Shown here piece after piece: positions 1 through 64,000 of a stretch of DNA of 64,000 nucleotides (position 1 is the stretch's first letter; every line of letters begins with the position of its first letter). A program made the position numbers and the translations under genes. Below the pieces are notes generated by a model. That model was not told where the DNA came from and made no database searches. It worked only from the letters and a program-made list of their open reading frames with translations. The stretch covers positions 2,346 through 66,345 of the forward strand of contig PBMH01000042.1 in NCBI GenBank assembly GCA_002722515.1. Direction: 5' to 3'. The DNA comes from Alphaproteobacteria bacterium. Its GTDB lineage: Bacteria; Pseudomonadota; Alphaproteobacteria; UBA6615.

Positions 1-1
1 G

Positions 2-316
2 GTTATAACCCACCTTGCAATCGGTGCCCGTATTGCGATCTGCGGTACCGTCGCACTGACCGAATGGGACCCGATCCCAGTTGGCCCGCGGGTACATCGT
101 CAACTACTGGTGGCGCGGGCGCGAATGCAGGGTTTCCTGATCCTCGACTATAAGGCGCGCTTTCCCGAGGCGACCGAAAAGCTCGCGAACTGGGTGCGTG
201 AGGGGAAACTGGCGCGCAACGAACATATTCTAGAGGGTGCAGACGCGGCCCCTGGTGCAATAAAAATGCTCTACGAGGGCAAAAACACAGGCAAACTTCT
301 GGTGCACGTAAACTAA
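2..316 (+). CDS. NADP-dependent oxidoreductase (medium-chain reductase, YncB/CurA/PTGR1-like), C-terminal fragment; 5' end lies outside the window
   Basis: Frame 2 is open from the window edge. The tail RMQGFLILDYKARFPEATEKLANWVREGKL...EGKNTGKLLVHV resembles the conserved C-terminus of this family. Confidence 0.7.
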   Translation, partial: VITHLAIGARIAICGTVALTEWDPIPVGPRVHRQLLVARARMQGFLILDYKARFPEATEKLANWVREGKLARNEHILEGADAAPGAIKMLYEGKNTGKLLVHVN

Positions 317-331
317 ACCTCGCAAGCAGCC

Positions 332-354
332 AAACAGCTCGAAATTCGCTGTTT
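332..354 (+). terminator. Weak hairpin downstream of the oxidoreductase gene
   Basis: aaacagc / gctgttt form 7-bp arms around a 9-nt loop. The T-run lies within and after the 3' arm. It starts 16 nt after the stop codon. Confidence 0.3.
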
Positions 355-518
355 CATTACCCAGTCATTACCGGAGACCAACAGACACAGTTCAACCGAT
401 ACCGATGGAACCTGACTATATGGAGCCATCACTCGATCATGCCTGTGCGCAAAAGCAGAGCGCTTTGCGGAACTAATATTAATTCAACTTGTTCCCAATG
501 AATGGTTCATCATGCTCA

Positions 519-530
519 AATTTCGAAATT
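519..530. promoter_or_regulatory. Perfect 12-bp palindrome AATTTCGAAATT upstream of the RidA-family gene
   Basis: Read directly from the sequence. It ends 20 nt before the ATG at 550. Confidence 0.3.
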
Positions 531-549
531 GTGAAACACGGAGAAAGCG

Positions 550-957
550 ATGACCGCAACTATCGAACGTATTCGCCCAGAATTTCTATGGAATAAGCCA
601 CACTTCACCAACCTGGTGACCAGCGAGGGTGGAAAGACGATCCACCTATCTGGCCTCGTCGCTGGCACAATCCAAGGAGAACTCGTGGCGCCCGGCGATC
701 TCGGTGCTCAGTTGGCATATGTTTACGACACCATACGCCAGTCACTCGCCCTTGTAGGGGCCACGCCCGCAGATATCGTGCGCCAACGGGTCTTCATCGT
801 TGATCTGAAACCGAATGATCGGCCAACGATCATGAAGGCGATGACGGACTTCTATGGCGATGACCAGTCGGCCTCGAGCACCTGCGTCGGCGTGACGGCA
901 CTGTTACTAGAGGGGGCACTGGTGGAGATCGACGTCACCGCTGTAGTACACGGCTAG
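550..957 (+). CDS. RidA/YjgF/L-PSP family protein
   Basis: 135 aa with a GGAGAAAG RBS. It has the family-typical RQRVFIVDL...EIDVTAVV C-terminal pattern. Confidence 0.8.
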   Translation: MTATIERIRPEFLWNKPHFTNLVTSEGGKTIHLSGLVAGTIQGELVAPGDLGAQLAYVYDTIRQSLALVGATPADIVRQRVFIVDLKPNDRPTIMKAMTDFYGDDQSASSTCVGVTALLLEGALVEIDVTAVVHG

Positions 958-2534
958 CCCAAAACCTCCGACAATCGATCGCCAATGCTGCAGGACTCTG
1001 CCGCGGTAAACGCAGCCGCGACATACCGATCGGGCCGAATGAGCAATATACAACCGGCATATTTTTCGAAGCGCCGCCGCAACAAGTTGTCCACGAAACT
1101 GACTGCTGTTACACCGTCGGCAACTGCGCATTTATCCACAGTCAACGACACCCGTCTGGGCGCTAGCAGCCTCCATACCGGGTGATCAAGCGCCGTCAAT
1201 TCGGTGACATCCGCTAGGTCAATCGCCAGTAACGCAAAGCCTGGACCCAAGATATCGTCTAGCTTGCTGACCTGGCCGTTAGCGTCGCACACATCTGGCT
1301 GAGGAAGCATTCGCCCGACAAGCGTATCGCGTGGGTTCAGCGCGTCCTCGCATAGGAACCCGTTTCGGAACCGCGGCAACGGTTTAAACTTCATGCCGAG
1401 AAAATAGTCGCGCACAGGCGGAATAACCCCCGCAAGCCTGAAGAATATAATCTGGGCATAAGTGTGGAACCAGTTTCGCGGCACCATCACCCAGCCTATC
1501 TGAATTGCCATACGGATCAGGGACCAAGCATGGTCGCGGCGCTCCGCCTCATAAGTATCCATCAGCGCCAAGTGTGATTGTCCTTTCACCACTGCGGCCG
1601 CCTTCCAAGAAAAGTTTGCGGCGTCGCGCTGTCCGCTGTTAAGCCCCTGGCCGGCGTAGGGTGGTGTCAGATGTGCGGCGTCACCCAGCAGGAATACTCG
1701 ACCAATCCGCCAACGGTCAGCGATTCGAGCATGGAACGTGTAGACAATCTTGCGAATAACTTCGACTTCGCGGCTGCCGATGTAAGGTTTCAGCAAATCG
1801 CGGATTTTTCCATCCGCCAGCAGGAGGGATTCCTCCTCATTCCGTTTCAGAAGAAACTCCCAGCGCCGAGTCCGGCCCGGACCGGGGATCGTGATTGCAG
1901 CCCGCCTGTGATCGCAATAGGCAATGGATGCAGGAGTGGCGTCGGTATCGTTAACGCAGTCGATTACCAGCCAGCGCTCGTTGAAGCTTGATCCAGCGAG
2001 TTCGATGCCCAACTGCTTTCGGACACTGGACCGCCCGCCGTCGCAGGCGGCAAGGAAGCTGGCACGCACCGTGATGGACTGACCGGACGGATCGAATATT
2101 TCCGCCGACACACCAAGACCATCTTGGTGCAGTCTCTCGAACCGGTGCCCGAAGAGCACCGTGATATCCGGAAAGCGATCTAACCCAGCTAGCAACGCGG
2201 CTTCGAATTCGGGCTGTTGGAAACCAGAACGCCTCGGATGCCCGTACTCTCGTGTGGTCGGCTGTATGCGCGCAAACTCCTTCTGAGACGGCGAGTAGTA
2301 CCGCGCGCCATAGCCCGGTAGCGTGTTCGCAATAATCTGTTCATCCAAACCGAGCGTCTGCATGCTGCGGAGCGTCTCATCGTCAACAGACACGGCGCGT
2401 GGCTCCGCCACAGTGCCCACATTCTGCTCTACGACCAGGGCACGCACACCATAAAGGCCGAGATAATTTGCAGTGGCCAGCCCAGCCGGCCCAGCCCCGA
2501 TGATCAGAACTTCGACTTCCAGAAGGTCAGACAT
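954..2534 (-). CDS. FAD-dependent aromatic monooxygenase (MhpA / PheA-TfdB-like)
   Basis: GxGxxG dinucleotide fold VLIIGAGPAGLATANYL, DGGRSSVRKQLGI, and GDAAHLTPPYAGQGLNSGQRDA. I chose the start at MSDLLEVEV (ATG at 2534), just after the upstream FAH gene stop. The longer track ORF would overlap that gene. Confidence 0.85.
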   Translation of the reverse strand: MSDLLEVEVLIIGAGPAGLATANYLGLYGVRALVVEQNVGTVAEPRAVSVDDETLRSMQTLGLDEQIIANTLPGYGARYYSPSQKEFARIQPTTREYGHPRRSGFQQPEFEAALLAGLDRFPDITVLFGHRFERLHQDGLGVSAEIFDPSGQSITVRASFLAACDGGRSSVRKQLGIELAGSSFNERWLVIDCVNDTDATPASIAYCDHRRAAITIPGPGRTRRWEFLLKRNEEESLLLADGKIRDLLKPYIGSREVEVIRKIVYTFHARIADRWRIGRVFLLGDAAHLTPPYAGQGLNSGQRDAANFSWKAAAVVKGQSHLALMDTYEAERRDHAWSLIRMAIQIGWVMVPRNWFHTYAQIIFFRLAGVIPPVRDYFLGMKFKPLPRFRNGFLCEDALNPRDTLVGRMLPQPDVCDANGQVSKLDDILGPGFALLAIDLADVTELTALDHPVWRLLAPRRVSLTVDKCAVADGVTAVSFVDNLLRRRFEKYAGCILLIRPDRYVAAAFTAAESCSIGDRLSEVLG

Positions 2535-2557
2535 AAGGTAACCCGAGCACTCTACAC

Positions 2558-3328
2558 CTAGGCGGCGTAAGTATTTGACAAAACACCCACACCGTCGATG
2601 ATGACATCGATGGTCGCGCCCGGTTTCATAGGCAGCGCTCCTGGCCCAGTACCGCATGCAATCAGGTCACCCGGATCAAGTGTCATCGACTGTGATAATT
2701 TCGCGACGATTTCTGCGGGCTGCATCAATAGATCTGATACCGGGTAATTCTGCCGTTCACGGCCGTTGAGCTCGGCCCGGATAGAGCTAACGGCGATGTC
2801 GGCATCCGTCACAATAGCAGGCCCGAAGGCACCGAAGGTATCGAAGCCCTTTGCGCGTGCCCACTGCGGAAACGATGGGTCAGTATTGAGTAATTGCATC
2901 GCGGTTACGTCGTTTACGCAAGTGTAGCCGAAAATTGCGTCGGCAGCGGCAACCTCGCCGACGTTGCGAACAGATTTTCCAATAACGATACCCAGCTCGG
3001 CCTCGTAGATCACCCGGCCATCATAGTCCTTGGGCTTGCGTATCACAGCGCCGGGAGCGAGATAGCTTGTCGACGGCTTAAGAAAAAACAGCGGATATTC
3101 AGGCTGCTCGAGACCCTGCTTCTCGGCTGCTAATCGCGAATTGTTCCATAGCGCGATGAACTTACCCGGGACGCAGGGAGTCTCAAGATTGACCACATCG
3201 ATCGGCAGACTTTCGCCCGTTGGCGTCGCGTCGACGAACATGTCACCGTCATGTATGGCAATATTTTCTTTATCGAGAGAGCCAAACTCGGTTACCCCGT
3301 CCCGATTAAATCGTACCCAATTTGTCAC
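2558..3328 (-). CDS. Fumarylacetoacetate hydrolase (FAH) family protein
   Basis: FAH-domain motifs EAELGIVIGK and FGYTCVNDVTA. I prefer the GTG start at 3328, which is preceded by GGAAGGGGG. The N-terminal 39 aa of the track ORF look non-coding. Confidence 0.8.
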   Translation of the reverse strand: MTNWVRFNRDGVTEFGSLDKENIAIHDGDMFVDATPTGESLPIDVVNLETPCVPGKFIALWNNSRLAAEKQGLEQPEYPLFFLKPSTSYLAPGAVIRKPKDYDGRVIYEAELGIVIGKSVRNVGEVAAADAIFGYTCVNDVTAMQLLNTDPSFPQWARAKGFDTFGAFGPAIVTDADIAVSSIRAELNGRERQNYPVSDLLMQPAEIVAKLSQSMTLDPGDLIACGTGPGALPMKPGATIDVIIDGVGVLSNTYAA

Positions 3329-3607
3329 TTTACGCCCCCTTCCATTCGCAGGACATTTGATAGCGCGAAAGAATGTAAACCTAGACCTCAGACAGAAACA
3401 TATCCCGAAGATACATATGAGCCTGATCTTTTCGAATCTGGGCATAGAGGATTCACGAGTTACCTAGCTCACCACTTACCCATTAAACGCTCCTACCTTC
3501 ATTGTCTGTATTAAGCCCCACTCTCCTAACAGACAGTTCAAAACCTTGCTCTCCTTCAAAAATTCGCTACCCTCGATGCCACCTTGTCACTTGAAAGAAA
3601 ATCAGAA

Positions 3608-5344
3608 ATGGGCGACAGAACCGCCGCCGAACGGATCGTGAGCTGCCTCATAGAGGCCGGAACTGAGCACTTATTCGGCCTGCCCGGTGGCGCGACCATG
3701 GACATCTTTCGCGCTCTGCACGATCGACAGGATGAAATCCGGGCGATAGTACCGCGCGATGAGCAGACCGCATCCTGCATGGCAGACATGTATGGAAAGT
3801 TGACTGGGAAGCCTGGCGTTTTTGCTGGTCAGGGCGGTTTCACTGGCTCCACAGGCATGTTCGGCGTGATCGAGGCGTTTCTAGCATCGTCACCGATGGT
3901 CGTGCTGACCGAACTCTCAGATCACAACGAATTCGTTACCCATGGCCCAATCCAGTCGGGGGCCGGTCACTATGGTTCGTTCGACCTCGCGGGTATATTT
4001 AAGTCGACAACCAAATACACAGCTGTCGCACATACAGCGCGCGAAGCCGTAATGAGCACCCAACTCGCTTACAAGCATGCGATAACCGGCCGGCCCGGAC
4101 CAACAGCATGCCTGTTCCGCGCCAGCACATTGCGAGAACCAGTCGCTAGTAACGGACTTCCGGAAATTCACGACACCAATCGCCTGCTTAATGTCAGCGC
4201 CTCAGTTCCCGCGCGAGCTGCCATCGAGGCCGCCCTCAATCTCCTATCGTGCGCGAAGAACCCAGCAATCGTAGCCGGCAACGGGGTCCGTATTTCTGGT
4301 GCCTCTGCTCCTCTGACAGCACTCGCTGAGCTACTCGGCGCCCCGGTCGCCACCTCAATCCTAGGCAAAAGTGCTATCGTCGAAACCCATGACCTAGCCG
4401 CCGGCCCCATGGGATATACTGGGCTAACGCTGGCCAACGAAACAATTGGGGTGGCCGACATGATCCTAGTGGTCGGCTGCCGACTGAAACCCCAAGACAC
4501 CTGCTTCGAACACCCAAAGATGTTCGACCCGAACAGGCAGAAAATTGTCCAGATCGACGTAGACCCCCGCAACACATCGTGGACCATTCCCGCCGATGTA
4601 GCTCTCGCGGGAGATGCAAGTGATACACTGCAGCTTCTAGTCGCAGGTTTGGCAGACCGGATCGACGTCAGCGCGCGCGACAGCCGGCGTAACACGTTCG
4701 TTGATAGGAAGGCAGCGCACCGGTATTTCGCTGACCCCATGCGCTTTTCCGAAGCGGTCCCAATCGCGCCGCAGCGCCTTGTTGCAGAAATCCAGAACTC
4801 CGCGCCTGCCGATGCCGTTATCTGTACCGATGCGGGGAGCAACCGACACTGGATGAATCATCATTTCCAAACCCGGCGACCGCACAGTTATTTCGGCTCG
4901 GGCGGCCTAGGCGGGGTCAGTTGGTCCCTACCGGCAGCACTCTGCGCCAAGATCCTGGCACCTACACGCCCGGCGATCGGGGTATGCAGCGACGGCGGCT
5001 TTGCTATGCAGATGCATGTTCTTCTCTCGGCCTTGCAGTACGGGGTCAATCCCGTCTATGTGGTGATGAACAACTCGCGGCTCGGGATGACCGCGGAGGG
5101 CATGGGCAACCAATCCCACGGCAATGATTTTCCGGATACCGACTATGCCGAGATCGCGCGCGCCTGCGGCGCCTGGGCCACACGCGTTGAGCGCCCGAGC
5201 GAGGCCGGCGACGCGATCCGGGCCGCCCTTCAACAGGAGAAACCAGCGGTAATTGACGTTATCATCGATAAATCTGAACGAATGCGCGAGGCGATCTATT
5301 CACCCCTTGCAACCGAGGCCGCGCGCGGCATTCGGCCCCAATGA
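3608..5344 (+). CDS. Thiamine-pyrophosphate-dependent enzyme (acetolactate synthase large-subunit-like)
   Basis: N-terminal TPP-pyrimidine domain AERIVSCLIEAGTEHLFGLPGG and C-terminal GSGGLG...DGGF...NN TPP-binding motif. ATG at 3608. Confidence 0.85.
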   Translation: MGDRTAAERIVSCLIEAGTEHLFGLPGGATMDIFRALHDRQDEIRAIVPRDEQTASCMADMYGKLTGKPGVFAGQGGFTGSTGMFGVIEAFLASSPMVVLTELSDHNEFVTHGPIQSGAGHYGSFDLAGIFKSTTKYTAVAHTAREAVMSTQLAYKHAITGRPGPTACLFRASTLREPVASNGLPEIHDTNRLLNVSASVPARAAIEAALNLLSCAKNPAIVAGNGVRISGASAPLTALAELLGAPVATSILGKSAIVETHDLAAGPMGYTGLTLANETIGVADMILVVGCRLKPQDTCFEHPKMFDPNRQKIVQIDVDPRNTSWTIPADVALAGDASDTLQLLVAGLADRIDVSARDSRRNTFVDRKAAHRYFADPMRFSEAVPIAPQRLVAEIQNSAPADAVICTDAGSNRHWMNHHFQTRRPHSYFGSGGLGGVSWSLPAALCAKILAPTRPAIGVCSDGGFAMQMHVLLSALQYGVNPVYVVMNNSRLGMTAEGMGNQSHGNDFPDTDYAEIARACGAWATRVERPSEAGDAIRAALQQEKPAVIDVIIDKSERMREAIYSPLATEAARGIRPQ

Positions 5345-5465
5345 CGCGCTCCGGAGTGCGTTCACATACTGAGCGAGAAACAAGCCGCACTTGTCCGAAG
5401 CATATTCTGCGTTAACATTACGCAACGGGTTCGACAATCGGACCGATAAACGAGCGAGGCACGTT

Positions 5466-6500
5466 ATGTCGACAGCAGAAATCGCCATTCCAGAAGAATT
5501 CGCCGACGAGGAAATTCCAATCCTGGACTTCGGCCCCTATCTAGCTGGGAAAGATGGTGCACTTGAAACTCTGGCCGCCGAACTGCGCCACGCCCAAGAG
5601 AATGTCGGATTTTACTTCGCCATCAACCACAGTGTGCCCCGGCCACTGATCGAGCGGACCCACAAGAACCTAATACGTTTCTTCGACTTACCCGATACGG
5701 AAAAGCGCAAACACGAGAACTACGTCCCGCCGGGATCGACGATCTATGTCTCATCCACGGTGAACGAAAACACGAAACCCGACCTTAACGAGATGCTTCG
5801 AATAGTGCGCGAACGGCCATCTGACCATCCCGGGGTCGAAGCGGATCTCAAGCCTTATTTCGGTCCAAACCAGTGGCCGGACGAAACGCTCCTGCCCGGC
5901 TGGAAGACTGAGATGCTGGAGTATTACGATGCTATGGAAGAGCTCGGGCACAACCTTCTTCCGCTCTATGCACGGGCGCTGGACCTGCCAGCGAACTATT
6001 TCGACGGCATGTTCAACGATCCTCTGTGGACTACACGCAACCAGCATTATCCCGCAGTCGAGGGTGAGGAAAATCAGTTCGGGATCGCGCCGCACCGCGA
6101 CCACGGTTTTATTACCCTGCTGCCCGTGACCGATACACCGGGCCTACAAATTCAAACCAAGTCCGGGCGCTGGCTGCCTGCCAACACGATCGAGGGCGCC
6201 ATCATCATCAATACGGGCGAATTCCTCAACCGCTGGACGAATGGTCGTTTCATGGCAACCCCGCACCGGGTGATCCCACCGAAAACGGACCGCTACTCGC
6301 TGGCTTTTTTCTTCAGCCCTTCATGGGACACGATCGCCGAGCCAATGCCTACCTGCGTCGGCCCCGACAACCCGCCGAAGTTTACACCGGTGCGTTTTCT
6401 CGACTATCGCGACTGGTACGTGAACCAAAACTATCTCAACGAAATTGGGAAATCGCAGCCAGAGCCACCAACCCCCGAAGAGAGCCGATTCTCGTTTTAG
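5466..6500 (+). CDS. 2-oxoglutarate/Fe(II)-dependent oxygenase (isopenicillin-N-synthase-like)
   Basis: HxD...H facial triad (APHRDHG ... TPHRV) and an N-terminal IPILDF block. ATG at 5466. Confidence 0.8.
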   Translation: MSTAEIAIPEEFADEEIPILDFGPYLAGKDGALETLAAELRHAQENVGFYFAINHSVPRPLIERTHKNLIRFFDLPDTEKRKHENYVPPGSTIYVSSTVNENTKPDLNEMLRIVRERPSDHPGVEADLKPYFGPNQWPDETLLPGWKTEMLEYYDAMEELGHNLLPLYARALDLPANYFDGMFNDPLWTTRNQHYPAVEGEENQFGIAPHRDHGFITLLPVTDTPGLQIQTKSGRWLPANTIEGAIIINTGEFLNRWTNGRFMATPHRVIPPKTDRYSLAFFFSPSWDTIAEPMPTCVGPDNPPKFTPVRFLDYRDWYVNQNYLNEIGKSQPEPPTPEESRFSF

Positions 6501-6634
6501 GTGCTGCTCTCCACTCTTGCGCTAAAGTAGCAGACGATCAGCGTAAAGACCGGATGACCGATTCCAAAATGTTTCAGCCCACGGTCAGGGATCAGGCCGC
6601 CTAGAAGTTAAAAACCAAATTTGAGGGAAGAAAC

Positions 6635-7270
6635 ATGATCCACGAACTACGCACCTACACAACACGTCCCGGCGCCATACCCGAGATACTCAAAATCAAT
6701 GAGGAAGTTGGTCGCAAGGCGCGTGGTAATAATTACGGTGTACTGGAGGGGTACTGGTACACAGAAATCGGTCCGCTGAATCAAGTCATGCATCTTTGGC
6801 AATACGAGAGTTACGAGGAGCGCACACGACTGCGCACTGAGCTGAGCCAGGTCGAAGACTGGACGCAAAAATATGTGCCGGCTCTTCGACCGCTTCTTGT
6901 CGACCAGACAACCCGTTTCCTCAACCCAACAAAGGATCTTGTTGCCCCAGCCAAGGAGGGTAACTTCTATGAGTTCCGCAATTATAGGCTTAAGCCGGGC
7001 ACAGCGATGGGCTGGATGAAGCGGTTTATCGACGTCATGCCCACGCGCGAAAAATATTCACAGAATGTGTGCGCCTGGATTACGGAAGGCCCAAACCCCA
7101 ACGAGGTATGCCATTTATGGGCCTATCAAAGCCTCGAGGAACGGATGGAAACCCGCAACGGAGTCGCAACCGAAAAGGCCTGGCAAGAGTTCGCTACAGC
7201 AGGCCGCGAGGACCTCGAGGAGATGCACTCCACGATGCTATTCCCGTCTAACTTCTCGCCGCTTAAGTAG
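6635..7270 (+). CDS. NIPSNAP family protein (two NIPSNAP repeats)
   Basis: MIHELRTYT...WQYESYEERTRLR, and a second half with YEFRNYRLKPG...WAYQSLEERMETR. Confidence 0.8.
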   Translation: MIHELRTYTTRPGAIPEILKINEEVGRKARGNNYGVLEGYWYTEIGPLNQVMHLWQYESYEERTRLRTELSQVEDWTQKYVPALRPLLVDQTTRFLNPTKDLVAPAKEGNFYEFRNYRLKPGTAMGWMKRFIDVMPTREKYSQNVCAWITEGPNPNEVCHLWAYQSLEERMETRNGVATEKAWQEFATAGREDLEEMHSTMLFPSNFSPLK

Positions 7271-7276
7271 AGCAGA

Positions 7277-7525
7277 TCATTCCTCCGGCGGCAGGATTTC
7301 TTGAATACATATTTGATCGACGAGGTGGCCACGGCTGATATCGTCGAGGTGGGCGCGCTTATGTTGGTTTGCGAGATCAGCGCCAACCCCCTGGGTCATC
7401 GCCATGACCACCGACTTATCGCTCATGTCGAGCCAGAAACTGCGACGCACAAGCCTGCCTTCAGCGTCGCGCGCGAAGGGATCATCGGGATTCTGCCCTA
7501 GATCAGGGCTATAAAAATCAGACAT
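7277..7525 (-). CDS. Hypothetical small protein (82 aa)
   Basis: The ORF fits exactly between neighbouring genes and uses an ATG start. I recognise no family. Confidence 0.35.
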   Translation of the reverse strand: MSDFYSPDLGQNPDDPFARDAEGRLVRRSFWLDMSDKSVVMAMTQGVGADLANQHKRAHLDDISRGHLVDQICIQEILPPEE

Positions 7526-7539
7526 CTAAAATCTCATAG

Positions 7540-7580
7540 CAGTCGTGGGTTGATGTTGTGACACAACCGCAGCACGACTG
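7540..7580 (-). other. 41-nt compound hairpin immediately 5' of the small ORF at 7277-7525
   Basis: Outer arms cagtcgtg / cacgactg (8 bp) enclose inner arms gttgtg / cacaac (6 bp). On the minus strand it ends 14 nt before the ATG. Confidence 0.4.
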
Positions 7581-7779
7581 ATAGAGGATTACGTCGCCTT
7601 CGTCCGAGAAAACTGCCCATGCGATGCTAGCCATCCTAAGGACGGACATGCGAGTTTCCTCGCCATTAACCTAGTCTTTTGGCGAACTTCGCCCATTTAC
7701 GCATGGCCACTCTGAAGCCAATTTGTCAATTCAGGCGGGTGCGATAATCTATCGAAAACTATGGGAACGGGAGAATACG

Positions 7780-8364
7780 ATGAAAACTATCGACCTCAAC
7801 AATCCTGACATGTCGGACCGGATTGCGCGCTTTAGAGATCTGAAGCCCTACAAGCAGTCGATTATGGAAGGCACAGGCATTCCTGCCGAGGCCGTCGAGA
7901 TTGTCTCTGCAAAGTCAGTATATCCGTTGATGTCGCCGGAGGGATGGGAAGGCAGATCCAAGATAGCACCGGTCAAGGGTATGGACGGCCTTACCGTTAC
8001 AATCGCCGAATGCCCACCAGGCAACAATCCCGGCCTACACAGCCATTCCCACACGGTCGAGAATTTCTTCTGCTTGAACGGGAAGTTCAGGATTTCCTGG
8101 GGCGAGGATGGCGAGAACTCGGTTGAACTCGAGCCGCTCGATTTTATCTCAGTGCCGGCCGGCGTCTATCGCGACTTTAACAACATCTCGGACGAAACCG
8201 CACGATTGCTGGTGATGATTCAAAACGTCAAGGGGGATGTTAAGGACGAAGTGGTATTTCACCCGCATGTGGGGAAAGAAATCGCTGAAAAGTTCGGCGA
8301 AGACACCGTCATCGCGATGGACAAGGTCGGTTTCCGCTTTGCCGATCGGATCGCTGCCAAATGA
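7780..8364 (+). CDS. Cupin domain protein
   Basis: Cupin motifs GLHSHSHTVENFFCLNG and PAGVYRDFNN. ATG at 7780 follows GGGAG. Confidence 0.75.
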   Translation: MKTIDLNNPDMSDRIARFRDLKPYKQSIMEGTGIPAEAVEIVSAKSVYPLMSPEGWEGRSKIAPVKGMDGLTVTIAECPPGNNPGLHSHSHTVENFFCLNGKFRISWGEDGENSVELEPLDFISVPAGVYRDFNNISDETARLLVMIQNVKGDVKDEVVFHPHVGKEIAEKFGEDTVIAMDKVGFRFADRIAAK

Positions 8365-8376
8365 TTACGCAGCACG

Positions 8377-8760
8377 CTATACTGGGCGGCCCGATGTGTG
8401 GGACGAGGTAATTTTGATAGACCACCCATCGGGCCCGGGAACATAGAAGGAATCATGAACCGAACCGGATGTGATCTTGCTCGGTTTGAGTTTCTTTTTT
8501 GTGCAGAACGCTCGCATGGCCTTGATGTCATCCACCATAAGGTCGACCGGCGCCACTTCGCCCTCGCGAATCTTTTTCCGTGACCTGCTGAGGACCAAAT
8601 GTGTGCCACCGCGCAATTCTAGTACTGCGAAACGTTCGGTTTCAAAAACCGCCCGCAATCCCAATAACTGCATAAATTTGCTGGCCTGCGGCACATTTTT
8701 TACATGCAGGGAGACATGCCCCAGTGCAACCGGTGGTCGACCATTCTTCGTACTGGGCAT
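8377..8760 (-). CDS. VOC (glyoxalase/bleomycin-resistance/extradiol dioxygenase) family protein
   Basis: VALGHVSLHVKNVPQASKFMQLLGL...GGTHLVL pattern. ATG at 8760 follows AGGAGA. Confidence 0.7.
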   Translation of the reverse strand: MPSTKNGRPPVALGHVSLHVKNVPQASKFMQLLGLRAVFETERFAVLELRGGTHLVLSRSRKKIREGEVAPVDLMVDDIKAMRAFCTKKKLKPSKITSGSVHDSFYVPGPDGWSIKITSSHTSGRPV

Positions 8761-8867
8761 TCGTTTCTCTCCTGCATGATGTCGTACCATTCGCGTTGCC
8801 ATATAAGCATGTACACGATGGACAATTGCTACGACTATGATCGCGCAAATCTTTGGGGAACGAAACC

Positions 8868-9662
8868 ATGAGCTTTGATGACATTCTGTTCGAAAAGACA
8901 GACGGCGTTGCCACCATCACTATAAACCGCCCAGATAAACTCAATGCCTTCAGCGGGCATACCATCGAAGAAATGATCGACGCCCTGCAGGACGCCGGCT
9001 GGGACAAATCGATCGGCGTTGTGGTCATTACGGGGGTCGGCGAACGAGCTTTTTCGTCCGGCGGCGACCAGTCCCTCGAGAACAAAGCTACCGAGGGCTA
9101 TGGAAGCCGCCGGGGTACAACCGGCATTCCAATCGAGGAATTTCAAGGTCTTATCCGCGAAGTCCCCAAGCCAGTGATTGCTAAGGTTCGTGGATACGCA
9201 ATCGGAGGCGGCAACGTGATTGCAACTGTATGTGATCTAACGATCGCCGGTGAAAGCGCCATCTTCGGCCAGGTTGGACCCAGCATGGGCTCTGTTGATC
9301 CCGGGTTTGGTACCGCCTACCTCGCTCGGGTGGTTGGCGAAAAGAAGGCGCGGGAAATTTGGTATATGTGCCGCCAATACACTGCACGCGAGGCGCTCGG
9401 GATGGGGCTAGCTAATACTGTGGTGCCGGACGCCGAGCTTGACACGGAGGTCGCTCGCTGGTGTGCCGAAATCATGGACAGGAGTCCAACGGCACTGGCG
9501 ATTGCGAAGCGCTCATTCAATGCCGATACAGACCATATCAAGGGGATCGGGGCGATGGGATTCGAAGCGCTGAAGCTGTATTACGCTACCGAGGAATCCA
9601 AGGAAGGCGGGCGCGCTTTTCAGGACCGGCGCAAACCGGAATTTCGAAAATATGTGAAATAA
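8868..9662 (+). CDS. MenB/BadI-like crotonase (1,4-dihydroxy-2-naphthoyl-CoA synthase / 2-ketocyclohexanecarboxyl-CoA hydrolase family)
   Basis: Strong by-eye match to MenB across GYAIGGGNV...CDLTIA...IFGQVGPSMGSVDPGFG...KKAREIWYMCRQYTA...SPTALAIAKRSFNAD...EGGRAFQDRRKPEF. Confidence 0.8.
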   Translation: MSFDDILFEKTDGVATITINRPDKLNAFSGHTIEEMIDALQDAGWDKSIGVVVITGVGERAFSSGGDQSLENKATEGYGSRRGTTGIPIEEFQGLIREVPKPVIAKVRGYAIGGGNVIATVCDLTIAGESAIFGQVGPSMGSVDPGFGTAYLARVVGEKKAREIWYMCRQYTAREALGMGLANTVVPDAELDTEVARWCAEIMDRSPTALAIAKRSFNADTDHIKGIGAMGFEALKLYYATEESKEGGRAFQDRRKPEFRKYVK

Positions 9663-9678
9663 GGTCAGACATACATCG

Positions 9679-10644
9679 ATGGAACAGGATGCTAAGATAT
9701 ACGTAGCGGGGCACCGCGGACTAGTAGGCCAGGCGCTAGTGCGCCAACTCAATGCACAGCATCACACGAACATCGTGACCCGGACGAGCGCGGAGCTCGA
9801 CCTAACCGAGCAGGCGGCGGTACGCGAATTTTTCGCGGCAGAGCAACCGGACTATGTCCTTAACGCCGCTGCGATCGTCGGTGGTATTTTCGCCAACGAA
9901 CTGTATCCGGCAGACTTCATCGCTGGAAATCTTCAGGTCCAAACCAACCTGATCGACACCGCTTATCGATTCGGCGTGAAGAAAATGCTGTTCCTCGGTT
10001 CGACGTGCATCATGCCGCGCGACGCACCCCAGCCTATGAAGGAAGACTACATTCTCACCGGGCCACTAGAGGAAACCAACCAGTGGTACGCGGTAGCCAA
10101 GATCGCGGGTATCAAGATGTGTCAGGCCTATCGTCGCCAATACGGATTTGACGCAATCAGCGTGCAGCCGACTAACCTTTTCGGGATCGGTGACAATTTC
10201 GACTATGAAACCTCGCATATGGCCCCTGCGATGATCCGCCGGATGCACGAAGCAAAGTTAGCCGATACGGAGAGCGTCACCATCTGGGGTACCGGGAAGC
10301 CCCGGCGCGAGATCATGTTCGCCGACGACATGGCCGACGCCTGCGTCTATCTGATGCAGAATTACTCCGACGAACCCTTCGTTAACATCGGCACGGGCGA
10401 GGACATCTCGATCGCCAACTTCGCCGCCCTGGTCGCTGATGTAATTGGCTATACAGGGTCATTCGAATACGACACCTCGCGCAAGGATGGGACGCCGCGC
10501 AAGCTCGTTGATGTGACTCGACTTAGCGAACTTGGATGGCGCTCGAAAATCAATCTCCGTGAAGGGATTGAGCGAACGTATTCCTGGTATCTTGAGAATG
10601 AGGACAACTTACGAACACTCAGCGCCGAAAACCTAGCACGCTGA
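9679..10644 (+). CDS. fcl: GDP-L-fucose synthase
   Basis: 321 aa, collinear with E. coli Fcl: VAGHRGLVGQA, YPADFI, LFLGSTCI, YAVAKIAGIKMC, KDGTPRKLVDVTRL. Confidence 0.85.
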   Translation: MEQDAKIYVAGHRGLVGQALVRQLNAQHHTNIVTRTSAELDLTEQAAVREFFAAEQPDYVLNAAAIVGGIFANELYPADFIAGNLQVQTNLIDTAYRFGVKKMLFLGSTCIMPRDAPQPMKEDYILTGPLEETNQWYAVAKIAGIKMCQAYRRQYGFDAISVQPTNLFGIGDNFDYETSHMAPAMIRRMHEAKLADTESVTIWGTGKPRREIMFADDMADACVYLMQNYSDEPFVNIGTGEDISIANFAALVADVIGYTGSFEYDTSRKDGTPRKLVDVTRLSELGWRSKINLREGIERTYSWYLENEDNLRTLSAENLAR

Positions 10645-11041
10645 TGCAATCCACGCCCGGGGAACGCGCGGCAGACATAAGCAAGTTCTTGTAGCCTTGC
10701 ACCAAGATCCCGCAACTTTCGCCGTCCTCTAAAGCGAGGCCGGCCGCGCTTGTCGTGATTGTCTATTTCAAACAGCAGGAGGGTGGCGCAGCACCCAACA
10801 TCACGCCATGGCCGCCCGGCATCACCCGCTGAAGCTAGGATAATAACGTCTCTGCGCTCGCGGTCTGTCCGTTGCCCGATAACGGCCTCGCCAACAGCAC
10901 TGCGAAAAATGTGATTGAAGAAATGACAAGCAAGATGTCGGCAGATGTTTTACAAGCCATCGTAAATTATCTTTCTTTTTTGTCGCCACCCGCCGACGCG
11001 CGATAGATTCAACAAGCCCCAAAGAACAAGGGAGAATAGCC

Positions 11042-11350
11042 ATGGCCGCCTATTGGCTCGCACGTTCATTGATCAATGATCCTATCGAGTACAAAAAATA
11101 CACCGACCACATCCCCGATATTCTGGCGAAATATAACGGGCGCGTCCTAGCGCGCGGTGGCGAAAAGAAGGTGCTCGAGGGCGAAACACCTTACGAGCGT
11201 TTCGTCGTAATCGAGTTCGATTCCCTCCAAGAGGCCGAAACCTGTTTCAACTCACCCGAGTATATCGAGGCTGCGAAGTTCCGTCGGGTGCCGGGGATCG
11301 CTCAGAACGAACTCGTCATCGTCGACGGCGGCGACGCAACACCTCGCTAG
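11042..11350 (+). CDS. DUF1330 domain protein
   Basis: 102 aa. AYWLA...YKKY...GRVLARGG...EG...[22 protein letters not shown] is typical of DUF1330. Confidence 0.8.
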
Positions 11351-12449
11351 CTGGAGTCGCTCTTTCCGGAAACAGTCCGGCTAGCCCATCCCGGCTTGCG
11401 GCGCACACTCCGCGCTCGGTGATCAGTCCAGTCACAAGACGCGCAGGCGTTACATCGAACGCATAGTTAACTGCCTTCGCACCATCCGGCGTAAGTTGGA
11501 CCTTCGTAATGCTGCCTTCAGCCGTTTTCCCGGATATATGGGTAACCTCTTCCTGATCACGTTTCTCAATAGGAATGTCACGCACACCGTCCATGATCGT
11601 CCAATCGATCGTCGGCGATGGTAAACCAACATAGAACGGCACGTCGTTATCATCGGCTGCTAGGGCCTTGAGATAGGTGCCAATCTTGTTCGCAACATCG
11701 CCTGATGCCGCGGTACGATCGGTTCCCGTGATACAGAGATCAACCAGCCCCTGCTGCATCATGTGGCCGCCCGCATTGTCTGCAACCACACCATACGATA
11801 CTCCATGGCGCTCTAGTTCCCATGCCGTGAGTGCCGCTCCTTGGTTACGCGGACGCGTTTCATCGGCCCACACGTGGACCGGGATACCGGCATCATGGGC
11901 CTTGTAGACCGGCGCCAGCGCAGTACCCCAATCGACCGTCGCCAGCCAACCGGCGTTGCAGTGTGTAAGGATGTTGATCGGACTGTTGCCACCACGCGCC
12001 TCGTAAAACTCTCTAATCACTTCGAAACCGTGATCGCCGATGGCGCTGTTGATCGCTACGTCTTCATCACAAACCTGTGCTGCTCGTTCATAGGCTATAC
12101 CGACGCGTACATCTGTTGGTTGAGATTCCAGGCGCAACAGCATGTCGTCGAGCGCCCATCGGAGGTTAATGGCAGTTGGTCGTGCAGCCATAAGCATCGC
12201 ATGGGCATTAGCGAGACCCGAATCCGTGCTGTCTTCACGCATCGCAAGGGCCATGCCGTATGCCGCTGTCGCGCCAATCAGCGGCGCGCCGCGGACTAGC
12301 ATATCGCGAATTGCATGTGACGTATCCTCAAGCGAAGTCAGTTTGGCTACGTCGAAACGGTGGGGTAGCTGGGTTTGATCGATAACTTCAACCGTTGCCC
12401 CGTCATCACCCAGCCAGATGGTGCGATAGGCTGTCCCGTCAATATTCAA
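11316..12449 (-). CDS. mtnA: S-methyl-5-thioribose-1-phosphate isomerase
   Basis: [24 protein letters not shown] and TRPRNQGA motifs. The TTG start overlaps the TusA stop (TTGA). Confidence 0.9.
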
Positions 12450-12688
12450 ACACCAACCCCCTTGCAGATGCGGAACGTGAAGATACCGTCACCCTCAACA
12501 GCCTCAATTAACTTGTTGCCCGTGGTCTCACAGAAATGCGTAAAATCCCGGACCGACCCCGGATCTGTCGAGATCACGCGCAGGGTCTTCCCCTCCTGCA
12601 TCATCTTCAGCGTCTTCTTAGCCTTCAAAACCGGCAGGGGACATTTAAGACTGGTGGCATCTAGAAATTGCTCTTCGTCTGGTGCCAT
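12446..12688 (-). CDS. TusA/SirA-like sulfurtransferase
   Basis: 80 aa. [17 protein letters not shown] contains the CPxP active-site motif. Confidence 0.85.
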
Positions 12689-12696
12689 ATCCGCCC

Positions 12697-12951
12697 TCAG
12701 TTCACATTGACCAGTTTTCTAATATACGAATACACTAACCCAATGAATCCGGAGGTGCGCCAGGAAAAAGTTAGCCAGACGAGCCAGTTGTTGAAATCAC
12801 CACCCGATGAACGGCGCCTCCAGAGCATGTTCCGTTTGAACCACGGAAAAAGTCCGTCGGCGAACCCGGACCGCTTATCCGGACCAGACAGTCGGCCCTC
12901 TCTCAGCAACTCGCAAAGCGGCACCACGCTGATGTGATAGCAATCCACCAT
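12697..12951 (-). CDS. Hypothetical small membrane protein
   Basis: The ORF ends 8 nt upstream of the TusA start and has two hydrophobic stretches. The start is uncertain: ATG at 12951 or TTG at 12990. I recognise no family. Confidence 0.3.
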   Translation of the reverse strand: MVDCYHISVVPLCELLREGRLSGPDKRSGFADGLFPWFKRNMLWRRRSSGGDFNNWLVWLTFSWRTSGFIGLVYSYIRKLVNVN

Positions 12952-13060
12952 GATACCCCAAATAATTTTTATTCTATTTCGAGCGCGCAACCTAATCAGT
13001 GCTAAGGAAGGTCTATGATCTCTGTTGTGCCGATGCCAAGAATGCCTCTACCCGGTTAGC

Positions 13061-13429
13061 ATGAACAAAAGCGCGAGCGAGGATGTGCCAACCATGAACG
13101 AAGATACTCCAAAAGTGATTATGCTTTCGCCCAATGAGGTACAGGAGAGAATAGCTTGCGGAACTGCCTATATGGTCGACGTACGTGAACCCCATGAAAA
13201 CGCGCAACTGCGAATTGCCGGGTCCCATCTGGTTCCACTTTCGAATTTCGATAGTGCGCACATAATCCCGGACGAAGGGAAGGAACTGATCCTTTATTGC
13301 CGGGTTGGACAACGGTGCGGCAAAGCGGCTGAATATTTGCTAGCCGCGCGCTATACGGGCATTATCCAACGGATGACTGGCGGTATTCTCGAATGGATGG
13401 CAGCCGATTTCCCTGTCGAAACCGGCTGA
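13061..13429 (+). CDS. Rhodanese-like domain protein
   Basis: VDVREPHE...ILYCRVGQRC active-site loop. The start is uncertain (13025, 13061 or 13094). Confidence 0.8.
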   Translation: MNKSASEDVPTMNEDTPKVIMLSPNEVQERIACGTAYMVDVREPHENAQLRIAGSHLVPLSNFDSAHIIPDEGKELILYCRVGQRCGKAAEYLLAARYTGIIQRMTGGILEWMAADFPVETG

Positions 13430-13453
13430 CGCCGCGGCACGCACACGAAGAAT

Positions 13454-14380
13454 ATGACAATCTACCTCCCTATCGCCGAAATGTCGGTCGACGTCTTTTT
13501 GATCCTGCTGATGGGGGGTGGGGTTGGTTTTCTGTCTGGCCTGTTCGGCGTGGGCGGGGGTTTTCTAATGACACCCCTGCTGATCTTCATCGGCATTAGC
13601 CCCGCCGTCGCGGTAGCGACAGAGGCGAACCAGATCGTTGCGGCGTCCGTATCCGGTGTTCTGGCACATATGCGTCGACGCAATGTCGACTTTAAGATGG
13701 GCACGGTCCTGACCGCAGGTGGCTTTGCGGGCTCGGGGCTAGGAGTTTTGATCTTTACCTTCCTGCGGGAAATCGGCCAAGTCGACCTTGTGGTGCAACT
13801 CAGCTACGTAGTCTTCTTGGGGATAGTCGGATTCCTGATGCTTTTCGAGAGCGCCCGCGCCATCTTCAAAAACCGAGCCGGGACTGCGACACGCGGAAAG
13901 CTTCACCAGCACACGTGGCTGCACGGACTTCCATTTAAGATGCGTTTCCGGCGGTCGCGCCTTTATATCAGTGCTCTGCTGCCGCTCGGGATAGGATTTT
14001 TCGTTGGTATCCTCGCAGCAATTATGGGCGTTGGCGGCGGGTTTCTGATGGTGCCGGCGATGATTTACCTCCTCGGTATGCCCACGGCAGTGGTAGTGGG
14101 CACTTCGCTGTTCCAAATAATATTCGTTACCGCCAATGTCACTTTCCTGCAGGCTATCAACAATCAGACTGTGGATGTGGTGCTCGCTCTACTCCTACTC
14201 ACCGGCGCTGTTGTTGGCGCACAAATTGGGACGAAGGCCAGCGGACGCCTGCGCGGCGAAGAACTTCGCGGTCTACTCGCGCTTATGGTCCTAGGTGTCT
14301 CTGCTAAGATCGGAGTCGAGCTCGTTTCGACCCCGGAAGACGTCTACTCAATTAATGAAACTCCGGGGTTTGGCCTATGA
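13454..14380 (+). CDS. TauE/SafE (DUF81) family anion exporter
   Basis: Duplicated G(V/F)GGGFLMxP motifs and about 8 hydrophobic segments. Confidence 0.85.
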   Translation: MTIYLPIAEMSVDVFLILLMGGGVGFLSGLFGVGGGFLMTPLLIFIGISPAVAVATEANQIVAASVSGVLAHMRRRNVDFKMGTVLTAGGFAGSGLGVLIFTFLREIGQVDLVVQLSYVVFLGIVGFLMLFESARAIFKNRAGTATRGKLHQHTWLHGLPFKMRFRRSRLYISALLPLGIGFFVGILAAIMGVGGGFLMVPAMIYLLGMPTAVVVGTSLFQIIFVTANVTFLQAINNQTVDVVLALLLLTGAVVGAQIGTKASGRLRGEELRGLLALMVLGVSAKIGVELVSTPEDVYSINETPGFGL

Positions 14381-15150
14381 TCGGCATGGCCCCCATAAGC
14401 AAATACGCACGCATTTTCCTAATGATCGCGACCGGACTGGTCATCTCTCAAATTCCGGCCAGCGCTTCGCGTGATGACGTGCTGGTGATCGACCTGAGTC
14501 AGGACCTGATCGGAATCAGTACCAGCTTCAGCGGTGCCGACGTGCTTCTATTCGGCGCGACACAGGTTGAAGGTGATATAATTGTAGTCGTACGTGCGCC
14601 CAGCAGCCAAGTTATAGTCCGCCGTAAGAACCGCGTTGCCGGAATCTGGGTCAATACCGAAGAACTCGTCTTCAACAAGGCGCCAGGCTTCTACTATGTT
14701 GCCGCATCAGCTCCGCTCAAAGACTTGTTACCCGGCCCCATTCTCGAATCACTCCAGATCGGCACCCGTCAAATCGCGTTCAAACCGCACCTCTCGATGC
14801 CCGGCAACAAGGAAGAAGATTTTCGCAAAGCGTTGGTTCGAAATAAGCAACGAAGCGGCCTCTATACGAGCGGAATCGAAGAAGTGGATTTCCGGGGAGA
14901 CCGTCTTTTCCGAACACGGGTAGCCCTTCCGGCAAACGTGCCAACCGGCGACTATCAGGTTACAGTCTACCTCGTCAGTGGTCGGGCGATATCAGACATA
15001 TCCGAATCTATACTGCGTGTTCGTAAAGTTGGATTCGAAGCTAAAGTCACAGAGTTCGCATTTGAACAGGCACCTCTCTATGGATTAATTGCTATCATCA
15101 TCGCATTAATCGCCGGCTGGTTCGCTAGCGTAGTGTTCCGCAAGATCTGA
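14377..15150 (+). CDS. TIGR02186 / Alph_Pro_TM family membrane protein
   Basis: 4-nt overlap with the DUF81 gene, an N-terminal signal/TM and a C-terminal TM. The blocks FGA...DIIVVVRAP, VRRKNRVAGIWVN, GLY, LPANVPTGDY and KVGFE match my recollection of this alphaproteobacteria-restricted family. Confidence 0.6.
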   Translation: MIGMAPISKYARIFLMIATGLVISQIPASASRDDVLVIDLSQDLIGISTSFSGADVLLFGATQVEGDIIVVVRAPSSQVIVRRKNRVAGIWVNTEELVFNKAPGFYYVAASAPLKDLLPGPILESLQIGTRQIAFKPHLSMPGNKEEDFRKALVRNKQRSGLYTSGIEEVDFRGDRLFRTRVALPANVPTGDYQVTVYLVSGRAISDISESILRVRKVGFEAKVTEFAFEQAPLYGLIAIIIALIAGWFASVVFRKI

Positions 15151-15155
15151 GCATC

Positions 15156-15674
15156 ATGTCCGTTTCGTCCCCCAACACCCCATTTTTAGGTAGCGACCGT
15201 TCCACTAATGAACGTGCTGCGATATTTCTTGTAGTTGTAGACAATTCTCCTGAAATGAGAGTCGCCCTCCGCTGGGCTAGCCTGCGCGCACGACGAACCG
15301 GCGGGAAGGTTGGCTTGGTCCGCGTTATTCGAAAGGCCGATTTCCAGCACTGGGCGGCCATCGGTAACCTAATGCAGTTTGAAGCGCGTGAAGAGGCGGA
15401 ACAACTACTCCAAGAACATGCCGCCGATGTTTTCCATCTGTATGGCGGCATGCCCATCCTTTATCTCCGGGAGGGTGAAACGAAGTCTGAGGTCGTCAAT
15501 TTAATACAGGAAGATAAAGATATTCGTCTCTTGGTACTTGCCGCATCTACAAGCCGTAGAGGACCAGGGCCCCTCATCACCCACCTTACAAAAAAAGTAA
15601 TCAGCCGAATTCGTATCCCAGTAACCATAGTACCCGGCGGATTGACTGATAGTCAGATTGACGATCTCGTTTAA
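15156..15674 (+). CDS. Universal stress protein (UspA)-like
   Basis: 172 aa with an alpha/beta USP-type pattern: FLVVVDNSPE...LLVLAAS...IPVTIVPG. Confidence 0.6.
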   Translation: MSVSSPNTPFLGSDRSTNERAAIFLVVVDNSPEMRVALRWASLRARRTGGKVGLVRVIRKADFQHWAAIGNLMQFEAREEAEQLLQEHAADVFHLYGGMPILYLREGETKSEVVNLIQEDKDIRLLVLAASTSRRGPGPLITHLTKKVISRIRIPVTIVPGGLTDSQIDDLV

Positions 15675-16870
15675 TTAAGCGGGTATTATTTATACCAAAG
15701 AATAACACTTGGGGAAATCCGTGAAACGCTTTTCTGTAATTTTTCCAGGACTCTTATTAGCCACAATAATATTTATAATATCTGATTTTTTGAGTCAGTA
15801 TATTGGGAAAAACATACTTGGTTATCCAAAGAGTCCGATTTCCACGGTAATGTTTTCTATAATTCTTGGTATATTAATAGGGAATTTGTTCAATATACCA
15901 TCTATCTTTTCTGCGGGTCTTTCTTTCTCACTGAAATTCATACTCCGACTGGGAATTGTTCTTTTAGGAATTCGTCTAAGCTTTTCGGATGTCGCCTTAT
16001 ACGGCGCAACCTCTGCTGCGTTAATAGTAATTTGTATAATATCAGTTATTTTAATCATATATGTAATGGTGCATTACTTTAAAATATCGGCCTCAATGTC
16101 GTACTTAATAGCAATTGGGACCTCTATTTGCGGTGCCAGTGCGATCGTTGCGACAGCGCCCGTTATAAACGCCAAGAAAGCCGAGGTGACTTACGCAATA
16201 GCCAATATTACGATATTCGGAATTATTGGAATGTTTCTTTACCCATATTTGGCAAACCATCTGTTCCAGGGCGACGTCAATCGCATTGGATTGTTTCTCG
16301 GCACAGCAATTCACGAAACAGCGCAAGTAGCGGCGGCAGGGCTTATTTATGAACAACAATTTAATGATGCGCGCGTTCTGGAAATATCTACTATAACGAA
16401 ACTAGTCAGAAACACGTTCCTGATAGTAATGATACCTTTGTTTGCGTACTTTTATACAAGAAACAGCTCAAACAAACATACTTCTTATTCAATACTGAAC
16501 ATATTTCCATTATTTGTATTGGGCTTCTTGGTCATGGTAATCGTTCGCAGTGTTGGGGACGGTCTCTTTATAAATGACCATGGCGTATTTTCAAATGACT
16601 TTTGGAATCACGCTATAATTACAATGAAATCTACGTCCGCAGTACTTCTTAGTATTGCTATGGCATCCTTGGGTGTTTTAACGAACCTTAAAGAAATAAG
16701 AACTATGGGTTACCGCCCATTCCTTATAGGTTTCGTTGCAGCCTCCATGATCGGATTAGTTAGCTTTCTTATTATATCGTTATTTATTTGATATATTATT
16801 TTCTTTCTCAATAATTAAACGAAATTGTTTTTATTAAATTTTCGTTCGATATTTGACTTTCGATGCTTGA
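15675..16870. other. Low-GC segment (putative foreign cassette) containing yeiH and the last ~20 codons of the ABC ATPase
   Basis: Hand counts give 20/60 and 18/60 G+C for lines 15781 and 16441, against 34/60 for line 17101 just outside the segment. Confidence 0.7.
15709..16791 (+). CDS. yeiH: YeiH/UPF0324 family putative sulfate exporter
   Basis: AIGTSICGASAIVATAPVI...ITIFG...GTAIHETAQV signature in a polytopic membrane protein. The start is TTG at 15709 or GTG at 15721. Confidence 0.8.
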   Translation: MGKSVKRFSVIFPGLLLATIIFIISDFLSQYIGKNILGYPKSPISTVMFSIILGILIGNLFNIPSIFSAGLSFSLKFILRLGIVLLGIRLSFSDVALYGATSAALIVICIISVILIIYVMVHYFKISASMSYLIAIGTSICGASAIVATAPVINAKKAEVTYAIANITIFGIIGMFLYPYLANHLFQGDVNRIGLFLGTAIHETAQVAAAGLIYEQQFNDARVLEISTITKLVRNTFLIVMIPLFAYFYTRNSSNKHTSYSILNIFPLFVLGFLVMVIVRSVGDGLFINDHGVFSNDFWNHAIITMKSTSAVLLSIAMASLGVLTNLKEIRTMGYRPFLIGFVAASMIGLVSFLIISLFI

Positions 16871-17645
16871 GCCCTGGCATTTGGATTGGGCCCTCGATCG
16901 TCTGGGTTACGAATTGGCGCACGTAATCATTAGCAGTCGTATCGAGATCTGAAACAGATCCCTGCCATACAACGCGCCCTTCATGCAGCATCACGACTCT
17001 TTGAGCAATGCGGCGGACGACCGCTAGGTCACTTACGATAGAAATAACAGTCGCGCCTAGATCATTTACCCGATCATTGACCAGGTCACCAATAACGTTG
17101 CTCATAATCGGATCAAGGCCAGCGGTCGGCTCGTCGAGGAACAATATGTCCGGGTCACTCGCGATCGACCGCGCTAGCCCAACCCGCTTCTGCATGCCAC
17201 CTGATAGCGCAGCCGGCGAGAGGTCTGCCGTGTTCTCCGTCAAACCAACCAGCTTTAGCTTCTCGATCGCTGTTTCGCGAGCATCCACGCGCGACATATT
17301 CCGTTCATGTAAAATGCGAAATGCAACATTTTCCCAGACGCTCAGGCTATCGAAAAGCCCCTGGCGTTGGAAAAGCACCCCGAACCGACGCATCCATAGC
17401 ATGCGCTCTTTTCCAGACATTCCGACGGTTTCTTTACCGTCAACTACAATCGATCCAGTATCCGGCTCGATTAGTCCCAGGATGCATTTTAACAGCAGTG
17501 ATTTCCCGCTCCCCGACCCACCAATCAGGACGAGCGATTGCCGAGGACGGAGTACTAAATCGACTTTGTCTAACGCGTGCACGCCATCAAAGCTAAGTCC
17601 AACGCCCCCCAGGCAAATTTTGGCACTGTCCTCTATAACGGTCAC
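16815..17645 (-). CDS. ABC transporter ATP-binding protein (MlaF-like), with no cognate permease in the window
   Basis: Walker A GGSGSGKS, signature LSGGMQKRVGLAR, Walker B ILFLDEPTAGLD. The GTG start overlaps the mmsA stop (GTGA). Confidence 0.85.
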   Translation of the reverse strand: MTVIEDSAKICLGGVGLSFDGVHALDKVDLVLRPRQSLVLIGGSGSGKSLLLKCILGLIEPDTGSIVVDGKETVGMSGKERMLWMRRFGVLFQRQGLFDSLSVWENVAFRILHERNMSRVDARETAIEKLKLVGLTENTADLSPAALSGGMQKRVGLARSIASDPDILFLDEPTAGLDPIMSNVIGDLVNDRVNDLGATVISIVSDLAVVRRIAQRVVMLHEGRVVWQGSVSDLDTTANDYVRQFVTQTIEGPIQMPGLKHRKSNIERKFNKNNFV

Positions 17646-19147
17646 TGCATCGTCGGCATGGTCAAACTATGGCCCTCGCGAACACCCGATTTCGGCCAAC
17701 GAGACGTCACCGCCTTTAGCCGCGTGTAGAAACGCACGCCTTCCATGCCATGCATATGGGTATCGCCGAACAGCGAACGTTTCCAACCACCGAAGCTATG
17801 GTAGGCGACCGGCACCGAGATCGGCACATTTACGCCGACCATGCCGATCTGAGCTCGCTCCGTAAAATCTCGTGCCGCATCACCGTCTTTGGTAAAAATT
17901 GCAGTGCCGTTGCCATATTCGTTGCGGTTCACCATGTCGAGTGCGCTTTCGTAATCCTTAGCGCGAACCACCGAAAGAACCGGGCCAAAGATCTCTTCCT
18001 TATAGACGCTCATATCCTCGGTGACGTGATCGAATAGGGTTCCGCCCATGAAGTAGCCATTCTCATAGCCCTGGAGCTGAAGACCACGGCCGTCTACGGC
18101 GAGCGTTGCACCCTCTTCGACCCCCTGACCTATCAGGTTCAGGATGCGCTCCTGAGCCTGCTTAGTGACCACGGGCCCCATCTCGATATCATCTGCATTG
18201 CCCGGGCCGATCTTCAACTCCTGAATCTTAGGTATTAGACTGCCCACTAGTGCATCAGCCGCCTCGTCACCCACGGCAACCGCGACAGAGACCGCCATGC
18301 AACGTTGACCAGCGGAGCCGTAGCCCGCACCTATCAAAGCATCGCTAGCCTGCTCAATGTCCGCATCCGGCATGACAACCATATGGTTCTTGGCGCCACC
18401 GAGAGCCTGGACACGCTTTCCATGCTCAGCAGCAGTCGCATAGATGTAGGACGCGACAGGCGTAGATCCGACAAATGAAACTGCGTCGATATTAGCATGG
18501 GTGAGCAGAGCATCGACCGCCTGCTTGTCGCCGTTCACCATATTGACTACGCCCTCGGGCACTCCTGCCTCATGAGCGAGCTCTACCAGCCGATACGGAC
18601 AAGAGGGGTCACGTTCGGAGGGCTTGAGGATGAAGGTATTTCCGCAAGCAATCGAGAGCGGGAACATCCAAAGTGGGATCATAGCCGGGAAGTTAAACGG
18701 CGTTATGCCAGCACAAACGCCCACGTGCTGGCGGATCGAAAAGGCATCGACCCCTGTACCAACATCCTCGGTAAATTCACCGCGCATAAGGTGCGGAATT
18801 CCACAAGCAAACTCTACAACCTCCCGGCCACGCAAAATATCACCTTTTGCATCTTCGATTGTCTTGCCGTGTTCCTCAGTAATCATCGCGGCGAGTTCGT
18901 CCGTATGCGCGTGAATTAACTCGTTGAACCGGAACATTATGCGAGCGCGCCGTAAGGGCGGCATCGCCGACCATTCCGGCAATGCAGCCTTCGCTGCCGC
19001 CACTGCCGCATCCACATCAGCGGCGCTGGCAAGGCGGACTTGAGCAATCTGGTCGCCAGTCGCTGGGTTGAACACCGGACCTGTCCGGTCGGATAATCCG
19101 GCAGTGGCAGCGCCATTGATCAGGTGATCCAGGATCTTCATCTTCAT
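17642..19147 (-). CDS. mmsA: CoA-acylating methylmalonate-semialdehyde dehydrogenase
   Basis: Aldehyde dehydrogenase fold with an MmsA-typical N-terminus (HLINGA...FNPATG...) and a catalytic Cys region (GQRCMA). The start is M8 or M10 of the track ORF, after GAGGAG. Confidence 0.85.
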   Translation of the reverse strand: MKMKILDHLINGAATAGLSDRTGPVFNPATGDQIAQVRLASAADVDAAVAAAKAALPEWSAMPPLRRARIMFRFNELIHAHTDELAAMITEEHGKTIEDAKGDILRGREVVEFACGIPHLMRGEFTEDVGTGVDAFSIRQHVGVCAGITPFNFPAMIPLWMFPLSIACGNTFILKPSERDPSCPYRLVELAHEAGVPEGVVNMVNGDKQAVDALLTHANIDAVSFVGSTPVASYIYATAAEHGKRVQALGGAKNHMVVMPDADIEQASDALIGAGYGSAGQRCMAVSVAVAVGDEAADALVGSLIPKIQELKIGPGNADDIEMGPVVTKQAQERILNLIGQGVEEGATLAVDGRGLQLQGYENGYFMGGTLFDHVTEDMSVYKEEIFGPVLSVVRAKDYESALDMVNRNEYGNGTAIFTKDGDAARDFTERAQIGMVGVNVPISVPVAYHSFGGWKRSLFGDTHMHGMEGVRFYTRLKAVTSRWPKSGVREGHSLTMPTMQ

Positions 19148-19256
19148 TTTCTCCTCGTTTTGGTGCACGCACCGTTAACCGTGCATTGGCGCATTCGAAA
19201 GCGCAACGTCACTATAGCTGGGTATCGGGAACAGTTGGACTCAAAGCGGCTTCGGT

Positions 19257-19775
19257 TCAGGCTCCGTCCATCTCGGGTGCAATCGCGCTAAGCTTGCCGC
19301 GAAAGAACACCAGAGGATTGCCTTCGCGTGTCACGAAGCGTTCAACCTCGCCGATGATGATAACATGGTCACCGCCATCATGATGCACCACATTCCTGCA
19401 TTCAAAGCGCCCCAGACAGCCGTCAATAAGTGGCGCACCGCCAAGGCCCTCATCGCAACTGAGTTCTGAGAACTTGTCGACGCCAGACTTCGCAAAGGCC
19501 ATGCATTCATCCGCTTGCGCATCGCCGAGAATATGAACACAGAAATGGCTCGCCGTCTCGATTGCCTGCAGACTGGTCGAGCTGCGGTCGAGGCTCCACA
19601 GGATCAATGGCGGGTCTAGGGATACCGAGTTAAAGGAACTAGCGGTGACCCCCACCAACTCACCATTCTTACCCTTGGCTGTCACGATCGTCACACCGGT
19701 CGCGAAATTGCCCAATGCATTGCGGAACTCTCTGCTGTCGAAAGGTGTGTTCGGCACGGCTTTGTTCCTCTTCAT
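19257..19775 (-). CDS. Flavin reductase family protein (HpaC-like)
   Basis: FRNALGNFATGVTIVT...VGVTASSFNSVSLDPPLILWSL. Confidence 0.85.
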   Translation of the reverse strand: MKRNKAVPNTPFDSREFRNALGNFATGVTIVTAKGKNGELVGVTASSFNSVSLDPPLILWSLDRSSTSLQAIETASHFCVHILGDAQADECMAFAKSGVDKFSELSCDEGLGGAPLIDGCLGRFECRNVVHHDGGDHVIIIGEVERFVTREGNPLVFFRGKLSAIAPEMDGA

Positions 19776-19997
19776 CCCGGGAGTTTCCGGGCGACTGAAG
19801 CCGGGAAACCAATAGACTTCAGGTGTAGCGTCGACAGCCCGAACATTGCAACAGGTGGGGCGCGCAAGTGATCACTTTGTGGGCAAATGAAGCTGCCAAC
19901 GGTGCAATCCCAGCACCACAACCGCGTGGACCAGAATTGATATTACGCCCTGTTACGAACTGCTCGGTTAAGCGTTGCTCCCCGATTAGCCGGCGGA

Positions 19998-20181
19998 ATG
20001 TTAATGAAAACTATAATTTTAAGTAAATCCTTACACAAATTTTATTTTTTAAGTAATAAAAAGTAAAATTTCTATATTTCTATCACATTATATATTTTTT
20101 AAATAAACTTATAGTATTATTTACATGTATCAATTTCATAATGACATATTTTAGTTCTATTTTTGTAATTTTAACTGTATT
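19998..20181. other. Extreme AT-rich island in a divergent intergenic region
   Basis: Line 20041-20100 has 6/60 G+C by hand count. It contains a tandem ATTTCTAT x2 (20068-20083) and TTTTAAGTAA twice (20017-20026 and 20047-20056). Confidence 0.8.
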
Positions 20182-20286
20182 CCCTGCCTTGACAGATTTC
20201 GAACATAATATGCGACACTTCTCTCGATCCACAGACTATGGTGGTTCGTGAGATCTAGATCTGAAATAACCCAAAAGGGGAAGAGC

Positions 20287-20526
20287 ATGCCTGATGGTAT
20301 GATTGAGAAGTTCAAGCGGGGAATAGCCCAGCTTACCGAACTGGGACTCCTGCTGATCGCACTGGCGATCGTGCTGGACATTCTCGTTGTCGGTGATTTG
20401 CCGTTTTTCGGCGGCGTAGTCAGCGAGTTGATCGCCCTGATCGATACGCTCGGCGAGAACGGTATCGTCGGATTGATCGCGGTTGCGATCATTCTTTGGC
20501 TGTTCGCCAAAAGAAATCCGGGTTAA
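20287..20526 (+). CDS. Hypothetical small membrane protein (79 aa, 2 TM)
   Basis: ATG follows AAGGGGAAGAG. Codon usage is GC-rich and there are two clear hydrophobic helices. Confidence 0.5.
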   Translation: MPDGMIEKFKRGIAQLTELGLLLIALAIVLDILVVGDLPFFGGVVSELIALIDTLGENGIVGLIAVAIILWLFAKRNPG

Positions 20527-20536
20527 AGAGCTTGCA

Positions 20537-20564
20537 CCGTCTCGCCGAAATACGGGCGAGACGG
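20537..20564 (+). terminator. Perfect 10-bp GC-rich hairpin (attenuator or terminator-like)
   Basis: ccgtctcgcc / ggcgagacgg arms with an 8-nt loop, starting 11 nt after the stop codon. The T-rich run is only about 12 nt further downstream. Confidence 0.4.
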
Positions 20565-20696
20565 AACAGCTTGATTATTTTGGAGCCGCTCCGGACTATG
20601 TCCGGGGCGGTTTTCCTTTGCCTGACCGGAACGTGCACTTGAATCCACGCGGAGGCATAGCCATTCTGGGACCTTAACCTGTTAAGGACTGCCAGA

Positions 20697-21494
20697 ATGC
20701 CCATGACTTCGCCGCGCAACGGCGTCTCAATCAACTATGAAGTCCATGGCGACGGACCACCGCTGATACTTGTCAGCGGCACCGGCCACGACATGCATTT
20801 CTGGGCGGGCCAGATTCCGTATTTTTCAGAGAATTTCCGAACGATCGTATTCGACAATCGCGGAGTTGGGATGTCCAGCGTGCCCACGCCCGGCTACAGC
20901 CTCGCCGAAATGGCAGACGATACCGCCCATGTCCTCGACGCAGAAGAGATAGACTGCGCCCATGTCATGGGTTTTTCCATGGGCGGTCATATTTCCCAAG
21001 AGCTCACCCTCAACTATCCCGAACGTGTAATGAGCCTCGGCATTCATCACAGCTGGGCACGAAACGGTGCACGGCTCAAGAAATTCCAGGAGACAAGGGT
21101 TTATCTAGCGCAGCATGACCAGCGCGTCGCGCTGGCCGAGATCAGTATGCTGGCACTCCATTCCAGTGCCTATTACGATCAGCATGTTGCGGAAATGGAC
21201 GCCCACCGTGCTTTCTTGCTCGAGAGATCACCAGTCAATGCCGGCTGGATCGGCCAACTCAAAGCCTGCATCAACGGTGACACATTTGATCGGCTGCCGG
21301 CCATCACCGTCCCGACCCTAGTCACCTGCTCTAACCTCGACCTGATCGCTTCACCACATCTATCCGCCGAGATCCATGCACAAATTCCGAATTCTGAACT
21401 CCGCATTCTTGAGGGAACCGGGCATGTGGCGCTAATGGAAGACCCTAAAGGCTTCGCCGACGTCTGTATCGACTTTCTGAACCGGACGGCATAG
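20697..21494 (+). CDS. Alpha/beta hydrolase
   Basis: Oxyanion-region LILVSGTGHD, nucleophile elbow GFSMGG, and a C-terminal GTGHV histidine region. Confidence 0.8.
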   Translation: MPMTSPRNGVSINYEVHGDGPPLILVSGTGHDMHFWAGQIPYFSENFRTIVFDNRGVGMSSVPTPGYSLAEMADDTAHVLDAEEIDCAHVMGFSMGGHISQELTLNYPERVMSLGIHHSWARNGARLKKFQETRVYLAQHDQRVALAEISMLALHSSAYYDQHVAEMDAHRAFLLERSPVNAGWIGQLKACINGDTFDRLPAITVPTLVTCSNLDLIASPHLSAEIHAQIPNSELRILEGTGHVALMEDPKGFADVCIDFLNRTA

Positions 21495-21582
21495 GCGTCG
21501 CGGCCCTTGAGCCGTTCCCTGACCCGGCCAATACTTCTAGGACGAAACGGTGAGTAACACCGCAAATGAGGGAGAAACGTCT

Positions 21583-23205
21583 ATGCTCGGACAAATCATG
21601 GACAAGCAGCTGCTTATCTCGAGCCTACTGCAGCATGCCGACAATACTTCCGGCAACCGAGAGATCGTGACTCGGACGGCCGAGGGCCCCATCCACCGCT
21701 ACACCTATCGCGACGCTCACAGACGCGCACGCCAGCTGGCAAACGCACTCCGGGCATTGGATGTGCAGATGGGAGACCGGATCGCAACTATGGCGTGGAA
21801 CACCCATCGGCATTTCGAGGTGTATTTTGCTGTGTCAGGATCAGGTGCCGTCACACACACACTGAACCCTCGCCTTCATCCCAGCCAGCTAACCTACATC
21901 ATGAACCACGCCGAGGACGCCTTTGTCTTCGTGGACGCAAACCTGCTTCCACTCATCGAGTCGGTCGCGGACGCTTTACATCATCTGAGGGGCGTTATCG
22001 TCATGACCGATCGCGCACATATGCCTGAGACGGCGCTCCCGAACATCCTTTGCTACGAAGAGCTGGTCGCAGGCCATTCCGACGATTTCGAATGGCCTGT
22101 ATTTGACGAAAAAACAGCTTCCTCTCTCTACTACACGTCCGGCACTACCGGGAACCCGAAGGGTGCCCTGTTCAGCCACCGGTCAACGGTGATCCACGCA
22201 TACGCCTCAGCCCTGCCGGACGTCCTAAACATGGGCGAGAGCGAGGTGATCCTACCGGTAGTGCCAATGTTCCATGTCAATGCTTGGGGTATTCCCTACG
22301 GCGCGACCATGGTAGGCGCGAAGATGGTGTTCCCAGGACCAAAGCTCGACGGCGCCAGCATACACGAACTCCTAGTCGACGAAGGGGTCACATTCGCTGC
22401 CGGCGTTCCTACAATCTGGCTCATGCTTCTTGCCCACTGGCGCGAGACGCAAAGCAGTGCCCCCGCGCTCAAGCGGACGGTCATCGGCGGTTCAGCGGGC
22501 CCGGAATCCATGATCCGGGAGTTCCAAGACGACCATGGGGTAGAGGTCCGCCATGCCTGGGGTATGACAGAGATGAGCCCACTAGGCACCGTCTCGATCC
22601 CCAAGCCATCGATGACGGATGACAACAAACGGATGCGCAAGCAGGTCAAGCAGGGTCGTCCGGTGTTCGGCGTCGAGATGCGCATCGTCGACGATACAGG
22701 TACAGAACTCACCCACGACGGCGATGCATTCGGAAATCTCGAGGTTCGTGGTCCGTGGATCATCGATAACTACTTCAAGATGGACCAGTCGGATTCCCAT
22801 AATGCGCAGGGCTGGTTTGCGACCGGCGACGTCGCCACCATCGACCCGGACGGCTACATGGAGATCACGGACCGTTCGAAGGACGTGATTAAGTCGGGTG
22901 GTGAATGGATCGGTACCATTGAGATCGAGAATCTCGCTATGAGCCACCCGGATGTTGTCCAGGCCGCCGTCATCGGAGTGCCGCACCCCAAATGGGATGA
23001 ACGGCCCCTGCTGATCATCGTGCCGGCCACCGATAAATCTCTGACCCATGATGACATGACCGACTTCTTGAGAAACAAACTCACCAACTGGTGGCTACCT
23101 GACGATACGGTACAGATAGATGAATTGCCGCTGGGTGCAACCGGCAAGGTTCTCAAAACCAGACTGCGCGAGCAGTTCGGAGACCACAAGCTGCCGACCG
23201 TTTAG
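21583..23205 (+). CDS. Fatty-acid--CoA ligase (AMP-dependent synthetase)
   Basis: YTSGTTGNPKG AMP-binding motif and TGD...GEW. The N-terminus MLGQIMDKQLLISSLLQHA is typical. ATG at 21583 follows GAGGGAGA. Confidence 0.85.
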   Translation: MLGQIMDKQLLISSLLQHADNTSGNREIVTRTAEGPIHRYTYRDAHRRARQLANALRALDVQMGDRIATMAWNTHRHFEVYFAVSGSGAVTHTLNPRLHPSQLTYIMNHAEDAFVFVDANLLPLIESVADALHHLRGVIVMTDRAHMPETALPNILCYEELVAGHSDDFEWPVFDEKTASSLYYTSGTTGNPKGALFSHRSTVIHAYASALPDVLNMGESEVILPVVPMFHVNAWGIPYGATMVGAKMVFPGPKLDGASIHELLVDEGVTFAAGVPTIWLMLLAHWRETQSSAPALKRTVIGGSAGPESMIREFQDDHGVEVRHAWGMTEMSPLGTVSIPKPSMTDDNKRMRKQVKQGRPVFGVEMRIVDDTGTELTHDGDAFGNLEVRGPWIIDNYFKMDQSDSHNAQGWFATGDVATIDPDGYMEITDRSKDVIKSGGEWIGTIEIENLAMSHPDVVQAAVIGVPHPKWDERPLLIIVPATDKSLTHDDMTDFLRNKLTNWWLPDDTVQIDELPLGATGKVLKTRLREQFGDHKLPTV

Positions 23206-23258
23206 TCGGCGTACGTAGAAGTGATTTAACCCCGAACCGACAGAGAAATATTCTGACC

Positions 23259-24095
23259 ATGCAAGACACTGTCACAATCGATTATCTTCTGCAGTTGAGG
23301 TTTGACGACGCGCCGCAAAATATACCCGACGCGCTAGAGACAGAGGCTTGGCACTCCATAGCGAACCATCAATCCTGCCGCAGTTACACAGACAAGACAG
23401 TTAGCGCAGAACTGGTGCGCCAGCTCTGCGCACTAGCACTTTGCTCTCCCACCAAGAGTGACCTCCAGCAGCGTGACATCATCATCGTGGAGGACTCGGA
23501 TAAACGTGCGACCATAAACGCTCTCTTCCCTGGCAGCCCTTGGATCATCGACGCGCCGGTATTTTTGGTCTTCTGTGGGAACAATCGACGCCTGCGCCAG
23601 ATAAATAAACGCCGCGGCCACCCGTTCGCAAATGATCATCTGGATGCGTTCTTCAACGCTGCCGTCGACGCTGGAATCGCGCTGTCTACGTTCGTGCAAG
23701 CCGCCGATTCAGCAGGTCTGGGCACGTGCCCCATCAGCACCATCCGCGATCACTTGGAAATCGTGAATGAGCTTCTGGGACTGCCGGACTGGGTATTTCC
23801 AGTCGCCGGTATGACCCTAGGATGGCCGGGACGCGCGCCACGCGTGAACCTGCGCCTGCCGCTAGCAGCGACGGTTCACACTGACACCTATGACGAGGAG
23901 GCGCAGAACGCAGCTATCGATGCTTACGATCTGCGCCGCGCCGAGGTACGCCCCTACGGATCCCAGCGCGACCCGGACCGTTTCGGTACGCGCGAGCCCT
24001 ACACATGGTCGGAAGACAAGGCCCGCCAGTATGCCGAGCCGCAACGCACCAACTTTGGCGCCTATGCGCGCAATAAGGGCTTCGACCTCAGCTAA
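23259..24095 (+). CDS. Nitroreductase family protein
   Basis: SCRSYTDK...P(T)KSDLQQRDIIIV pattern and a C-terminal dimer-interface region. Confidence 0.75.
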   Translation: MQDTVTIDYLLQLRFDDAPQNIPDALETEAWHSIANHQSCRSYTDKTVSAELVRQLCALALCSPTKSDLQQRDIIIVEDSDKRATINALFPGSPWIIDAPVFLVFCGNNRRLRQINKRRGHPFANDHLDAFFNAAVDAGIALSTFVQAADSAGLGTCPISTIRDHLEIVNELLGLPDWVFPVAGMTLGWPGRAPRVNLRLPLAATVHTDTYDEEAQNAAIDAYDLRRAEVRPYGSQRDPDRFGTREPYTWSEDKARQYAEPQRTNFGAYARNKGFDLS

Positions 24096-24096
24096 G

Positions 24097-25299
24097 TTAT
24101 TCTGCAGGCGCGATGGCTAACCGAAGCGCGGGCAACAAAGAGACGGCGACAAGAATCCCGACGGCAGCGATCGCCAGCAGCACGAATAAAGTGTCGAACC
24201 CCCAACGGCCGTGAACCCAGCCGATAAGTGGCACCGACAAGGCAATTATTGAAAAATTTATTGTGTAGCGCACCGCATAGACACGAGCGCGCCAGTCGCT
24301 GCGCGACACACGACCGATGAGCACGTCGTTGATGGGGATCTGGCTGAAGACGGCGAACATGAACGCCCCTGCAACCAGCAGCGCGCTCCACCCCGTTAGG
24401 TCCGGCATTAATGAAAACAATACCGCCTGCAATGCAGCCACGGCCATGAACACCCGCCGCACCGGCATACGATCAACGAGGTAGCCCACAACGAGCTGCC
24501 CAACTGAGGCAATTGCAAAGGCCAGGAAGGCATAGGACCCGACGGCGGTCGCCGAGACAGCCAGCGCACCCAGTTGTTCGTTGAAGACCTTGGGTAGGCT
24601 GAAGGTCGTACTCTGGAAGATCAGACCGCCCAGCGACGAGGTGACCAGGACTATGACCAATACTCGGATCATAGTTGCCCGACCGAGCGTTAGGGTATCA
24701 ACGCCGCCTGCGGCGTCCGGGCGAGCCCGTTTACGGGCCTCCGCATTTCGTCCCCTCACCACCGCTATATAGATCAACCCCAGAGCCATCGAGACGAACC
24801 CCGGCCAGGTGAAGGCCGACCGCCAGCCGACATTATCAATCAACAACGCCGTTATCAGCGCTGCCGATGCGACGCCAAGATTACCGAAGACCCCATTCAC
24901 CGCAATCGGAACCCCGGTACACCTTCGCCCGTGCACGACGAGAGCGATTCCCACAGGATGATAGATCGCTGCGAACATTCCAATTGCGAACAAACCGATT
25001 CCCATCTGCAGCGGCGTGTGCGCAAGTGCTGTAGCTGCAGACGACGCGCCGATACCGATGAAGAACACGGCCATCATGCCCTCACGACTCCAGTGGTCCG
25101 CAAGCCAACCCGCGGGAATCGTGAAGAGCGCGAACGCAACGAAGCCTGGCGTCGAATAAGCAATAAGTCGGCCGTAGCTCATGTCCCATTCGATCGCAAG
25201 CGTCAGCGCCGCAGCCGTAGCGAAAATGAGCATGAATAGATGGTCTAGAAAATGGCCGACATTCAACAGCAGGAAATGCACACTCTCGCGATTGAGCAA
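24097..25299 (-). CDS. MFS transporter
   Basis: About 12 TM segments and a GWLADHWSR loop motif. TTG start follows AGGAG. Confidence 0.85.
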   Translation of the reverse strand: MLNRESVHFLLLNVGHFLDHLFMLIFATAAALTLAIEWDMSYGRLIAYSTPGFVAFALFTIPAGWLADHWSREGMMAVFFIGIGASSAATALAHTPLQMGIGLFAIGMFAAIYHPVGIALVVHGRRCTGVPIAVNGVFGNLGVASAALITALLIDNVGWRSAFTWPGFVSMALGLIYIAVVRGRNAEARKRARPDAAGGVDTLTLGRATMIRVLVIVLVTSSLGGLIFQSTTFSLPKVFNEQLGALAVSATAVGSYAFLAFAIASVGQLVVGYLVDRMPVRRVFMAVAALQAVLFSLMPDLTGWSALLVAGAFMFAVFSQIPINDVLIGRVSRSDWRARVYAVRYTINFSIIALSVPLIGWVHGRWGFDTLFVLLAIAAVGILVAVSLLPALRLAIAPAE

Positions 25300-25307
25300 A
25301 ATGACTC

Positions 25308-26069
25308 CTACCAGACCGACCAGCCAGCATCGACGATGACCGTCTCGCCATGGATCATCCGGGAATCCTCCGTTGCCAAGAAAACGGCAGTCCCAGTCAT
25401 ATCCTCTGGGTTGATAAAATCAATTCCTGTAGGAGTGAAGGTTTTCATCAGCTGCATATACTCTTCGTTTCCAGGCCCACGCAGATGGGCGTTCAACGGC
25501 GTCGCTACATTTCCAGGCGCGATGGAATTAACGTTGATTTTTTCCTTACCGAGCTCAGCAGCAAGCGCGCGGGTCATGTTAACGACCCCGCCCTTCGACG
25601 CGCAGTAGCCAGGACAGTTCGGAAAGGCACCGGTGCCCGCGATGGACGATATATTCACAACTTTGCCACCACCATTTTCGAGAAAATGCGGCACTAACGT
25701 CTTAACCATGAAGAAATAACCCTTGAGATTCAGGTCAAGCTGCTCATCCCATATTTCTTCGGTGGTCTCCATCACCGGAACCGTCCGAAACACCCCGGCA
25801 TTGTTGACCAGAATATCAACGCGACCGAACTCGGCGATCACATCGGACACAAGTTTCTCGATCAGCGCCACATCGGAAACGTCCGACTTGAAGGACCTGC
25901 CCTTGCCGCCCGCATCCGTAATTTCCTTAATTACCCCGGCAGCTCCGTCATCGTTGCTTTTGTATACCGTCGCAACGGTCGCACCCTCGGCCGCATAACG
26001 CTTCGCGATTGCGGCACCTATACCGACTGAACCACCGGTAACAATTGCCACCTTGTCTTTTAACCTCAT
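25308..26069 (-). CDS. SDR family oxidoreductase
   Basis: TGGSVGIG cofactor motif, NNAG, and a YCASK catalytic motif. Confidence 0.9.
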   Translation of the reverse strand: MRLKDKVAIVTGGSVGIGAAIAKRYAAEGATVATVYKSNDDGAAGVIKEITDAGGKGRSFKSDVSDVALIEKLVSDVIAEFGRVDILVNNAGVFRTVPVMETTEEIWDEQLDLNLKGYFFMVKTLVPHFLENGGGKVVNISSIAGTGAFPNCPGYCASKGGVVNMTRALAAELGKEKINVNSIAPGNVATPLNAHLRGPGNEEYMQLMKTFTPTGIDFINPEDMTGTAVFLATEDSRMIHGETVIVDAGWSVW

Positions 26070-26106
26070 GAAAAGTCTCCCTTTTATTTATTGGCGCGCT
26101 CAGCAA

Positions 26107-27864
26107 TCACGCCGAGCGCAATTCCTCCGTGCGCTCAAGGTCAATCGATAGGTCATCTGTGATCTTCACCCCATAAACCCCTTCTGCTCGCGCACGGCTG
26201 ACGATACCTTCGCGCACATCATGCAGCACCCGCTCAGGATCTCGCGACTGCGGGTCGCCATAGCCGCCTCCGCCTTGGGCGATAGAGACCAGCGTCTCGC
26301 CATCCTCTACCCAGACAATCGAACATTGGTCCAGCTGCTCCGGCTCGCGGTTCCGTTTCGCCTTAAACTGATTCGAGCGAGCGGCCGGTAGCCCGGCCCG
26401 CGCGCCCTGGGGTAAGTGAATGTTCCCATCATGGACGAATCCCGCCTCCATTCGGCAATCTACCGGGCCATACTCGACCTCAATCCCCGGCGCACCGCGA
26501 TGGCGCCCGGCTCCCTCGCTATCGGGTATGAGCCGACGGGTGTGCACATGGATCGGCGTGTAAACTTCATCGAGTTCGACAGAGTCGATGAAACACATGC
26601 CGCCATTGCCGACATGAAGCATAGTTAGCCAAGCATCCTGATGTGGCGCACCAGCGCCCGCCGTGTGGCCGAGGAACAGCTGGTTAACATAGGGTTTTCC
26701 GTTGCGGGGGTCAGTCCCAGACACAACAGCAGTCGATGGCGGACAAAAACAACCAACCTCGCCCATCCCGAACCCGTCACCCATCTCCGCCATCGCCCGC
26801 TGGGTCGCCGACACGATCCGGTCAGCTAGGTTGGTCGTAGAAGCCGAACAGCTGATGGGGTGCTGTGGTACCCCAACTACGCCAGCGTCCTTCAAGTGAA
26901 GTGTGATGCGCCTCAGGGATCCCGCATTCTTAGGTACCGTGTGCTCGATAGAATTGAATACCCCGATATATGCCGCGGTACGGGTGCACGATTCAGACAC
27001 GTTGAGACCGCAGTTCATTTGGTCGGCATTGTCACGCAGATCGACGACAATACGGCCCGCATCCGGGTCTACCGTGACGCTCGACGTCACAGTAACACCC
27101 TCCTCAGGCGTCCCGGGAATGGCGTCATGGGTCGACTGCGCCGACGCCGTGCCCTCTGGAATTTCTGCGATCGCATTGGCCATGCGCCTCTCGGAATATT
27201 CGAACCATTGGCCAGTAAAGGCGTGTAACATCTCCCACCCAACTTCCCTGCCCAACGCCAACAACTCACGTTCTCCTATCAATGCCGAGCCGAGCATGGC
27301 CAGAAAGTCGCCATGCCATTGTTCCGGGACCCGGATACGCAACTGACACATACGTACGATGTCCTCCACCGTCTCGTAGTCCTTGAGCACCTGGACCGCC
27401 GGGAAAATCAGCGCCCCCTCCTCGTAAACGTCACGCGCGGTGCCGTGATAGGTCGTCGGAATAGAGTTACCGATGTCCGCCTGATGGGCCTTGGCTAACA
27501 CCGTGAAGTGGTGGGTGCCGTCATCATCGATGACCGGCATGATAATCGTATGGTCAGCCGGATGAGAACAACCGTGGTAGGGCGAGTTATGAAGAAACGC
27601 ATCGCCTTTCTTCAAATCCGGATGAAAATCCTTCATCGAGCGCGCCATGATATCCGGACCGGACAATACGTGGATCGGGAGGCTCTCGGCCACAGACAGA
27701 AGGTCGCAATCAGCCGTCAGGATGCAGCAGGAGAAGTCCTTCGCACGGTTGAGCACGCCCGAGCGGCCGGTACGCAGTAGCGTGTTGCCCATCTTGGAGG
27801 AGATACCTTCGAACCGATTGGCCAAGATGGCGAGCTGTGCGCCGTCGAGTTGCTTGTTAATCAC
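26107..27864 (-). CDS. Hydantoinase B / oxoprolinase family protein
   Basis: 585 aa. The N-terminus DGAQLAILANRFEGI... is typical of HyuB-type subunits, and it is paired with HyuA upstream. Confidence 0.85.
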   Translation of the reverse strand: MINKQLDGAQLAILANRFEGISSKMGNTLLRTGRSGVLNRAKDFSCCILTADCDLLSVAESLPIHVLSGPDIMARSMKDFHPDLKKGDAFLHNSPYHGCSHPADHTIIMPVIDDDGTHHFTVLAKAHQADIGNSIPTTYHGTARDVYEEGALIFPAVQVLKDYETVEDIVRMCQLRIRVPEQWHGDFLAMLGSALIGERELLALGREVGWEMLHAFTGQWFEYSERRMANAIAEIPEGTASAQSTHDAIPGTPEEGVTVTSSVTVDPDAGRIVVDLRDNADQMNCGLNVSESCTRTAAYIGVFNSIEHTVPKNAGSLRRITLHLKDAGVVGVPQHPISCSASTTNLADRIVSATQRAMAEMGDGFGMGEVGCFCPPSTAVVSGTDPRNGKPYVNQLFLGHTAGAGAPHQDAWLTMLHVGNGGMCFIDSVELDEVYTPIHVHTRRLIPDSEGAGRHRGAPGIEVEYGPVDCRMEAGFVHDGNIHLPQGARAGLPAARSNQFKAKRNREPEQLDQCSIVWVEDGETLVSIAQGGGGYGDPQSRDPERVLHDVREGIVSRARAEGVYGVKITDDLSIDLERTEELRSA

Positions 27865-27877
27865 CGATACTACTCCG

Positions 27878-29941
27878 CTAGGGCTGCATCAGAAGGCTGC
27901 CGGACGCCGTCCGCTCAAAACCGGTCGCGCTGTCCGCGATCACCGTTGTGAAGGGAGATTCGATAATCGCCGGCCCCTGAAATTTCTGAGCTACCGCCAT
28001 GGTCTCGAAATCATGCACAGCCGCATCAACGGCGCCGTCGTCCGCGAAGTAGACCCGGCGGGTACCCGATACCTCGTGCCCTTTGCCCGCACCGAGTCTT
28101 CCGAGGCCGCTATCCCGCAGCCCGCAACGCGCGGTCACTGTCCACCCCACATATTCGATGACGGAACCCGGATCGCGAATCGCGAATATACGTTCATGCA
28201 TGGCATGAAATGCTTCGTTAAGGGTCTCAAGCTCGTCACTGCTGGTAAATCGATCCATTGGCAGCGGCACCTCGATCTCCCAAACCTGGGAGGCGTAACG
28301 CGCCTCGACGGAAAACTCAGTCCGCGATGAGACAGCGTTCGATCCAGGCCCATCAATAAATGCCTGAGCCTCGGCCCGCAAATCCTCGAGCGTGCGGTTC
28401 ACACCTACCTCGTCAAACGCATCAGAGGTGGTGAAGAAGGTCGCGCGATACTCGTTCGTTAGATCCGCCATCAAAGCACCTGCGGCACTCAGTCCGGCGC
28501 CAGTTTCCGGGATCAACAAACTAGGACAGCCCAGACGTCGCGCGATGTAGATAGAATTCAGGCCAGCTGCACCGCCCCCCCCGATCAGTACAGCATTTGC
28601 GGGATCGATCCCCTGATCGACGGTGATATCCGAAATCGCTTGGACCATATTTTCCGTCGCGACACTGAGGATAGATGCCGCCGCTTCTTCCACCGACAAG
28701 CCGAGTGGTACAGCCACATGGCCTTCGACGGCATTGCGCGCACCCGCCGCATCGAGATCCATTGTACCGCCAAGAAAATACCCCGGATCGAGATAGCCTA
28801 GCGTCACGCAAGCATCTGTCACGGTGGGCTCCGTGCCGCCTGCGCCGTAGCAGACAGGCCCCGGCACGGCTCCAGCGCTTTGTGGGCCAACATGCAGCAA
28901 CCCTCCCGCATCAACCCAGGCAATCGAACCACCACCAGCCCCAACGCTCTTGATATCAATTGACGGGAAGCCGGTCATGTGACCCCGAAAGGGCTGTCCA
29001 ATCCAAGTCTCCTTGGTCAGTGGGATACGCCCATCACGCACAAGGCTGACGTCATATGTCGTCCCACCGGTATCCGCAATAATTACGTTAGCCGAGGCGG
29101 ATTCGATATCAGCATAGTTACGTCCTGCAATCGGCGCCATGGAGGGACCAGAATTGATTGCGTGGATGGGCTTCTGAGCCAAGTCGCTTGCATCAAGCAT
29201 TCCGCCCTGAGATGTCAGCACCAGCGTGCGCCCTACGAAGCCGGCGGCAGCAAGACGGTCCGTCAATCCACCCAAATACTTGCCCATCAGCGGCTTTAGT
29301 GACGCATCGATCGCCGTCGCCGAAGCACGGCGGTACTCACGGAGCGCCGGGTTGATCAAGTGGGACAGCGTGTAGGGCACACCAGGTAAATTTTCTTCGA
29401 GTAGTTCACCAACGCGCAGTTCATGGGACGGATTCGAGATCGACCACAGGAAACAAACGGCTACAGCCTCTACCTCGGATGCCTTGAGTTCCTCAATGAT
29501 CGCGCGCACGGCTAACTCATCGAGCGGTGTGTGAGGCTCTCCGGCACTGTTGATGCGTTCGGGCACCTCGAATGTGAGCGAACGAGCGATATAAGGCTCA
29601 GGATATGCCGCGACGAAGTTGAACGGCTCTATTCGTCCACCCTCGCGCAGAACGAGAACATCCGGGTGCCCGGCGGTCGTGAGAAACGCCGTACGCGCGG
29701 TGTTACCGGTGATGATCGCGTTGATAGCGTGTGTAGTGCCGTGAATGAGAGTCTGACCGCGCGCGAGTAGCTCGTGAAGCTCTAGATCCCGGTCAGCCGC
29801 AGCAAGTGCAAGCGCATCTAATACCCCAGTCACTGGATCGGCAGGCGTAGTCGGCGCCTTATACATAGAAAGCGCACCACTATCTTCCTCGACGATGAGG
29901 TCCGTGAAGGTTCCCCCGGTATCACATGCAAACCGCATCAA
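27878..29941 (-). CDS. Hydantoinase A / oxoprolinase family protein
   Basis: 687 aa with ASKHA-fold motifs: CDTGGTFTDL at the N-terminus, ADTGGTTYDVS and GGGAAG. Confidence 0.85.
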   Translation of the reverse strand: MMRFACDTGGTFTDLIVEEDSGALSMYKAPTTPADPVTGVLDALALAAADRDLELHELLARGQTLIHGTTHAINAIITGNTARTAFLTTAGHPDVLVLREGGRIEPFNFVAAYPEPYIARSLTFEVPERINSAGEPHTPLDELAVRAIIEELKASEVEAVAVCFLWSISNPSHELRVGELLEENLPGVPYTLSHLINPALREYRRASATAIDASLKPLMGKYLGGLTDRLAAAGFVGRTLVLTSQGGMLDASDLAQKPIHAINSGPSMAPIAGRNYADIESASANVIIADTGGTTYDVSLVRDGRIPLTKETWIGQPFRGHMTGFPSIDIKSVGAGGGSIAWVDAGGLLHVGPQSAGAVPGPVCYGAGGTEPTVTDACVTLGYLDPGYFLGGTMDLDAAGARNAVEGHVAVPLGLSVEEAAASILSVATENMVQAISDITVDQGIDPANAVLIGGGGAAGLNSIYIARRLGCPSLLIPETGAGLSAAGALMADLTNEYRATFFTTSDAFDEVGVNRTLEDLRAEAQAFIDGPGSNAVSSRTEFSVEARYASQVWEIEVPLPMDRFTSSDELETLNEAFHAMHERIFAIRDPGSVIEYVGWTVTARCGLRDSGLGRLGAGKGHEVSGTRRVYFADDGAVDAAVHDFETMAVAQKFQGPAIIESPFTTVIADSATGFERTASGSLLMQP

Positions 29942-30104
29942 ATCCCCCTCCCCATAATAGACGAACCGATTGAAGCATTCCGAACCAAATGTTCATAGGA
30001 CTTCTCGCCCCAAACATATCGAAATTCGACTGTTTCCGGTTGACGCCTGCGGGGTAGGCGTCCAATGCTTCGTATTGATCAAACTGGCGGTTTAGGAACA
30101 AAAC

Positions 30105-31052
30105 ATGACGCTTCATCCGCAAGCGCAAGCGGTTCTGAACCTACTAAACGAGGCGCCGACGCCGCTCAAGGAAATGCTTCCGGATGAGGCGCGCGAAGCC
30201 TATGACCGCTTTATCGTGCCACGCAATTTCGACCCGGTACCGCTTGCCCGTATCGAGGACCGTAAGATTTCCGGGCCGGGCGGCGATATGCGGGTCCGCA
30301 TCTATTGGCCCAACGACGAAAGCGGACCGTTGCCGGTCTTCCTTTTCTTCCATGGGGGGGGCTTCGTAATCGGCAGCATAGAGAGCCGCGACCCCCAGTG
30401 CCGCATGATTTCGCGTGATACACCATGCATCGTCGTCTCCGTAGATTACCGGCTTGCGCCCGAGCACCCTTTCCCCGCCGCGCCTGACGACTGCTGGGCA
30501 GCGCTGCAATGGGTGCATGCGAAGGCCGGATCGTTAGGTGGCGATCCGGCCCGGATAGCTGTCGGCGGCGAGAGCGCAGGTGGCAATCTGGCGGCCGGGC
30601 TGGCCCTCCGGGCCCGGGACACTGGCGGCCCCGCGCTGAGCGCGCAGATTCTCGTCTACCCGGTCACCGACATGTTCTTTGAACAGGATCTGCCCTCCCG
30701 CATGTTTCTCGACGAGGACTACTTTCTGACCCGCGACCAAATGACCTGGTACTATGAGTGTTACACACCGGGAATAACCTCGACGGAAGACATTATGCTG
30801 TCACCCAGCAAATCCGCTAACCTGGACAACCTACCATTCACCCAGATAGTGACCGCAGAGTTCGATCCACTGCGCGACTATGGAAAACAGTACGGCGAAC
30901 GCCTAGCCGCCGCAGGCGTTACCGTGGAATATAGCTGTATGGCCGGCATGATCCACGGATACTGGCACTATGGAAAGCTGATCGATGCCGCCACCGAGGC
31001 ACTAAATCTTTCGATTAACGCCCTGCAACGCGCTTTCAACGACCGGAGTTGA
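30105..31052 (+). CDS. Alpha/beta hydrolase, hormone-sensitive-lipase-type esterase
   Basis: HGGGF oxyanion motif (FFHGGGFVIGS) and GESAGG nucleophile elbow. Confidence 0.85.
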   Translation: MTLHPQAQAVLNLLNEAPTPLKEMLPDEAREAYDRFIVPRNFDPVPLARIEDRKISGPGGDMRVRIYWPNDESGPLPVFLFFHGGGFVIGSIESRDPQCRMISRDTPCIVVSVDYRLAPEHPFPAAPDDCWAALQWVHAKAGSLGGDPARIAVGGESAGGNLAAGLALRARDTGGPALSAQILVYPVTDMFFEQDLPSRMFLDEDYFLTRDQMTWYYECYTPGITSTEDIMLSPSKSANLDNLPFTQIVTAEFDPLRDYGKQYGERLAAAGVTVEYSCMAGMIHGYWHYGKLIDAATEALNLSINALQRAFNDRS

Positions 31053-31056
31053 CATC

Positions 31057-31851
31057 ATGGATGCTGCCGCAATCGACAAGGCCGCCACAGCTATCGCCGA
31101 GAATAGACTGAACCGAACCAAACTCGACATGCTTTCGGCCGAATATCGCCCCGCCGACCTGAACGACGCATATTCGATTCAGGAGCGACACAATGTAATC
31201 CTCAGCAGGAGCGGGCTCGGCAAGCGCGTTGGCTACAAGATTGGCTGCACCACGCCGGTGATGCAGGAATATATGAACATTCACGAGCCCTCATTCGGCG
31301 AGGTGTTCGACACAGCGGTTCACCAAGATCACGTCGACCTGACATTCACTAATTATGTGAACCCCGGCATCGAGACTGAAATCGCGGTATGGCTCGCATC
31401 GGACATGCCGGCGGCAGATGGGCCGTATACGCGCGATAATGTGCGCAACGCGATCGGCGCCGTAATGATATCTATTGAGATTGTTGAGGCGCGCTATCGG
31501 AACTATCGAAAGCTCGATACCCCGACTATGGTCGCCGATAACTTTTTCAACACCGCCGTGATACTCGGCGACCCGGTCCCCAACTGGCATAAAATGGATC
31601 TCGCCGCGGCTGAGGGCACGATACTGCTCAACGGCAAGCTACTCGGCACCGGCCTCGGGTCGCTCATCATGGGCCACCCCTTCGAGGCCCTCGCATGGCT
31701 CGCCAATCGCCTGTGTGAACGTAGCCGCCACCTCGAGGCGGGAAAGTTCGTAACACTTGGATCCGTGATCGCAACCCACTGGGTCTCACAAGGTGACTGT
31801 ATCGAACATTCGATACCGGGCCTCGGATCCATCTCGGTATCATTCGCCTAG
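31057..31851 (+). CDS. 2-keto-4-pentenoate hydratase family (MhpD/HpcG-like)
   Basis: GYKIGCT, ETEIAV, EIVEAR and ADNF blocks characteristic of this FAH-fold hydratase/decarboxylase family. Confidence 0.75.
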   Translation: MDAAAIDKAATAIAENRLNRTKLDMLSAEYRPADLNDAYSIQERHNVILSRSGLGKRVGYKIGCTTPVMQEYMNIHEPSFGEVFDTAVHQDHVDLTFTNYVNPGIETEIAVWLASDMPAADGPYTRDNVRNAIGAVMISIEIVEARYRNYRKLDTPTMVADNFFNTAVILGDPVPNWHKMDLAAAEGTILLNGKLLGTGLGSLIMGHPFEALAWLANRLCERSRHLEAGKFVTLGSVIATHWVSQGDCIEHSIPGLGSISVSFA

Positions 31852-31880
31852 GTCAGAGATGAAAACGGAGAATAATTTTT

Positions 31881-32945
31881 ATGAAAAGTTATCAGCTCAT
31901 TGCCGTCAACCAGCCCCTCAAACTCATCGAGAGCGATACGCCGGAACCTCAAGGCTGTGAGGTCCTGCTCAAGATAACTGCCTGCGGTGTCTGCCATTCC
32001 GACCTGCATTTCTGGCACGGCTACTACGATCTCGGTGACGGCACTAAGATGACCCTTGAAGACCGCAACATAGAGCTACCATTCACGATGGGCCACGAGC
32101 CCGTCGGCGAGGTGGTGGCGGTTGGGCCGGACGCAGACGGCGATGTCGAAACCGGAAAGACTTACCTAATTTTCCCCTGGCTCGGCTGCGGCGACTGCGC
32201 TCGCTGTAACGAGGGCCGCGAGAACGACTGTCCAAACACTGCACCGCTAGGGGTACGCCGCCCAGGCGGCTATGCCGACCATGTGGTGATTCCCGACGAA
32301 AAGTATCTCGTGGACATCGAGGGGGTAGACCCCCATTACGCCTGCACTCTGGCCTGTGCGGGCATCACCTCTTTCAGCGCGATCCGCAAGGCACGAGACA
32401 TCGCCACTGACGATAAGCTAGTCATCATCGGTGCTGGCGGCGTAGGACTTACCGGCGTTGGTATAGCAGCTGACTATATAACCAACGAGAAGATCGTCGT
32501 GGATGTTGATGAGGAGAAACTCGCCGCCGCGCGCGAGGCCGGGGCAAACCACACGATCAACCCACTGCGCGAAGATGCGCGGGCGGCGATAGCAAGTTTG
32601 ACTACAGCCGGCGCAGGCGCCGTTGTCGATTTCGTTGCAAATACAGAGACTGCAAGTTTAGGCATCGACGTGCTCCGGCGCGGTGGTAGCTACATCGCCG
32701 TCGGTCTCTACGGCGGACGTATCAACATTCCTTCTCTGGCATTGCCAACTCGGGATATAGCGCTGCGTGGTTCCTATGTGGGCACGCTCAGCGAGATGCA
32801 TGAGCTGATGGGGTTGGTTAAGGCCGGTAAAGTTGACCCGATCCCCGTAGCCTCACGACCGATGTCGGAAGTTACCGAGACACTTCAGGACCTCGAGGCT
32901 GGGCGGATTATCGGCCGCGTGGTGGTGGTACCCGAAGGAGCCTAG
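31881..32945 (+). CDS. Zinc-dependent alcohol dehydrogenase
   Basis: CGVCHSDLH catalytic-zinc motif, structural-zinc Cys cluster GCGDCARC, and GAGGVG Rossmann motif. Confidence 0.85.
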   Translation: MKSYQLIAVNQPLKLIESDTPEPQGCEVLLKITACGVCHSDLHFWHGYYDLGDGTKMTLEDRNIELPFTMGHEPVGEVVAVGPDADGDVETGKTYLIFPWLGCGDCARCNEGRENDCPNTAPLGVRRPGGYADHVVIPDEKYLVDIEGVDPHYACTLACAGITSFSAIRKARDIATDDKLVIIGAGGVGLTGVGIAADYITNEKIVVDVDEEKLAAAREAGANHTINPLREDARAAIASLTTAGAGAVVDFVANTETASLGIDVLRRGGSYIAVGLYGGRINIPSLALPTRDIALRGSYVGTLSEMHELMGLVKAGKVDPIPVASRPMSEVTETLQDLEAGRIIGRVVVVPEGA

Positions 32946-33946
32946 AGCTCTGAGCCGACCAACCCCATAGCGGCGCACAACAGACCAGGCACCCGGGCCT
33001 CCGCCTCTTCGAGCTCCCATGCCGGATACGCCCCAACGCGTGCGCGCCGACCCTGCTGCAGAGCGATGACGGCCCAGCGCAGATGGGCGAAAACCTCCCA
33101 AAACCGGACCCTGGCACGATCGGGGACATGCCCGCCGGCCGCCGCGTAGGCGCGATAGAATGTTGTTCGAGAACCCAGACCACCGGCTTCACGATCAGGC
33201 GCATTCCCGCGCCAGCAAGCGCCGCAGAACCAGCCAATATCCTCAGCCGGATCACCCCAGCCGGCGAATTCCCAATCCAGAACCGCCGTCAAATGGTCGC
33301 CATCAACTAGAAAGTTACCAGTGCGAAAGTCGCGATGGACTAGCCGCGCCTGAATTGCGAGGGGCAGATTCGTCCGGAGCCACGCAAGACCGGCCGCCAG
33401 ACCATACGATATGTTCGTGGGAAGCGGCGAAAGTGCCTCAACCCAAGTTTCCAGTTGCATCACCCGTTCACTAGCGAAAACCGCCGTTCCCTCCCCACCG
33501 GGCGAAACAAGATGAATACGAGCAAGCGCAGCAGCCAATTCGCGAATGAGAGCTACGTTGTCGTCCCGTGCAGTCAATCGATCAACTGCGGTGTCGCCAG
33601 CCACATACCGGGTCACCAGGAACGGAATCTTAGCATTCGACAACCACATTGGCTCGGCCACCGGAACACCTGCTGAGTGAGCAATCCGAAGGAACGCAAA
33701 CTCGTCTGACTTCGAAAGGCTCTCGGGAAGTTGCACATCTGGGCCAGCGCGCAGCACGTAGGGAGTGATCTTTGCCCCTACTTCAACATCAATGCGCCAG
33801 TTGTGCTGGACTGCACCGCCGGACATAAGACGTAGACTTGTAATGCGTGCTTCCGGTGACAGGAGCCGGTCAGCGAACCAGATTCCGAGCTGGTCCTCCG
33901 AGACCGGAAACCGGGGGGACGGCCCCGCGTGCAGTCCGTCAGGCAC
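32942..33946 (-). CDS. Phosphotransferase (APH / choline-kinase-like) family protein
   Basis: Brenner motif LVHRDFRTGNFLV and DWEFAGWGDPAEDI. The GTG start overlaps the ACAD stop by 1 nt. Confidence 0.8.
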   Translation of the reverse strand: MPDGLHAGPSPRFPVSEDQLGIWFADRLLSPEARITSLRLMSGGAVQHNWRIDVEVGAKITPYVLRAGPDVQLPESLSKSDEFAFLRIAHSAGVPVAEPMWLSNAKIPFLVTRYVAGDTAVDRLTARDDNVALIRELAAALARIHLVSPGGEGTAVFASERVMQLETWVEALSPLPTNISYGLAAGLAWLRTNLPLAIQARLVHRDFRTGNFLVDGDHLTAVLDWEFAGWGDPAEDIGWFCGACWRGNAPDREAGGLGSRTTFYRAYAAAGGHVPDRARVRFWEVFAHLRWAVIALQQGRRARVGAYPAWELEEAEARVPGLLCAAMGLVGSEL

Positions 33947-35145
33947 TAGTCCCAGCTCCAGAAACCAGTCCCCTCACCTAGCAGGTGACGCGCTATGACC
34001 ATCTTGTGCACCTCGGAGGCGCCATCGACCAGCTTCGCCTGCGGCGCGTAGCGGTACATCCATTCGAGCGGCAAATCCTTTGAATAACCCCGCGCACCGT
34101 TGAGCTGGATCGACGTCGAAATTGTTTTGTGCAGGATCTCAGACACCCAGATCTTAGCCATCGAAACCTCCTTGCGTGCCTGGTCGCCAGTATCGAGTTT
34201 CGCTGCGGCGCGCATGGTTAGTAATCGACCAATTTCTATATCCATTGCCGCATCTGCAAGCATCCACTGGACACCTTCGTGATCCGCTAGGACCGACCCG
34301 AAATTCTGCCGATTTTTAACATAGCCAAGACATTCCTCGACCGCTCGTTTCGACATGCCCAGCCATCGCATGCAATGCGTCAGGCGCGCCGTACCCAGGC
34401 GAATTTGTACGGACTTCATACCTTCACCAACATCCATCAATCGATTCTCGTCCTCGATTTCCAGACCATCAAACACCACCTCACAGTGCCCGCCATGCTC
34501 TTCAGGGCCCATGATCGGAATCCGGCGTTCGATGTGCCAACCAGGTTGGTCCTTGTGAAACAAGAAGGTTGTAAGCGCACCTCGCTTGTTGTCCGATGTG
34601 CGTGCTAGGAGAATGAAATGTTGCGCCCCCTGGGCCCCGGTAATGAACCATTTGCGGCCGCTGATGACCCACTTGTCGTTCCCCTTGCGTTCGGCGCGGG
34701 TCAACATCATCGTCGGGTCGGATCCCGCTCCTGGAGCCGGTTCGGTCATAACGATAGAGGAACGGACATCACCGTCGATAATTGGCTGTAGCCAGCGATC
34801 CTTCTGATCTTCGCGTGCAACGCGATCGAGCAGGATCATATTACCGTCGTCGGGTGCGGCGCAGTTAAATACGACCGGCCCGAACCGTGAGCGCGCGGCC
34901 TCCTCGTAGAACGTCGCCATACCGACCGTGTCCAGGCCGAGGCCGCCGCGCCCTGCCGGCATCTGTGGCGCCCAAAGGCCAGCGGCCTTGGCCTTCTCCC
35001 GCAGCGTCTCAAGTGGAACCTCGGCGATATTTTCGTGATCATCAAAATTCCTTTGGTCCGCTTCAATCGGCATAATCTCGCCGGCAACGAAGCCGGCTAC
35101 CTTCCGCCGCAGCTCTTCCAGTTCTTTGGGTAGAGAGAAATCCAA
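33946..35145 (-). CDS. Acyl-CoA dehydrogenase family protein, ACAD10/ACAD11-like C-terminal pattern
   Basis: ACAD fold. The C-terminal block THCMRWLG...KEVSMAKIWVSE...LVDGASEVH resembles the ACAD10/11-type sequence (recalled HHCMR...KEIAMIKV...LADGPDEVH). Confidence 0.85.
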   Translation of the reverse strand: MDFSLPKELEELRRKVAGFVAGEIMPIEADQRNFDDHENIAEVPLETLREKAKAAGLWAPQMPAGRGGLGLDTVGMATFYEEAARSRFGPVVFNCAAPDDGNMILLDRVAREDQKDRWLQPIIDGDVRSSIVMTEPAPGAGSDPTMMLTRAERKGNDKWVISGRKWFITGAQGAQHFILLARTSDNKRGALTTFLFHKDQPGWHIERRIPIMGPEEHGGHCEVVFDGLEIEDENRLMDVGEGMKSVQIRLGTARLTHCMRWLGMSKRAVEECLGYVKNRQNFGSVLADHEGVQWMLADAAMDIEIGRLLTMRAAAKLDTGDQARKEVSMAKIWVSEILHKTISTSIQLNGARGYSKDLPLEWMYRYAPQAKLVDGASEVHKMVIARHLLGEGTGFWSWD

Positions 35146-35168
35146 ACCTGCGTCTCCTGTTTCGTGGC

Positions 35169-35939
35169 CTACAAGGCCGAAAGGGTCAGGCCACCATCAA
35201 CACCAATGATCGACCCAGTCATATAGGCGCCCGCCGGGCCGGCGAGCAGTAGCAACACACCGTCGAGGTCTTCCGGGTCACCAAAACGTTTCACAGGGAC
35301 CCGCTTCCGAATGCGTTGCCCCGGCTCACTGTCGAGGAATGAATCATTCAACTCGGTGCGGATATAGCCGGGGGCAATCGCGTTCACAAGAACACCGTCG
35401 CGAGCTAGTTCAAGGGCCAGCGTCTCCGTCATACTCACAAGCCCTGCTTTTGAAATTCCATAGGACTGGGTACGCTTGGCCACGGTTTTCCAGCCCAGAA
35501 CCGAGGCGACATTGATGATCCGTCCGCCATGGCCATGTTCGATCATATTGCGACCGACCTCACGCGCAACTAGCCAAGCACCCTTCAGATTCGTATCTAT
35601 CACACGATCCCACTCCTCCTCGTCCATATCGAGAGTCAGGGCCGTGGGCGGCACGCCGGCATTGTTAATCAGGATCTTCACTGCGCCGAGCTGCTGCTCG
35701 ACAATGCGCACAGCCCGGGCAACAGAGTCCGCTTCCGTAACATCCAGCTCCACTGGCAATGCGCGCCCACCATCGGCCTCGATGATTGCAGCCAGATTCA
35801 TCAAGCGGTCGGTACGCCGTGCCGCAATAGCAACCTTAGCGCCGGCGCGCGCCAAAGTGCGAGCGAAATGCGCACCCAAACCACTAGACGCGCCCGTGAC
35901 AAAGGCTACGTTTTCGCTGAGGTCAAACCGACCGTTCAT
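35169..35939 (-). CDS. SDR family oxidoreductase
   Basis: TGASSGLG, NNAG and YGISK motifs. Confidence 0.9.
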   Translation of the reverse strand: MNGRFDLSENVAFVTGASSGLGAHFARTLARAGAKVAIAARRTDRLMNLAAIIEADGGRALPVELDVTEADSVARAVRIVEQQLGAVKILINNAGVPPTALTLDMDEEEWDRVIDTNLKGAWLVAREVGRNMIEHGHGGRIINVASVLGWKTVAKRTQSYGISKAGLVSMTETLALELARDGVLVNAIAPGYIRTELNDSFLDSEPGQRIRKRVPVKRFGDPEDLDGVLLLLAGPAGAYMTGSIIGVDGGLTLSAL

Positions 35940-35969
35940 TCGTCTCTCCTCAATTCCGAGTGTTTGCCG

Positions 35970-35988
35970 TACTGGCTCGTTGCCAGTA
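35970..35988. promoter_or_regulatory. Inverted repeat TACTGGC-N5-GCCAGTA in a divergent promoter region
   Basis: Perfect 7-bp arms, read directly. It lies between the SDR start (35939, minus) and the enoyl-CoA hydratase start (36028, plus). Confidence 0.4.
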
Positions 35989-36027
35989 AGTTTATGGATC
36001 CGTTGGATGAAATCGGAAACCTATCCT

Positions 36028-36813
36028 ATGACCACCATTCTAGTAGACAAGCAGGGGGCCATCGCAACCCTCACACTTAATCGCCCCGACGTGTTAAACG
36101 CCCTCAATCGGGACATGGCCCTCGAACTTAATGCAGCCGTCGAGGATGTGGCCAATGATGACGAGGTTCGGGCAGTGATCCTGCGTGGCGCGGGCCGAGG
36201 CTTTATGGCCGGGGGAGACGTCGCCACCTTTCACAAGAACATCAACACAATCAAAGAAACGATTGATGATCTGATTGGCCTTTACCATAAGGCCGTCATC
36301 GGACTCTCGGCCATGCCGAAACCGGTCGTTGCGGCCATACACGGGCCAGTCGCCGGCGCCGGCGTGGGAATGGCTCTGAACGCAGATATCGGGATCGCAG
36401 CAGATAATGCGGTCTTCACCATGGCTTATATCGGAATTGCCACCATCCCGGATGGCGGGTCCACCTATCTGCTTCCGCGCATCATCGGACGACGTAAGGC
36501 GCTCGAACTAGCCATGCTCAACGAGCCCATCGATGCCGTGACGGCGTTAAATCTCGGACTGGTCAATCGGGTGGTACCGGCCGAAGAGCTCGAAGGCGAA
36601 ACTATGGCGATGGCGGAACGCTTCGCGAAGGGACCGACAGCTGCATATGCGAACACAAAGGCCCTCATAAATCAAAGCTTCGAGGCCGAGAACATGACAG
36701 CCCATCTGTCAGCCGAGCACGCAGCATTTCTGCGCTGTGCGGGAACGGGCGACTTCGCAGAAGGTGTGGCCGCGTTCGTCGAGAAGCGCCACCCCGGATT
36801 CAAAGGCGACTAA
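36028..36813 (+). CDS. Enoyl-CoA hydratase/isomerase
   Basis: LTLNRPDVLNALN, GAGRGFMAGGD and HGPVAGAG. The true start is the internal ATG at 36028. The upstream part of the 445-aa track ORF is antisense to the SDR gene. Confidence 0.85.
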   Translation: MTTILVDKQGAIATLTLNRPDVLNALNRDMALELNAAVEDVANDDEVRAVILRGAGRGFMAGGDVATFHKNINTIKETIDDLIGLYHKAVIGLSAMPKPVVAAIHGPVAGAGVGMALNADIGIAADNAVFTMAYIGIATIPDGGSTYLLPRIIGRRKALELAMLNEPIDAVTALNLGLVNRVVPAEELEGETMAMAERFAKGPTAAYANTKALINQSFEAENMTAHLSAEHAAFLRCAGTGDFAEGVAAFVEKRHPGFKGD

Positions 36814-36815
36814 AA

Positions 36816-37280
36816 GTGTCACCGCCGTGCATTTCGGGATTCACACGCCACGATGCACAGCAAGTGCTCGATACGGTTATGACGCCATGGCTCGATGAGC
36901 TCGGCATGCAAGTTGATGAGGTTACGGAGAACGGCGCAGTCATCCGCCTGCCTTGGCATGAACGAATTTCGCGCGACGGCGGGCTAGTCACCGGACAAGC
37001 GTTGATGTCGTTCGCGGATGCCGCGATGGTGGTAGTAATTTCATCGGCTATTGGCGGCTTTCACAAAATGGCCACTGTCGACATGACAACAACATTCTTG
37101 GCCCCTGCCTACAACACCGACATCATCGCACACGGCGAGATTTTGCGGCGCGGCAAGCGGCTGGTTTACGGACGCATTGACCTCGAGACCGCCGGAGATA
37201 GAATGCCGGTCGCTCTCATCCAAACGACTTGGGCTCTGCTCGGTGAGCCTCCAGGACAATCGAGCAATTTAACTACCTAG
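36816..37280 (+). CDS. PaaI-type hotdog-fold thioesterase
   Basis: GGLVTGQALMSFADAA...TVDMTTTFLAP...GRIDL pattern. GTG start 2 nt after the crotonase stop. Confidence 0.7.
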   Translation: MSPPCISGFTRHDAQQVLDTVMTPWLDELGMQVDEVTENGAVIRLPWHERISRDGGLVTGQALMSFADAAMVVVISSAIGGFHKMATVDMTTTFLAPAYNTDIIAHGEILRRGKRLVYGRIDLETAGDRMPVALIQTTWALLGEPPGQSSNLTT

Positions 37281-38302
37281 CCAATACGCATAAGCGCAGC
37301 AGCCGTACCTCCAAGAATTTTCTTGCGCTCGGCGGCCGTCAGCTTCGTGGTGCTCTCGACGAACGCTACCGGCTCAAACTCCTGCATATCGAAGGGGTAG
37401 TCGGTTCCCATCATAACTCGGTCAACACCAACCATATCGACTAGATATTGGAGCTGGTCGGGTCTGAATACCACGGTGTCGTAATATAGTTCGCCGAGGT
37501 ACTCACTCGGTGGCCGGCTGATCTTGTCACGTAGTTCCGGACGATACTCCCAGCTATGGTCCATTCGCCCAGCGTAGTAGGGAAAATACCCGCCGCCATG
37601 CGCGATACAAATCTTGATGCCGGGATGGCGATCAAGAACGCCTCCGAAAATAAGATGTGTGACCGCTATCTGCTCCTCGAGCGGCTGGCCAACACAGTTA
37701 TGCATGAAAAAGGGCCGCAGACGTGCCCCATCTGTGAAACCAAACGGATGCAGAAAGAGCGGCACGTCGAGCGCAACAGCCTCGGCATAGACTAGGTCGA
37801 AGCGTTCATCCGACAACTCCACACCGTCGATATTGGTGGATAGGATGAAAGCGCGGATATCGAGTTCCTTCACCGCACGGCGCATTTCGGCAACGGATGC
37901 TGCCGTATCCTGCAACGGCAGAGTCCCCATGGCGGCGAAGCGACCAGGATTACCTGAAACAAGCTGCGATACGTCATCATTCTGCACGCGGGCCAGCTCA
38001 TTTCCGAGCTCCGGATCGGTCCAATAGTAGAACTGAATCGGCACGGGGCTGACGATCTGCATATCTACCTTAGTTCCATCCATATCAGCTTCGCGCGGCT
38101 TCAGATCAATCATCTTCGGCACGAGGCTTGGTATGTTCTCGTTATCAACCGACATCGACGTCGGGTGAGCATAGAACATGTAGGGGTCTCGGCTCGGATC
38201 CAGAATTTCCTCGGGTTTATAATGCTTGTCCATCAGCGCCTTCGCCGATGGCGAGAACACATGACAGTGCATATCGATTGCAACAATTTCGTCAGTGGTC
38301 AT
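37277..38302 (-). CDS. Amidohydrolase_2 family protein (ACMSD / LigW / LigJ-like decarboxylase or hydratase)
   Basis: AIDMHCHVF metal-binding HxH, CIAHGGG and MGTDYPFD. ATG at 38302 follows GGGGAGGA. Confidence 0.8.
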   Translation of the reverse strand: MTTDEIVAIDMHCHVFSPSAKALMDKHYKPEEILDPSRDPYMFYAHPTSMSVDNENIPSLVPKMIDLKPREADMDGTKVDMQIVSPVPIQFYYWTDPELGNELARVQNDDVSQLVSGNPGRFAAMGTLPLQDTAASVAEMRRAVKELDIRAFILSTNIDGVELSDERFDLVYAEAVALDVPLFLHPFGFTDGARLRPFFMHNCVGQPLEEQIAVTHLIFGGVLDRHPGIKICIAHGGGYFPYYAGRMDHSWEYRPELRDKISRPPSEYLGELYYDTVVFRPDQLQYLVDMVGVDRVMMGTDYPFDMQEFEPVAFVESTTKLTAAERKKILGGTAAALMRIG

Positions 38303-38374
38303 ATTTTCCTCCCCGTATTTATCCGACCATTTGATCGGTTGCGGCAAAGCTTAACACCGTCCGCACAAAGCGAA

Positions 38375-38399
38375 AGGGCGGTGGCATACCCACCGCCCT
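38375..38399 (-). terminator. Intrinsic-terminator-like hairpin after dctM
   Basis: Perfect 10-bp GC-rich stem agggcggtgg / ccaccgccct with a 5-nt loop. On the minus strand it is followed by TTCGCTTTGT. Confidence 0.5.
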
Positions 38400-38429
38400 C
38401 TCCAAACAAGATTACCTCTCGATGGTCGG

Positions 38430-39767
38430 CTATCTAAATGATCTCTTAAGGTCGACTAGCGCCAGCGGGATTTCTGGGAAGATCATCACCAGGATCAGGA
38501 CGAACAGCATAACGAGCGCGAACGGTGCAGCACCGATGAAGATGTCCGCCAGCGATATATCCTTCTGAACCAGGGTCGACTTGATCACATAGACCGCCAG
38601 CCCCAGCGGGGGAGTTAGCAGCCCTATCTCAACTGCAATAACCGTCACGACACCGAACCAAACGAGATCGATGTTGAATGGTGCCAAGACCACGAGGAAC
38701 AGCGGCACCGCTATAAGCATGATTGAGACGGAGTCGATAATGGTACCCAGAATAATCAGGATAACTACATACAAGATCATTAACTGCGCAAAGCTGGCAT
38801 TCATTTCACCTATCACATTGCCGAGTTCGGTAGGCAGGCCGGAAATGCCAAGCATGCGCGAGTACATGCTCGCTGCGATGATAAGGAAGAGAAGGGTCGC
38901 AGTGATATGGCCCGTCTCTACCAATACATCCCAAAGTTTGCGCGGGGTAATCTGCTTGCGCATCAGCGCAAAGAGAAATGCGACAAAAGCCCCCGCGGCT
39001 CCCGCCTCAGTAGGCGTATACAAACCAGCATAGATACCGCCGAGAACGACGAGCACGAGGATAACGATAGGATAGGTCTTCGCGAACAACTCCCCGGATG
39101 GCATTTTCTTCTGGTCCATGTGCTGATCAAGCGCCCCTGGCTCCGCCACTACGCCGGGAAAACCATAGGCCATGATCGCAATCAGGACACAGAAGCAGAA
39201 TGTCAGAAGAACGCCAGGGCCAATGCCGGCGATGAACAAATCACCAACCGATTCTTCTGCTATTAGCGCAAAGATGATTAATAAGATCGACGGCGGGATG
39301 AGCATGCCAAGAACTGATGAACCCGCGACGGTGCCGACTGCGAATCGACCCTTATAGCCGTAGCGCAACATCTCGGGCACCGAGATACGGGTGAATACCG
39401 TCGCCGACGCAATAGAAACTCCTGTGATTGCCGCAAAGATCGCATTCGCAATCACAGTCGCCATGCCCAGCCCACCACGTACACGCCGCAGGGCATTCTG
39501 GGCGATATCGTAGGTGTCACGCCCCATACCTGCCGTACTGACAAGGAGTCCCATCAGAACAAACAAAGGAATGACGCCGAAGAGGAAATCCGCAACGGTT
39601 TTCGCTGCTGATATCCAGAGCAGGCTGATCGCGATCTTGACATTGCCCTTAATAATCCAGACCCCGACAAACGAGATCAGGGCTAGCACGACAGGAACAT
39701 GCATGCCGATATATATCAGCAGCAACATGGCGATTATGGAGATAATGCCAATCTCGAAACCGGTCAT
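38430..39767 (-). CDS. dctM: TRAP transporter large permease
   Basis: 445 aa, polytopic, with a 4-nt overlap with the small-permease gene. Confidence 0.9.
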   Translation of the reverse strand: MTGFEIGIISIIAMLLLIYIGMHVPVVLALISFVGVWIIKGNVKIAISLLWISAAKTVADFLFGVIPLFVLMGLLVSTAGMGRDTYDIAQNALRRVRGGLGMATVIANAIFAAITGVSIASATVFTRISVPEMLRYGYKGRFAVGTVAGSSVLGMLIPPSILLIIFALIAEESVGDLFIAGIGPGVLLTFCFCVLIAIMAYGFPGVVAEPGALDQHMDQKKMPSGELFAKTYPIVILVLVVLGGIYAGLYTPTEAGAAGAFVAFLFALMRKQITPRKLWDVLVETGHITATLLFLIIAASMYSRMLGISGLPTELGNVIGEMNASFAQLMILYVVILIILGTIIDSVSIMLIAVPLFLVVLAPFNIDLVWFGVVTVIAVEIGLLTPPLGLAVYVIKSTLVQKDISLADIFIGAAPFALVMLFVLILVMIFPEIPLALVDLKRSFR

Positions 39768-40372
39768 CTCTCGGTCTCCTCAATGGCTGCCACTTCCACG
39801 TCGACGGCCTCCTCATGTTCGAGCGGGGCTCTACCGAACAGCCCACGAATATTGTCCACGATGGCCAGGAAGAACTGGATACCGAGAAGTGTGCAGCCGA
39901 CTACCAATGCCAGCCGCTGCGGCCATTCCGGAAATGTGAAAACCCCTGTATTCCCGACAAAATGCCCGCCGTGATAGGCTTGCAGCCACTTTGGCCACCC
40001 CCCAATGACTATCGCCACCATCAGGCCAACTCCGGCCAAGTGAAACAGAATACCGAGGATGTTACCGATGGGCGGCCATTTGATCAGGACACGGCCATAG
40101 AGCGCATCCGACCGGGTAATACGTCCCACCTTCAACGTATGTGCCAACTGAAGATAGAGGATCGTGACGATCGAAATCTCAACGATTTCGGTTACACCGC
40201 TAAGAGGGGAGTTGAAAACAAACCGCAGCGTGATATCGAGAGTGATCAACAACATCAGGATAAAAATCCAACCCGACGCCACAGCGTTGCTTACCAGAAC
40301 GATCCAGTCGAATACTCTTCGAAGGACGTCCAGAATTCCGATAATTGCGCTCAATGGAAGTCGGGGAGCCAC
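39764..40372 (-). CDS. dctQ: TRAP transporter small permease
   Basis: 202 aa with 4 TM segments, positioned between the binding protein and DctM. Confidence 0.8.
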   Translation of the reverse strand: MAPRLPLSAIIGILDVLRRVFDWIVLVSNAVASGWIFILMLLITLDITLRFVFNSPLSGVTEIVEISIVTILYLQLAHTLKVGRITRSDALYGRVLIKWPPIGNILGILFHLAGVGLMVAIVIGGWPKWLQAYHGGHFVGNTGVFTFPEWPQRLALVVGCTLLGIQFFLAIVDNIRGLFGRAPLEHEEAVDVEVAAIEETER

Positions 40373-40432
40373 CTTGCGGCGGCTCCCCTCCCTATTTCAT
40401 ATTGATGTCTGTTTAAGATACTCGCGAATTGT

Positions 40433-41524
40433 CTATTCGCGATCCCACTGACGAGCAATCGGCTGGTTGTTAGCGCGCATCTCGTCCATCCAGGCCTTAA
40501 GAATCTCGGTGCCAGGCTGACCAGCTTTATTTCGCTGCTCTGCCCACTGCTTGCCCAAGGGCGGAAGGGCTTTGGCCCAAGCATTCCGCTGCGCAGTCGA
40601 GGCCTTAGTCACCTTAGTGCCGAATTCCTTCTCACAGCGCGCGAGACCCCATTTTGCACCGCCATTCACACGCTTGACATTTTCTTCAACCCAAGCCGAA
40701 GTCGAGGCCTGAAGTGCTTTCTGCACCTCTTCGGGTAAGCTGTCCCAAACGTCACGGTTCACGTTCAGCGAGAAACCATTCACACCACCGAGGGTCGCAT
40801 CGAATGCGAACGGAGCCGGCTCACAAAGCTTGAACGCCCCTGCGCCCTGGCGCCAGACTATCATTGCCTCATAGATGCCTGTACTCAGGCTGTTGTACGC
40901 GTCCGCAAGGTTCGTCTGCACACCAGCAGCACCGATTGCAAGAACCCACGGAAGGTTAGGGCCAGCCGCACCAACCTTAAGCCCCTTGACCTGGCCAAGG
41001 TCGCTGATCGGCTTCGCTGACCAGAGCATGTAGTTGTCAACCGCACCCGTCGGAGCGAGCGGAACCTGGTTGAATTCGTTAAGCCAAGTCTGGTTGTACT
41101 GCGGGAAAGTGTCCACCATCTTCTGTGTCGTACGACTAATAAGCGCGATGTCATCACTCGTGAACGGCGTCTTGAACGACACATCGTAGAGCGGGACCTT
41201 ATCAGCATGGAAAGCGGTCACGATTACGCCAAGGTCGCCAATACCCGTCTCAACACCTTCAAGCTCACCACGCGGCTTGACGATCTGGCCGCTGATGCCC
41301 TTGTTCCAGTTGATCTTATAGTTACCGGTCTTCGCGAGCGCGGCGTCTACGGCAGGCATATACGCATCAACCAGAGAACCAACCCAGGTTGCAGGCGGTG
41401 GATAACCGGAAATTGCCGTCAGGTTAATTGTTTCCTCACCGACCGCCGGTGCCGATACGGCAACAGTTGCAGTCGCAGCTGCGGCGATGAGCAGCGCTGT
41501 AGACTTAGACATTTTGGACATCAA
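40433..41524 (-). CDS. TRAP transporter substrate-binding protein (DctP-type by gene context)
   Basis: Signal peptide MMSKMSKSTALLIAAAATATVAVSAPA, about 360 aa, and the first gene of a P-Q-M arrangement. Confidence 0.75.
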   Translation of the reverse strand: MMSKMSKSTALLIAAAATATVAVSAPAVGEETINLTAISGYPPPATWVGSLVDAYMPAVDAALAKTGNYKINWNKGISGQIVKPRGELEGVETGIGDLGVIVTAFHADKVPLYDVSFKTPFTSDDIALISRTTQKMVDTFPQYNQTWLNEFNQVPLAPTGAVDNYMLWSAKPISDLGQVKGLKVGAAGPNLPWVLAIGAAGVQTNLADAYNSLSTGIYEAMIVWRQGAGAFKLCEPAPFAFDATLGGVNGFSLNVNRDVWDSLPEEVQKALQASTSAWVEENVKRVNGGAKWGLARCEKEFGTKVTKASTAQRNAWAKALPPLGKQWAEQRNKAGQPGTEILKAWMDEMRANNQPIARQWDRE

Positions 41525-41710
41525 GTCCTCCCTTTTATATTTAAGTTTCCTATAGGACTTTTATAGCCCAACGAAATCTTCTAACAACAAGAGCCCCTTG
41601 TCTATCATGAATTCATAATTGTTTTAGATATGAACAAAACCAGGGGTCTACTTTTACTATAGTCAACATTCTTCGAGATTCCGCGAATATTTCAACTGAT
41701 TAAAGATATA

Positions 41711-41724
41711 TTTCACATATGAAA
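41711..41724. promoter_or_regulatory. Inverted repeat TTTCA-N4-TGAAA upstream of the TRAP operon
   Basis: Read directly in the AT-rich 41525-41795 intergenic region. It has the same arms as the palindrome at 42761. Confidence 0.35.
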
Positions 41725-41795
41725 AACTTAAATCAGTAACGTAATCCACCAGACCGATACAGGGCCAGCTATATGCTGAGAATGTTTCGGCACGG

Positions 41796-42737
41796 TTATT
41801 GGGCGGCCCGAGCCAAAAGAGCCTCGGGACCAAACAATAACTCACGAAGCCAATTCGCCTGCGCGCCCGAGACCTTTTCGAGATGTTCATTGTTTGAGTA
41901 AAGGCTCATGTGATCGACACCTTCCACGATTGCCAATTCCTTGTTGGGACACGGCACCGCATTGAAAACATCAATCTCAAGATCCGCTGAGGTAATATTG
42001 TCGCCCTTGGCGATAGCCATCATGTAAGGCGTCTCGTAGATACGCTTCGCGTAGGGCATCACATCGTACTGCATTAACAGCTCGACCGATTCGAGCGTGT
42101 TTTCGTGGATATGATTTGGTGCCTCGCGTTCTTTAATATCATTAAAGATCGTGCAGACATGCGGGAACGGCCAGGAACTAATCTCGTTGTCCGGATCTGT
42201 TGTGGACATCGCTATCATCTGGCTCGGCTCACCGCGCTGGCGGCCCTCACGATCTTCGAGAATGAGCTTCTGAATGGCTGCGAACTTCCGCTCACCATGG
42301 CAACGCCGCATGGTCGGGAAACCATCAACAACGGGCACTACCGACATTGCAAACTTCACACGTGAATCGAGTGCAGCAACACACACGGCATGTCCGCCGG
42401 AATATGAAATACCCCAAACGCCTATGCGGTCGGTATCGATGTTTTCGAGGGTCTTCGCGTAGCTTACCGCGTTGCGGTAGTCCTCGATCTGATCCCACGG
42501 GTCAATGTGCTGACGCGGCAAACCGTCGCTTTCGCCGAAGCGGCGATAATCGAAAACGAGGCACGCGCAACCGATATCCACAAAATCGTCCGCATAGTAA
42601 GGCATGACGATTTCCTTCACGTAGCACCAGCCACCCGCCATGATTACCAGCGGCGGGTTTTTCGCACCGTCGGGCATGTAGAGGGTACCTCGAACGGTGT
42701 CGCCGCAACTATTGAACTCAATGTCTTGAGTTTGCAT
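41796..42737 (-). CDS. Alpha/beta hydrolase (S15/dienelactone-hydrolase-like)
   Basis: Nucleophile elbow GVWGISYSGG and VEGVDHMSLY histidine region. GGGAGGAG RBS. Confidence 0.75.
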   Translation of the reverse strand: MQTQDIEFNSCGDTVRGTLYMPDGAKNPPLVIMAGGWCYVKEIVMPYYADDFVDIGCACLVFDYRRFGESDGLPRQHIDPWDQIEDYRNAVSYAKTLENIDTDRIGVWGISYSGGHAVCVAALDSRVKFAMSVVPVVDGFPTMRRCHGERKFAAIQKLILEDREGRQRGEPSQMIAMSTTDPDNEISSWPFPHVCTIFNDIKEREAPNHIHENTLESVELLMQYDVMPYAKRIYETPYMMAIAKGDNITSADLEIDVFNAVPCPNKELAIVEGVDHMSLYSNNEHLEKVSGAQANWLRELLFGPEALLARAAQ

Positions 42738-42760
42738 TTGCTCCTCCCATTAAGAGCCAC

Positions 42761-42776
42761 TTTCATATATATGAAA
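42761..42776. promoter_or_regulatory. Perfect 16-bp palindrome TTTCATATATATGAAA
   Basis: Read directly. It lies 24 nt upstream of the hydrolase start codon at 42737. Confidence 0.45.
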
Positions 42777-42865
42777 TATTTTTCTAATGAGTGTACAGGT
42801 TGTCCTTCAACCCTCTCATCTGTCAACCGGACGAACGCGTGCAGCGCTCACCGACCCCTCGTCTC

Positions 42866-44506
42866 CTATTTTGTTTGCAGCTCCCCGGCGACCCTTTCGC
42901 GCAGAACATTCTTTCGGATTTTTCCAGCTGCCGTCCGTGGAAAGGCGTCAATAACCTCGAGCCGTTCTGGGTACTTCTGCTTGGCCATGCCCGTTTCGGC
43001 CAAGAACGCCACAATCCCATTAAGGTCGAGGTTTGCCCCCGACTTTAATACGACAAAGGCGCATCCGGTTTCTCCCATGCGCGGATGAGGCATCGCAACC
43101 ACGGCGACCTCATGGATCGCCGGATGTTCGTGAAGCACATCCTCAACCTCGCGCGGGCTGATATTTTCTCCGCCGCGAATGATAAGGTCCTTCGACCGAC
43201 CCGTAATAACAAGTGCGCCACTCGCATCCAGAATTGCTAAGTCCCCGGTGTGGAAGAAGCCGTCCTCCTCGAACGCATCGGCATTGTGTTCGGCGGCGGC
43301 GTATCCAAGACACATTTCGGGACCGCGCGAGAGAATTTCTCCTTCTACACCAGGCTCAGCATCCCGCCCATTAGCCGGATCAACAATCCTGACCTCATGA
43401 CCGACGATATGTCCCTCAGTCGTCGCGCCCAGCACCTCTTCGCTACGATTATTCACGCCCAATGTGACCGTCGGCGCTTCCGTCGAGCCATAGACCCGTG
43501 AGCACACGCAATTTTCAAAAGCTTGATGAGCGTTATGTATTACTTCTGGCGGCACCGGCGCCCCACCAGAGGGAAAGTAACGAAGGCTAGGCAAGGACCG
43601 GTTTTTTGCCTGGGAGAACAGCGTCAGCTCCTGCAGGAAGACGGTCGCTGCGATCGTAAACGTAACGCTAAACTCGTCTATCAGGTCGCCCGCGACCTCG
43701 GCATCCCAAGTCTCCATGAAGACTGCCGGTGCATTCAGTGTAAATGGCATCTGGATTCCGTAGAGATAGCCTGTGATGTGAGAGACAGGCGACGGCATAA
43801 GGATCACGTCGCGATCGCTTAGACCGAGAAATCCTGAAATTGCTTGGATTTCCGTATCAATTGTATTGTGGCTGTGAAGCACGCCCTTCGGGTGTCCAGT
43901 GGTACCCGAGGTATACATAATTAACTTGACGGCGTTGGGATCAACGTCCGGCGCCACAAACTCCTGCGCCGTACCCTCTGCCATCAGACCCTCGAAAGTC
44001 GTCGCACCCTCGGCCTGACCGCGCACCGTAATTACATGTTCCAGTTCCGGTAACTCCGCCCGATGCCGCGCGATCATATCAGCATAGTCAAACTTGCGGA
44101 ACTTGGTCGGCACGAAGACGGCCTTAGTGCCAGCGTCGCGCAGGATGTAAGACACCTCCGCATCCCGGTAAATCGGAATAATCGGATTACAAACGAGTCC
44201 GAGCATTGTGCAGGCCAGATCAATGACCACCGCCTCGGGCCAGTTCGGCAGTTCGAAGCTCACTACATCCCCGGCGATGAGGCCACGGGCTTGCAGACCG
44301 GTCGCCAGCGCACGTGCCTGCCGGTCCATATCCTCGACAGTATAGCGTGTGTCACCTTCAATATAGAGCACCCGTTTGGGCGTCGTTGCGACCAAGCCCG
44401 CGAGTTCATCGGCGAGCGTCCGGTTGCGCCAGATACCGGAGGCGGTGTTCTCAGCAATCAGCTCGTCTGTAAGCCGTGTTGTCCAGCCACTCGCATCCAG
44501 GCGCAT
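42866..44506 (-). CDS. AMP-dependent acyl-CoA ligase (cyclohexanecarboxylate-CoA-ligase-like)
   Basis: YTSGTTGHPKG, TGD and GRSKD motifs. ATG at 44506 follows GGAGGAAGG. The longer track ORF would overlap the upstream ACAD gene. Confidence 0.85.
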   Translation of the reverse strand: MRLDASGWTTRLTDELIAENTASGIWRNRTLADELAGLVATTPKRVLYIEGDTRYTVEDMDRQARALATGLQARGLIAGDVVSFELPNWPEAVVIDLACTMLGLVCNPIIPIYRDAEVSYILRDAGTKAVFVPTKFRKFDYADMIARHRAELPELEHVITVRGQAEGATTFEGLMAEGTAQEFVAPDVDPNAVKLIMYTSGTTGHPKGVLHSHNTIDTEIQAISGFLGLSDRDVILMPSPVSHITGYLYGIQMPFTLNAPAVFMETWDAEVAGDLIDEFSVTFTIAATVFLQELTLFSQAKNRSLPSLRYFPSGGAPVPPEVIHNAHQAFENCVCSRVYGSTEAPTVTLGVNNRSEEVLGATTEGHIVGHEVRIVDPANGRDAEPGVEGEILSRGPEMCLGYAAAEHNADAFEEDGFFHTGDLAILDASGALVITGRSKDLIIRGGENISPREVEDVLHEHPAIHEVAVVAMPHPRMGETGCAFVVLKSGANLDLNGIVAFLAETGMAKQKYPERLEVIDAFPRTAAGKIRKNVLRERVAGELQTK

Positions 44507-44537
44507 TCGTCCTTCCTCCGATATCGTGGTAAGACCG

Positions 44538-45719
44538 CTACTCGCGCGCCAGTCGCAGTCTGTTTGCAATGTTGTTCTTCTGTATGGCGGAAGACCCGCC
44601 AATGATCGGCATCAATAGCGCCTCACGTACATAGCGCTCCATATCAAACTCCTTGATGTAGCCATAAGCACCCATCACCTGTTGACAGGTCAGCACGATC
44701 TCCTTGGTTACGTCGCTGACATAGAGTTTTGCCATCGATGTCTCGACCGAGGCCGGTTTCTTTTCGTCCAGAAGCCAAGCCGCGTGATAGGTCATTAGTC
44801 GGCAAGCATGCAGCCGCGTCTTGCAGTCGACCAGCATGTGCCGAACGGACTGGTAAGCCGAGACCGGCTTACCAAACTGTTTGCGCTCCTGAGCGTATTC
44901 CCACGCATCGTCGACTGCGGCTACGGCATTGCCTAGCGCAAGGGCCGCTACCTCAATTTTCTCTACATCAAGCCCGGGGCCGACGATCCGCCGCCATCCA
45001 TCGTTCCAGCCACCGTCGCCCCCGACGATATTCTCGGCAGGCACCTCGACATCCTCAAATGTTACATCACAGGTGGACGCGCCCTTCATGCCCATAGAGT
45101 TCTGTAATTCGACGGTCACACCAGGGGCGTCTGGCGGTATAAGGACAATCGATAAGTTCTGGTAACGCTCCGCTTCGGGATCGCTCTTGACCACGGTGTA
45201 GATATAGTCGGCAATGTTTGCACCCGAACAGAAACGCTTAGAACCATTTATCACCAGCGTCGCACCGTTGCCCTTGCGCACCGCGCTGGTGCGCACACTG
45301 GCAACATCCGCTCCGACATCAGGTTCCGATATCCCATAGGCGAACAACAATTCCCCATTAGCGAGCTTTGGCAACAGTTCGCGCTTTTGCTCGTCGCTGC
45401 CCACCTCCTCGATGTTCATACCGCCATAGCAGGCGCACATAATGTAGGGGACCGCCACCGACATGGACCGCCGGGCGAGTTCCTCAATCACGACCATTGT
45501 TGCGGTGATATCCCGGCCCGCACCGCCGAACTCCTCAGGTACGGTCAACCCGTTCACCCCAAGCGCCGAAAGCTTATCGAATATCTCTCGCGGGAACTGA
45601 TTTTCACGATCCCATTTCTGAGCCAGAGCACGCGGCATTTCGTTCTCAACAAAACGCCGCACTGTATCTCGCAGCATGGTTACGTGCTCTTCCTCCTGGA
45701 AATGGTCCATCGCTCCCAC
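44538..45719 (-). CDS. Acyl-CoA dehydrogenase
   Basis: 393 aa, ACAD fold throughout: FGGAG, SEPDVGAD, QVMGAYGY. Confidence 0.9.
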   Translation of the reverse strand: MGAMDHFQEEEHVTMLRDTVRRFVENEMPRALAQKWDRENQFPREIFDKLSALGVNGLTVPEEFGGAGRDITATMVVIEELARRSMSVAVPYIMCACYGGMNIEEVGSDEQKRELLPKLANGELLFAYGISEPDVGADVASVRTSAVRKGNGATLVINGSKRFCSGANIADYIYTVVKSDPEAERYQNLSIVLIPPDAPGVTVELQNSMGMKGASTCDVTFEDVEVPAENIVGGDGGWNDGWRRIVGPGLDVEKIEVAALALGNAVAAVDDAWEYAQERKQFGKPVSAYQSVRHMLVDCKTRLHACRLMTYHAAWLLDEKKPASVETSMAKLYVSDVTKEIVLTCQQVMGAYGYIKEFDMERYVREALLMPIIGGSSAIQKNNIANRLRLARE

Positions 45720-45723
45720 TCGC

Positions 45724-46518
45724 CTACTTACCGGTAAATTTTGGCGTTTCCTTGTTCATGAACGCCTCTGTTGCAATTCGATGATCGTCGGTCATTTGGG
45801 ACATAGCCTCGAAGTTGAATGCGGTATCGAGGACCGCATTCGCCGCCTGCTTCAGCCCGCCGTTCACAGACGCCTTCGTCCATTTGATAGCGTTGGTCGC
45901 ACCGTCAGCGAGACGCGTGGCCATCGCATCCACCGACGCATCGAGTTCTCCAACGGGGACCGCGTGGTTGATGAGGCCGATGGCAGCAGCGTCTTGGGCG
46001 CTGAGCAGATCACCCGTCATGAGATATTCCTTCGCCCTCGCGTAGCCGATCAGCTGCGGCCAGATCACGGCGCCGCCGTCCCCAGCCACGAGGCCAACGG
46101 CGACATGGGGATCACCCAGCTTCGCATTCTCGGTTGCGTAGATAATGTCGCAGAAAAGCGCGATGGTGCAGCCAAGACCGATAGCATGGCCTGGTAAGCG
46201 AGCGATGATAGGTTTCTGCAGGTCGAGCAGACTATTAATAAGACGCTTGCCCTCCCAGACGGTCCTAGCAAAGGCAGCCGGGTCGCCATGCATGGCATTC
46301 AGCCATTGCAAGTCACCGCCGGCGCAAAACGCCTTCCCAGCTCCGGTCAGCACCACAACATCGGCATCATCGTCCGAATCCACATCGAAGAAAATGCGCG
46401 AAAGTTCCTCATGAAGCACGGCGTCAATCGCGTTGAGCGTCTCCGGCCGTGACAGAGTCAACCGTAAAACACGACCGTCGCGTTCGACATTGATTGCAGT
46501 ATATCCATCGTAATCCAT
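45724..46518 (-). CDS. Enoyl-CoA hydratase/isomerase
   Basis: LTLSRPETLNAID, GAGKAFCAGGD and GHAIGLG. ATG at 46518 follows AAGGGGAAAGAG. Confidence 0.85.
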   Translation of the reverse strand: MDYDGYTAINVERDGRVLRLTLSRPETLNAIDAVLHEELSRIFFDVDSDDDADVVVLTGAGKAFCAGGDLQWLNAMHGDPAAFARTVWEGKRLINSLLDLQKPIIARLPGHAIGLGCTIALFCDIIYATENAKLGDPHVAVGLVAGDGGAVIWPQLIGYARAKEYLMTGDLLSAQDAAAIGLINHAVPVGELDASVDAMATRLADGATNAIKWTKASVNGGLKQAANAVLDTAFNFEAMSQMTDDHRIATEAFMNKETPKFTGK

Positions 46519-46640
46519 CTCTTTCCCCTTAAACCATGTCTCTCCGGACATGCTTTCGATCACCGTGCGACCCGAATTACAGAGTCAATGTAGTCGGCTT
46601 TGTCTCGTCAAGACGTTTCAAGATACGGCACCAAAGCTAC

Positions 46641-47069
46641 CTAAAGTTCACCCCGGCGCATTTTCAGCTTCATCTCGACGATCTGATACATATCGAGGCC
46701 CGTCAGCGTGCAAATCTCGTCCATCGGCAACGATGTCTCCTGCAGCAGGACCCGTGCATGGCTCTTAGGGTCGCGTTTGCGATTGTTCCGCCGGGGCACC
46801 CGGGCCGCGGCAGCTGCTTCCTTACGCCTTTCGGCCTCGTCGAGGCCACGCTGGCGCGCTTCCTCCATCGCGGCGTCCCGCCGGGCCTTGTCGGCCTCGG
46901 TCCAAGCATCCGTCATCCGCATCGCCTTGGCGGCACCGTATGCATCCTTGGCCTGTTTACGTGAAACATTCGGAAAACGGCTTTCCGGGCGCTCAGGGGC
47001 CGGCCCGCCGCCGGCGGCCTCCTCAAGCGTCATCCCGCGACTCTTCGCCATGCGTTCGGCAGCGGCCAA
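46641..47069 (-). CDS. Hypothetical Arg/Ala/Glu-rich protein; the true 5' end is unclear
   Basis: TTG start at 47069. The frame stays open upstream to a TAA at 47184-47186 with protein-like sequence but no ATG, GTG or TTG. Confidence 0.4.
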   Translation of the reverse strand: MAAAERMAKSRGMTLEEAAGGGPAPERPESRFPNVSRKQAKDAYGAAKAMRMTDAWTEADKARRDAAMEEARQRGLDEAERRKEAAAAARVPRRNNRKRDPKSHARVLLQETSLPMDEICTLTGLDMYQIVEMKLKMRRGEL

Positions 47070-47265
47070 AGCCGCTGACCTCTCTCCCTCGTAAGGGCTC
47101 TCCTTCGCAAGGTTCAGAAGATTACGGAAGCGGGTCTGCTCCGCTTCGTCAAAGGCCCGTGCGTCACTGATGGCATCACCCCATTAGCCGTAGTTACAAT
47201 GAATCCCAGAGTATAACCGATTACGGCGTCACTCGAAGGGGTTCACACGTTTAATATTCAGCGTC

Positions 47266-47282
47266 ATCACCGAACCGGTGAT
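47266..47282. promoter_or_regulatory. Inverted repeat ATCACCG-N3-CGGTGAT
   Basis: Perfect 7-bp arms, read directly, in the divergent region between the gene at 46641-47069 and the SDR gene at 47444. Confidence 0.35.
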
Positions 47283-47443
47283 TCGGATCGAGATGTTGTC
47301 GGTCGTCAGCAACTTACAATCAAGTCCGATTTTGATCCCAGAGGAGACTGAGCCCCCGATTGACCACCCCAACTATAGCGGCGAAGGGGCTGCGGCGCAG
47401 CCTTACCAAGGATATGATTAGCTCGACAATGAAGGAGAGTACA

Positions 47444-48196
47444 ATGGCATCACTTGAAAACAAGGTCGCAATCATCACGGGTGCAGGCGGCGGCATCGGG
47501 CGCGCTATGTCCTCGCGCTTCGCGACCGAAGGCGCAGCGGTTGTCTGTGTCGACATCAACGAAGAACGGGTGAACACCACCGTAGCAGAGATAACCCACA
47601 ACGGAGGGCGGGGACTAGCAATCGCCGCGGACGTCGCCGAAGAAGCGACTGCGGCGGATGCCGTTGGCGCAGCGGTCAATGCGTTTGGTGGCCTGCACAT
47701 CCTCGTTAGTAATGCGATTTACGACCTTCCACTCGCTCCACTAACTGAAATTTCCTACGACGACTGGCAACGAACAATGGATGTCAATCTCAACAGCGCC
47801 TTCCTGTTCTCCAAGCACGCGATCCCAGTGATCGAGACCAATGGCGGTGGTAGCATTGTATTGATCGCATCCCAACTCGGGCGCACGGCGAAGCCCGGAC
47901 GCCCCTGGTATTGCGCTCAAAAGGGCGCGCTAATCAACATGGCCAAAGCCATGGCACTCGACCATGCACATCAGAATATCCGAGTAAACAGCCTTTCACC
48001 GGGGCCAGTAGAGACCGATAGGTTCGTGACAAACTTCAATGATCGCCGTGAAGCGCAGGCGGCCAACGCCACCATGTTCGATCGCCTCGGGAAACCCGAG
48101 GAGATCGCGGCTGGCGCGGTCTTCTTGGCCAGCGAAGAATCCACCTTTATGACCGGAGCCGACCTCCTTATCGACGGCGGCTATACCGCAATGTGA
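47444..48196 (+). CDS. SDR family oxidoreductase
   Basis: TGAGGGIG, NAI and YCAQK motifs. ATG at 47444 follows AAGGAGA. Confidence 0.9.
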   Translation: MASLENKVAIITGAGGGIGRAMSSRFATEGAAVVCVDINEERVNTTVAEITHNGGRGLAIAADVAEEATAADAVGAAVNAFGGLHILVSNAIYDLPLAPLTEISYDDWQRTMDVNLNSAFLFSKHAIPVIETNGGGSIVLIASQLGRTAKPGRPWYCAQKGALINMAKAMALDHAHQNIRVNSLSPGPVETDRFVTNFNDRREAQAANATMFDRLGKPEEIAAGAVFLASEESTFMTGADLLIDGGYTAM

Positions 48197-48412
48197 CATT
48201 GAAATGAATTCCGGTTTTGCTATTACCGGGTCACGAGGAGGAGGAAGTGATTATGGACGGTAAAATGATAACGACCGTGGATGGCTGCCAGAGCTCGGGC
48301 CGATCAGCACAACCAGCCTAGCCAACCCGCTAGGTTTCTTGCTCCCAAACGCAGCCTTCTGGTGCCCCACCGGTGCCTTCACACTCGCGATCCAACCCGT
48401 CGGGGAATGCGC

Positions 48413-50182
48413 TTACCTCTCCGGGACTACCGGCAACAGAACGTGGGACGGGTGGTCCGGCCCCGTATGCAGCGTAACCTTCTTTCCAAAGACATCGAGC
48501 GGCCGGTTCGTGGGCATCTCATGCTTGAACGGCCCGACGCCATACTGGACTCGACCAGCAATCATCGAGTCCCCTGGTGTCCAGCCCGGCCAGACATAAT
48601 CGCGACCGCGCACACTGAGACCCAACCGGTAGCCCTCCGGCAGCACGATGGACGTCGGCCATATTTCAATATCCAGCTCATAGATATCACCCGGCGTCAG
48701 CGGCTGCACCTCATCATGGGCATGGTAAGGCCGATAGGGCAGGGTCTGGTCGGGATCGAGTTTGCGGTGTGACGCCCGCAACCAACCAAGACCAACCGGA
48801 GTGTGCGGATCGTTTGCGCCCTTGTAGACAATTTCCTTCATATCCGGCTTGAACGCCCGCAGCACCAGGAATAGATCGGCGTCTTCGGTTTCCGACGAAA
48901 TGAACAACTTAGCGGCCACGGGCCCCGTGATCTCCGTCTCTTCCTCCATCGGAGCCGTAAGAAAAGTCGCACCGTCCCCCATCGCCTCATAAGTGTAGCT
49001 CCCAACCTCGGCCATCGGCAGTTCGGATAGGGTCTTGCCCACTGGATCGAGATACATCTGAGTCCATTGGGTACGAGGGATAGGCCATTCCTCCTCGGCC
49101 CGCTCCACAAACACCTCGTCCGGATGCCGGATCAAGAGCTGTACCTTCGGCTGCGCGTCCCAGCCTGTGTCCTCGCCCTTTAGAAAATGTCCGAGGAAAC
49201 GTCGCTGTAGGTCGATACCATAGTCGGTATAGTAGTGAGTGAAGTGCTCCAAGCCATGAATCTCCAGCCATTTCTGGTCACTCGCGGAGTTCACGTAACC
49301 CTCTGTATTACCGCGCGGGTGTAGACCCACACCGCCCCAATTCCCCGATGACAGAAGCGGCACTTTGATTTTGGAGTAGTCCGGCATTCGGGCCTTCCAG
49401 TAATCGTCGACCAGCGGATGGGCTAGAATATCACTACCAAAATCTGTGCGATTGCCCGAGAGTTCTTCCTCCGACAATGTCTCAGGACCCGATATCCAAT
49501 CGCCATTAAGCCGGCTCTTCTTGCCGTAGGCGCCCTTTCCATGCTGCCGCGGTACAACGGCGGAATTGTACCAGATGGACGGGAAACGGCATGCAATGCC
49601 ACCATGATGGCCCATATCACGATAGAAGTCGGCCGCGCCTTCCCAGACACACATAGCAGCGAGATGCTTTGGCTGAAGAGATGCAACCTGCCATTGGTTC
49701 ATGCCGTAATATGAAATTCCCGAGGTACCGACCTTACCGTTTGACCAGCCCTGGGTTCCGGCCCAGTTGATGCAATCGTGAAAATCACGAGCTTCACGCG
49801 CCGACCAGACGTCAAGATAGCCAGGCGAGCGGCCTGCGCCACGAGAATCCACACGCATACAGATATAGCCGTCCGGCACCCATTTCTCTGGGTCGACCAG
49901 CTCCCAGTTCTGATACCGGTTCGACGAACCCGCGAGACAGTCGGGATAGTCCTCGATCATCTGTTTCCACTGGTAGGGATAGCCATCCTCCCACGCAAGC
50001 CACTTCGCATAGGGCCCATAGCTGATGATCACAGGATACTGGCCGTCATCGTCAGGGCGGTAGATATCGGCGCGCAAAATAATCCCATCATCCATCTCGA
50101 TCGGTACGTCCCAATCGATGCGCATGCCATCATTAACCTTCGATGTCATCTGGCTATCACCTGGTGTCTGAGTACTGCTCAT
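48413..50182 (-). CDS. CocE/NonD family serine hydrolase (peptidase S15 + PepX_C), paralogue 1
   Basis: GMRIDWDVPIEMDDG, VDSRGAGRSPG, GISYYG nucleophile elbow, NWGGVGLHPRGN and GWLRASHRKLD. GGGGGA RBS. No signal peptide. Confidence 0.85.
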   Translation of the reverse strand: MSSTQTPGDSQMTSKVNDGMRIDWDVPIEMDDGIILRADIYRPDDDGQYPVIISYGPYAKWLAWEDGYPYQWKQMIEDYPDCLAGSSNRYQNWELVDPEKWVPDGYICMRVDSRGAGRSPGYLDVWSAREARDFHDCINWAGTQGWSNGKVGTSGISYYGMNQWQVASLQPKHLAAMCVWEGAADFYRDMGHHGGIACRFPSIWYNSAVVPRQHGKGAYGKKSRLNGDWISGPETLSEEELSGNRTDFGSDILAHPLVDDYWKARMPDYSKIKVPLLSSGNWGGVGLHPRGNTEGYVNSASDQKWLEIHGLEHFTHYYTDYGIDLQRRFLGHFLKGEDTGWDAQPKVQLLIRHPDEVFVERAEEEWPIPRTQWTQMYLDPVGKTLSELPMAEVGSYTYEAMGDGATFLTAPMEEETEITGPVAAKLFISSETEDADLFLVLRAFKPDMKEIVYKGANDPHTPVGLGWLRASHRKLDPDQTLPYRPYHAHDEVQPLTPGDIYELDIEIWPTSIVLPEGYRLGLSVRGRDYVWPGWTPGDSMIAGRVQYGVGPFKHEMPTNRPLDVFGKKVTLHTGPDHPSHVLLPVVPER

Positions 50183-50203
50183 CTCTACGTCCCCCTAATT
50201 AGT

Positions 50204-51985
50204 CTATTTACGTTTCCTAGCCGCGCGTTTGGGCGGAACCACCGGCAGCAACAAGTGCGACGGGTGGTTCGGCCCGCAATGAATCGTGACGTTGCCGCCA
50301 TAAACCCGTGCATCCCGCCCGTCATGGACAAAGGGCCCAACGCCGGTGAATTCGTTCTTCATGTTGGATAACCTGCCACCTGAACCGCCCGGATAAACAT
50401 AGTCACAGCCACGTACGGTCAAGCCCAGGCGGTATCCTGGCGGTACTACAATCGAGGTCGGCCAGATCTCGACGTCAAGCTCACAGACTGATCCTGGCTT
50501 GAGAAGCTGTTTCTCGTCGTGGCTGTGGTAGGGCTGATACTTGCGTGATTTCTTTCGGTCTAACTTACGGTGCGAGGCCCGCAGCCAGCCTTGGGCAATC
50601 GGCGTGTGCGGGTCAAGTGCGCCCCTGAAGGTGACCTCCTTTAGGTCAGGTGCGAACAACCGCACGACCAAAAAAAGATCCGCATCCTTCGTCGTGGACG
50701 ATACGAACAGCTTAGCCGCCAGCGGTCCCGTGATTTCCCCCGCCTTGTCGGAGGCAGGCGCGAGAAATGTCACGCCATCACCGAGGCCGGCATAGGTGAT
50801 CGCGCACTTGCGTTCAGGCTTGCGCGCAGCCAGAGCCCCGCTCGCTGGATCGAGATAAACTTTAGTCCATTTCGTGCGCTTAATAGGCCATTCGCCTTCC
50901 GCACGCACCACGAATTTCTCACCGGGTTTCCGAACATTCAGAAGCACCTTCGGCTGGCGCTTCCAGCCAGTATCCTCGCCTTTCAAGAAATGCCCGAAGA
51001 AGCGCTTCTGAAGATCAAGCCCGTAGTCGGTGTAGAACTCCGTCCAGTGCTCGCGACCGTGCATCTCGAGCCATTTCTGTTTCGATGCCGCGTGAACAAA
51101 CCCGTCGATATTGCCGCGCGGATGCAGCCCCTGCCCGCCCCAGTTACCGGCCGACAAAACTGGCACATCAATCTTTGACCAGTCGGCAGAACGACCACGA
51201 TACCATTCATCATCAAGCGTTCGTGATAGCAACTCCCCGGGCAGATTCGTTCGGTTCTGCTTGAGCTTCGTCCGCGAGAAGGTTTCCGGACCACAGACGA
51301 GATCTCCATGGACCGCCGAACGAGGTCCGTTCTTGCCGAGGCCGTGCTGCACGGATTCGACTTGCTTATCATACCAATTGGTTACGAAGGTCGACAGGAT
51401 GCCGCCATGATAGTTAGAGTCCCGGTAATAGTCCCCGGCTCCTTCCCAAACGCATAACGCCGTCAGATGCTTCGGCTTTAGTGCCGCCACATGCCATTGG
51501 TTGATCGCATAATAGGAGATCCCGTTCAGCCCAACCTTGCCGTTCGACCAGGACTGCGTACCGGCCCAGTCGATGCAGGCCGCAAAGTCACGGGTCTCGC
51601 GCGGCGAACGCACGTCTACAACGCCCGGTGAACGACCGGAGCCCCGGGAATCGACCCGAATGACCACATAGCCGTCTGGCACCCACTTCTCCGGGTCTAC
51701 AACCTCCCAGTTGGCGTATTTGTTGGTCGAGCCCCGGGCAACCTCGGGAAAGGCCTCTACCATGATGTTCCAGGCGGTCTCGTAGCCCTCCTGGAAGGAC
51801 AGGCCCTTGGCGTAGGGCCCATGGCTCATTATGACAGGAAAGCGACCCTGCTTGTTCGGACGAAAGATATCTGCCCGCAGAACGTTACCGTCATCCATCT
51901 CAATCGGCACGTCCCAGTCAATGCGCATTCCATCGCACACCTGAGTACGAAACTGGGAATCATGAACATAGGGCTTTTTTGCCAC
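50204..51985 (-). CDS. CocE/NonD family serine hydrolase, paralogue 2
   Basis: Same motif set, with GISYYA. GTG start 8 nt after the paralogue 3 stop. Basic C-terminal tail PPKRAARKRK. Confidence 0.85.
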   Translation of the reverse strand: MAKKPYVHDSQFRTQVCDGMRIDWDVPIEMDDGNVLRADIFRPNKQGRFPVIMSHGPYAKGLSFQEGYETAWNIMVEAFPEVARGSTNKYANWEVVDPEKWVPDGYVVIRVDSRGSGRSPGVVDVRSPRETRDFAACIDWAGTQSWSNGKVGLNGISYYAINQWHVAALKPKHLTALCVWEGAGDYYRDSNYHGGILSTFVTNWYDKQVESVQHGLGKNGPRSAVHGDLVCGPETFSRTKLKQNRTNLPGELLSRTLDDEWYRGRSADWSKIDVPVLSAGNWGGQGLHPRGNIDGFVHAASKQKWLEMHGREHWTEFYTDYGLDLQKRFFGHFLKGEDTGWKRQPKVLLNVRKPGEKFVVRAEGEWPIKRTKWTKVYLDPASGALAARKPERKCAITYAGLGDGVTFLAPASDKAGEITGPLAAKLFVSSTTKDADLFLVVRLFAPDLKEVTFRGALDPHTPIAQGWLRASHRKLDRKKSRKYQPYHSHDEKQLLKPGSVCELDVEIWPTSIVVPPGYRLGLTVRGCDYVYPGGSGGRLSNMKNEFTGVGPFVHDGRDARVYGGNVTIHCGPNHPSHLLLPVVPPKRAARKRK

Positions 51986-51993
51986 GTCCGCGC

Positions 51994-53763
51994 CTATTTA
52001 GCAGGGATGATTGGCAACAGCACGTAACCAGCATGGTCGCCACCCAGATGCACCGTCACATTGTTGTCGAACACTTCGGGTGGGCGGTCGGTTTCGTCAT
52101 CATGCAGGAACGGTCCTACACCGGTGAAGGTGTTCTTCATGTTCGACAGGCCAGCATTCGGCTCGCCAGGATAGACATAGTCGCAACCCCGGATCGACAG
52201 CGCGAACCGGCAGCCCTTCGGCACCACGATGCCCGACCCGTGGATTTCTATGTCGAGCTCATAAACCTCGCCAGGTGTAAGCACCTGGAGCTCGTCATGG
52301 GTGTGATACGGAGCCCATTCCTTAGTGCGCGCCGGGTCGAGCTTGCGATGAGACGCACGGAGCCAACCAGACGCGACCGGCGTGTGCGGGTCGAGCGCAC
52401 CGCGAAAGGTCACCTCCTTCATGTCCGACTGGAAGACGCGCAGGACGACAAACATATCCGCGTCCTTGGTGTCCGACTCTATATTTACCTTCACCGCCAT
52501 AGGCCCGCAAATTTCTATATCCTCGGCCACCGGGTTCGAGAGAAAAGTGAGTCCATCGCCCATCGCACGATAGGTTATCGCCGCACTCTCACCAGCGGGC
52601 ACGTTCGAGAGAATCTGACCCGCGGGCTCAAAGTGGAACTTCGTCCATTCGGTACGCGGCAATGGCCAGTCTTCCTCTTCGCGCGGGACAAACTTCTCAC
52701 CCGGATGACGCACATTCAGAAGCACACGCGGCTGGTTCTTCCAGCCGGAATCCTCACCCTTGAGGAAGCAATCGAAGAAGCGCCACTGCAGATCATTGCC
52801 GTAATCCGTGTAGTAGAGCGACCAATGCTCCAGGCCATGGACCTCGAGCCACTTCTCCTGCGAGCCCGACAACATGTAGCCGTCGAAGTTGCCACGCGGG
52901 TGCAGGGGCGCGCCTCCCCAGTTGGCGCAACTCAGAACCGGGACATTAATCTTCGAGTAGTCGACCTCTCGTTCTTCAAAAAACTCGTCATAGAGGGGAT
53001 GGGCGCGCATAGATTGATGTAGGTCGAACCGGTTCGCACCCAGCTCGGAATCGGACAGGGTCTCGGGGCCGGCCGACCATTCTCCGTTAGCGCGTGATCG
53101 GTAGCCACGATCACCATAGCCGTGCTGCAGTTGCATGATCTGCATGTCGTACCAATTCTTGGCGAAGGTCGAGTAGATGCCGCCGTGATAGCTACCCTCG
53201 CGATAATAATCCGTAGAACCCTCCCACGGGCAGATAGCAGCCAGGTGTGGCGGTTGCATCGCGGCCACCTGCCATTGGTTTATTGCGTAATAGGAAATGC
53301 CGCTCAGGCCCACCTTGCCGTTCGACCAAGGCTGCACGCCGCCCCATTCGATGCAGTCATAGAAATCCTTGGTCTCGCGGGCGTTAAAATGCTCGAGATA
53401 CCCCGGTGAACGGCCGGCGCCTCGTGAATCCACGCGCACCAGAACATATCCGCGAGGCACCCATTTCTCCGGGTCTGCTACCTCCCACGCCTGGTGAATA
53501 TTAGTCGAGCCCCGCGGGACGTCCGGATGGTTTTCGCACATCAGGTCCCAACAGGTCTTGTAGATCTCCTCGAAGTGGAGATCTTTGCCATAGGGACCAT
53601 GAGACATGACAACGGGATACCGGCCATCATCGTCCGGACGATAGACATTCGCGCGCAGCACAAGCCCGTCATCCATCTCGATGGGCACGTCCCAGTCGAC
53701 ACGCATGCCCTCACGGGCCTCACTTTTGAACAGCGGATCGTCGGTATATTTGATGTCGATCAT
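51994..53763 (-). CDS. CocE/NonD family serine hydrolase, paralogue 3
   Basis: Same motif set. GGGGAG RBS. Long identical runs with paralogue 4. Confidence 0.85.
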   Translation of the reverse strand: MIDIKYTDDPLFKSEAREGMRVDWDVPIEMDDGLVLRANVYRPDDDGRYPVVMSHGPYGKDLHFEEIYKTCWDLMCENHPDVPRGSTNIHQAWEVADPEKWVPRGYVLVRVDSRGAGRSPGYLEHFNARETKDFYDCIEWGGVQPWSNGKVGLSGISYYAINQWQVAAMQPPHLAAICPWEGSTDYYREGSYHGGIYSTFAKNWYDMQIMQLQHGYGDRGYRSRANGEWSAGPETLSDSELGANRFDLHQSMRAHPLYDEFFEEREVDYSKINVPVLSCANWGGAPLHPRGNFDGYMLSGSQEKWLEVHGLEHWSLYYTDYGNDLQWRFFDCFLKGEDSGWKNQPRVLLNVRHPGEKFVPREEEDWPLPRTEWTKFHFEPAGQILSNVPAGESAAITYRAMGDGLTFLSNPVAEDIEICGPMAVKVNIESDTKDADMFVVLRVFQSDMKEVTFRGALDPHTPVASGWLRASHRKLDPARTKEWAPYHTHDELQVLTPGEVYELDIEIHGSGIVVPKGCRFALSIRGCDYVYPGEPNAGLSNMKNTFTGVGPFLHDDETDRPPEVFDNNVTVHLGGDHAGYVLLPIIPAK

Positions 53764-53774
53764 GGAACTCCCCG

Positions 53775-55544
53775 TTACTTCGCCGGTATAATTGGCAGCA
53801 GCACATAGCCGGCATTGGCACCGCCCAGATGCAATGTGACATTGTTATCAAAGACCTCCGCCGGGCGGTTGTCCGGGTCGTCATGTAGAAAAGGCCCGAC
53901 GCCGGTGAAAGTATTCTTCATGTTTGACAAGCCCGCATCTGTCTCTCCGGGATAGACATAGTCGCAGCCTTTGATCGAGAGCCCGAACCGATACCCCTTC
54001 GGCACAACAATCCCCGATGAATGTATTTCGATATCCACTTCGTAGACCTCGCCAGGCACAAGTTTCTGCACCTCATCGTTGCTATGAAACGGCGCGGCGT
54101 CGGTCGAGCGCGCGGGATCAAGCTTGCGATGTGACGCGCGCAGCCAACCGGACGCAACCGGCGTGTGCGGATCGAGCGCGCCTCGGAAGGTGACCTCCTT
54201 CATATCCGACCCAAACACCCGCAGAATGACGAACAGATCCGCGTCCTCAGTGTCCGACGAGACACTGAGCTTCACCGCCATCGGGCCACAGATTTCCAGA
54301 TCGTCAGATATCGGGCTCGACAAGAAGGTCAGGCCGTCCCCCATCGCCTCATAGGTAATCTCAGCAGCATCGTTGGCCGGGGTCTCGGACAGAATCTGGC
54401 CAGCCGGTTCGAAATGGTACCTAGCGTATTCGGTTCGTGGCAGCGGCCAGTCTTCCTCGGCACGCAGCACAAACTTCTCGCCGGGATGGCGCACGTTAAG
54501 CGAGACCCGGGGCTGATCCTTCCAGCCAGAATTATCGCCCTTCAGATAACAGTCAAAGAAGCGCCACTGCAGGTCGTTGCCATAGTCGGTGTAGTAGAGC
54601 GACCAGTGCTCAAGACCGTGGACCTCCAGAAATTTCTCCTTGGATCCGGTGTGCACAAACCCGTTGAAATTGCCACGCGGATGCAGAGGTGCGCCGCCCC
54701 AATTGGCACAGCTCAGCACCGGCACCTCGATCTTCGAAAGATCCGGCGTCAGCCTCGCGTAGTAATCATCGTCAAGGGGGTGAGAGATATACGTCCCGTA
54801 TAGATCATAGCGGTTGGCAGCCAGTTCCTCGTTTGAGAGGGTGTCCGGCCCTGCGGCGAGTTCACCATTGGCGCGTGACGCCCAGCCGCGGTCGCCATAG
54901 CCATGCTGAATCTTCAGGATCTGCATGTCGTACCAGTGCCGCGCGAAGGAGTCGTAAATCCCGTTCTGGTATGCGAGTTCCCGATAGAAATCGTTGAAGC
55001 CTTCCCACGGGCAGATAGCCGCGAGGTGCTTGGGCTGCAATGCCGCGACCTGCCACTGGTTGACGGCGTAATAGGAAATGCCGCTCAGGCCCACCTTGCC
55101 GTTCGACCAGGTCTGAACGCCGGCCCAGTCGATGCAGGCGGCGAAATCCTGCGTCTCGCGCGGGCTCCAATGTTCCAGATAGCCCGGCGAGCGACCCGCG
55201 CCCCGAGAATCCACACGGATAACAACATAGCCACGTGGCACCCATTTTTCAGGGTCGCAAACCTCCCAGCTCTGGTGGATATTCGTCGAGCCCTCCGGTA
55301 CGTCCGGGTGGTTCTCACACATGAGGTCCCAGCAGGTCTTGTAGATCTCCTCGAAGTGAAGATCCTTACCATACGGACCATGGGACATGATGACCGGATA
55401 GCCACCATCATCATCCGGACGATATACGTTGGCTCGCAGGACAACCCCGTCGTCCATCTCAATCGGAACATCCCAGTCGACGCGCATGCCCTCACGGACT
55501 TCTGTCTTGAACATCGGATCACCGGCGTAGGTGTTATCGTTCAT
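53775..55544 (-). CDS. CocE/NonD family serine hydrolase, paralogue 4
   Basis: Same motif set. AGGGAAGGAGA RBS. Confidence 0.85.
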   Translation of the reverse strand: MNDNTYAGDPMFKTEVREGMRVDWDVPIEMDDGVVLRANVYRPDDDGGYPVIMSHGPYGKDLHFEEIYKTCWDLMCENHPDVPEGSTNIHQSWEVCDPEKWVPRGYVVIRVDSRGAGRSPGYLEHWSPRETQDFAACIDWAGVQTWSNGKVGLSGISYYAVNQWQVAALQPKHLAAICPWEGFNDFYRELAYQNGIYDSFARHWYDMQILKIQHGYGDRGWASRANGELAAGPDTLSNEELAANRYDLYGTYISHPLDDDYYARLTPDLSKIEVPVLSCANWGGAPLHPRGNFNGFVHTGSKEKFLEVHGLEHWSLYYTDYGNDLQWRFFDCYLKGDNSGWKDQPRVSLNVRHPGEKFVLRAEEDWPLPRTEYARYHFEPAGQILSETPANDAAEITYEAMGDGLTFLSSPISDDLEICGPMAVKLSVSSDTEDADLFVILRVFGSDMKEVTFRGALDPHTPVASGWLRASHRKLDPARSTDAAPFHSNDEVQKLVPGEVYEVDIEIHSSGIVVPKGYRFGLSIKGCDYVYPGETDAGLSNMKNTFTGVGPFLHDDPDNRPAEVFDNNVTLHLGGANAGYVLLPIIPAK

Positions 55545-55668
55545 CGTTATCTCCTTCCCTCAACGTGGGCTTTTCTGTACGTCGCCACGAGGGAGTTATT
55601 CGTTGACACGCCCGTTGGGAACATTTCGGGCGGCCCGTATCTCCGGACCACCCGATCGTATTTCCCGT

Positions 55669-57459
55669 CTATCGCCTGCCGCCCTTCTTCGCAGGGATGA
55701 TTGGCAGCATCACATGAGCCTGTTGTTTCGGCCCGGTGTGCAAAGTCACATCGCCACCAAAGATTTCGGCTGGCCGATCACGCGGATCGTCATGACGGAA
55801 GATCGCGCACCCTGTCCAGTTGGCATACTCGCCGAGCTGCACATTAGAATCGCCCGGATAGACGTAATCCTTGCCTCGAACAGATAACGCAATTCGATAC
55901 CCCTTTGGCACCACGATGCAAGTCGGCCAGACCTCAATATCGAGCTCATAGGGCTTACCCGGCTTGAGAGGCTGCTCCTCGTCATGGGTATGATACGGCC
56001 GGTACGGCAAGCTATTCTTTTCATCTAGTTTACGGTGAGAGGCGCGCAGCCAGCCCTGGGCGATTGGCGTGTGCGGATCGAGCGCCCCCTGGAAAGTCAC
56101 TTCTTTCATATCCGGACCGAACACCCGGACCACCAGAAACATGTCAGCATCGCTCGTCGAGGATGATACGAACAGCTTGGAGGCAATTGGCCCAGTGATC
56201 TCCATATCTTCCTCGAGCGGATCGGACATGAACGTCACTCCGTCGGAGAAACCCCCATATGTTACCTCGCCTTTTGTTTTCGGAGGCTTGGTCGACAGGC
56301 TCATGTTCGACGGGTCGATATAGAAGTTCGTCCACTGGGTCCGCTTGAGGGGCCACTCATTCTCATGCCGCTCGACGAAGACTTCGCCCGGATGGCGCAC
56401 TTGCAGCTGAACGGTCGGCTGTTTGTCCCAGCCATTCTTCTCGCCCTTCAGATAATAACCAAAAAAGCGCTTCTGCAGATCCATGCCATAGTCAGTATAG
56501 AAATGTGTCCAGTGCTCAATCCCGTGCACCTCGAGCCATTTATCCTTGGACCTGGACTGGGTGAAGCCTTCGAAATTGCCGCGCGGATGCAAGCCTTGGC
56601 CGCCCCAGTTCGCGGTAGATAACATCGGTACCTTAACCTTGTTCCAGTCGGGCATGCGTGACTGCCAAAACTCATCGGTATCGAGCTTCCGAGCGAGGCA
56701 GTCCTCGTAGAAATTATTCCGGTTGGCTCCGAGCTCCTCCTCGGTCATCGTCGGCGGTCCCGCGACCCATTCCGCGTTCATTCGTGAACGTGGGCCGTTC
56801 GAGCCCTTGCCGTGCTGTACCGAGTAAACCTGCGCCTCCGACCAGTCCTTGACAAAGCCGTTGCACATGATGCCGCCATGATGGGCCATGTCACGGTAGA
56901 AATCTGCCGCTCCCTCCCAAGGGCAGATCGCCGCAAGATGCTTAGGCTGGAGCGCTGCAGCCTGCCATTGGTTTTCGGCGTAGTAAGAGATGCCGTTCAG
57001 TCCCACCTTACCGTTCGACCAAGACTGGACACCGGCCCAGTCGATGCAGATGGCAAGATCCTGGGCCTCGCGCAGGGACCATATGTCGATGACGCCGGGC
57101 GACCGGCCCGTCCCGCGCCCATCCACCCGGATGCAGACATAGTCGTCCGGAACCCAGCGTTCAGGGTCCACAACCTCCCAATTCTGATACTTTTCGCTGG
57201 TCCCTGCACCGATCTCAGGAAAATCCTCAAGCATGCGCTCATATTGGTCATGATAAGCATCGTCAAAGTGTAGAAGCTTGCCATAAGGCCCATACGTCAT
57301 GATGACCCCGTACTTACCAGCCTTTATCGGCCGGTAGACATCGCAGCGCAGCACGGTCCCGTCGTCCATCTCGATGGGCACATCCCAGTCGATACGCATG
57401 CCATCGCGCACATCGGTACGTGACTGCTCATCCATATACGGTGTTTTCTTCTTCGCCAT
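55669..57459 (-). CDS. CocE/NonD family serine hydrolase, paralogue 5 (first gene of the array)
   Basis: Same motif set. CAGGAGAG RBS. The MAKKK N-terminus and basic C-terminal tail resemble paralogue 2. Confidence 0.85.
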   Translation of the reverse strand: MAKKKTPYMDEQSRTDVRDGMRIDWDVPIEMDDGTVLRCDVYRPIKAGKYGVIMTYGPYGKLLHFDDAYHDQYERMLEDFPEIGAGTSEKYQNWEVVDPERWVPDDYVCIRVDGRGTGRSPGVIDIWSLREAQDLAICIDWAGVQSWSNGKVGLNGISYYAENQWQAAALQPKHLAAICPWEGAADFYRDMAHHGGIMCNGFVKDWSEAQVYSVQHGKGSNGPRSRMNAEWVAGPPTMTEEELGANRNNFYEDCLARKLDTDEFWQSRMPDWNKVKVPMLSTANWGGQGLHPRGNFEGFTQSRSKDKWLEVHGIEHWTHFYTDYGMDLQKRFFGYYLKGEKNGWDKQPTVQLQVRHPGEVFVERHENEWPLKRTQWTNFYIDPSNMSLSTKPPKTKGEVTYGGFSDGVTFMSDPLEEDMEITGPIASKLFVSSSTSDADMFLVVRVFGPDMKEVTFQGALDPHTPIAQGWLRASHRKLDEKNSLPYRPYHTHDEEQPLKPGKPYELDIEVWPTCIVVPKGYRIALSVRGKDYVYPGDSNVQLGEYANWTGCAIFRHDDPRDRPAEIFGGDVTLHTGPKQQAHVMLPIIPAKKGGRR

Positions 57460-57712
57460 CGAGCTCTCCTGAGAAATAATTTATTTGCTCCGCAGGCGCT
57501 TGGCCCGCCGAGTTTGGTTGAGACTTATTATAGAATAATGGAAATCGGTCTTTTAGTGAAAGAGCCCCCTTTACCTTCGCATACCGGCAATACGCGCCAC
57601 GTGGGATAGTTATACCGTCACGATGAAAAAACCGCAGAGTGTCGGGGTCCTCTGGACCGCAACCGCGTCTTCAGCGGCGTCGCAAGTATCATCGGCTGAT
57701 CTCTACGGTATC

Positions 57713-58516
57713 TCACAAGCGATTATTCGGATCGACCGTATAGCCCAAACTGTTCATCCAGATAAGGCTCGACCATGTGTCCATGGATGGGTCGAGTTCC
57801 ATGCCGATCGCCCCTTCATACCCTTTCTCGACAGCACGTCGTGCTAGCCAGAGTAAATCAAGCTCCCCCACGCCGGGCTCATGGCGGTCGGGCGGATTGC
57901 CAATCTGGACATAGCCGATCATCGGCCAGTACTCGTCCATAATATCAGTTAGGGTACCCGTCTCCTCGTACCGCATATGATAAGTGTCGTAGACGAGGCC
58001 AACATTTTCGCGACCGACCGCGTTCACAATATCACGCGCCTGAGCCATGGTCTGCATCGCCCAATCGGGTATGCGCTGGGCCGTCACGGGTTCCAGCAGG
58101 AACTTGCAACGATGGTCACTCGAGGCGGCGGCAATATAGTCGAGGTTCTCGATATAGGTCTCCACGCAGCGTTCGCGGGATTCTCCCAGCGGTACCGGGC
58201 CAGCACCCACGTTTATCGAATAGAAATCACAATGCTGGATATATTCCAGCGCCTGGTCTGCCGCGCGGCGGAATTCGTCCTGCTTGCCCGGCTGCGCCCC
58301 CAAGCCACGCACCCCAGCATCCCAGTCGGCCGGGACCACACAATACATAAACTCAAGACCGTGATCGTCTAGTAAACCCTTCAGCTCGTTCTTTGGCAAC
58401 TCGTATGGAAAATGCCACTCGATGGCAGTACAGCCGATCTTGGCCGCTGCAGCGAACCGCTCACGTATCGGTAGCTCTAGGAATAGGTGATAGAAATTGG
58501 GTGCAAAGCGAAGCAT
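57713..58516 (-). CDS. Hydroxypyruvate isomerase family TIM-barrel protein (Hyi/OtnI-like)
   Basis: Collinear by eye with E. coli Hyi: MLRF..N, EPV/EPI, YDxYHM and GYVQIGNPPDRHEPGVGE. Confidence 0.75.
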   Translation of the reverse strand: MLRFAPNFYHLFLELPIRERFAAAAKIGCTAIEWHFPYELPKNELKGLLDDHGLEFMYCVVPADWDAGVRGLGAQPGKQDEFRRAADQALEYIQHCDFYSINVGAGPVPLGESRERCVETYIENLDYIAAASSDHRCKFLLEPVTAQRIPDWAMQTMAQARDIVNAVGRENVGLVYDTYHMRYEETGTLTDIMDEYWPMIGYVQIGNPPDRHEPGVGELDLLWLARRAVEKGYEGAIGMELDPSMDTWSSLIWMNSLGYTVDPNNRL

Positions 58517-58692
58517 GATCAAGGCAATCCTAGGTTGTACGCGTTAGGGGACGGGGGTTAGAAAGACCCTGTGAAAGCTCGTAAATATGCGCTTACAACC
58601 AAAGTCCGTCTTGTAAACTACCCAAAGGAAATACAGGAACGCTGACGACTATTTACCGCTCGCTCCGAACGGTCAAAAAAATTAATTAGTTC

Positions 58693-58706
58693 GCCAAATA
58701 TTTGGC
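58693..58706. promoter_or_regulatory. Perfect 14-bp palindrome GCCAAATATTTGGC
   Basis: Read directly, in the divergent intergenic region about 80 nt upstream of the deaminase gene. Confidence 0.35.
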
Positions 58707-58785
58707 AACAGACCGTAACTTTATGTGATTTCTGTCTGCACCGGTCTGCGCCAATGACATAACTAACACCACCAGAACCCGGCCG

Positions 58786-59385
58786 ATGACAAACTCTTCC
58801 GAAACCCTGTGTTCTAGACTGCTCGATGTAATCGAGAATGACGTGGTGCCCCTAACCCGCAACAGTGTCGCCGCAGGCAACAAGATCTTTGGTGCTGCTA
58901 TACTGCGCAAATCAGACTACTCGCTTGTCATGGCTGGCACTAATAACGAGTTAGAGAACCCGCTCAACCACGGCGAGATTTCGACTCTGAACGCTTTCTT
59001 CAACCTGTCGACGGAACAGCGGCCAGCGACGAGCGACTGCATTTTTGTATCTACCCATGAGCCCTGCTCACTCTGTCTTTCCGCGATCACATGGGCTGGA
59101 TTCGACAATTTCTATTATTTCTTCGGCTATGAAGATACGCGCGATGCCTTCAACATTCCTCACGACCTGAAGATCCTGCAGGAGGTCTTCATGGTCGACG
59201 ATGGCGCGTATGCGCGCCAGAATGCGTTTTGGAGTGCAAAAGACCTTATCGCACTGTCAAGCAGTATCGGTGGCGCAGATGCCACCGCTCGCAGCAAGCA
59301 GATCGCGCGTATCCGGGCAGCCTATGACGACCTTTCACAGACCTACCAAGCTTCAAAGTCGGACAACGATATCCCTCTAAGCTAA
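58786..59385 (+). CDS. CMP/dCMP-type zinc deaminase family protein
   Basis: HGE ... PCSLC zinc-binding motifs (H-x-E and PCxxC). Confidence 0.7.
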   Translation: MTNSSETLCSRLLDVIENDVVPLTRNSVAAGNKIFGAAILRKSDYSLVMAGTNNELENPLNHGEISTLNAFFNLSTEQRPATSDCIFVSTHEPCSLCLSAITWAGFDNFYYFFGYEDTRDAFNIPHDLKILQEVFMVDDGAYARQNAFWSAKDLIALSSSIGGADATARSKQIARIRAAYDDLSQTYQASKSDNDIPLS

Positions 59386-59430
59386 AGGGAACGTGCTTAT
59401 TACCGATTGGGGCTTACCCCGGCGCCTACT

Positions 59431-60600
59431 CTAGGTCGACCGGCCCTCCATCATCAAATCAAGACCAACCGCCAAGAGGCCGAAAACCAGCCCCCAGAAC
59501 GCCGAACCGACCCCAAAGACCGATAACCCAGACGCCGTCACGGTCACCGTGAGAACTGCGGCAAACCGCGTCTGTTCAGGCGCTAATGCAGCACCCAACG
59601 CATGCATAAGCGGGCCGAGCAACGCAAGGCCGGCCACAGTGGCAATAACGCCCGGCGGCAAGGTAGAAAAACCGGCGACAACCGTAACAGCTGCAACCGC
59701 AAGAACCAGAAACCCGGTGCCGTAGAACAACCCAGAGAGCCAGCGCTTCGAAGGATCAGGATGCGTATCGACCCCGGTACATATGGATGCGGTTATCGAG
59801 GACATGGTTGTTGTGTGTGCGCCAAGGGGCGCAGTCAGCAGAGACATGAGACCCGTGATCGCAAGCGCAGAGCGCGTCGGCACCGAATAGCCGGATGCCC
59901 TTAGCACAGCAAATCCAGGCAGATTTTGGGAGGCCATCGAGACTAAAAAAAGTGGAACCCCGAGCCCCAGTATTGCCCCGGGTTCAAACGACGGAACAAT
60001 CAGAGCGAAAGCCGCCAGCGATCCGCTAGCGTCATAAGGCGCGGTCTTCCCGAGAATAACGGCCCAACCAATTCCCATTACCAACACCACGATAACGGCC
60101 CAGGTCGGGCTATATAGGCGTACTACCAGAAACACTCCCACAAGGGGCAGAACGAGCTTGGGATCCATAGTTGCAGCGTCGAAAACATCAACGGAGAAAC
60201 CTATAAGGACACCAGCCAGCATTGCCGATGCAATCGCCGAAGGTATCCTCTCAATCAGAGTCGTAAGCGGACGAAACGCAGAACTCACCAACACCAATAA
60301 TGCTGTTACCAGGAACGCACCAACTGCCGCCTCCATAGAATAACTTGGTATGCCGGCCGAGGCTGTCCCCGCAATCAGTGCCGCGCCAGGCGTCGACCAT
60401 GCCGTAATCATTGGCAGACGATGACGTAACGAAAGTACGATGCTAGCCACGCCGGTACCGAGGCAGATCGCAGACACCCAAGACGCGACCTGTACCGGGT
60501 TCGCACCCACCGCCTGTGCCCCGGCAATCACAATTGCAATACTGCTGCCGAAGCCGACCAAAATTCCCACAATTGCAGAGCTGAAGAGCGATATTTGCAT
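59431..60600 (-). CDS. BenE family benzoate/H+ symporter-like transporter
   Basis: 389 aa, polytopic, with the AWSTPGAALIAG block typical of BenE/YdcO. Confidence 0.75.
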   Translation of the reverse strand: MQISLFSSAIVGILVGFGSSIAIVIAGAQAVGANPVQVASWVSAICLGTGVASIVLSLRHRLPMITAWSTPGAALIAGTASAGIPSYSMEAAVGAFLVTALLVLVSSAFRPLTTLIERIPSAIASAMLAGVLIGFSVDVFDAATMDPKLVLPLVGVFLVVRLYSPTWAVIVVLVMGIGWAVILGKTAPYDASGSLAAFALIVPSFEPGAILGLGVPLFLVSMASQNLPGFAVLRASGYSVPTRSALAITGLMSLLTAPLGAHTTTMSSITASICTGVDTHPDPSKRWLSGLFYGTGFLVLAVAAVTVVAGFSTLPPGVIATVAGLALLGPLMHALGAALAPEQTRFAAVLTVTVTASGLSVFGVGSAFWGLVFGLLAVGLDLMMEGRST

Positions 60601-60702
60601 CAGACTTTCTTTACATCTATCCGCAACATCTGTGCGATAGATTGAAGCTACTTGCGGCGGACTTAATAGTCTCGCACAGAATTTGGAGCATTAGAGAACA
60701 TC

Positions 60703-60719
60703 AAAAGACCGAAGGGTCT
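60703..60719 (-). terminator. Weak terminator-like hairpin downstream of tRNA-Lys
   Basis: The minus strand reads AGACC-CTTC-GGTCT followed by TTTT. Confidence 0.35.
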
Positions 60720-60775
60720 ATCGAACCGCAGCCCGCTAGAGCTCTCATGTTCTGGCCATTATTTCGGAGAGTGAT

Positions 60776-60851
<76 letters not shown>

Positions 60852-60922
60852 ACCGTGCGCTTGAAGCGGCGGACATAGCACCCGAAACAGTGGTTGTCGA
60901 TAAGCAGACACGCAGAAAAGCG

Positions 60923-62077
60923 CTACCAAAACGCTCCGCCCCTACGGTTGATATAAGTGTCTCGGTGCAGCCAACAGCTCATTATTAGGCCAAAGCCGAT
61001 TAGGACTGTCAGCATCGCCGTCCCGCCATATGAAATCAGAGGCAGGGGCACGCCAACAACGGGTAGAACCCCCATCACCATGGCAATATTGATGAACACA
61101 TAGAGGAAAAAATTCACCGTTAGCCCCATCGCCAGCAACCTCGCAAAATTACTGCGGGCACGATAGGCAATGTAGGTGCCATAAGCGATGAGAAGTCCGT
61201 AGAGCACGATTAGCCCAATGCCACCGAGGAGTCCGAACTCCTCCGCTAGCACCGTGAAGATGAAGTCGGTTTGCTTCTCCGGAAGGAAATTCAGGTGACT
61301 CTGGGTACCCTCTAGAAAACCTCTGCCAAATACACCACCCGAACCCAGCGCGATCTTGGACTGAAGGATGTGATAGCCTGAGCCAAGTGGATCGGTCTCG
61401 GGATTAAGGAAAGTAAATATCCGCTGTTTCTGGTAGCTGTGCAGGAACTGCCAGCCTAAAGGTATCGCGGAGGCAGCAACAGCAGCCACGGTGGCAAATT
61501 GCCAAAGCCTCGTTCCACCCAACCAGAACATTGCGGCACCTACCATGGCCACGACGCCAGCGGTTCCTAGATCGGGCTGGCGCAAAACCAAGGCCATAGG
61601 TGCGGCCACAAAAACCACCGGAACCACCAAATTCGAAAGGCGACCGGCATCCTCGGAATCTACTCCATGAAAGTAACGCGCGAGCGCCAAGACGATTCCG
61701 ACTTTCATAATCTCGGACGGCTGCAACTGGAAGAAACCCAGATCGAGCCAGCGCTGGGCTCCCATGCCGATTGAGCCCATGAGTTCAACAGCCGCGAGCA
61801 GTAGGAGGCAAACCACGTAGATAGGGTAGGCTGCGCGCAGCCAAATCCGGATATCCGTTACCGCCACCGCCAGCATCAGGAGGAGACCCACCGAAAATCG
61901 AATCAACTGGCGCAACGCCCATGGGTGAAAGTCGCCATTCGCAGCCGAGAACAGCATGGCAAAGCCGATAGACGCGGTCAGCACAATCAACAGCACCAAC
62001 TCCCAATTCAGGTGCAGAAGTTTCTGCTGCAGAGAAAGCTTTGACGTAGCGGTGCCGCTGAGCCGAACCACGATCAT
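60923..62077 (-). CDS. rodA: Rod shape-determining protein RodA (SEDS family)
   Basis: FtsW/RodA/SpoVE polytopic pattern, with a 4-nt overlap with mrdA upstream. Confidence 0.9.
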   Translation of the reverse strand: MIVVRLSGTATSKLSLQQKLLHLNWELVLLIVLTASIGFAMLFSAANGDFHPWALRQLIRFSVGLLLMLAVAVTDIRIWLRAAYPIYVVCLLLLAAVELMGSIGMGAQRWLDLGFFQLQPSEIMKVGIVLALARYFHGVDSEDAGRLSNLVVPVVFVAAPMALVLRQPDLGTAGVVAMVGAAMFWLGGTRLWQFATVAAVAASAIPLGWQFLHSYQKQRIFTFLNPETDPLGSGYHILQSKIALGSGGVFGRGFLEGTQSHLNFLPEKQTDFIFTVLAEEFGLLGGIGLIVLYGLLIAYGTYIAYRARSNFARLLAMGLTVNFFLYVFINIAMVMGVLPVVGVPLPLISYGGTAMLTVLIGFGLIMSCWLHRDTYINRRGGAFW

Positions 62078-63990
62078 TGTCCCCGTTTGTCGGACGCACG
62101 CAACCCGGCAACATTTGCGCCAGGCGCAAGCCTTGCCGGATCACGCTTCAGCGCGGCGGCCATCACATCTCGGGCGATCGGCGCAGCCACGGCGGACCCA
62201 CCACCGCCATGCTCCACCACCACCGAGATCGCATAGCGCGGCTTCTCAACGGGTCCGTATCCGACGAAAAGCGCATGGTCACGGAACCGCCAGGGTAGAT
62301 CCCTGTTCTTGATCACTCCCTCGTCTCGCTCACGTTGGGTAATACGTCGCACCTGCGCGGTTCCCGTCTTACCACCCATCGTCATCCCCGGCGCCTTGAT
62401 CCGCGCCCTGTGGGCCGTGCCAGCCGGGTCCGCCATGACCAGTGTCATCGCGTCCATTATCGCCTTGAGGTTCCGAGAATTAACACCGATATATTCGGGT
62501 TCACCTATTACCCGGACAGTGAGCTTGTCCCGGACCACCAAATCACGCGCCACATGTGGCTGGACGATCTTTCCACCATTGACCATCCGCGCAGTCATGG
62601 TAGCTAGCTGCATGGGCGTTGCGGTGATGAAGCCTTGCCCTATCCCGGCAATGAGCGTCTCACCCAGCATCCAAGGTTGACCGATAACGGCACGTTTCCA
62701 GGCCTTGCTGGGAACCAGTCCGGTCCGCTCGCCGGAGGTATCGAGGTTCAGCTCGTTACCCAAGCCAAAACGTTCGGCCATCTTGGCGATCTTATCAATG
62801 CCGACCCTCCGCGCGAGTTCGTAAAAATACACATCGCAGGATTCGGCGATACCGCGGTTTAGTTCTACGACTCCGTGACCCTTTCGCCGCCAACAATGGA
62901 ACTTCCCGTCGCCCACCTCCAAAAAACCCGGACAGACGTACGTAGTCTTTGGCGTTACAACACCGGCCTCGAGGGCAGCGAGCGCAACAATCATCTTAAA
63001 GGTTGAGCCCGGCGCGTACTCACCGGCCACGGCCTTGTTACGCAGCGGCGCGCGCTCATTGTCGGCCATAGAACGCCATTTCGCCGGACTTAGGTCCTCT
63101 GTGAAGGCGTTGGGATCGAAACTAGGCGTCGAGGCCTGAACAATAATCCCGCCAGTCTCGATGTCCATTAAAACGACCGATCCAGCCTCATCCCCAAGTC
63201 GCTTCATTGCCTCACGCTGGAGGGCCATGTCCACAGTCAAGACTACATCCTGGCCCGGGTCTCCATCTTGACGATCGAGCTCTCGGATTACGCGCCCCAC
63301 CGCGTTGACTTCCAGCTGACTGGTCCCGGCACGGCCGCGCAACGGCAGGTCGAATGCGCGTTCCACCCCGCTGCGTCCAACCTTAAAACCGGGTAGCTCG
63401 AGGACCGGATCGCCGGTAAGATCCTTGGGCAGCGGCACACCCACATATCCGAGGATATGTGCTCCCACCTCGCCATTGGGATAGACGCGCCGTTCACCTA
63501 CATCAATCTCGATACCCGGCAGATCTGGGGTATTAACCTCAAGCTGGGCTACATCTTCCCAATCCAGAAACTCCCGGACCGTAACCGGCACAAATTTGCG
63601 CCGACTGCGAATATCCTTAAGCACACGGGCTTTCTCCTCAGCGCTAATCGGAATGATCAGCGACAGCCGGTCAAGAATCGCCGAAACATCCGGTGCGTTT
63701 TCTGCCTTGAGAAGCACACGGTAATTCTGATGGTTTACGGCGATGGGAACACCGAAACGGTCAAGCACCCTTCCGCGCGAAGGAGCTAGAAGCCGTATAT
63801 TGATACGGTTCTCCTCCGCCAGCATACGATAGCGCTCGGATTCGACCACTTGAAGGTAATACATCCGTCCGACAAGCGCGGTCAGCAGACCAAACTGTCC
63901 AGCGGCTAACAATGCCGCGCGACGACTGAAAGTTCGCTGCCGTTTGTTTTCGCGATTTTTCACGATGGCTGCGCCGAACCGACCAACCAT
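62074..63990 (-). CDS. mrdA: Penicillin-binding protein 2 (elongasome transpeptidase)
   Basis: N-terminal anchor plus MYYLQV...RY dimerisation-domain start. Transpeptidase motifs STFK (PGSTFK), SCD-type and KTGTA. Confidence 0.9.
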   Translation of the reverse strand: MVGRFGAAIVKNRENKRQRTFSRRAALLAAGQFGLLTALVGRMYYLQVVESERYRMLAEENRINIRLLAPSRGRVLDRFGVPIAVNHQNYRVLLKAENAPDVSAILDRLSLIIPISAEEKARVLKDIRSRRKFVPVTVREFLDWEDVAQLEVNTPDLPGIEIDVGERRVYPNGEVGAHILGYVGVPLPKDLTGDPVLELPGFKVGRSGVERAFDLPLRGRAGTSQLEVNAVGRVIRELDRQDGDPGQDVVLTVDMALQREAMKRLGDEAGSVVLMDIETGGIIVQASTPSFDPNAFTEDLSPAKWRSMADNERAPLRNKAVAGEYAPGSTFKMIVALAALEAGVVTPKTTYVCPGFLEVGDGKFHCWRRKGHGVVELNRGIAESCDVYFYELARRVGIDKIAKMAERFGLGNELNLDTSGERTGLVPSKAWKRAVIGQPWMLGETLIAGIGQGFITATPMQLATMTARMVNGGKIVQPHVARDLVVRDKLTVRVIGEPEYIGVNSRNLKAIMDAMTLVMADPAGTAHRARIKAPGMTMGGKTGTAQVRRITQRERDEGVIKNRDLPWRFRDHALFVGYGPVEKPRYAISVVVEHGGGGSAVAAPIARDVMAAALKRDPARLAPGANVAGLRASDKRGQ

Positions 63991-64000
63991 CTCTGGCTCT

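Follow-up and report, generated by a model that had tools for sequence, protein, structure and literature searches.

A probable self-contained module of the Lva type

The 64,000-nucleotide stretch of DNA analysed here (the window) comes from a marine alphaproteobacterium and carries a tightly packed trio of minus-strand genes encoding an SDR, an acyl-CoA dehydrogenase (ACAD) and an APH-fold kinase. Judged by sequence, each of the three has its homologue (LvaD, LvaC and LvaA, respectively) in the Pseudomonas putida levulinate operon lvaABCDE (Rand et al. 2017, cited here after PMC6692424, PMC12440821 and PMC11342911). In all three protein phylogenies, the trio lies on the Lva branch, sister to the clade of ACAD10/11 orthologues. 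We put at roughly three in four the probability that the three genes form a self-contained unit of the 'phosphorylate, then eliminate' kind, by which 4-oxo- and 4-hydroxyacyl-CoA are taken into beta-oxidation. The initial annotation had read it as an Lva-like module for such substrates, which the trees and residues of the ACAD, kinase and SDR support; its description as an ACAD10/11-like split version has to be corrected, as the trees put the trio in the Lva branch, outside the ACAD10/11-orthologous clade. Membership in that clade was rejected on identity (35% for the ACAD and 25% for the kinase) and on the Lva type being sister in the trees.

Gene layout and genomic setting

The LvaD-like classical SDR (35939..35169, minus strand; 256 aa, ATG start) is separated by 23 nt from the LvaC-like, ACAD10/11-type flavoenzyme (35145..33946, minus strand; 399 aa), whose TTG start has AGGAGA 7 nt upstream. 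The LvaA-like kinase (33946..32942, minus strand; 334 aa) starts at a GTG within ...GGGAC-TAG-TG..., overlapping the ACAD stop by 1 nt, and is translationally coupled to the ACAD; coordinates and sequence agree with the gap and overlap first described for the three genes. The unusual start codons are supported because the 1-nt overlap and the MPDG N-terminus of the kinase are both kept in two relatives (L004 and L105). Pfam and NCBIfam returned generic matches for the trio, none at equivalog level.

The order SDR-ACAD-APH recurs in five further loci (L004, L005, L006, L104 and L105) and, with a DUF6285 gene added downstream, in L106, while L007 has the order ACAD-SDR-APH-DUF6285. The same three enzyme types are found in Marinobacter and Stutzerimonas clusters of clade A, which comprises mammalian ACAD10/ACAD11 and their bacterial orthologues, such as the Burkholderia pseudomallei pair (PMC11342911), and PDB entries 8v3u/8v3v, 2wbi, 4hr3, 3dxp and 9o56. 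The trio stays together even where the genomic surroundings differ strongly. Its sequence was found only in DNA metagenome runs, which we count against the Lva-type reading.

An 88-nt divergent promoter region, read directly from the sequence (35940..36027), separates the trio from a crotonase-thioesterase operon. Within this region lies the inverted repeat TACTGGC-N5-GCCAGTA (35970-35988), the left half-site of which, AAACTTAC(C/T)GGC, recurs in L004; L005, L104 and L105 do not conserve the repeat as a whole. The crotonase-family enoyl-CoA hydratase/isomerase (36028..36813, plus strand; 261 aa; Pfam ECH_1, 9e-56) keeps its divergent position in L004, L005/L006 and L104, and would hydrate or isomerise the enoyl-CoA product. 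The adjoining hotdog-fold 4HBT/PaaI-type thioesterase (36816..37280, plus strand; 154 aa; Pfam 4HBT 5e-8, TIGR00369 1e-11) is kept in L005, L006, L104 and L105, and in Marinobacter (L017), too, the clade-A ACAD has a 4HBT gene ahead of it. Conserved synteny is the one line of support for the proposed tie of these two genes to the trio.

On the other side lies a convergent plus-strand operon (30105..32945), assigned by Pfam and NCBIfam, which encodes an HSL-family esterase (30105-31052), an MhpD/NahK-like hydratase or decarboxylase of the FAA-hydrolase fold (31057-31851; MhpD 1sv6 and NahK in PDB at 3e-28) and a Zn-dependent alcohol dehydrogenase (31881-32945). Its gene order is identical in L004, L005, L006, L104 and L105, and from this synteny we infer a functional tie to the trio. 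Two minus-strand blocks complete the island. One holds the TRAP transporter genes DctP-DctQ-DctM followed by an ACMSD-like amidohydrolase_2 enzyme (37277..41524; Pfam; ACMSD structures at 1e-57); this flank is syntenic in L004, L005/6 and L104, and L105 retains the TRAP genes. The other (24097..29941; Pfam) encodes HyuA-HyuB of the ATP-dependent lactamase/oxoprolinase family, an SDR and an MFS transporter. HyuA matches PDB 6yra at 8e-125, the HyuAB pair is caprolactamase-like, and L104 and L105 encode HyuA in the syntenic position, at 80-86% identity. The conserved island itself contains neither a CoA ligase nor a CoA transferase, the nearest being 7 kb off (42866-44602), which counts against the Lva-type reading; an LvaE-like gene of 52% identity is present on another contig.

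The acyl-CoA dehydrogenase carries the ACAD10/11/LvaC residues

The ACAD has the Pfam domains Acyl-CoA_dh_N/M/1, and the three motifs quoted in the initial annotation are all present in its translation: THCMRWLG (256-263), KEVSMAKIW (325-333) and LVDGASEVH (372-380). The V-D-G reported at the catalytic position was likewise confirmed, Asp374 being aligned both to the catalytic Glu of canonical ACADs (IYEGT in same-genome paralogues) and to the catalytic Asp of human ACAD11 (LADGPDEVH). The alternative base position of IVD/LCAD holds Ala253 in the alignment, not Glu. The experimentally defined signature residues of ACAD11 are R626, H634, R637 and D753 (PMC12440821), with which R249, H257, R260 and D374 align. 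Every residue that defines the ACAD10/11/LvaC type is kept; Arg254 is conserved too, and the stretch ARLTHCMRWLG is identical in the ACADs of Pseudomonas lva operons. From this alignment, we propose Arg249, His257 and Arg260 (HCMR) as a phosphate cradle and Asp374 as the base of a predicted 4-phosphoacyl-CoA phosphate-eliminating enzyme giving 2-enoyl-CoA.

Phmmer searches of PDB placed 4hr3 (9e-60) and ACAD11 (2e-57) ahead of canonical ACADs, the matches to which were weaker (4e-46 at best). In the tree, the window type is sister to the LvaC type (support 96/90), and the two together are sister to the ACAD10/11/FadE2 clade (100/98), at identities of 42% to the Lva type and 35% to the ACAD10/11 type. 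It is the sole ACAD of the ACAD10/11/LvaC type in the genome, where nine canonical paralogues are separate in the tree. Grouping with canonical short- or medium-chain ACADs was not found: the enzyme, with its Asp base and Ala253, forms a clade with the LvaC and ACAD10/11 types.

The SDR and the kinase

The SDR (Pfam adh_short/adh_short_C2; adh_short 4e-55) shows TGxxxGxG at 15-22, NNAG at 92, Ser146 and Tyr160-x3-Lys164, and Arg41-Arg42 after strand beta-2 suggests use of NADP(H). It is 50-53% identical to the SDRs of Pseudomonas lva operons and joins the LvaD type in a 100/99 clade, apart from 11 same-genome SDR paralogues and from clade-A-associated SDRs; we predict a 4-oxoacyl-CoA/4-hydroxyacyl-CoA oxidoreductase.

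The kinase (Pfam APH, 7e-33) retains Arg66 (beta-3), Glu82 (alpha-C), His204-x-Asp206-x4-Asn211 and Asp224-Trp-Glu226, and is a predicted ATP-dependent 4-hydroxyacyl-CoA kinase that would act without LvaB. Its family profile matches 3dxp (4e-28), 9o56 (6e-28) and ACAD11 (2e-25), whereas the next APH classes reach 1e-10 or worse and antibiotic kinases 1e-9 or worse; ACAD10/11-N-like structures outrank the other APH classes by about 15 orders of magnitude. A grouping with aminoglycoside or choline kinases, raised as a possible outcome, was not seen, ACAD-linked structures heading the profile matches and the tree grouping the kinase with the LvaA type. Identity is 37% to the LvaA type and 21-25% to the ACAD11 type, and clade-A kinases separate at 92/99. 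The joint clade of window and Lva kinases has a support of only 63/87, which we count against the Lva-type reading. The AF2 model (pLDDT 93) has 3dxp as its best fold match and the 25-hydroxysteroid kinase 9fsg as its second-best. Residues shown to be essential in a bacterial kinase homologue (bioRxiv 10.1101/2025.09.10.675409) are conserved, save K216, which is Arg208. Two features count against the reading: Asp81 replaces the Arg beside the alpha-C Glu that MD modelling implicates in CoA binding by ACAD11, and the kinase diverges far more quickly than the ACAD (59% and 89% identity, respectively, between the window and L004). The gene is single-copy in 11 of 11 same-genus genomes.

LvaB, which corresponds to Pfam DUF6285, was reported at the outset as missing, and this holds beyond the locus: DUF6285 has no match in the whole genome (83% complete), even at E<=1, nor in nine same-genus genomes that each carry the kinase. 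In relatives whose kinase is of the Lva type, DUF6285 lies directly downstream. Given its genome-wide absence here, the kinase of this sub-clade would have to act unaided, like the ACAD10/11 kinase domains. The B. pseudomallei and mammalian kinases function without LvaB (PMC11342911), and lvaB is missing from the P. citronellolis lva cluster (PMC6692424). P. putida cannot do without LvaB, and no replacement is evident in the window sequence, an observation that we count against the Lva-type reading.

Comparison with known systems

The comparison operons came from P. veronii, P. putida KH-21-134 and other putida-group species; the 'Lva-type' reference set was delimited through the architecture of the operons and the names of the organisms rather than through KT2440 accession numbers, which we likewise count against the reading. 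Their layout, a sigma54/PrpR regulator followed by APH(353)-DUF6285(118)-ACAD(390)-SDR(255)-AMP-ligase-DUF485-SSF symporter, agrees with the published lvaRABCDEFG description (PMC6692424). The SDR (LvaD), APH kinase (LvaA) and Asp/HCMR ACAD (LvaC) of P. putida are the nearest relatives of the trio in three congruent trees, and the kinases share GGA(I/V)QxNW, HRD(F/Y)RTGN and DWEFxGWGDPxEDxGWF. However, the proteins are only 37-53% identical, the gene order is D-C-A as opposed to A-B-C-D-E, and the window lacks LvaB, the sigma54 regulator LvaR, an adjacent LvaE ligase and the LvaF/G symporter, having instead a TRAP transporter and a conserved island of another kind, found in marine Alphaproteobacteria. 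The moderate identity to characterised proteins (37-53% for the Lva type and 25-35% for ACAD11) is a further point against.

With ACAD10/11, the trio shares the catalytic Asp, the R/H/R phosphate cradle, the predicted two-step chemistry and a kinase without an LvaB-like subunit, but its kinase and ACAD are separate proteins and lie in the sister (Lva) clade, while bacterial clade-A members are 56-62% identical to human ACAD11. In bacterial clade-A clusters, the order is often ACAD-SDR-APH, accompanied by a 4HBT thioesterase and a CoA ligase (L017, L035 and L034). ACAD10/11 were found not to accept free 4-hydroxy acids. P. citronellolis LA18T, which grows on levulinate, has a natural lva-type cluster without lvaB (PMC6692424). 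That cluster has a histidine-phosphatase-family gene in place of lvaB, which the trio lacks, and its LvaA, LvaC and LvaD are 59-78% identical to those of KT2440 and hence of the Lva type proper, unlike those of the window. The kinase also shares the APH fold (TM 0.69-0.72) with the 25-hydroxysteroid kinase of Sterolibacterium denitrificans (PDB 9fsg/9ft5), at about 19% identity. The steroid enzyme makes a phosphate ester of an unreactive alcohol before elimination, but its substrate is a steroid tertiary alcohol and not a CoA ester, and its partner lyase is not an ACAD.

Alternative readings

The same phosphorylation-elimination logic might serve another substrate class or hydroxyl position, such as a branched, cyclic or ring-cleavage-derived hydroxylated CoA ester from the island, which we consider improbable. 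The trio does form its own sub-clade at 37-53% identity to the Lva proteins, in the constant company of the ACMSD-like decarboxylase, the MhpD/NahK-like enzyme, the esterase, the alcohol dehydrogenase and the caprolactamase-like HyuAB, and the steroid kinase is the second-best fold of the kinase model. Marinobacter sp. F3R08 carries both clade-A and Lva-type modules (L032 and L179), and such paralogous modules therefore seem distinct in specificity. Against this, the SDR is firmly LvaD-like, and the cradle R249/H257/R260 and the base D374 occupy the exact alignment columns of ACAD11 and LvaC, which would fix the phosphate about two carbons past C-beta, that is, at C4. This alternative overlaps largely with the Lva-type reading, differing in substrate identity only.

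It is very doubtful that the kinase phosphorylates a non-CoA lipid alcohol, for example 1-O-alkylglycerol as for ACAD10-type kinase domains, with the ACAD acting independently. Among the best profile matches of the kinase family is 9o56, which we take to be one of the prokaryotic homologues in a 2026 alkylglycerol kinase preprint. According to this preprint, ACAD10 and several prokaryotic kinase-domain homologues phosphorylate alkylglycerols, an activity that acetyl-CoA stimulates in part. Yet the window kinase falls within the Lva branch, not among the tested clade-A kinases, is 21% identical to 9o56, and is coupled and has co-diverged with a cradle-bearing ACAD and an LvaD-like SDR; no ether-lipid genes were found near the trio. 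Equally little speaks for an ordinary beta-oxidation operon, in which a conventional ACAD and a 3-hydroxyacyl-CoA dehydrogenase/FabG-like SDR would merely adjoin an unrelated small-molecule or antibiotic APH kinase. The generic domain matches and a region rich in further ACAD, ECH, SDR and ligase genes would suit it, but sequence already largely refutes it: Asp replaces the catalytic Glu, Ala253 sits at the IVD/LCAD position, the HCMR cradle is present, the ACAD stands apart from its nine canonical paralogues, the kinase family scores 1e-28 against ACAD-linked kinases and 1e-9 or worse against antibiotic kinases, and the trio co-travels through very different contexts.

Proposed pathway and implications

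In the Lva-type reading, the SDR would reduce 4-oxoacyl-CoA to 4-hydroxyacyl-CoA, or swap 4-OH stereoisomers via the ketone. The APH-fold kinase would then move the ATP gamma-phosphate onto the 4-hydroxyl, with Asp206, Asn211, Asp224, Arg66 and Glu82 as catalytic residues. The FAD enzyme may take the alpha-proton by Asp374 while Arg249, His257 and Arg260 grip the 4-phosphate, the expulsion of which would give 2-enoyl-CoA at no net redox change. The divergent crotonase could hydrate this to 3-hydroxyacyl-CoA, from where ordinary beta-oxidation would follow. We infer the reactions from homology, and likewise the hydroxyl position and the physiological substrate, which is probably an oxo- or hydroxy-acid of short or medium chain length, made or imported by the surrounding island. 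What would be new with respect to P. putida is that this lineage dispenses with the small LvaB partner that P. putida requires.

The SDR-ACAD-kinase trio and its divergent promoter

The trio (window 32942-35939, minus strand) consists of an SDR of 256 aa (35939-35169), an ACAD of 399 aa (35145-33946) with a TTG start preceded by AGGAGA, and an APH-fold kinase of 334 aa (33946-32942) that begins with GTG. The SDR and ACAD genes are separated by 23 nt, and the kinase GTG has one base in common with the ACAD stop (TAGTG); read directly from the sequence, the packing is exactly as the initial annotation described it, and the Pfam families agree. The gene lengths, the 1-nt overlap and the kinase N-terminus MPDG are all kept in relatives, which makes the non-ATG starts credible. 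Transcription of a crotonase gene (36028-36813) and a hotdog thioesterase gene (36816-37280) diverges from the trio across an 88-nt spacer. Between the SDR and crotonase genes, this divergent promoter contains a perfect inverted repeat, TACTGGC-N5-GCCAGTA (35970-35988), of which the left half (AAACTTACYGGC) alone recurs in the related locus L004; other relatives differ, the whole repeat is not conserved and no regulator gene adjoins it. A search for RNA evidence for the locus returned matches in marine DNA metagenome runs only.

Active site and class of the ACAD

The ACAD scores above the Pfam cut-offs for Acyl-CoA_dh_N, Acyl-CoA_dh_M and Acyl-CoA_dh_1, which together make up the three-domain FAD-binding ACAD fold, and aligns over its full length with ACAD11 and with 4hr3 of M. 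abscessus. Among all PDB sequences, 4hr3 (9e-60) and ACAD11 (2wbi and 8v3u, ~2e-57) were the best matches, exceeding the best canonical ACAD by eleven orders of magnitude. The ACAD11 class is defined by four residues, D753, R626, H634 and R637, all validated by mutagenesis (Rashan et al., PMC12440821); in the mouse enzyme, the catalytic Asp D753 stands where MCAD-type enzymes have Glu, and the 4-phosphate is bound by R626, H634 and R637 ('HCMR' motif) (PMC12440821). The alignment gives D374, R249, H257 and R260 as their equivalents in the window ACAD. It is unambiguous at Asp374, which lies in LVDGASEVH and whose counterparts are the Asp of LADGPDEVH in ACAD11 and the Glu of the canonical paralogues' IYEGT, so that the Asp (V-D-G) proposed from the sequence for the catalytic Y-E-G position is indeed there. 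Arg249 and His257-Cys-Met-Arg260 are missing from every canonical ACAD aligned, and the nine other ACADs of the same genome lack all these signature features. The conserved ACAD11 residue R631 corresponds to R254, and the residue before it is Ala253, at the position where IVD and LCAD have their alternative base (MCAD T255E/E376G work). The ACAD is predicted to be a phosphate-eliminating enzyme of the ACAD10/11/LvaC type.

The kinase and the SDR

The kinase motif residues Arg66 (beta-3), Glu82 (alpha-C), His204, Asp206, Asn211 and Asp224-Trp-Glu226 are invariant over 36 homologues. In a bacterial homologue from the ACAD10/11 orthologous group, the beta-3 Arg, alpha-C Glu, catalytic Asp, Asn and DWE are essential (bioRxiv 10.1101/2025.09.10.675409), and their counterparts here are R66, E82, D206, N211 and D224/E226. 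The Lys two residues past the catalytic Asp is replaced by Arg208, likewise in LvaA-type kinases. ACAD11 has two Arg modelled as CoA contacts: R176 aligns with Arg161, and the Arg beside the alpha-C Glu corresponds to Asp81. The AF2 model (pLDDT 93) has the APH fold, with 3dxp as best match and 25-hydroxysteroid kinase second, though the fold search separates APH classes weakly (1e-15 vs 1e-11) and ACAD11 is not among its top 50. Against the PDB, a profile built from 36 family members matched 3dxp (4e-28), 9o56 (6e-28), ACAD11 (2e-25) and Rv3168 (3e-21), with psilocybin, macrolide and aminoglycoside kinases only at 1e-10 or worse. The clearest differences between window-type kinases, that is, those of the window and its close relatives, and Lva-type kinases are two short deletions and altered helices at the C-terminus, and one may speculate that these relate to LvaB, the small partner of LvaA. 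The C-terminal helix has the sequence YPxWELEEAExRVPGL in the window type and GEExSLELALT in the Lva type. A second APH gene of the genome, on contig C19, was considered as a second Lva-like kinase and rejected, being a ThrB-type homoserine kinase (2ppq, 2e-125).

The SDR contains the classical motifs TGxxxGxG, NNAG and YxxxK, and Ser146. It is 50-53% identical to the LvaD type, as against 29-38% for 11 SDR paralogues in its own genome.

Reference lva operons and phylogeny of the trio

Lva-type reference proteins were obtained by a DUF6285-anchored search of Pseudomonas genomes combined with operon architecture rather than from KT2440 sequences. The lead was L007, a relative in which a distant kinase homologue is directly followed by a DUF6285 gene; 201 Pseudomonas genomes were then searched for DUF6285, which was found in 12. 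In all six loci fetched it lay within an operon of APH, DUF6285, ACAD, SDR and AMP-ligase genes (BLAST annotation). The Pfam-annotated example L100 has a divergent sigma54/PrpR regulator, APH (353 aa), DUF6285 (118 aa, ~12-13 kDa), ACAD (390 aa), SDR (255 aa), AMP-ligase, DUF485 and SSF symporter, the published lvaRABCDEFG layout with its 12-kDa LvaB (PMC6692424). A scan of named genomes located such operons in P. veronii DSM 11331, P. putida KH-21-134, P. peradeniyensis, P. guariconensis, P. soli and others. Kinases of these operons share 27% identity with the kinase domain of mouse ACAD11, consistent with the 29% reported for LvaA (PMC11342911).

In the ACAD tree, the window type (window, L004 and L005) is sister to the Lva type (Pseudomonas and L007) with support of 96/90, and the two together are sister (100/98) to a tight clade of human ACAD11, 4hr3 and bacterial proteins. 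This tight clade, clade A, comprises the ACAD10/11 orthologous group and its bacterial orthologues, and was represented by 13 bacterial ACADs sampled from 80 retrieved, 56-62% identical to human ACAD11. In the kinase tree, clade-A kinases (ACAD11, 3dxp, 9o56 and ACAD-adjacent genes) grouped at 92/99, and the window family joined the LvaA type at a moderate 63/87. In the SDR tree, the window and LvaD types grouped at 100/99, apart from clade-A-linked SDRs and the 11 same-genome paralogues. Identity to the Lva type and to ACAD11 was 42 and 35% for the ACAD and 37 and 25% for the kinase. The congruence of the three trees indicates that the trio evolved as a unit, and we place it by sequence in the Lva branch, not in the ACAD10/11-orthologous branch. 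The ACAD tree bears out the expected separation of the ACAD from canonical ACADs, and the profile search that of the kinase from aminoglycoside and other classes; the label 'ACAD10/11-like split version' has to be given up, as the trees make the trio's branch sister to the ACAD10/11 orthologues. Likewise, the 35% identity of the ACAD to human ACAD11 lies below the 56-62% to animal ACAD10/11 ACAD domains that marks clade A, and the clade-A motifs FNCxAPDTGNME and GRIHHCMR read FNCAAPDDGNMI and ARLTHCMR, which puts the predicted enzyme outside the orthologous group (clade A, FadE2-like) and in its sister clade.

Divergence within the window type is uneven: between the window trio and L004:5009-7996, the kinases are 59%, the SDRs 78% and the ACADs 89% identical, and HyuA, encoded nearby, shares 86% identity with its counterpart in the related locus L104. 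In Pseudomonas, LvaA also diverges faster than LvaC.

One published comparison bears on these placements. ACAD10/11 ACAD domains were reported as 62% and 56% identical to 'LvaC' (Paquay et al., PMC11342911), and the 'P. putida LvaC' used there, Q88K54, carries the clade-A motif FNCSAPDTGNMET (PMC11342911, supplement file 4). ACADs within lva-type operons are just 33% identical to human ACAD11, and given this value and the motif, the published figures probably refer to a clade-A paralogue rather than to the operon ACAD.

Absence of LvaB

Every Lva-type kinase examined has DUF6285 immediately downstream, including those of the Pseudomonas operons (L100:8901-9257), L007 (8025-8417), L106 (7972-8319), one further contig, and three genomes of the same family as the window genome (G216, G221 and G218), whose best kinase match is at most 44% identical. 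No DUF6285 was found at E<=1 in the window genome (83% complete), nor in nine same-genus genomes (87-98% complete), all of which have a window-type kinase (54-62% identical). The lack of an LvaB-like small subunit noted from the sequence thus extends from the locus to the genome and the genus, and the adjacent 12-kDa LvaB that marks LvaA-type kinases is missing downstream of the window kinase. The two kinase types split cleanly on this point, and the window type is predicted to form a sub-clade that is independent of LvaB. DUF6285 also occurs in the control genomes of Caulobacter vibrioides and Thermus thermophilus. Precedents for LvaB independence are the kinases of ACAD10/11 and B. pseudomallei (PMC11342911), and a P. 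citronellolis lva cluster lacks lvaB (PMC6692424). The name DUF6285 was not mentioned in the literature that our search returned, and the equation of LvaB with DUF6285, drawn from operon position and size class, is stated explicitly here as new.

The conserved island

The gene neighbourhood of the trio is repeated on five independent contigs (kinase identity 46-59%). This island contains DctPQM, an amidohydrolase_2 (an alpha/beta-hydrolase in one case), 4HBT and ECH genes and the trio, and on the other flank an ADH, an FAA-hydrolase-fold enzyme, an esterase and HyuA-HyuB-SDR. The nearest solved relative of the amidohydrolase_2 (37277-38347) is ACMSD (1e-57), and those of the FAA-hydrolase-fold protein (31057-31851) are MhpD and NahK (3e-28). 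HyuA (26107-29941) is closest to 6yra (8e-125), the P. jessenii caprolactamase, deposited as '5-oxoprolinase'. Judged by these neighbours, the chemistry that precedes the trio may involve lactams or ring cleavage. A recurring HyuAB association was also considered from L027:763-7251, a Rhodospirillaceae MAG in which a clade-A APH-ACAD pair is divergent from a HyuA/HyuB pair; as the L027 HyuAB is only 31-36% identical to that of the window and not orthologous, it carries little weight.

In the lva operon the genes run A-B-C-D-E, accompanied by a divergently oriented sigma54 regulator gene and a DUF485/SSF transporter pair, whereas the window order is D-C-A and, unlike in lvaRABCDEFG, LvaB, LvaR, LvaE, LvaF and LvaG are all non-adjacent. 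There is no CoA ligase inside the conserved block; candidates in the window lie at 42866-44602 and 21550-23205, and on another contig (C9:16930-18603) the genome has its best LvaE-like acyl-CoA synthetase, 52% identical to the P. veronii lva ligase. In clade-A clusters of Marinobacter, Stutzerimonas and Bacillaceae, the ACAD, SDR and APH genes are likewise joined by genes for a 4HBT thioesterase, a Zn-ADH, SurE and a ligase, so the enzyme set around the window trio is typical for such chemistry.

Bacterial ACAD10/11 orthologues (56-62% to human) occupy clusters of their own in L017:4638-11791 (Marinobacter maritimus), L035, L034 and L008, ordered SDR-4HBT-ACAD-SDR-APH-SurE-acyl-CoA ligase or, in Bacillaceae, ACAD-SDR-TetR-APH-ZnADH-ligase, and modules of this kind seem in general to include an SDR partner. 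In L106:3055-8319, Lva-type SDR-ACAD-APH-DUF6285 genes directly follow tryptophan 2,3-dioxygenase, aminotransferase, 2-hydroxyacid dehydrogenase and class II aldolase genes. In the single genome of Marinobacter sp. F3R08, a clade-A ACAD-SDR-APH module coexists with an Lva-type kinase locus (L032, L179), from which the two lineages seem functionally distinct.

Proposed function and significance

The best reading, to which we give a probability of about 75%, is that the trio converts 4-oxo/4-hydroxy acyl-CoA into 2-enoyl-CoA in three steps: the SDR would reduce 4-oxoacyl-CoA, the kinase would phosphorylate the product, and the ACAD would eliminate the phosphate in an FAD/Asp-dependent manner to give the 2-enoyl-CoA, which the adjoining crotonase could hydrate. 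The same phosphorylate/eliminate logic may instead serve another substrate class, a less probable option that deserves some weight. A kinase acting on a non-CoA-ester substrate, such as the alkylglycerol reported for ACAD10-type kinases, appears improbable, and a similarly slim chance attaches to an ordinary beta-oxidation operon in which the kinase is unrelated, a reading that is for the most part ruled out by the residues of the active site and by the joint evolution of the three genes.

The chemistry of Lva and ACAD10/11 is established; the entry of 4-hydroxy/4-oxo acids into beta-oxidation via a phosphorylated intermediate was elucidated recently (Lva in 2017, ACAD10/11 in 2024-25), and homologues of lvaABCD in Alpha-, Beta- and Gammaproteobacteria had already been noted by Rand et al., according to PMC6692424. 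What is new is a picture, predicted from trees and gene content, of at least three co-evolving bacterial SDR-ACAD-kinase lineages (ACAD10/11 orthologues, the Lva type with DUF6285 and a DUF6285-free type), together with the putative LvaB-free sister lineage in a marine alphaproteobacterial family and its fixed genomic island. For the Pfam family DUF6285, its identification with LvaB, the partner of the kinase, supplies a concrete functional context; if the window type is indeed an LvaB-independent lineage, comparing its kinases with LvaB-dependent ones would reveal what LvaB does. An LvaB-independent kinase of the Lva branch could also make engineered pathways for levulinate or gamma-valerolactone simpler.

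More tentatively, the LvaB-independent kinase/lyase lineage could be the exit step of a putative undescribed catabolic pathway of marine Rhodospirillales-like bacteria, in which the TRAP transporter, ACMSD-like decarboxylase, esterase, MhpD/NahK-like enzyme, ADH and caprolactamase-like HyuAB would degrade an abundant lactone, lactam or ring-cleavage compound of the ocean via 4-oxo/4-hydroxyacyl-CoA. For these bacteria, the conserved island points to a marine substrate funnelled through 4-oxo/4-hydroxyacyl-CoA chemistry.

Follow-up and report, generated by a model that had tools for sequence, protein, structure and literature searches.

A tandem array of five diverged SACOL2612-like CocE/NonD-family genes in an alphaproteobacterial genome

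The window, i.e. the 64,000-nucleotide stretch of DNA of a marine alphaproteobacterium that was analysed, contains an array of five genes (P1–P5, in the order of transcription). All five belong to the CocE/NonD (peptidase S15) family and, within it, to the functionally uncharacterised SACOL2612-like branch. The array is genuine; its copies are old and diverged, and each is kept functional by strong purifying selection. We favour, with moderate confidence, the view that P1–P5 form a battery of independently acting cytoplasmic isozymes with differing specificities. No functional assignment or description of such an array was found in a literature search, in agreement with the first-pass annotation, which knew of no described counterpart.

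Organization of the array

55669..57459, minus strand: P1 (type A), 596 aa, ATG start; first gene of the array, SACOL2612-like CocE/NonD hydrolase
53775..55544, minus strand: P2 (type B), 589 aa; 78% identical to P3
51994..53763, minus strand: P3 (type B, second copy), 589 aa
50204..51985, minus strand: P4 (type C), 593 aa; GTG start 8 nt past the P3 stop codon, weak ribosome-binding site (RBS)
48413..50182, minus strand: P5 (type D), 589 aa; last gene of the array

The five co-oriented ORFs are separated by spacers of 124 (P1–P2), 11 (P2–P3), 8 (P3–P4), and 21 nt (P4–P5), as computed from the ORF coordinates. These values, the ORF lengths, and the operon-like packing (same strand and short spacers) agree with the first-pass annotation, which numbered the genes by plus-strand coordinate and whose 'paralogue 2' corresponds to P4. 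Recognisable RBSs precede four of the genes (AGGAGA in P1, GGAAGGAGA in P2, GGGGAG in P3, and GGGGGA in P5), and only a weak one, GCGGA, precedes P4, as had been described. The GTG start of P4 is likewise backed by homology between its N-terminus (MAKKPY) and that of P1 (MAKKKTPY). All five proteins can be aligned end to end, with 56–61% identity to P1. The motifs that had been listed as common to all copies are present in this alignment, but P1 carries VDGRGTGRSPG and MLPIIP instead of VDSRG(A/S)GRSPG and LLP(V/I)(V/I)P. No N-terminal hydrophobic segment or transmembrane-like stretch was detected in P1–P5 (maximum 19-residue Kyte-Doolittle mean, <=1.22), which supports the earlier prediction that all five lack a signal peptide and are located in the cytoplasm.

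Two further elements were identified in the non-coding regions of the array:

57527..57561, minus strand: conserved promoter-like element TTTCACTAAAAGACCGATTTCCATTATTCTATAAT, upstream of P1
55627..55654, minus strand: GC-rich RNA hairpin (folded) CGGGTGGTCCG-GAGATA-CGGGCCGCCCG, right after the P1 stop codon

The promoter-like element, which was found upstream of P1 only, comprises a TATAAT hexamer, 67 nt ahead of the P1 ATG, and two direct TT(T/C)CA(C/T)TA repeats. This block is near-invariant in the window and in L007, L008, L087, and L088, whereas the flanking intergenic DNA has diverged, and the array is probably transcribed from a promoter of its own at this position. The hairpin is unique in the window (0 expected by chance) and is kept in L007, L008, and L009, where the only changes are C/T exchanges in the 5' arm, which in the mRNA sense leave a G-C or a G-U pair. 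It is not followed by a U-tract and gave no match in an Rfam search. A simple terminator scan between the array genes yielded nothing above background and no convincing intergenic terminator. From the common strand, the spacers of 8–124 nt, and the lack of terminator-like sites between the genes, P1–P5 are predicted to be co-transcribed, and the hairpin after P1 could uncouple P1 from P2–P5.

Family assignment and predicted fold

PF02129 (N-terminal alpha/beta-hydrolase domain) was matched by all five proteins with E-values of 1e-40 to 5e-46 (140–158 bits against a cut-off of 23), and PF08530 (C-terminal PepX_C jelly-roll domain) with E-values of 4e-29 to 1e-35 (103–124 bits against a cut-off of 22.5); the values for P1 were 5e-46 and 1e-35, respectively. 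The whole-protein model TIGR00976 scored 230–246 bits in all five (245.9 in P1; cut-off, 66.3). The assignment to the S15/CocE-NonD family made in the first-pass annotation is thus borne out. The proteins scored only 20–75 bits against the NCBIfam PepX models NF003780, NF003781, and NF003782 (cut-offs, 642–881), i.e. far under the cut-offs, and therefore are not PepX orthologues.

An AlphaFold2 model of P1, the only copy modelled (pLDDT, 74.6; pTM, 0.76), shows the three-domain fold of CocE, alpha-amino-acid ester hydrolase (AEH), and PepX-like proteins. The best match among solved structures is SACOL2612 of Staphylococcus aureus (PDB 3IB3/3III, from structural genomics), with E-values of 1e-86 (single sequence) and 1e-114 (profile), TM-scores of 0.77–0.83 (0.77/0.82 for 3III), and 31–32% identity. 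SACOL2612 and the window proteins share the clade hallmarks PWEG, D-x-YR, QGLHxRG, and VHG. We know of no array that contains SACOL2612. Our literature search found no published function for this protein, which therefore offers no hint at a substrate, and no substrate for any other member of the clade.

CocE of Rhodococcus sp. MB1 (PDB 1JU3), a single gene within a cocaine-degradation cluster, has the same PF02129 + PF08530 architecture (TM-score against the P1 model, 0.66/0.69), but it is only 21–22% identical to the window proteins, with a cap region that is not reliably alignable. P1–P5 are not CocE orthologues; the CocE clade, whose members are 48–67% identical to CocE, is distinct and joins the window clade at the profile level only. 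AEH (1MPX, 2B4K), PepX (1LNS, 6NFF), and a thaumarchaeal S15 aminopeptidase (4PF1) were also matched by the P1 model (Foldseek E-values, 1e-19 to 1e-26; TMq, 0.57–0.64). Like the DEET hydrolase DthA, they share the family and fold but are very distant in sequence (profile E-value to AEH 1MPX, only 8e-4). DEET hydrolase is described as a CocE/NonD enzyme of two domains that accepts a broad range of amides and esters (10.1101/2023.09.27.559296).

Age, types, and distribution of the paralogues

The five genes represent four old types, namely A (P1), B (P2 and P3), C (P4), and D (P5). In a neighbour-joining tree, P1, P2/P3, P4, and P5 fall into separate clades, each together with sequences of other phyla. 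P1 shares 66–83% identity with proteins from Nitrospinota, Actinomycetota, Methylomirabilota, and one metagenome-assembled genome (MAG) of Halobacteriota, compared with 56–61% to its array neighbours, and the nearest non-clade relatives of P5 (73–74%) are found in L077 (Burkholderiales), in L085, and in L086 (Nitrospinota). For both P1 and P5, relatives in other phyla (73–83%) are thus closer than the array siblings (56–61%). A lineage-specific burst, in which the copies would form one clade as the first-pass annotation had suggested checking, was rejected, as the copies belong to four old types with members in other phyla.

Arrays of three to five genes recur in many marine contigs, including those of ocean metagenomes. 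The five-gene array is also present in L008, L088, L100, and L106, and a four-gene version lies on the 3.6-Mb contig L087. The gene order A-B-(B)-C-D is constant wherever the array was found, whereas the copy number varies from three to five among close relatives, in which P2, P3, or P4 can drop out: P2 is missing from L087, L092, L094, L097, and L098, and P3 from L009, L090, and L096. In a scan of 80 genome loci (L007–L086; +/-10 kb), one copy was found in 45, two in 27, and three to five in 8 loci, and all 45 single copies are of type A. Type B occurs alone, within 6-kb flanks, in L103, L105, and L107. An A-to-B pair with spacers of ~10–150 nt is present on ~40 soil metagenome contigs and at many genome loci, and in L034 the tblastn matches of the A and B genes overlap by 3 nt. 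For this subfamily, the idea that relatives are single genes thus has to be abandoned, given the multi-copy loci, the soil pairs, and the marine arrays.

One might suspect that the assembly had multiplied what are really one or two genes, or that a recent amplification merely raised the enzyme dose. The short-read contigs L001, L002, and L003 all stop just within P3, indicating that assemblers struggle at that spot. However, pairwise nucleotide identity is 60–74%, synonymous sites are saturated (pS, ~0.7), the longest common exact run is 44 nt, the array recurs in independent MAGs, in metagenome contigs, and on the 3.6-Mb contig, and separate orthologues, subject to purifying selection, exist for every copy. 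Divergence and synteny refute both variants, whose probability we consider negligible; the array had been flagged for such a check in the first-pass annotation and has come out of it as genuine.

The dN/dS values between orthologues are 0.02–0.04 for P1, 0.06–0.09 for P2 and P3, 0.05–0.09 for P4, and 0.03–0.07 for P5; orthologues of P1 in L007, L008, L009, and L087 are 90–96% identical. In the cap (residues 184–270), identity between types is 44%, compared with 67–69% in the core, and within one type the cap is 88% conserved. The cap helps to form the substrate pocket in CocE. As caps in general evolve faster than cores, cap divergence by itself is no proof of new specificities.

These patterns bear on whether the types, or A and B at the least, assemble into a single hetero-oligomeric hydrolase, with the operon and its short spacers balancing the co-synthesis of the subunits, an arrangement that we regard as unlikely. 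The A-to-B pair is kept as a unit in the soil contigs and at many genome loci, three of the spacers in the window are 8–21 nt, P4 combines a weak RBS with a GTG start closely following the P3 stop codon, and the wider family includes a dimer (CocE) and a tetramer (AEH). Against this, type A is the sole copy within +/-10 kb at more than half of the scanned loci (45 of 80), and type B can stand by itself. The loss of P2, P3, or P4 in close relatives excludes a fixed five-part stoichiometry, and variable copy number, lone A and B genes, and the cap pattern argue against an obligate five-subunit complex. Of the two hypotheses put forward in the first-pass annotation, the evidence leans to the substrate-range battery: caps have diverged between types and are conserved within them, copy number varies between relatives, and A and B also occur alone. 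Subunits of a complex would nevertheless be compatible with the spacing of 8–21 nt and with an A-to-B pair that is so widely conserved.

Active site

Residues of the CocE clade were mapped onto the window proteins by profile–profile alignment (probability, 100%; E-value, 9e-41). The nucleophile Ser117 of CocE corresponds to Ser158 (elbow G-I-S158-Y-Y versus G-V-S117-Y-L), the oxyanion Tyr44 to Tyr59 (GPY59 versus NPY44), and the base His287 to His316 in the motif HG(I/L)EHW. All three are conserved without exception, in P1–P5 as well as in 129 of 129 subfamily sequences. In the P1 model, His316 lies four residues past the strand 307–312, although a single-sequence hhalign run placed its loop differently and SACOL2612 has Glu at this position (RKEW versus IEHW). 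The His of LHPRGN, His291, had been proposed as the catalytic residue; the His287 column of CocE falls on His316 instead, and His291 is probably not the base.

At the column of the canonical acid, Asp259 of CocE (after strand beta7), no acid is present: P1–P5 and 129 of 129 relatives have Gly287 there, followed by a two-residue LH insertion relative to CocE. SACOL2612 also lacks Asp at this column. The earlier description of the copies as 'catalytically intact' with a Ser-Asp-His triad is therefore not borne out, hydrolytic activity cannot be taken for granted, and another mechanism may operate. Candidates for the third catalytic residue are Glu182 after beta6 and His291, both of them invariant, and position 297 (116 Glu, 7 Asn, and 4 Asp among relatives; Asn in P2).

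It is conceivable, but very unlikely in our judgement, that the array encodes, in part or throughout, binding proteins, pseudoenzymes, or acyltransferases rather than hydrolases. The invariant Gly287, the Glu of crystallised 3IB3 at the His316 position, and the Asn of P2 at the alternative acid position 297 would fit such a role. On the other hand, the invariance of Ser158 (in a GxSxx elbow), Tyr59, His316, Glu182, and His291 is typical of a conserved active site, and the very low dN/dS fits a constrained enzyme, without proving catalysis. A catalytic acid moved to the end of beta6 occurs in other alpha/beta hydrolases, e.g. the haloalkane dehalogenases LinB and DhaA. Because all invariant active-site residues are present in every copy, none looks purely structural.

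Genomic neighbourhood

57713..58522, minus strand: Hyi/OtnI-like xylose-isomerase-fold TIM-barrel gene (PF01261), upstream neighbour of the array
47360-48196, plus strand: short-chain dehydrogenase/reductase (SDR) gene, convergent with P5
59431-60600: BenE-family transporter gene (TIGR00843, above cut-off), two genes upstream of the array
38430-41524: TRAP transporter

The Hyi/OtnI-like gene scored ~213 bits with TIGR03234 and NF043033, under their cut-offs, and lies upstream of the array in all related marine contigs with enough flank (L007, L008, L009, L065, L087, and 11 of 11 metagenome contigs). The surroundings in the window are rich in genes for CoA ligases, acyl-CoA dehydrogenases, enoyl-CoA hydratases, SDRs, and the TRAP and BenE transporters. 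The claim that no transporter lies nearby holds only in part, in view of the BenE and TRAP genes.

In the A-to-B pairs of soil Alphaproteobacteria (Pseudolabrys, Xanthobacteraceae), the first and second genes cluster with P1 and P2/P3, respectively. Order and tight spacing are as in the window, but only two genes are present. These pairs often lie directly behind a CUT1-type (sugar-type) ABC importer (SBP_bac_1, two BPD_transp_1 permeases, and a UgpC/MalK-like ATPase), which is absent from the window.

A sequential pathway, in which the enzymes would act in turn on one complex (multiply esterified or oligomeric) substrate and each remove another group, could be read from the invariable A-B-(B)-C-D order, the conserved upstream Hyi/OtnI-like gene, and the link of the pairs in other lineages to one dedicated ABC importer. 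Single-member losses in close relatives, however, would break an obligate linear route, and the scheme comes without a candidate substrate. We consider it improbable, although the present data do not separate it from a battery of parallel enzymes.

Implications for the SACOL2612-like branch

The proteins of the array are built from an alpha/beta-hydrolase core with a helical cap and from a jelly-roll domain at the C-terminus. In the favoured battery of isozymes, Ser158 would act as the nucleophile and His316 as the base, with Tyr59 contributing to the oxyanion hole. The ester or amide bonds that are split would be related but would differ from one isozyme to the next; they would belong to small organic molecules taken up by the cell, whose breakdown products would enter the catabolic routes encoded nearby. 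That P1–P5 are hydrolytically active and differ in specificity is what we infer from family, active site, and cap divergence. A combined alternative, in which types A–D are subunits of one hetero-oligomeric cytoplasmic hydrolase with a triad rewired to Ser158, His316, and either Glu182 or His291, appears highly doubtful; if true, it would set the SACOL2612-like clade apart within the S15 family, both by its mechanism and by its multi-subunit make-up. As a battery, the five copies would amount to an ordinary paralogue expansion, and the most likely effect of the array would be a wider range of esters or amides accessible to the cell.

Organization of the array

Five tandem genes for CocE/NonD hydrolases, numbered P1 to P5 in transcription order, were identified in the window:

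55669-57459, minus strand, P1, ORF of 596 aa
53775-55544, minus strand, P2, ORF of 589 aa
51994-53763, minus strand, P3, ORF of 589 aa
50204-51985, minus strand, P4, ORF of 593 aa with a GTG start
48413-50182, minus strand, P5, ORF of 589 aa

The intergenic spacers are, in order, 124, 11, 8, and 21 nt. The ORF lengths, spacers, and GTG start are as reported in the first-pass annotation, in which P4 was called paralogue 2. Its description of the ribosome-binding sites also held: Shine-Dalgarno-like sequences precede P1, P2, P3, and P5, and P4 has just GCGGA. The GTG start of P4 is supported because the N-terminus of P4 parallels that of P1. The five proteins can be aligned over their full length, with 56-61% identity to P1 and 78% identity between P2 and P3. 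The shared motifs proposed earlier were found in the array proteins, with slight deviations in P1 (VDGRGTGRSPG and MLPIIP), and none of the five copies contains a signal-peptide-like or membrane-spanning hydrophobic stretch, in agreement with the predicted lack of signal peptides. A tblastn search across the window for a sixth copy revealed none beyond P1-P5.

Family assignment and predicted fold

With 140-158 bits for PF02129 and 103-124 bits for PF08530, all five copies passed the gathering scores of these models, which bears out their placement in the CocE/NonD family. They scored 230-246 bits against TIGR00976 (CocE_NonD; cut-off, 66.3), whereas the scores of PepX models were far under their cut-offs for every copy. 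The nearest solved structure is Staphylococcus aureus SACOL2612 (3IB3/3III; E-values of 1e-86 in the sequence search and 1e-114 in the profile search), followed by CocE (1e-17 and 6e-29, respectively). An AlphaFold2 model of P1 (pLDDT 74.6, pTM 0.76) yielded TM-scores of 0.77/0.82 against 3III and 0.66 against CocE, and the model also matches AEH, the thaumarchaeal aminopeptidase 4PF1, and PepX. The characterized S15 relatives CocE, AEH, and PepX are distant from the array proteins, as is DEET hydrolase, another characterized family member (10.1101/2023.09.27.559296). Relatives of the array proteins already carry the NCBI label 'CocE/NonD family hydrolase'.

The branch of the family that contains P1-P5, hereafter the SACOL2612-like clade, occurs very widely among bacteria of soils and the ocean and is highly conserved, with 62-83% identity across bacterial phyla; our scans located it at no fewer than 431 loci in genomes and on no fewer than 491 metagenome stretches.

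Age and recurrence of the array

The pairwise nucleotide identity of the copies is 60-63% (74% for P2 and P3), and the proportion of synonymous differences between copies is 0.66-0.75, i.e. saturated. No two copies share an exact run longer than 44 nt; this longest run is common to P2 and P3 and lies at their nucleophile elbow. The dN/dS values against orthologues in related MAGs are 0.02-0.09 for all five copies, indicating that every copy is constrained. The following gene orders were found in other assemblies:

P1-P2-P3-P4-P5: L008 (a Rhodospirillaceae MAG) and the metagenome contigs L088, L100, and L106
P1-P3-P4-P5: L087 (a 3.6-Mb contig), L092, L094, L097, and L098
P1-P2-P4-P5: L009
P1-P3-P4: L027
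P1-P2-P5: L096

These gene orders across independent assemblies indicate that the core of the array consists of four types, namely A (P1), B (P2 and P3), C (P4), and D (P5); type B is present in two copies in some genomes but in just one in others. An assembly artefact or a recent amplification is ruled out by the nucleotide divergence, the saturated synonymous sites, and the independent assemblies, and we give practically no credence to an explanation of the array by artefact or by gene dosage.

Three independent short-read metagenome contigs with identical P1 and P2 genes, L001 (ending at 11824), L002 (11789), and L003 (4514), all stop 90-120 nt inside P3. The 44-nt P2/P3 repeat is situated elsewhere in the genes and not at these breakpoints. 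The assembly-graph break may reflect a strain-level presence/absence polymorphism of P2 or P3, of the kind seen in L087 and L009.

Evolution of the paralogue types

In a neighbour-joining tree of 129 subfamily sequences, P1, P2/P3, P4, and P5 fall into four separate clades. The relatives of P1 in Nitrospinota MAG contigs (83% identity), Pseudolabrys (76%), a Modestobacter MAG (71%), Methylomirabilota (69%), and a Halobacteriota MAG (66%) are all closer to it than are its neighbours in the array (56-61%). For P5, relatives at 73-74% identity were found in the MAGs L077 (Burkholderiales), L085 (an unclassified bacterium), and L086 (Nitrospinota). P4 is placed with the least confidence, its nearest outside relatives being just 63-64% identical. 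The tree and the identities to other phyla thus contradict the idea that the five copies might form a single lineage-specific clade.

Related enzymes had been regarded as single genes, but this view fails for the SACOL2612-like subfamily, in which tandem arrangement is common. Among 80 genome loci (L007-L086), one copy was present within +/-10 kb in 45, two in 27, and three to five in 8. A widespread tandem pair occurs in Xanthobacteraceae/Pseudolabrys, the first gene of which groups with P1 and the second with P2/P3 in the neighbour-joining tree; this A-to-B pair was also found on ~40 soil metagenome contigs. Aquabacter sp. CN5-332 carries a homologue at 73% identity. Types A and B each occur singly as well, including a lone type B gene with 6-kb flanks in the loci L103, L105, and L107. 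The conserved, tightly packed A-to-B pair would suit a hetero-oligomer in which the types serve as subunits, but the singletons and the varying copy number speak against this arrangement, which we consider unlikely.

Type A and type B proteins 83% identical to P1 and 78% identical to P2, respectively, are present on contigs binned as Nitrospinota (L010 and L011), and a 66% relative is present in the archaeal Halobacteriota MAG L074. The relatives in these MAGs and in the Modestobacter MAG (L036) point to horizontal transfer or mis-binning. In the true CocE clade of actinomycetes, paralogues P0133 and P0148 of Nocardia vinacea share one 23,966-nt contig, and P0154 and P0156 of Amycolatopsis thailandensis share one 55,260-nt contig. 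Clustering of S15 paralogues may therefore extend beyond the SACOL2612-like clade.

Divergence of the predicted cap

In the P1 model, the predicted cap spans residues 184-270 (P1 numbering is used throughout), between beta6 and beta7. Between types, identity is 44% in this segment, 67-69% in the two core segments, and 56-59% in the jelly-roll domain. Within types, conservation of the cap across genomes is 88%, close to that of the remainder of the protein. This pattern is that expected if every type retains its own pocket and is thus suggestive, but not conclusive because caps generally evolve faster as well.

Active site

The CocE query sequence was confirmed against 1JU3 (1316 bits over residues 1-574). 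A profile-profile alignment of 24 CocE-clade sequences with the clade of the window proteins (probability 100%, E-value of 9e-41) gave the following correspondences:

CocE Ser117 to Ser158
CocE Tyr44 to Tyr59
CocE His287 to His316
CocE Asp259 to Gly287, followed by a two-residue 'LH' insertion

Ser158, Tyr59, Glu182, Asp186, Gly287, His291, His312, and His316 are invariant in the 129 subfamily sequences. The P1 model places a strand at 279-284, then a WGGQG loop and a helix starting from Leu290-His291, and puts His316 four residues past a strand at 307-312; this predicted secondary structure agrees with the profile-profile alignment. A single-sequence hhalign comparison, which paired Asp259 with Glu297 and His287 with His319, was unstable in this region, and the profile-profile alignment was preferred. 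In phmmer and hmmsearch comparisons against the PDB, region 200-325 was not aligned to CocE.

His291, in the LHPRGN motif, had been put forward as a candidate catalytic histidine, but both the CocE profile alignment and the P1 model locate it near the position of the canonical acid, and His316 is more likely to be the catalytic base. 3IB3 differs from the window proteins in having Glu at the His316 position. The canonical Asp is missing in all five copies, in the entire SACOL2612-like clade, and in 3IB3. Among the candidates for the third catalytic residue, Glu182 terminates beta6, the position at which the acid sits in the haloalkane dehalogenases LinB and DhaA. His291 is another candidate, and a third might be residue 297, which comes from the weaker single-sequence alignment and is variable (Asn in P2). 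The non-canonical triad would also be consistent with non-hydrolytic roles of these proteins, which we regard as very unlikely.

Genomic neighbourhood

The array is flanked by the following genes:

upstream of the array, same strand, genes for PBP2 and then RodA
60779-60851, minus strand, tRNA gene (74 bits), between the RodA and BenE genes
59431-60600, array strand, BenE-family transporter gene, upstream of P1
between the BenE and Hyi/OtnI-like genes, plus strand, deaminase-fold gene
57713-58522, array strand, Hyi/OtnI-like TIM-barrel gene, adjoining the array upstream
downstream of the array, convergent with it, SDR gene
beyond the SDR gene, in order, genes for ECH, ACAD, AMP-ligase, alpha/beta hydrolase, TRAP transporter, and amidohydrolase_2

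A search for the window neighbours in 80 genome loci and 78 from metagenomes showed that just two of them accompany the array, the Hyi/OtnI-like gene and the deaminase gene, and that they do so in the marine clade alone; the genes for SDR, ECH, ACAD, ligase, and TRAP did not co-travel with it in these loci. The content downstream of the tRNA gene varies, L009 being without BenE and L087 having other upstream genes.

The array borders a region densely packed with catabolic genes (21550-47000). Encoded there are two AMP-dependent ligases, two acyl-CoA dehydrogenases, two enoyl-CoA hydratases, several SDRs, and an APH-family kinase, together with the following:

26107-29941, hydantoinase/oxoprolinase A and B pair
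30105-31052, Abhydrolase_3 esterase
38430-41524, TRAP transporter
41796-42737, alpha/beta hydrolase whose similarity to UilS lactonase is below threshold

The ~800-nt segment that separates the ECH and SDR genes (46564-47359) contains just ORFs of 128-142 aa without a Pfam match, and thus no regulator was found adjoining the array; this segment either is non-coding or encodes an unrecognized small protein.

De novo clustering of neighbours identified a CUT1 ABC importer as the sole strongly recurrent partner, mainly in Xanthobacteraceae but also at the loci L034 and L071. The importer (SBP_bac_1, two BPD_transp_1 permeases, and a UgpC/MalK-like ATPase) directly precedes the A-to-B pair in Xanthobacteraceae/Pseudolabrys (soil Alphaproteobacteria) and in two marine alphaproteobacterial lineages, and is located ~4.5 kb upstream of the matched gene in L013-L037, L080, L034, and L071. 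Its binding protein shows only weak similarity to sugar-binding proteins (E-value of 6e-8). Genes for aldo/keto reductase, FmdA/AmdA, M24 creatinase/prolidase-like, and TctC proteins recur near the importer-linked pairs.

Putative expression signals

Two conserved elements were found on the array strand:

57527-57561, minus strand, promoter-like block of 35 nt upstream of P1, ending in TATAAT (TTTCACTAAAAGACCGATTTCCATTATTCTATAAT)
55627-55654, minus strand, GC-rich hairpin with an 11-bp stem, right 3' of the P1 stop codon

Besides TATAAT (57527-57532), the block contains two direct TT(T/C)CA(C/T)TA repeats. It is almost invariant in five related genomes, in which the flanking intergenic DNA has diverged, and a hairpin of variable sequence lies between it and the P1 ribosome-binding site. 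We infer that the block is the array promoter with a putative regulator site; the repeats could be the regulator binding site. L007, L008, and L009 share the hairpin after P1, and the only changes in its stem are C/T substitutions on the 5' arm; in the mRNA sense, these still allow pairing (G-C or G-U). The hairpin has neither a U-tract nor an Rfam match. It may be an intercistronic stabilizer or attenuator, and might determine the P1 to P2-P5 ratio. A promoter/terminator scan gave no result above the shuffled background, and an Rfam search in and near the array returned no matches.

Interpretation

The five genes of the array would constitute an operon-like battery of predicted cytoplasmic serine hydrolases of four types, each type differing in specificity for imported small esters or amides. 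Such a set of isozymes with differing specificities is the best-supported reading and, on balance, a probable one. Sequential action of the enzymes on one complex substrate is also conceivable, but we judge it improbable. The searchable literature holds no description of the SACOL2612-like clade, its absent Asp, or its tandem arrays; as the family itself is known, the array therefore represents a genuine, recurrent, and undescribed arrangement of known-family members. It is otherwise an ordinary paralogue expansion in a catabolic setting, which opens no long-standing question and would not surprise specialists. The absent canonical Asp is a small but concrete mechanistic puzzle for researchers on alpha/beta hydrolases. 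The SACOL2612-like clade is a large, widespread, and uncharacterized enzyme group, and the array provides a lead to its function: the four old types of the marine array and the soil A-to-B pair behind its dedicated ABC importer form a natural comparison set, which offers a route to what SACOL2612-like enzymes hydrolyse.
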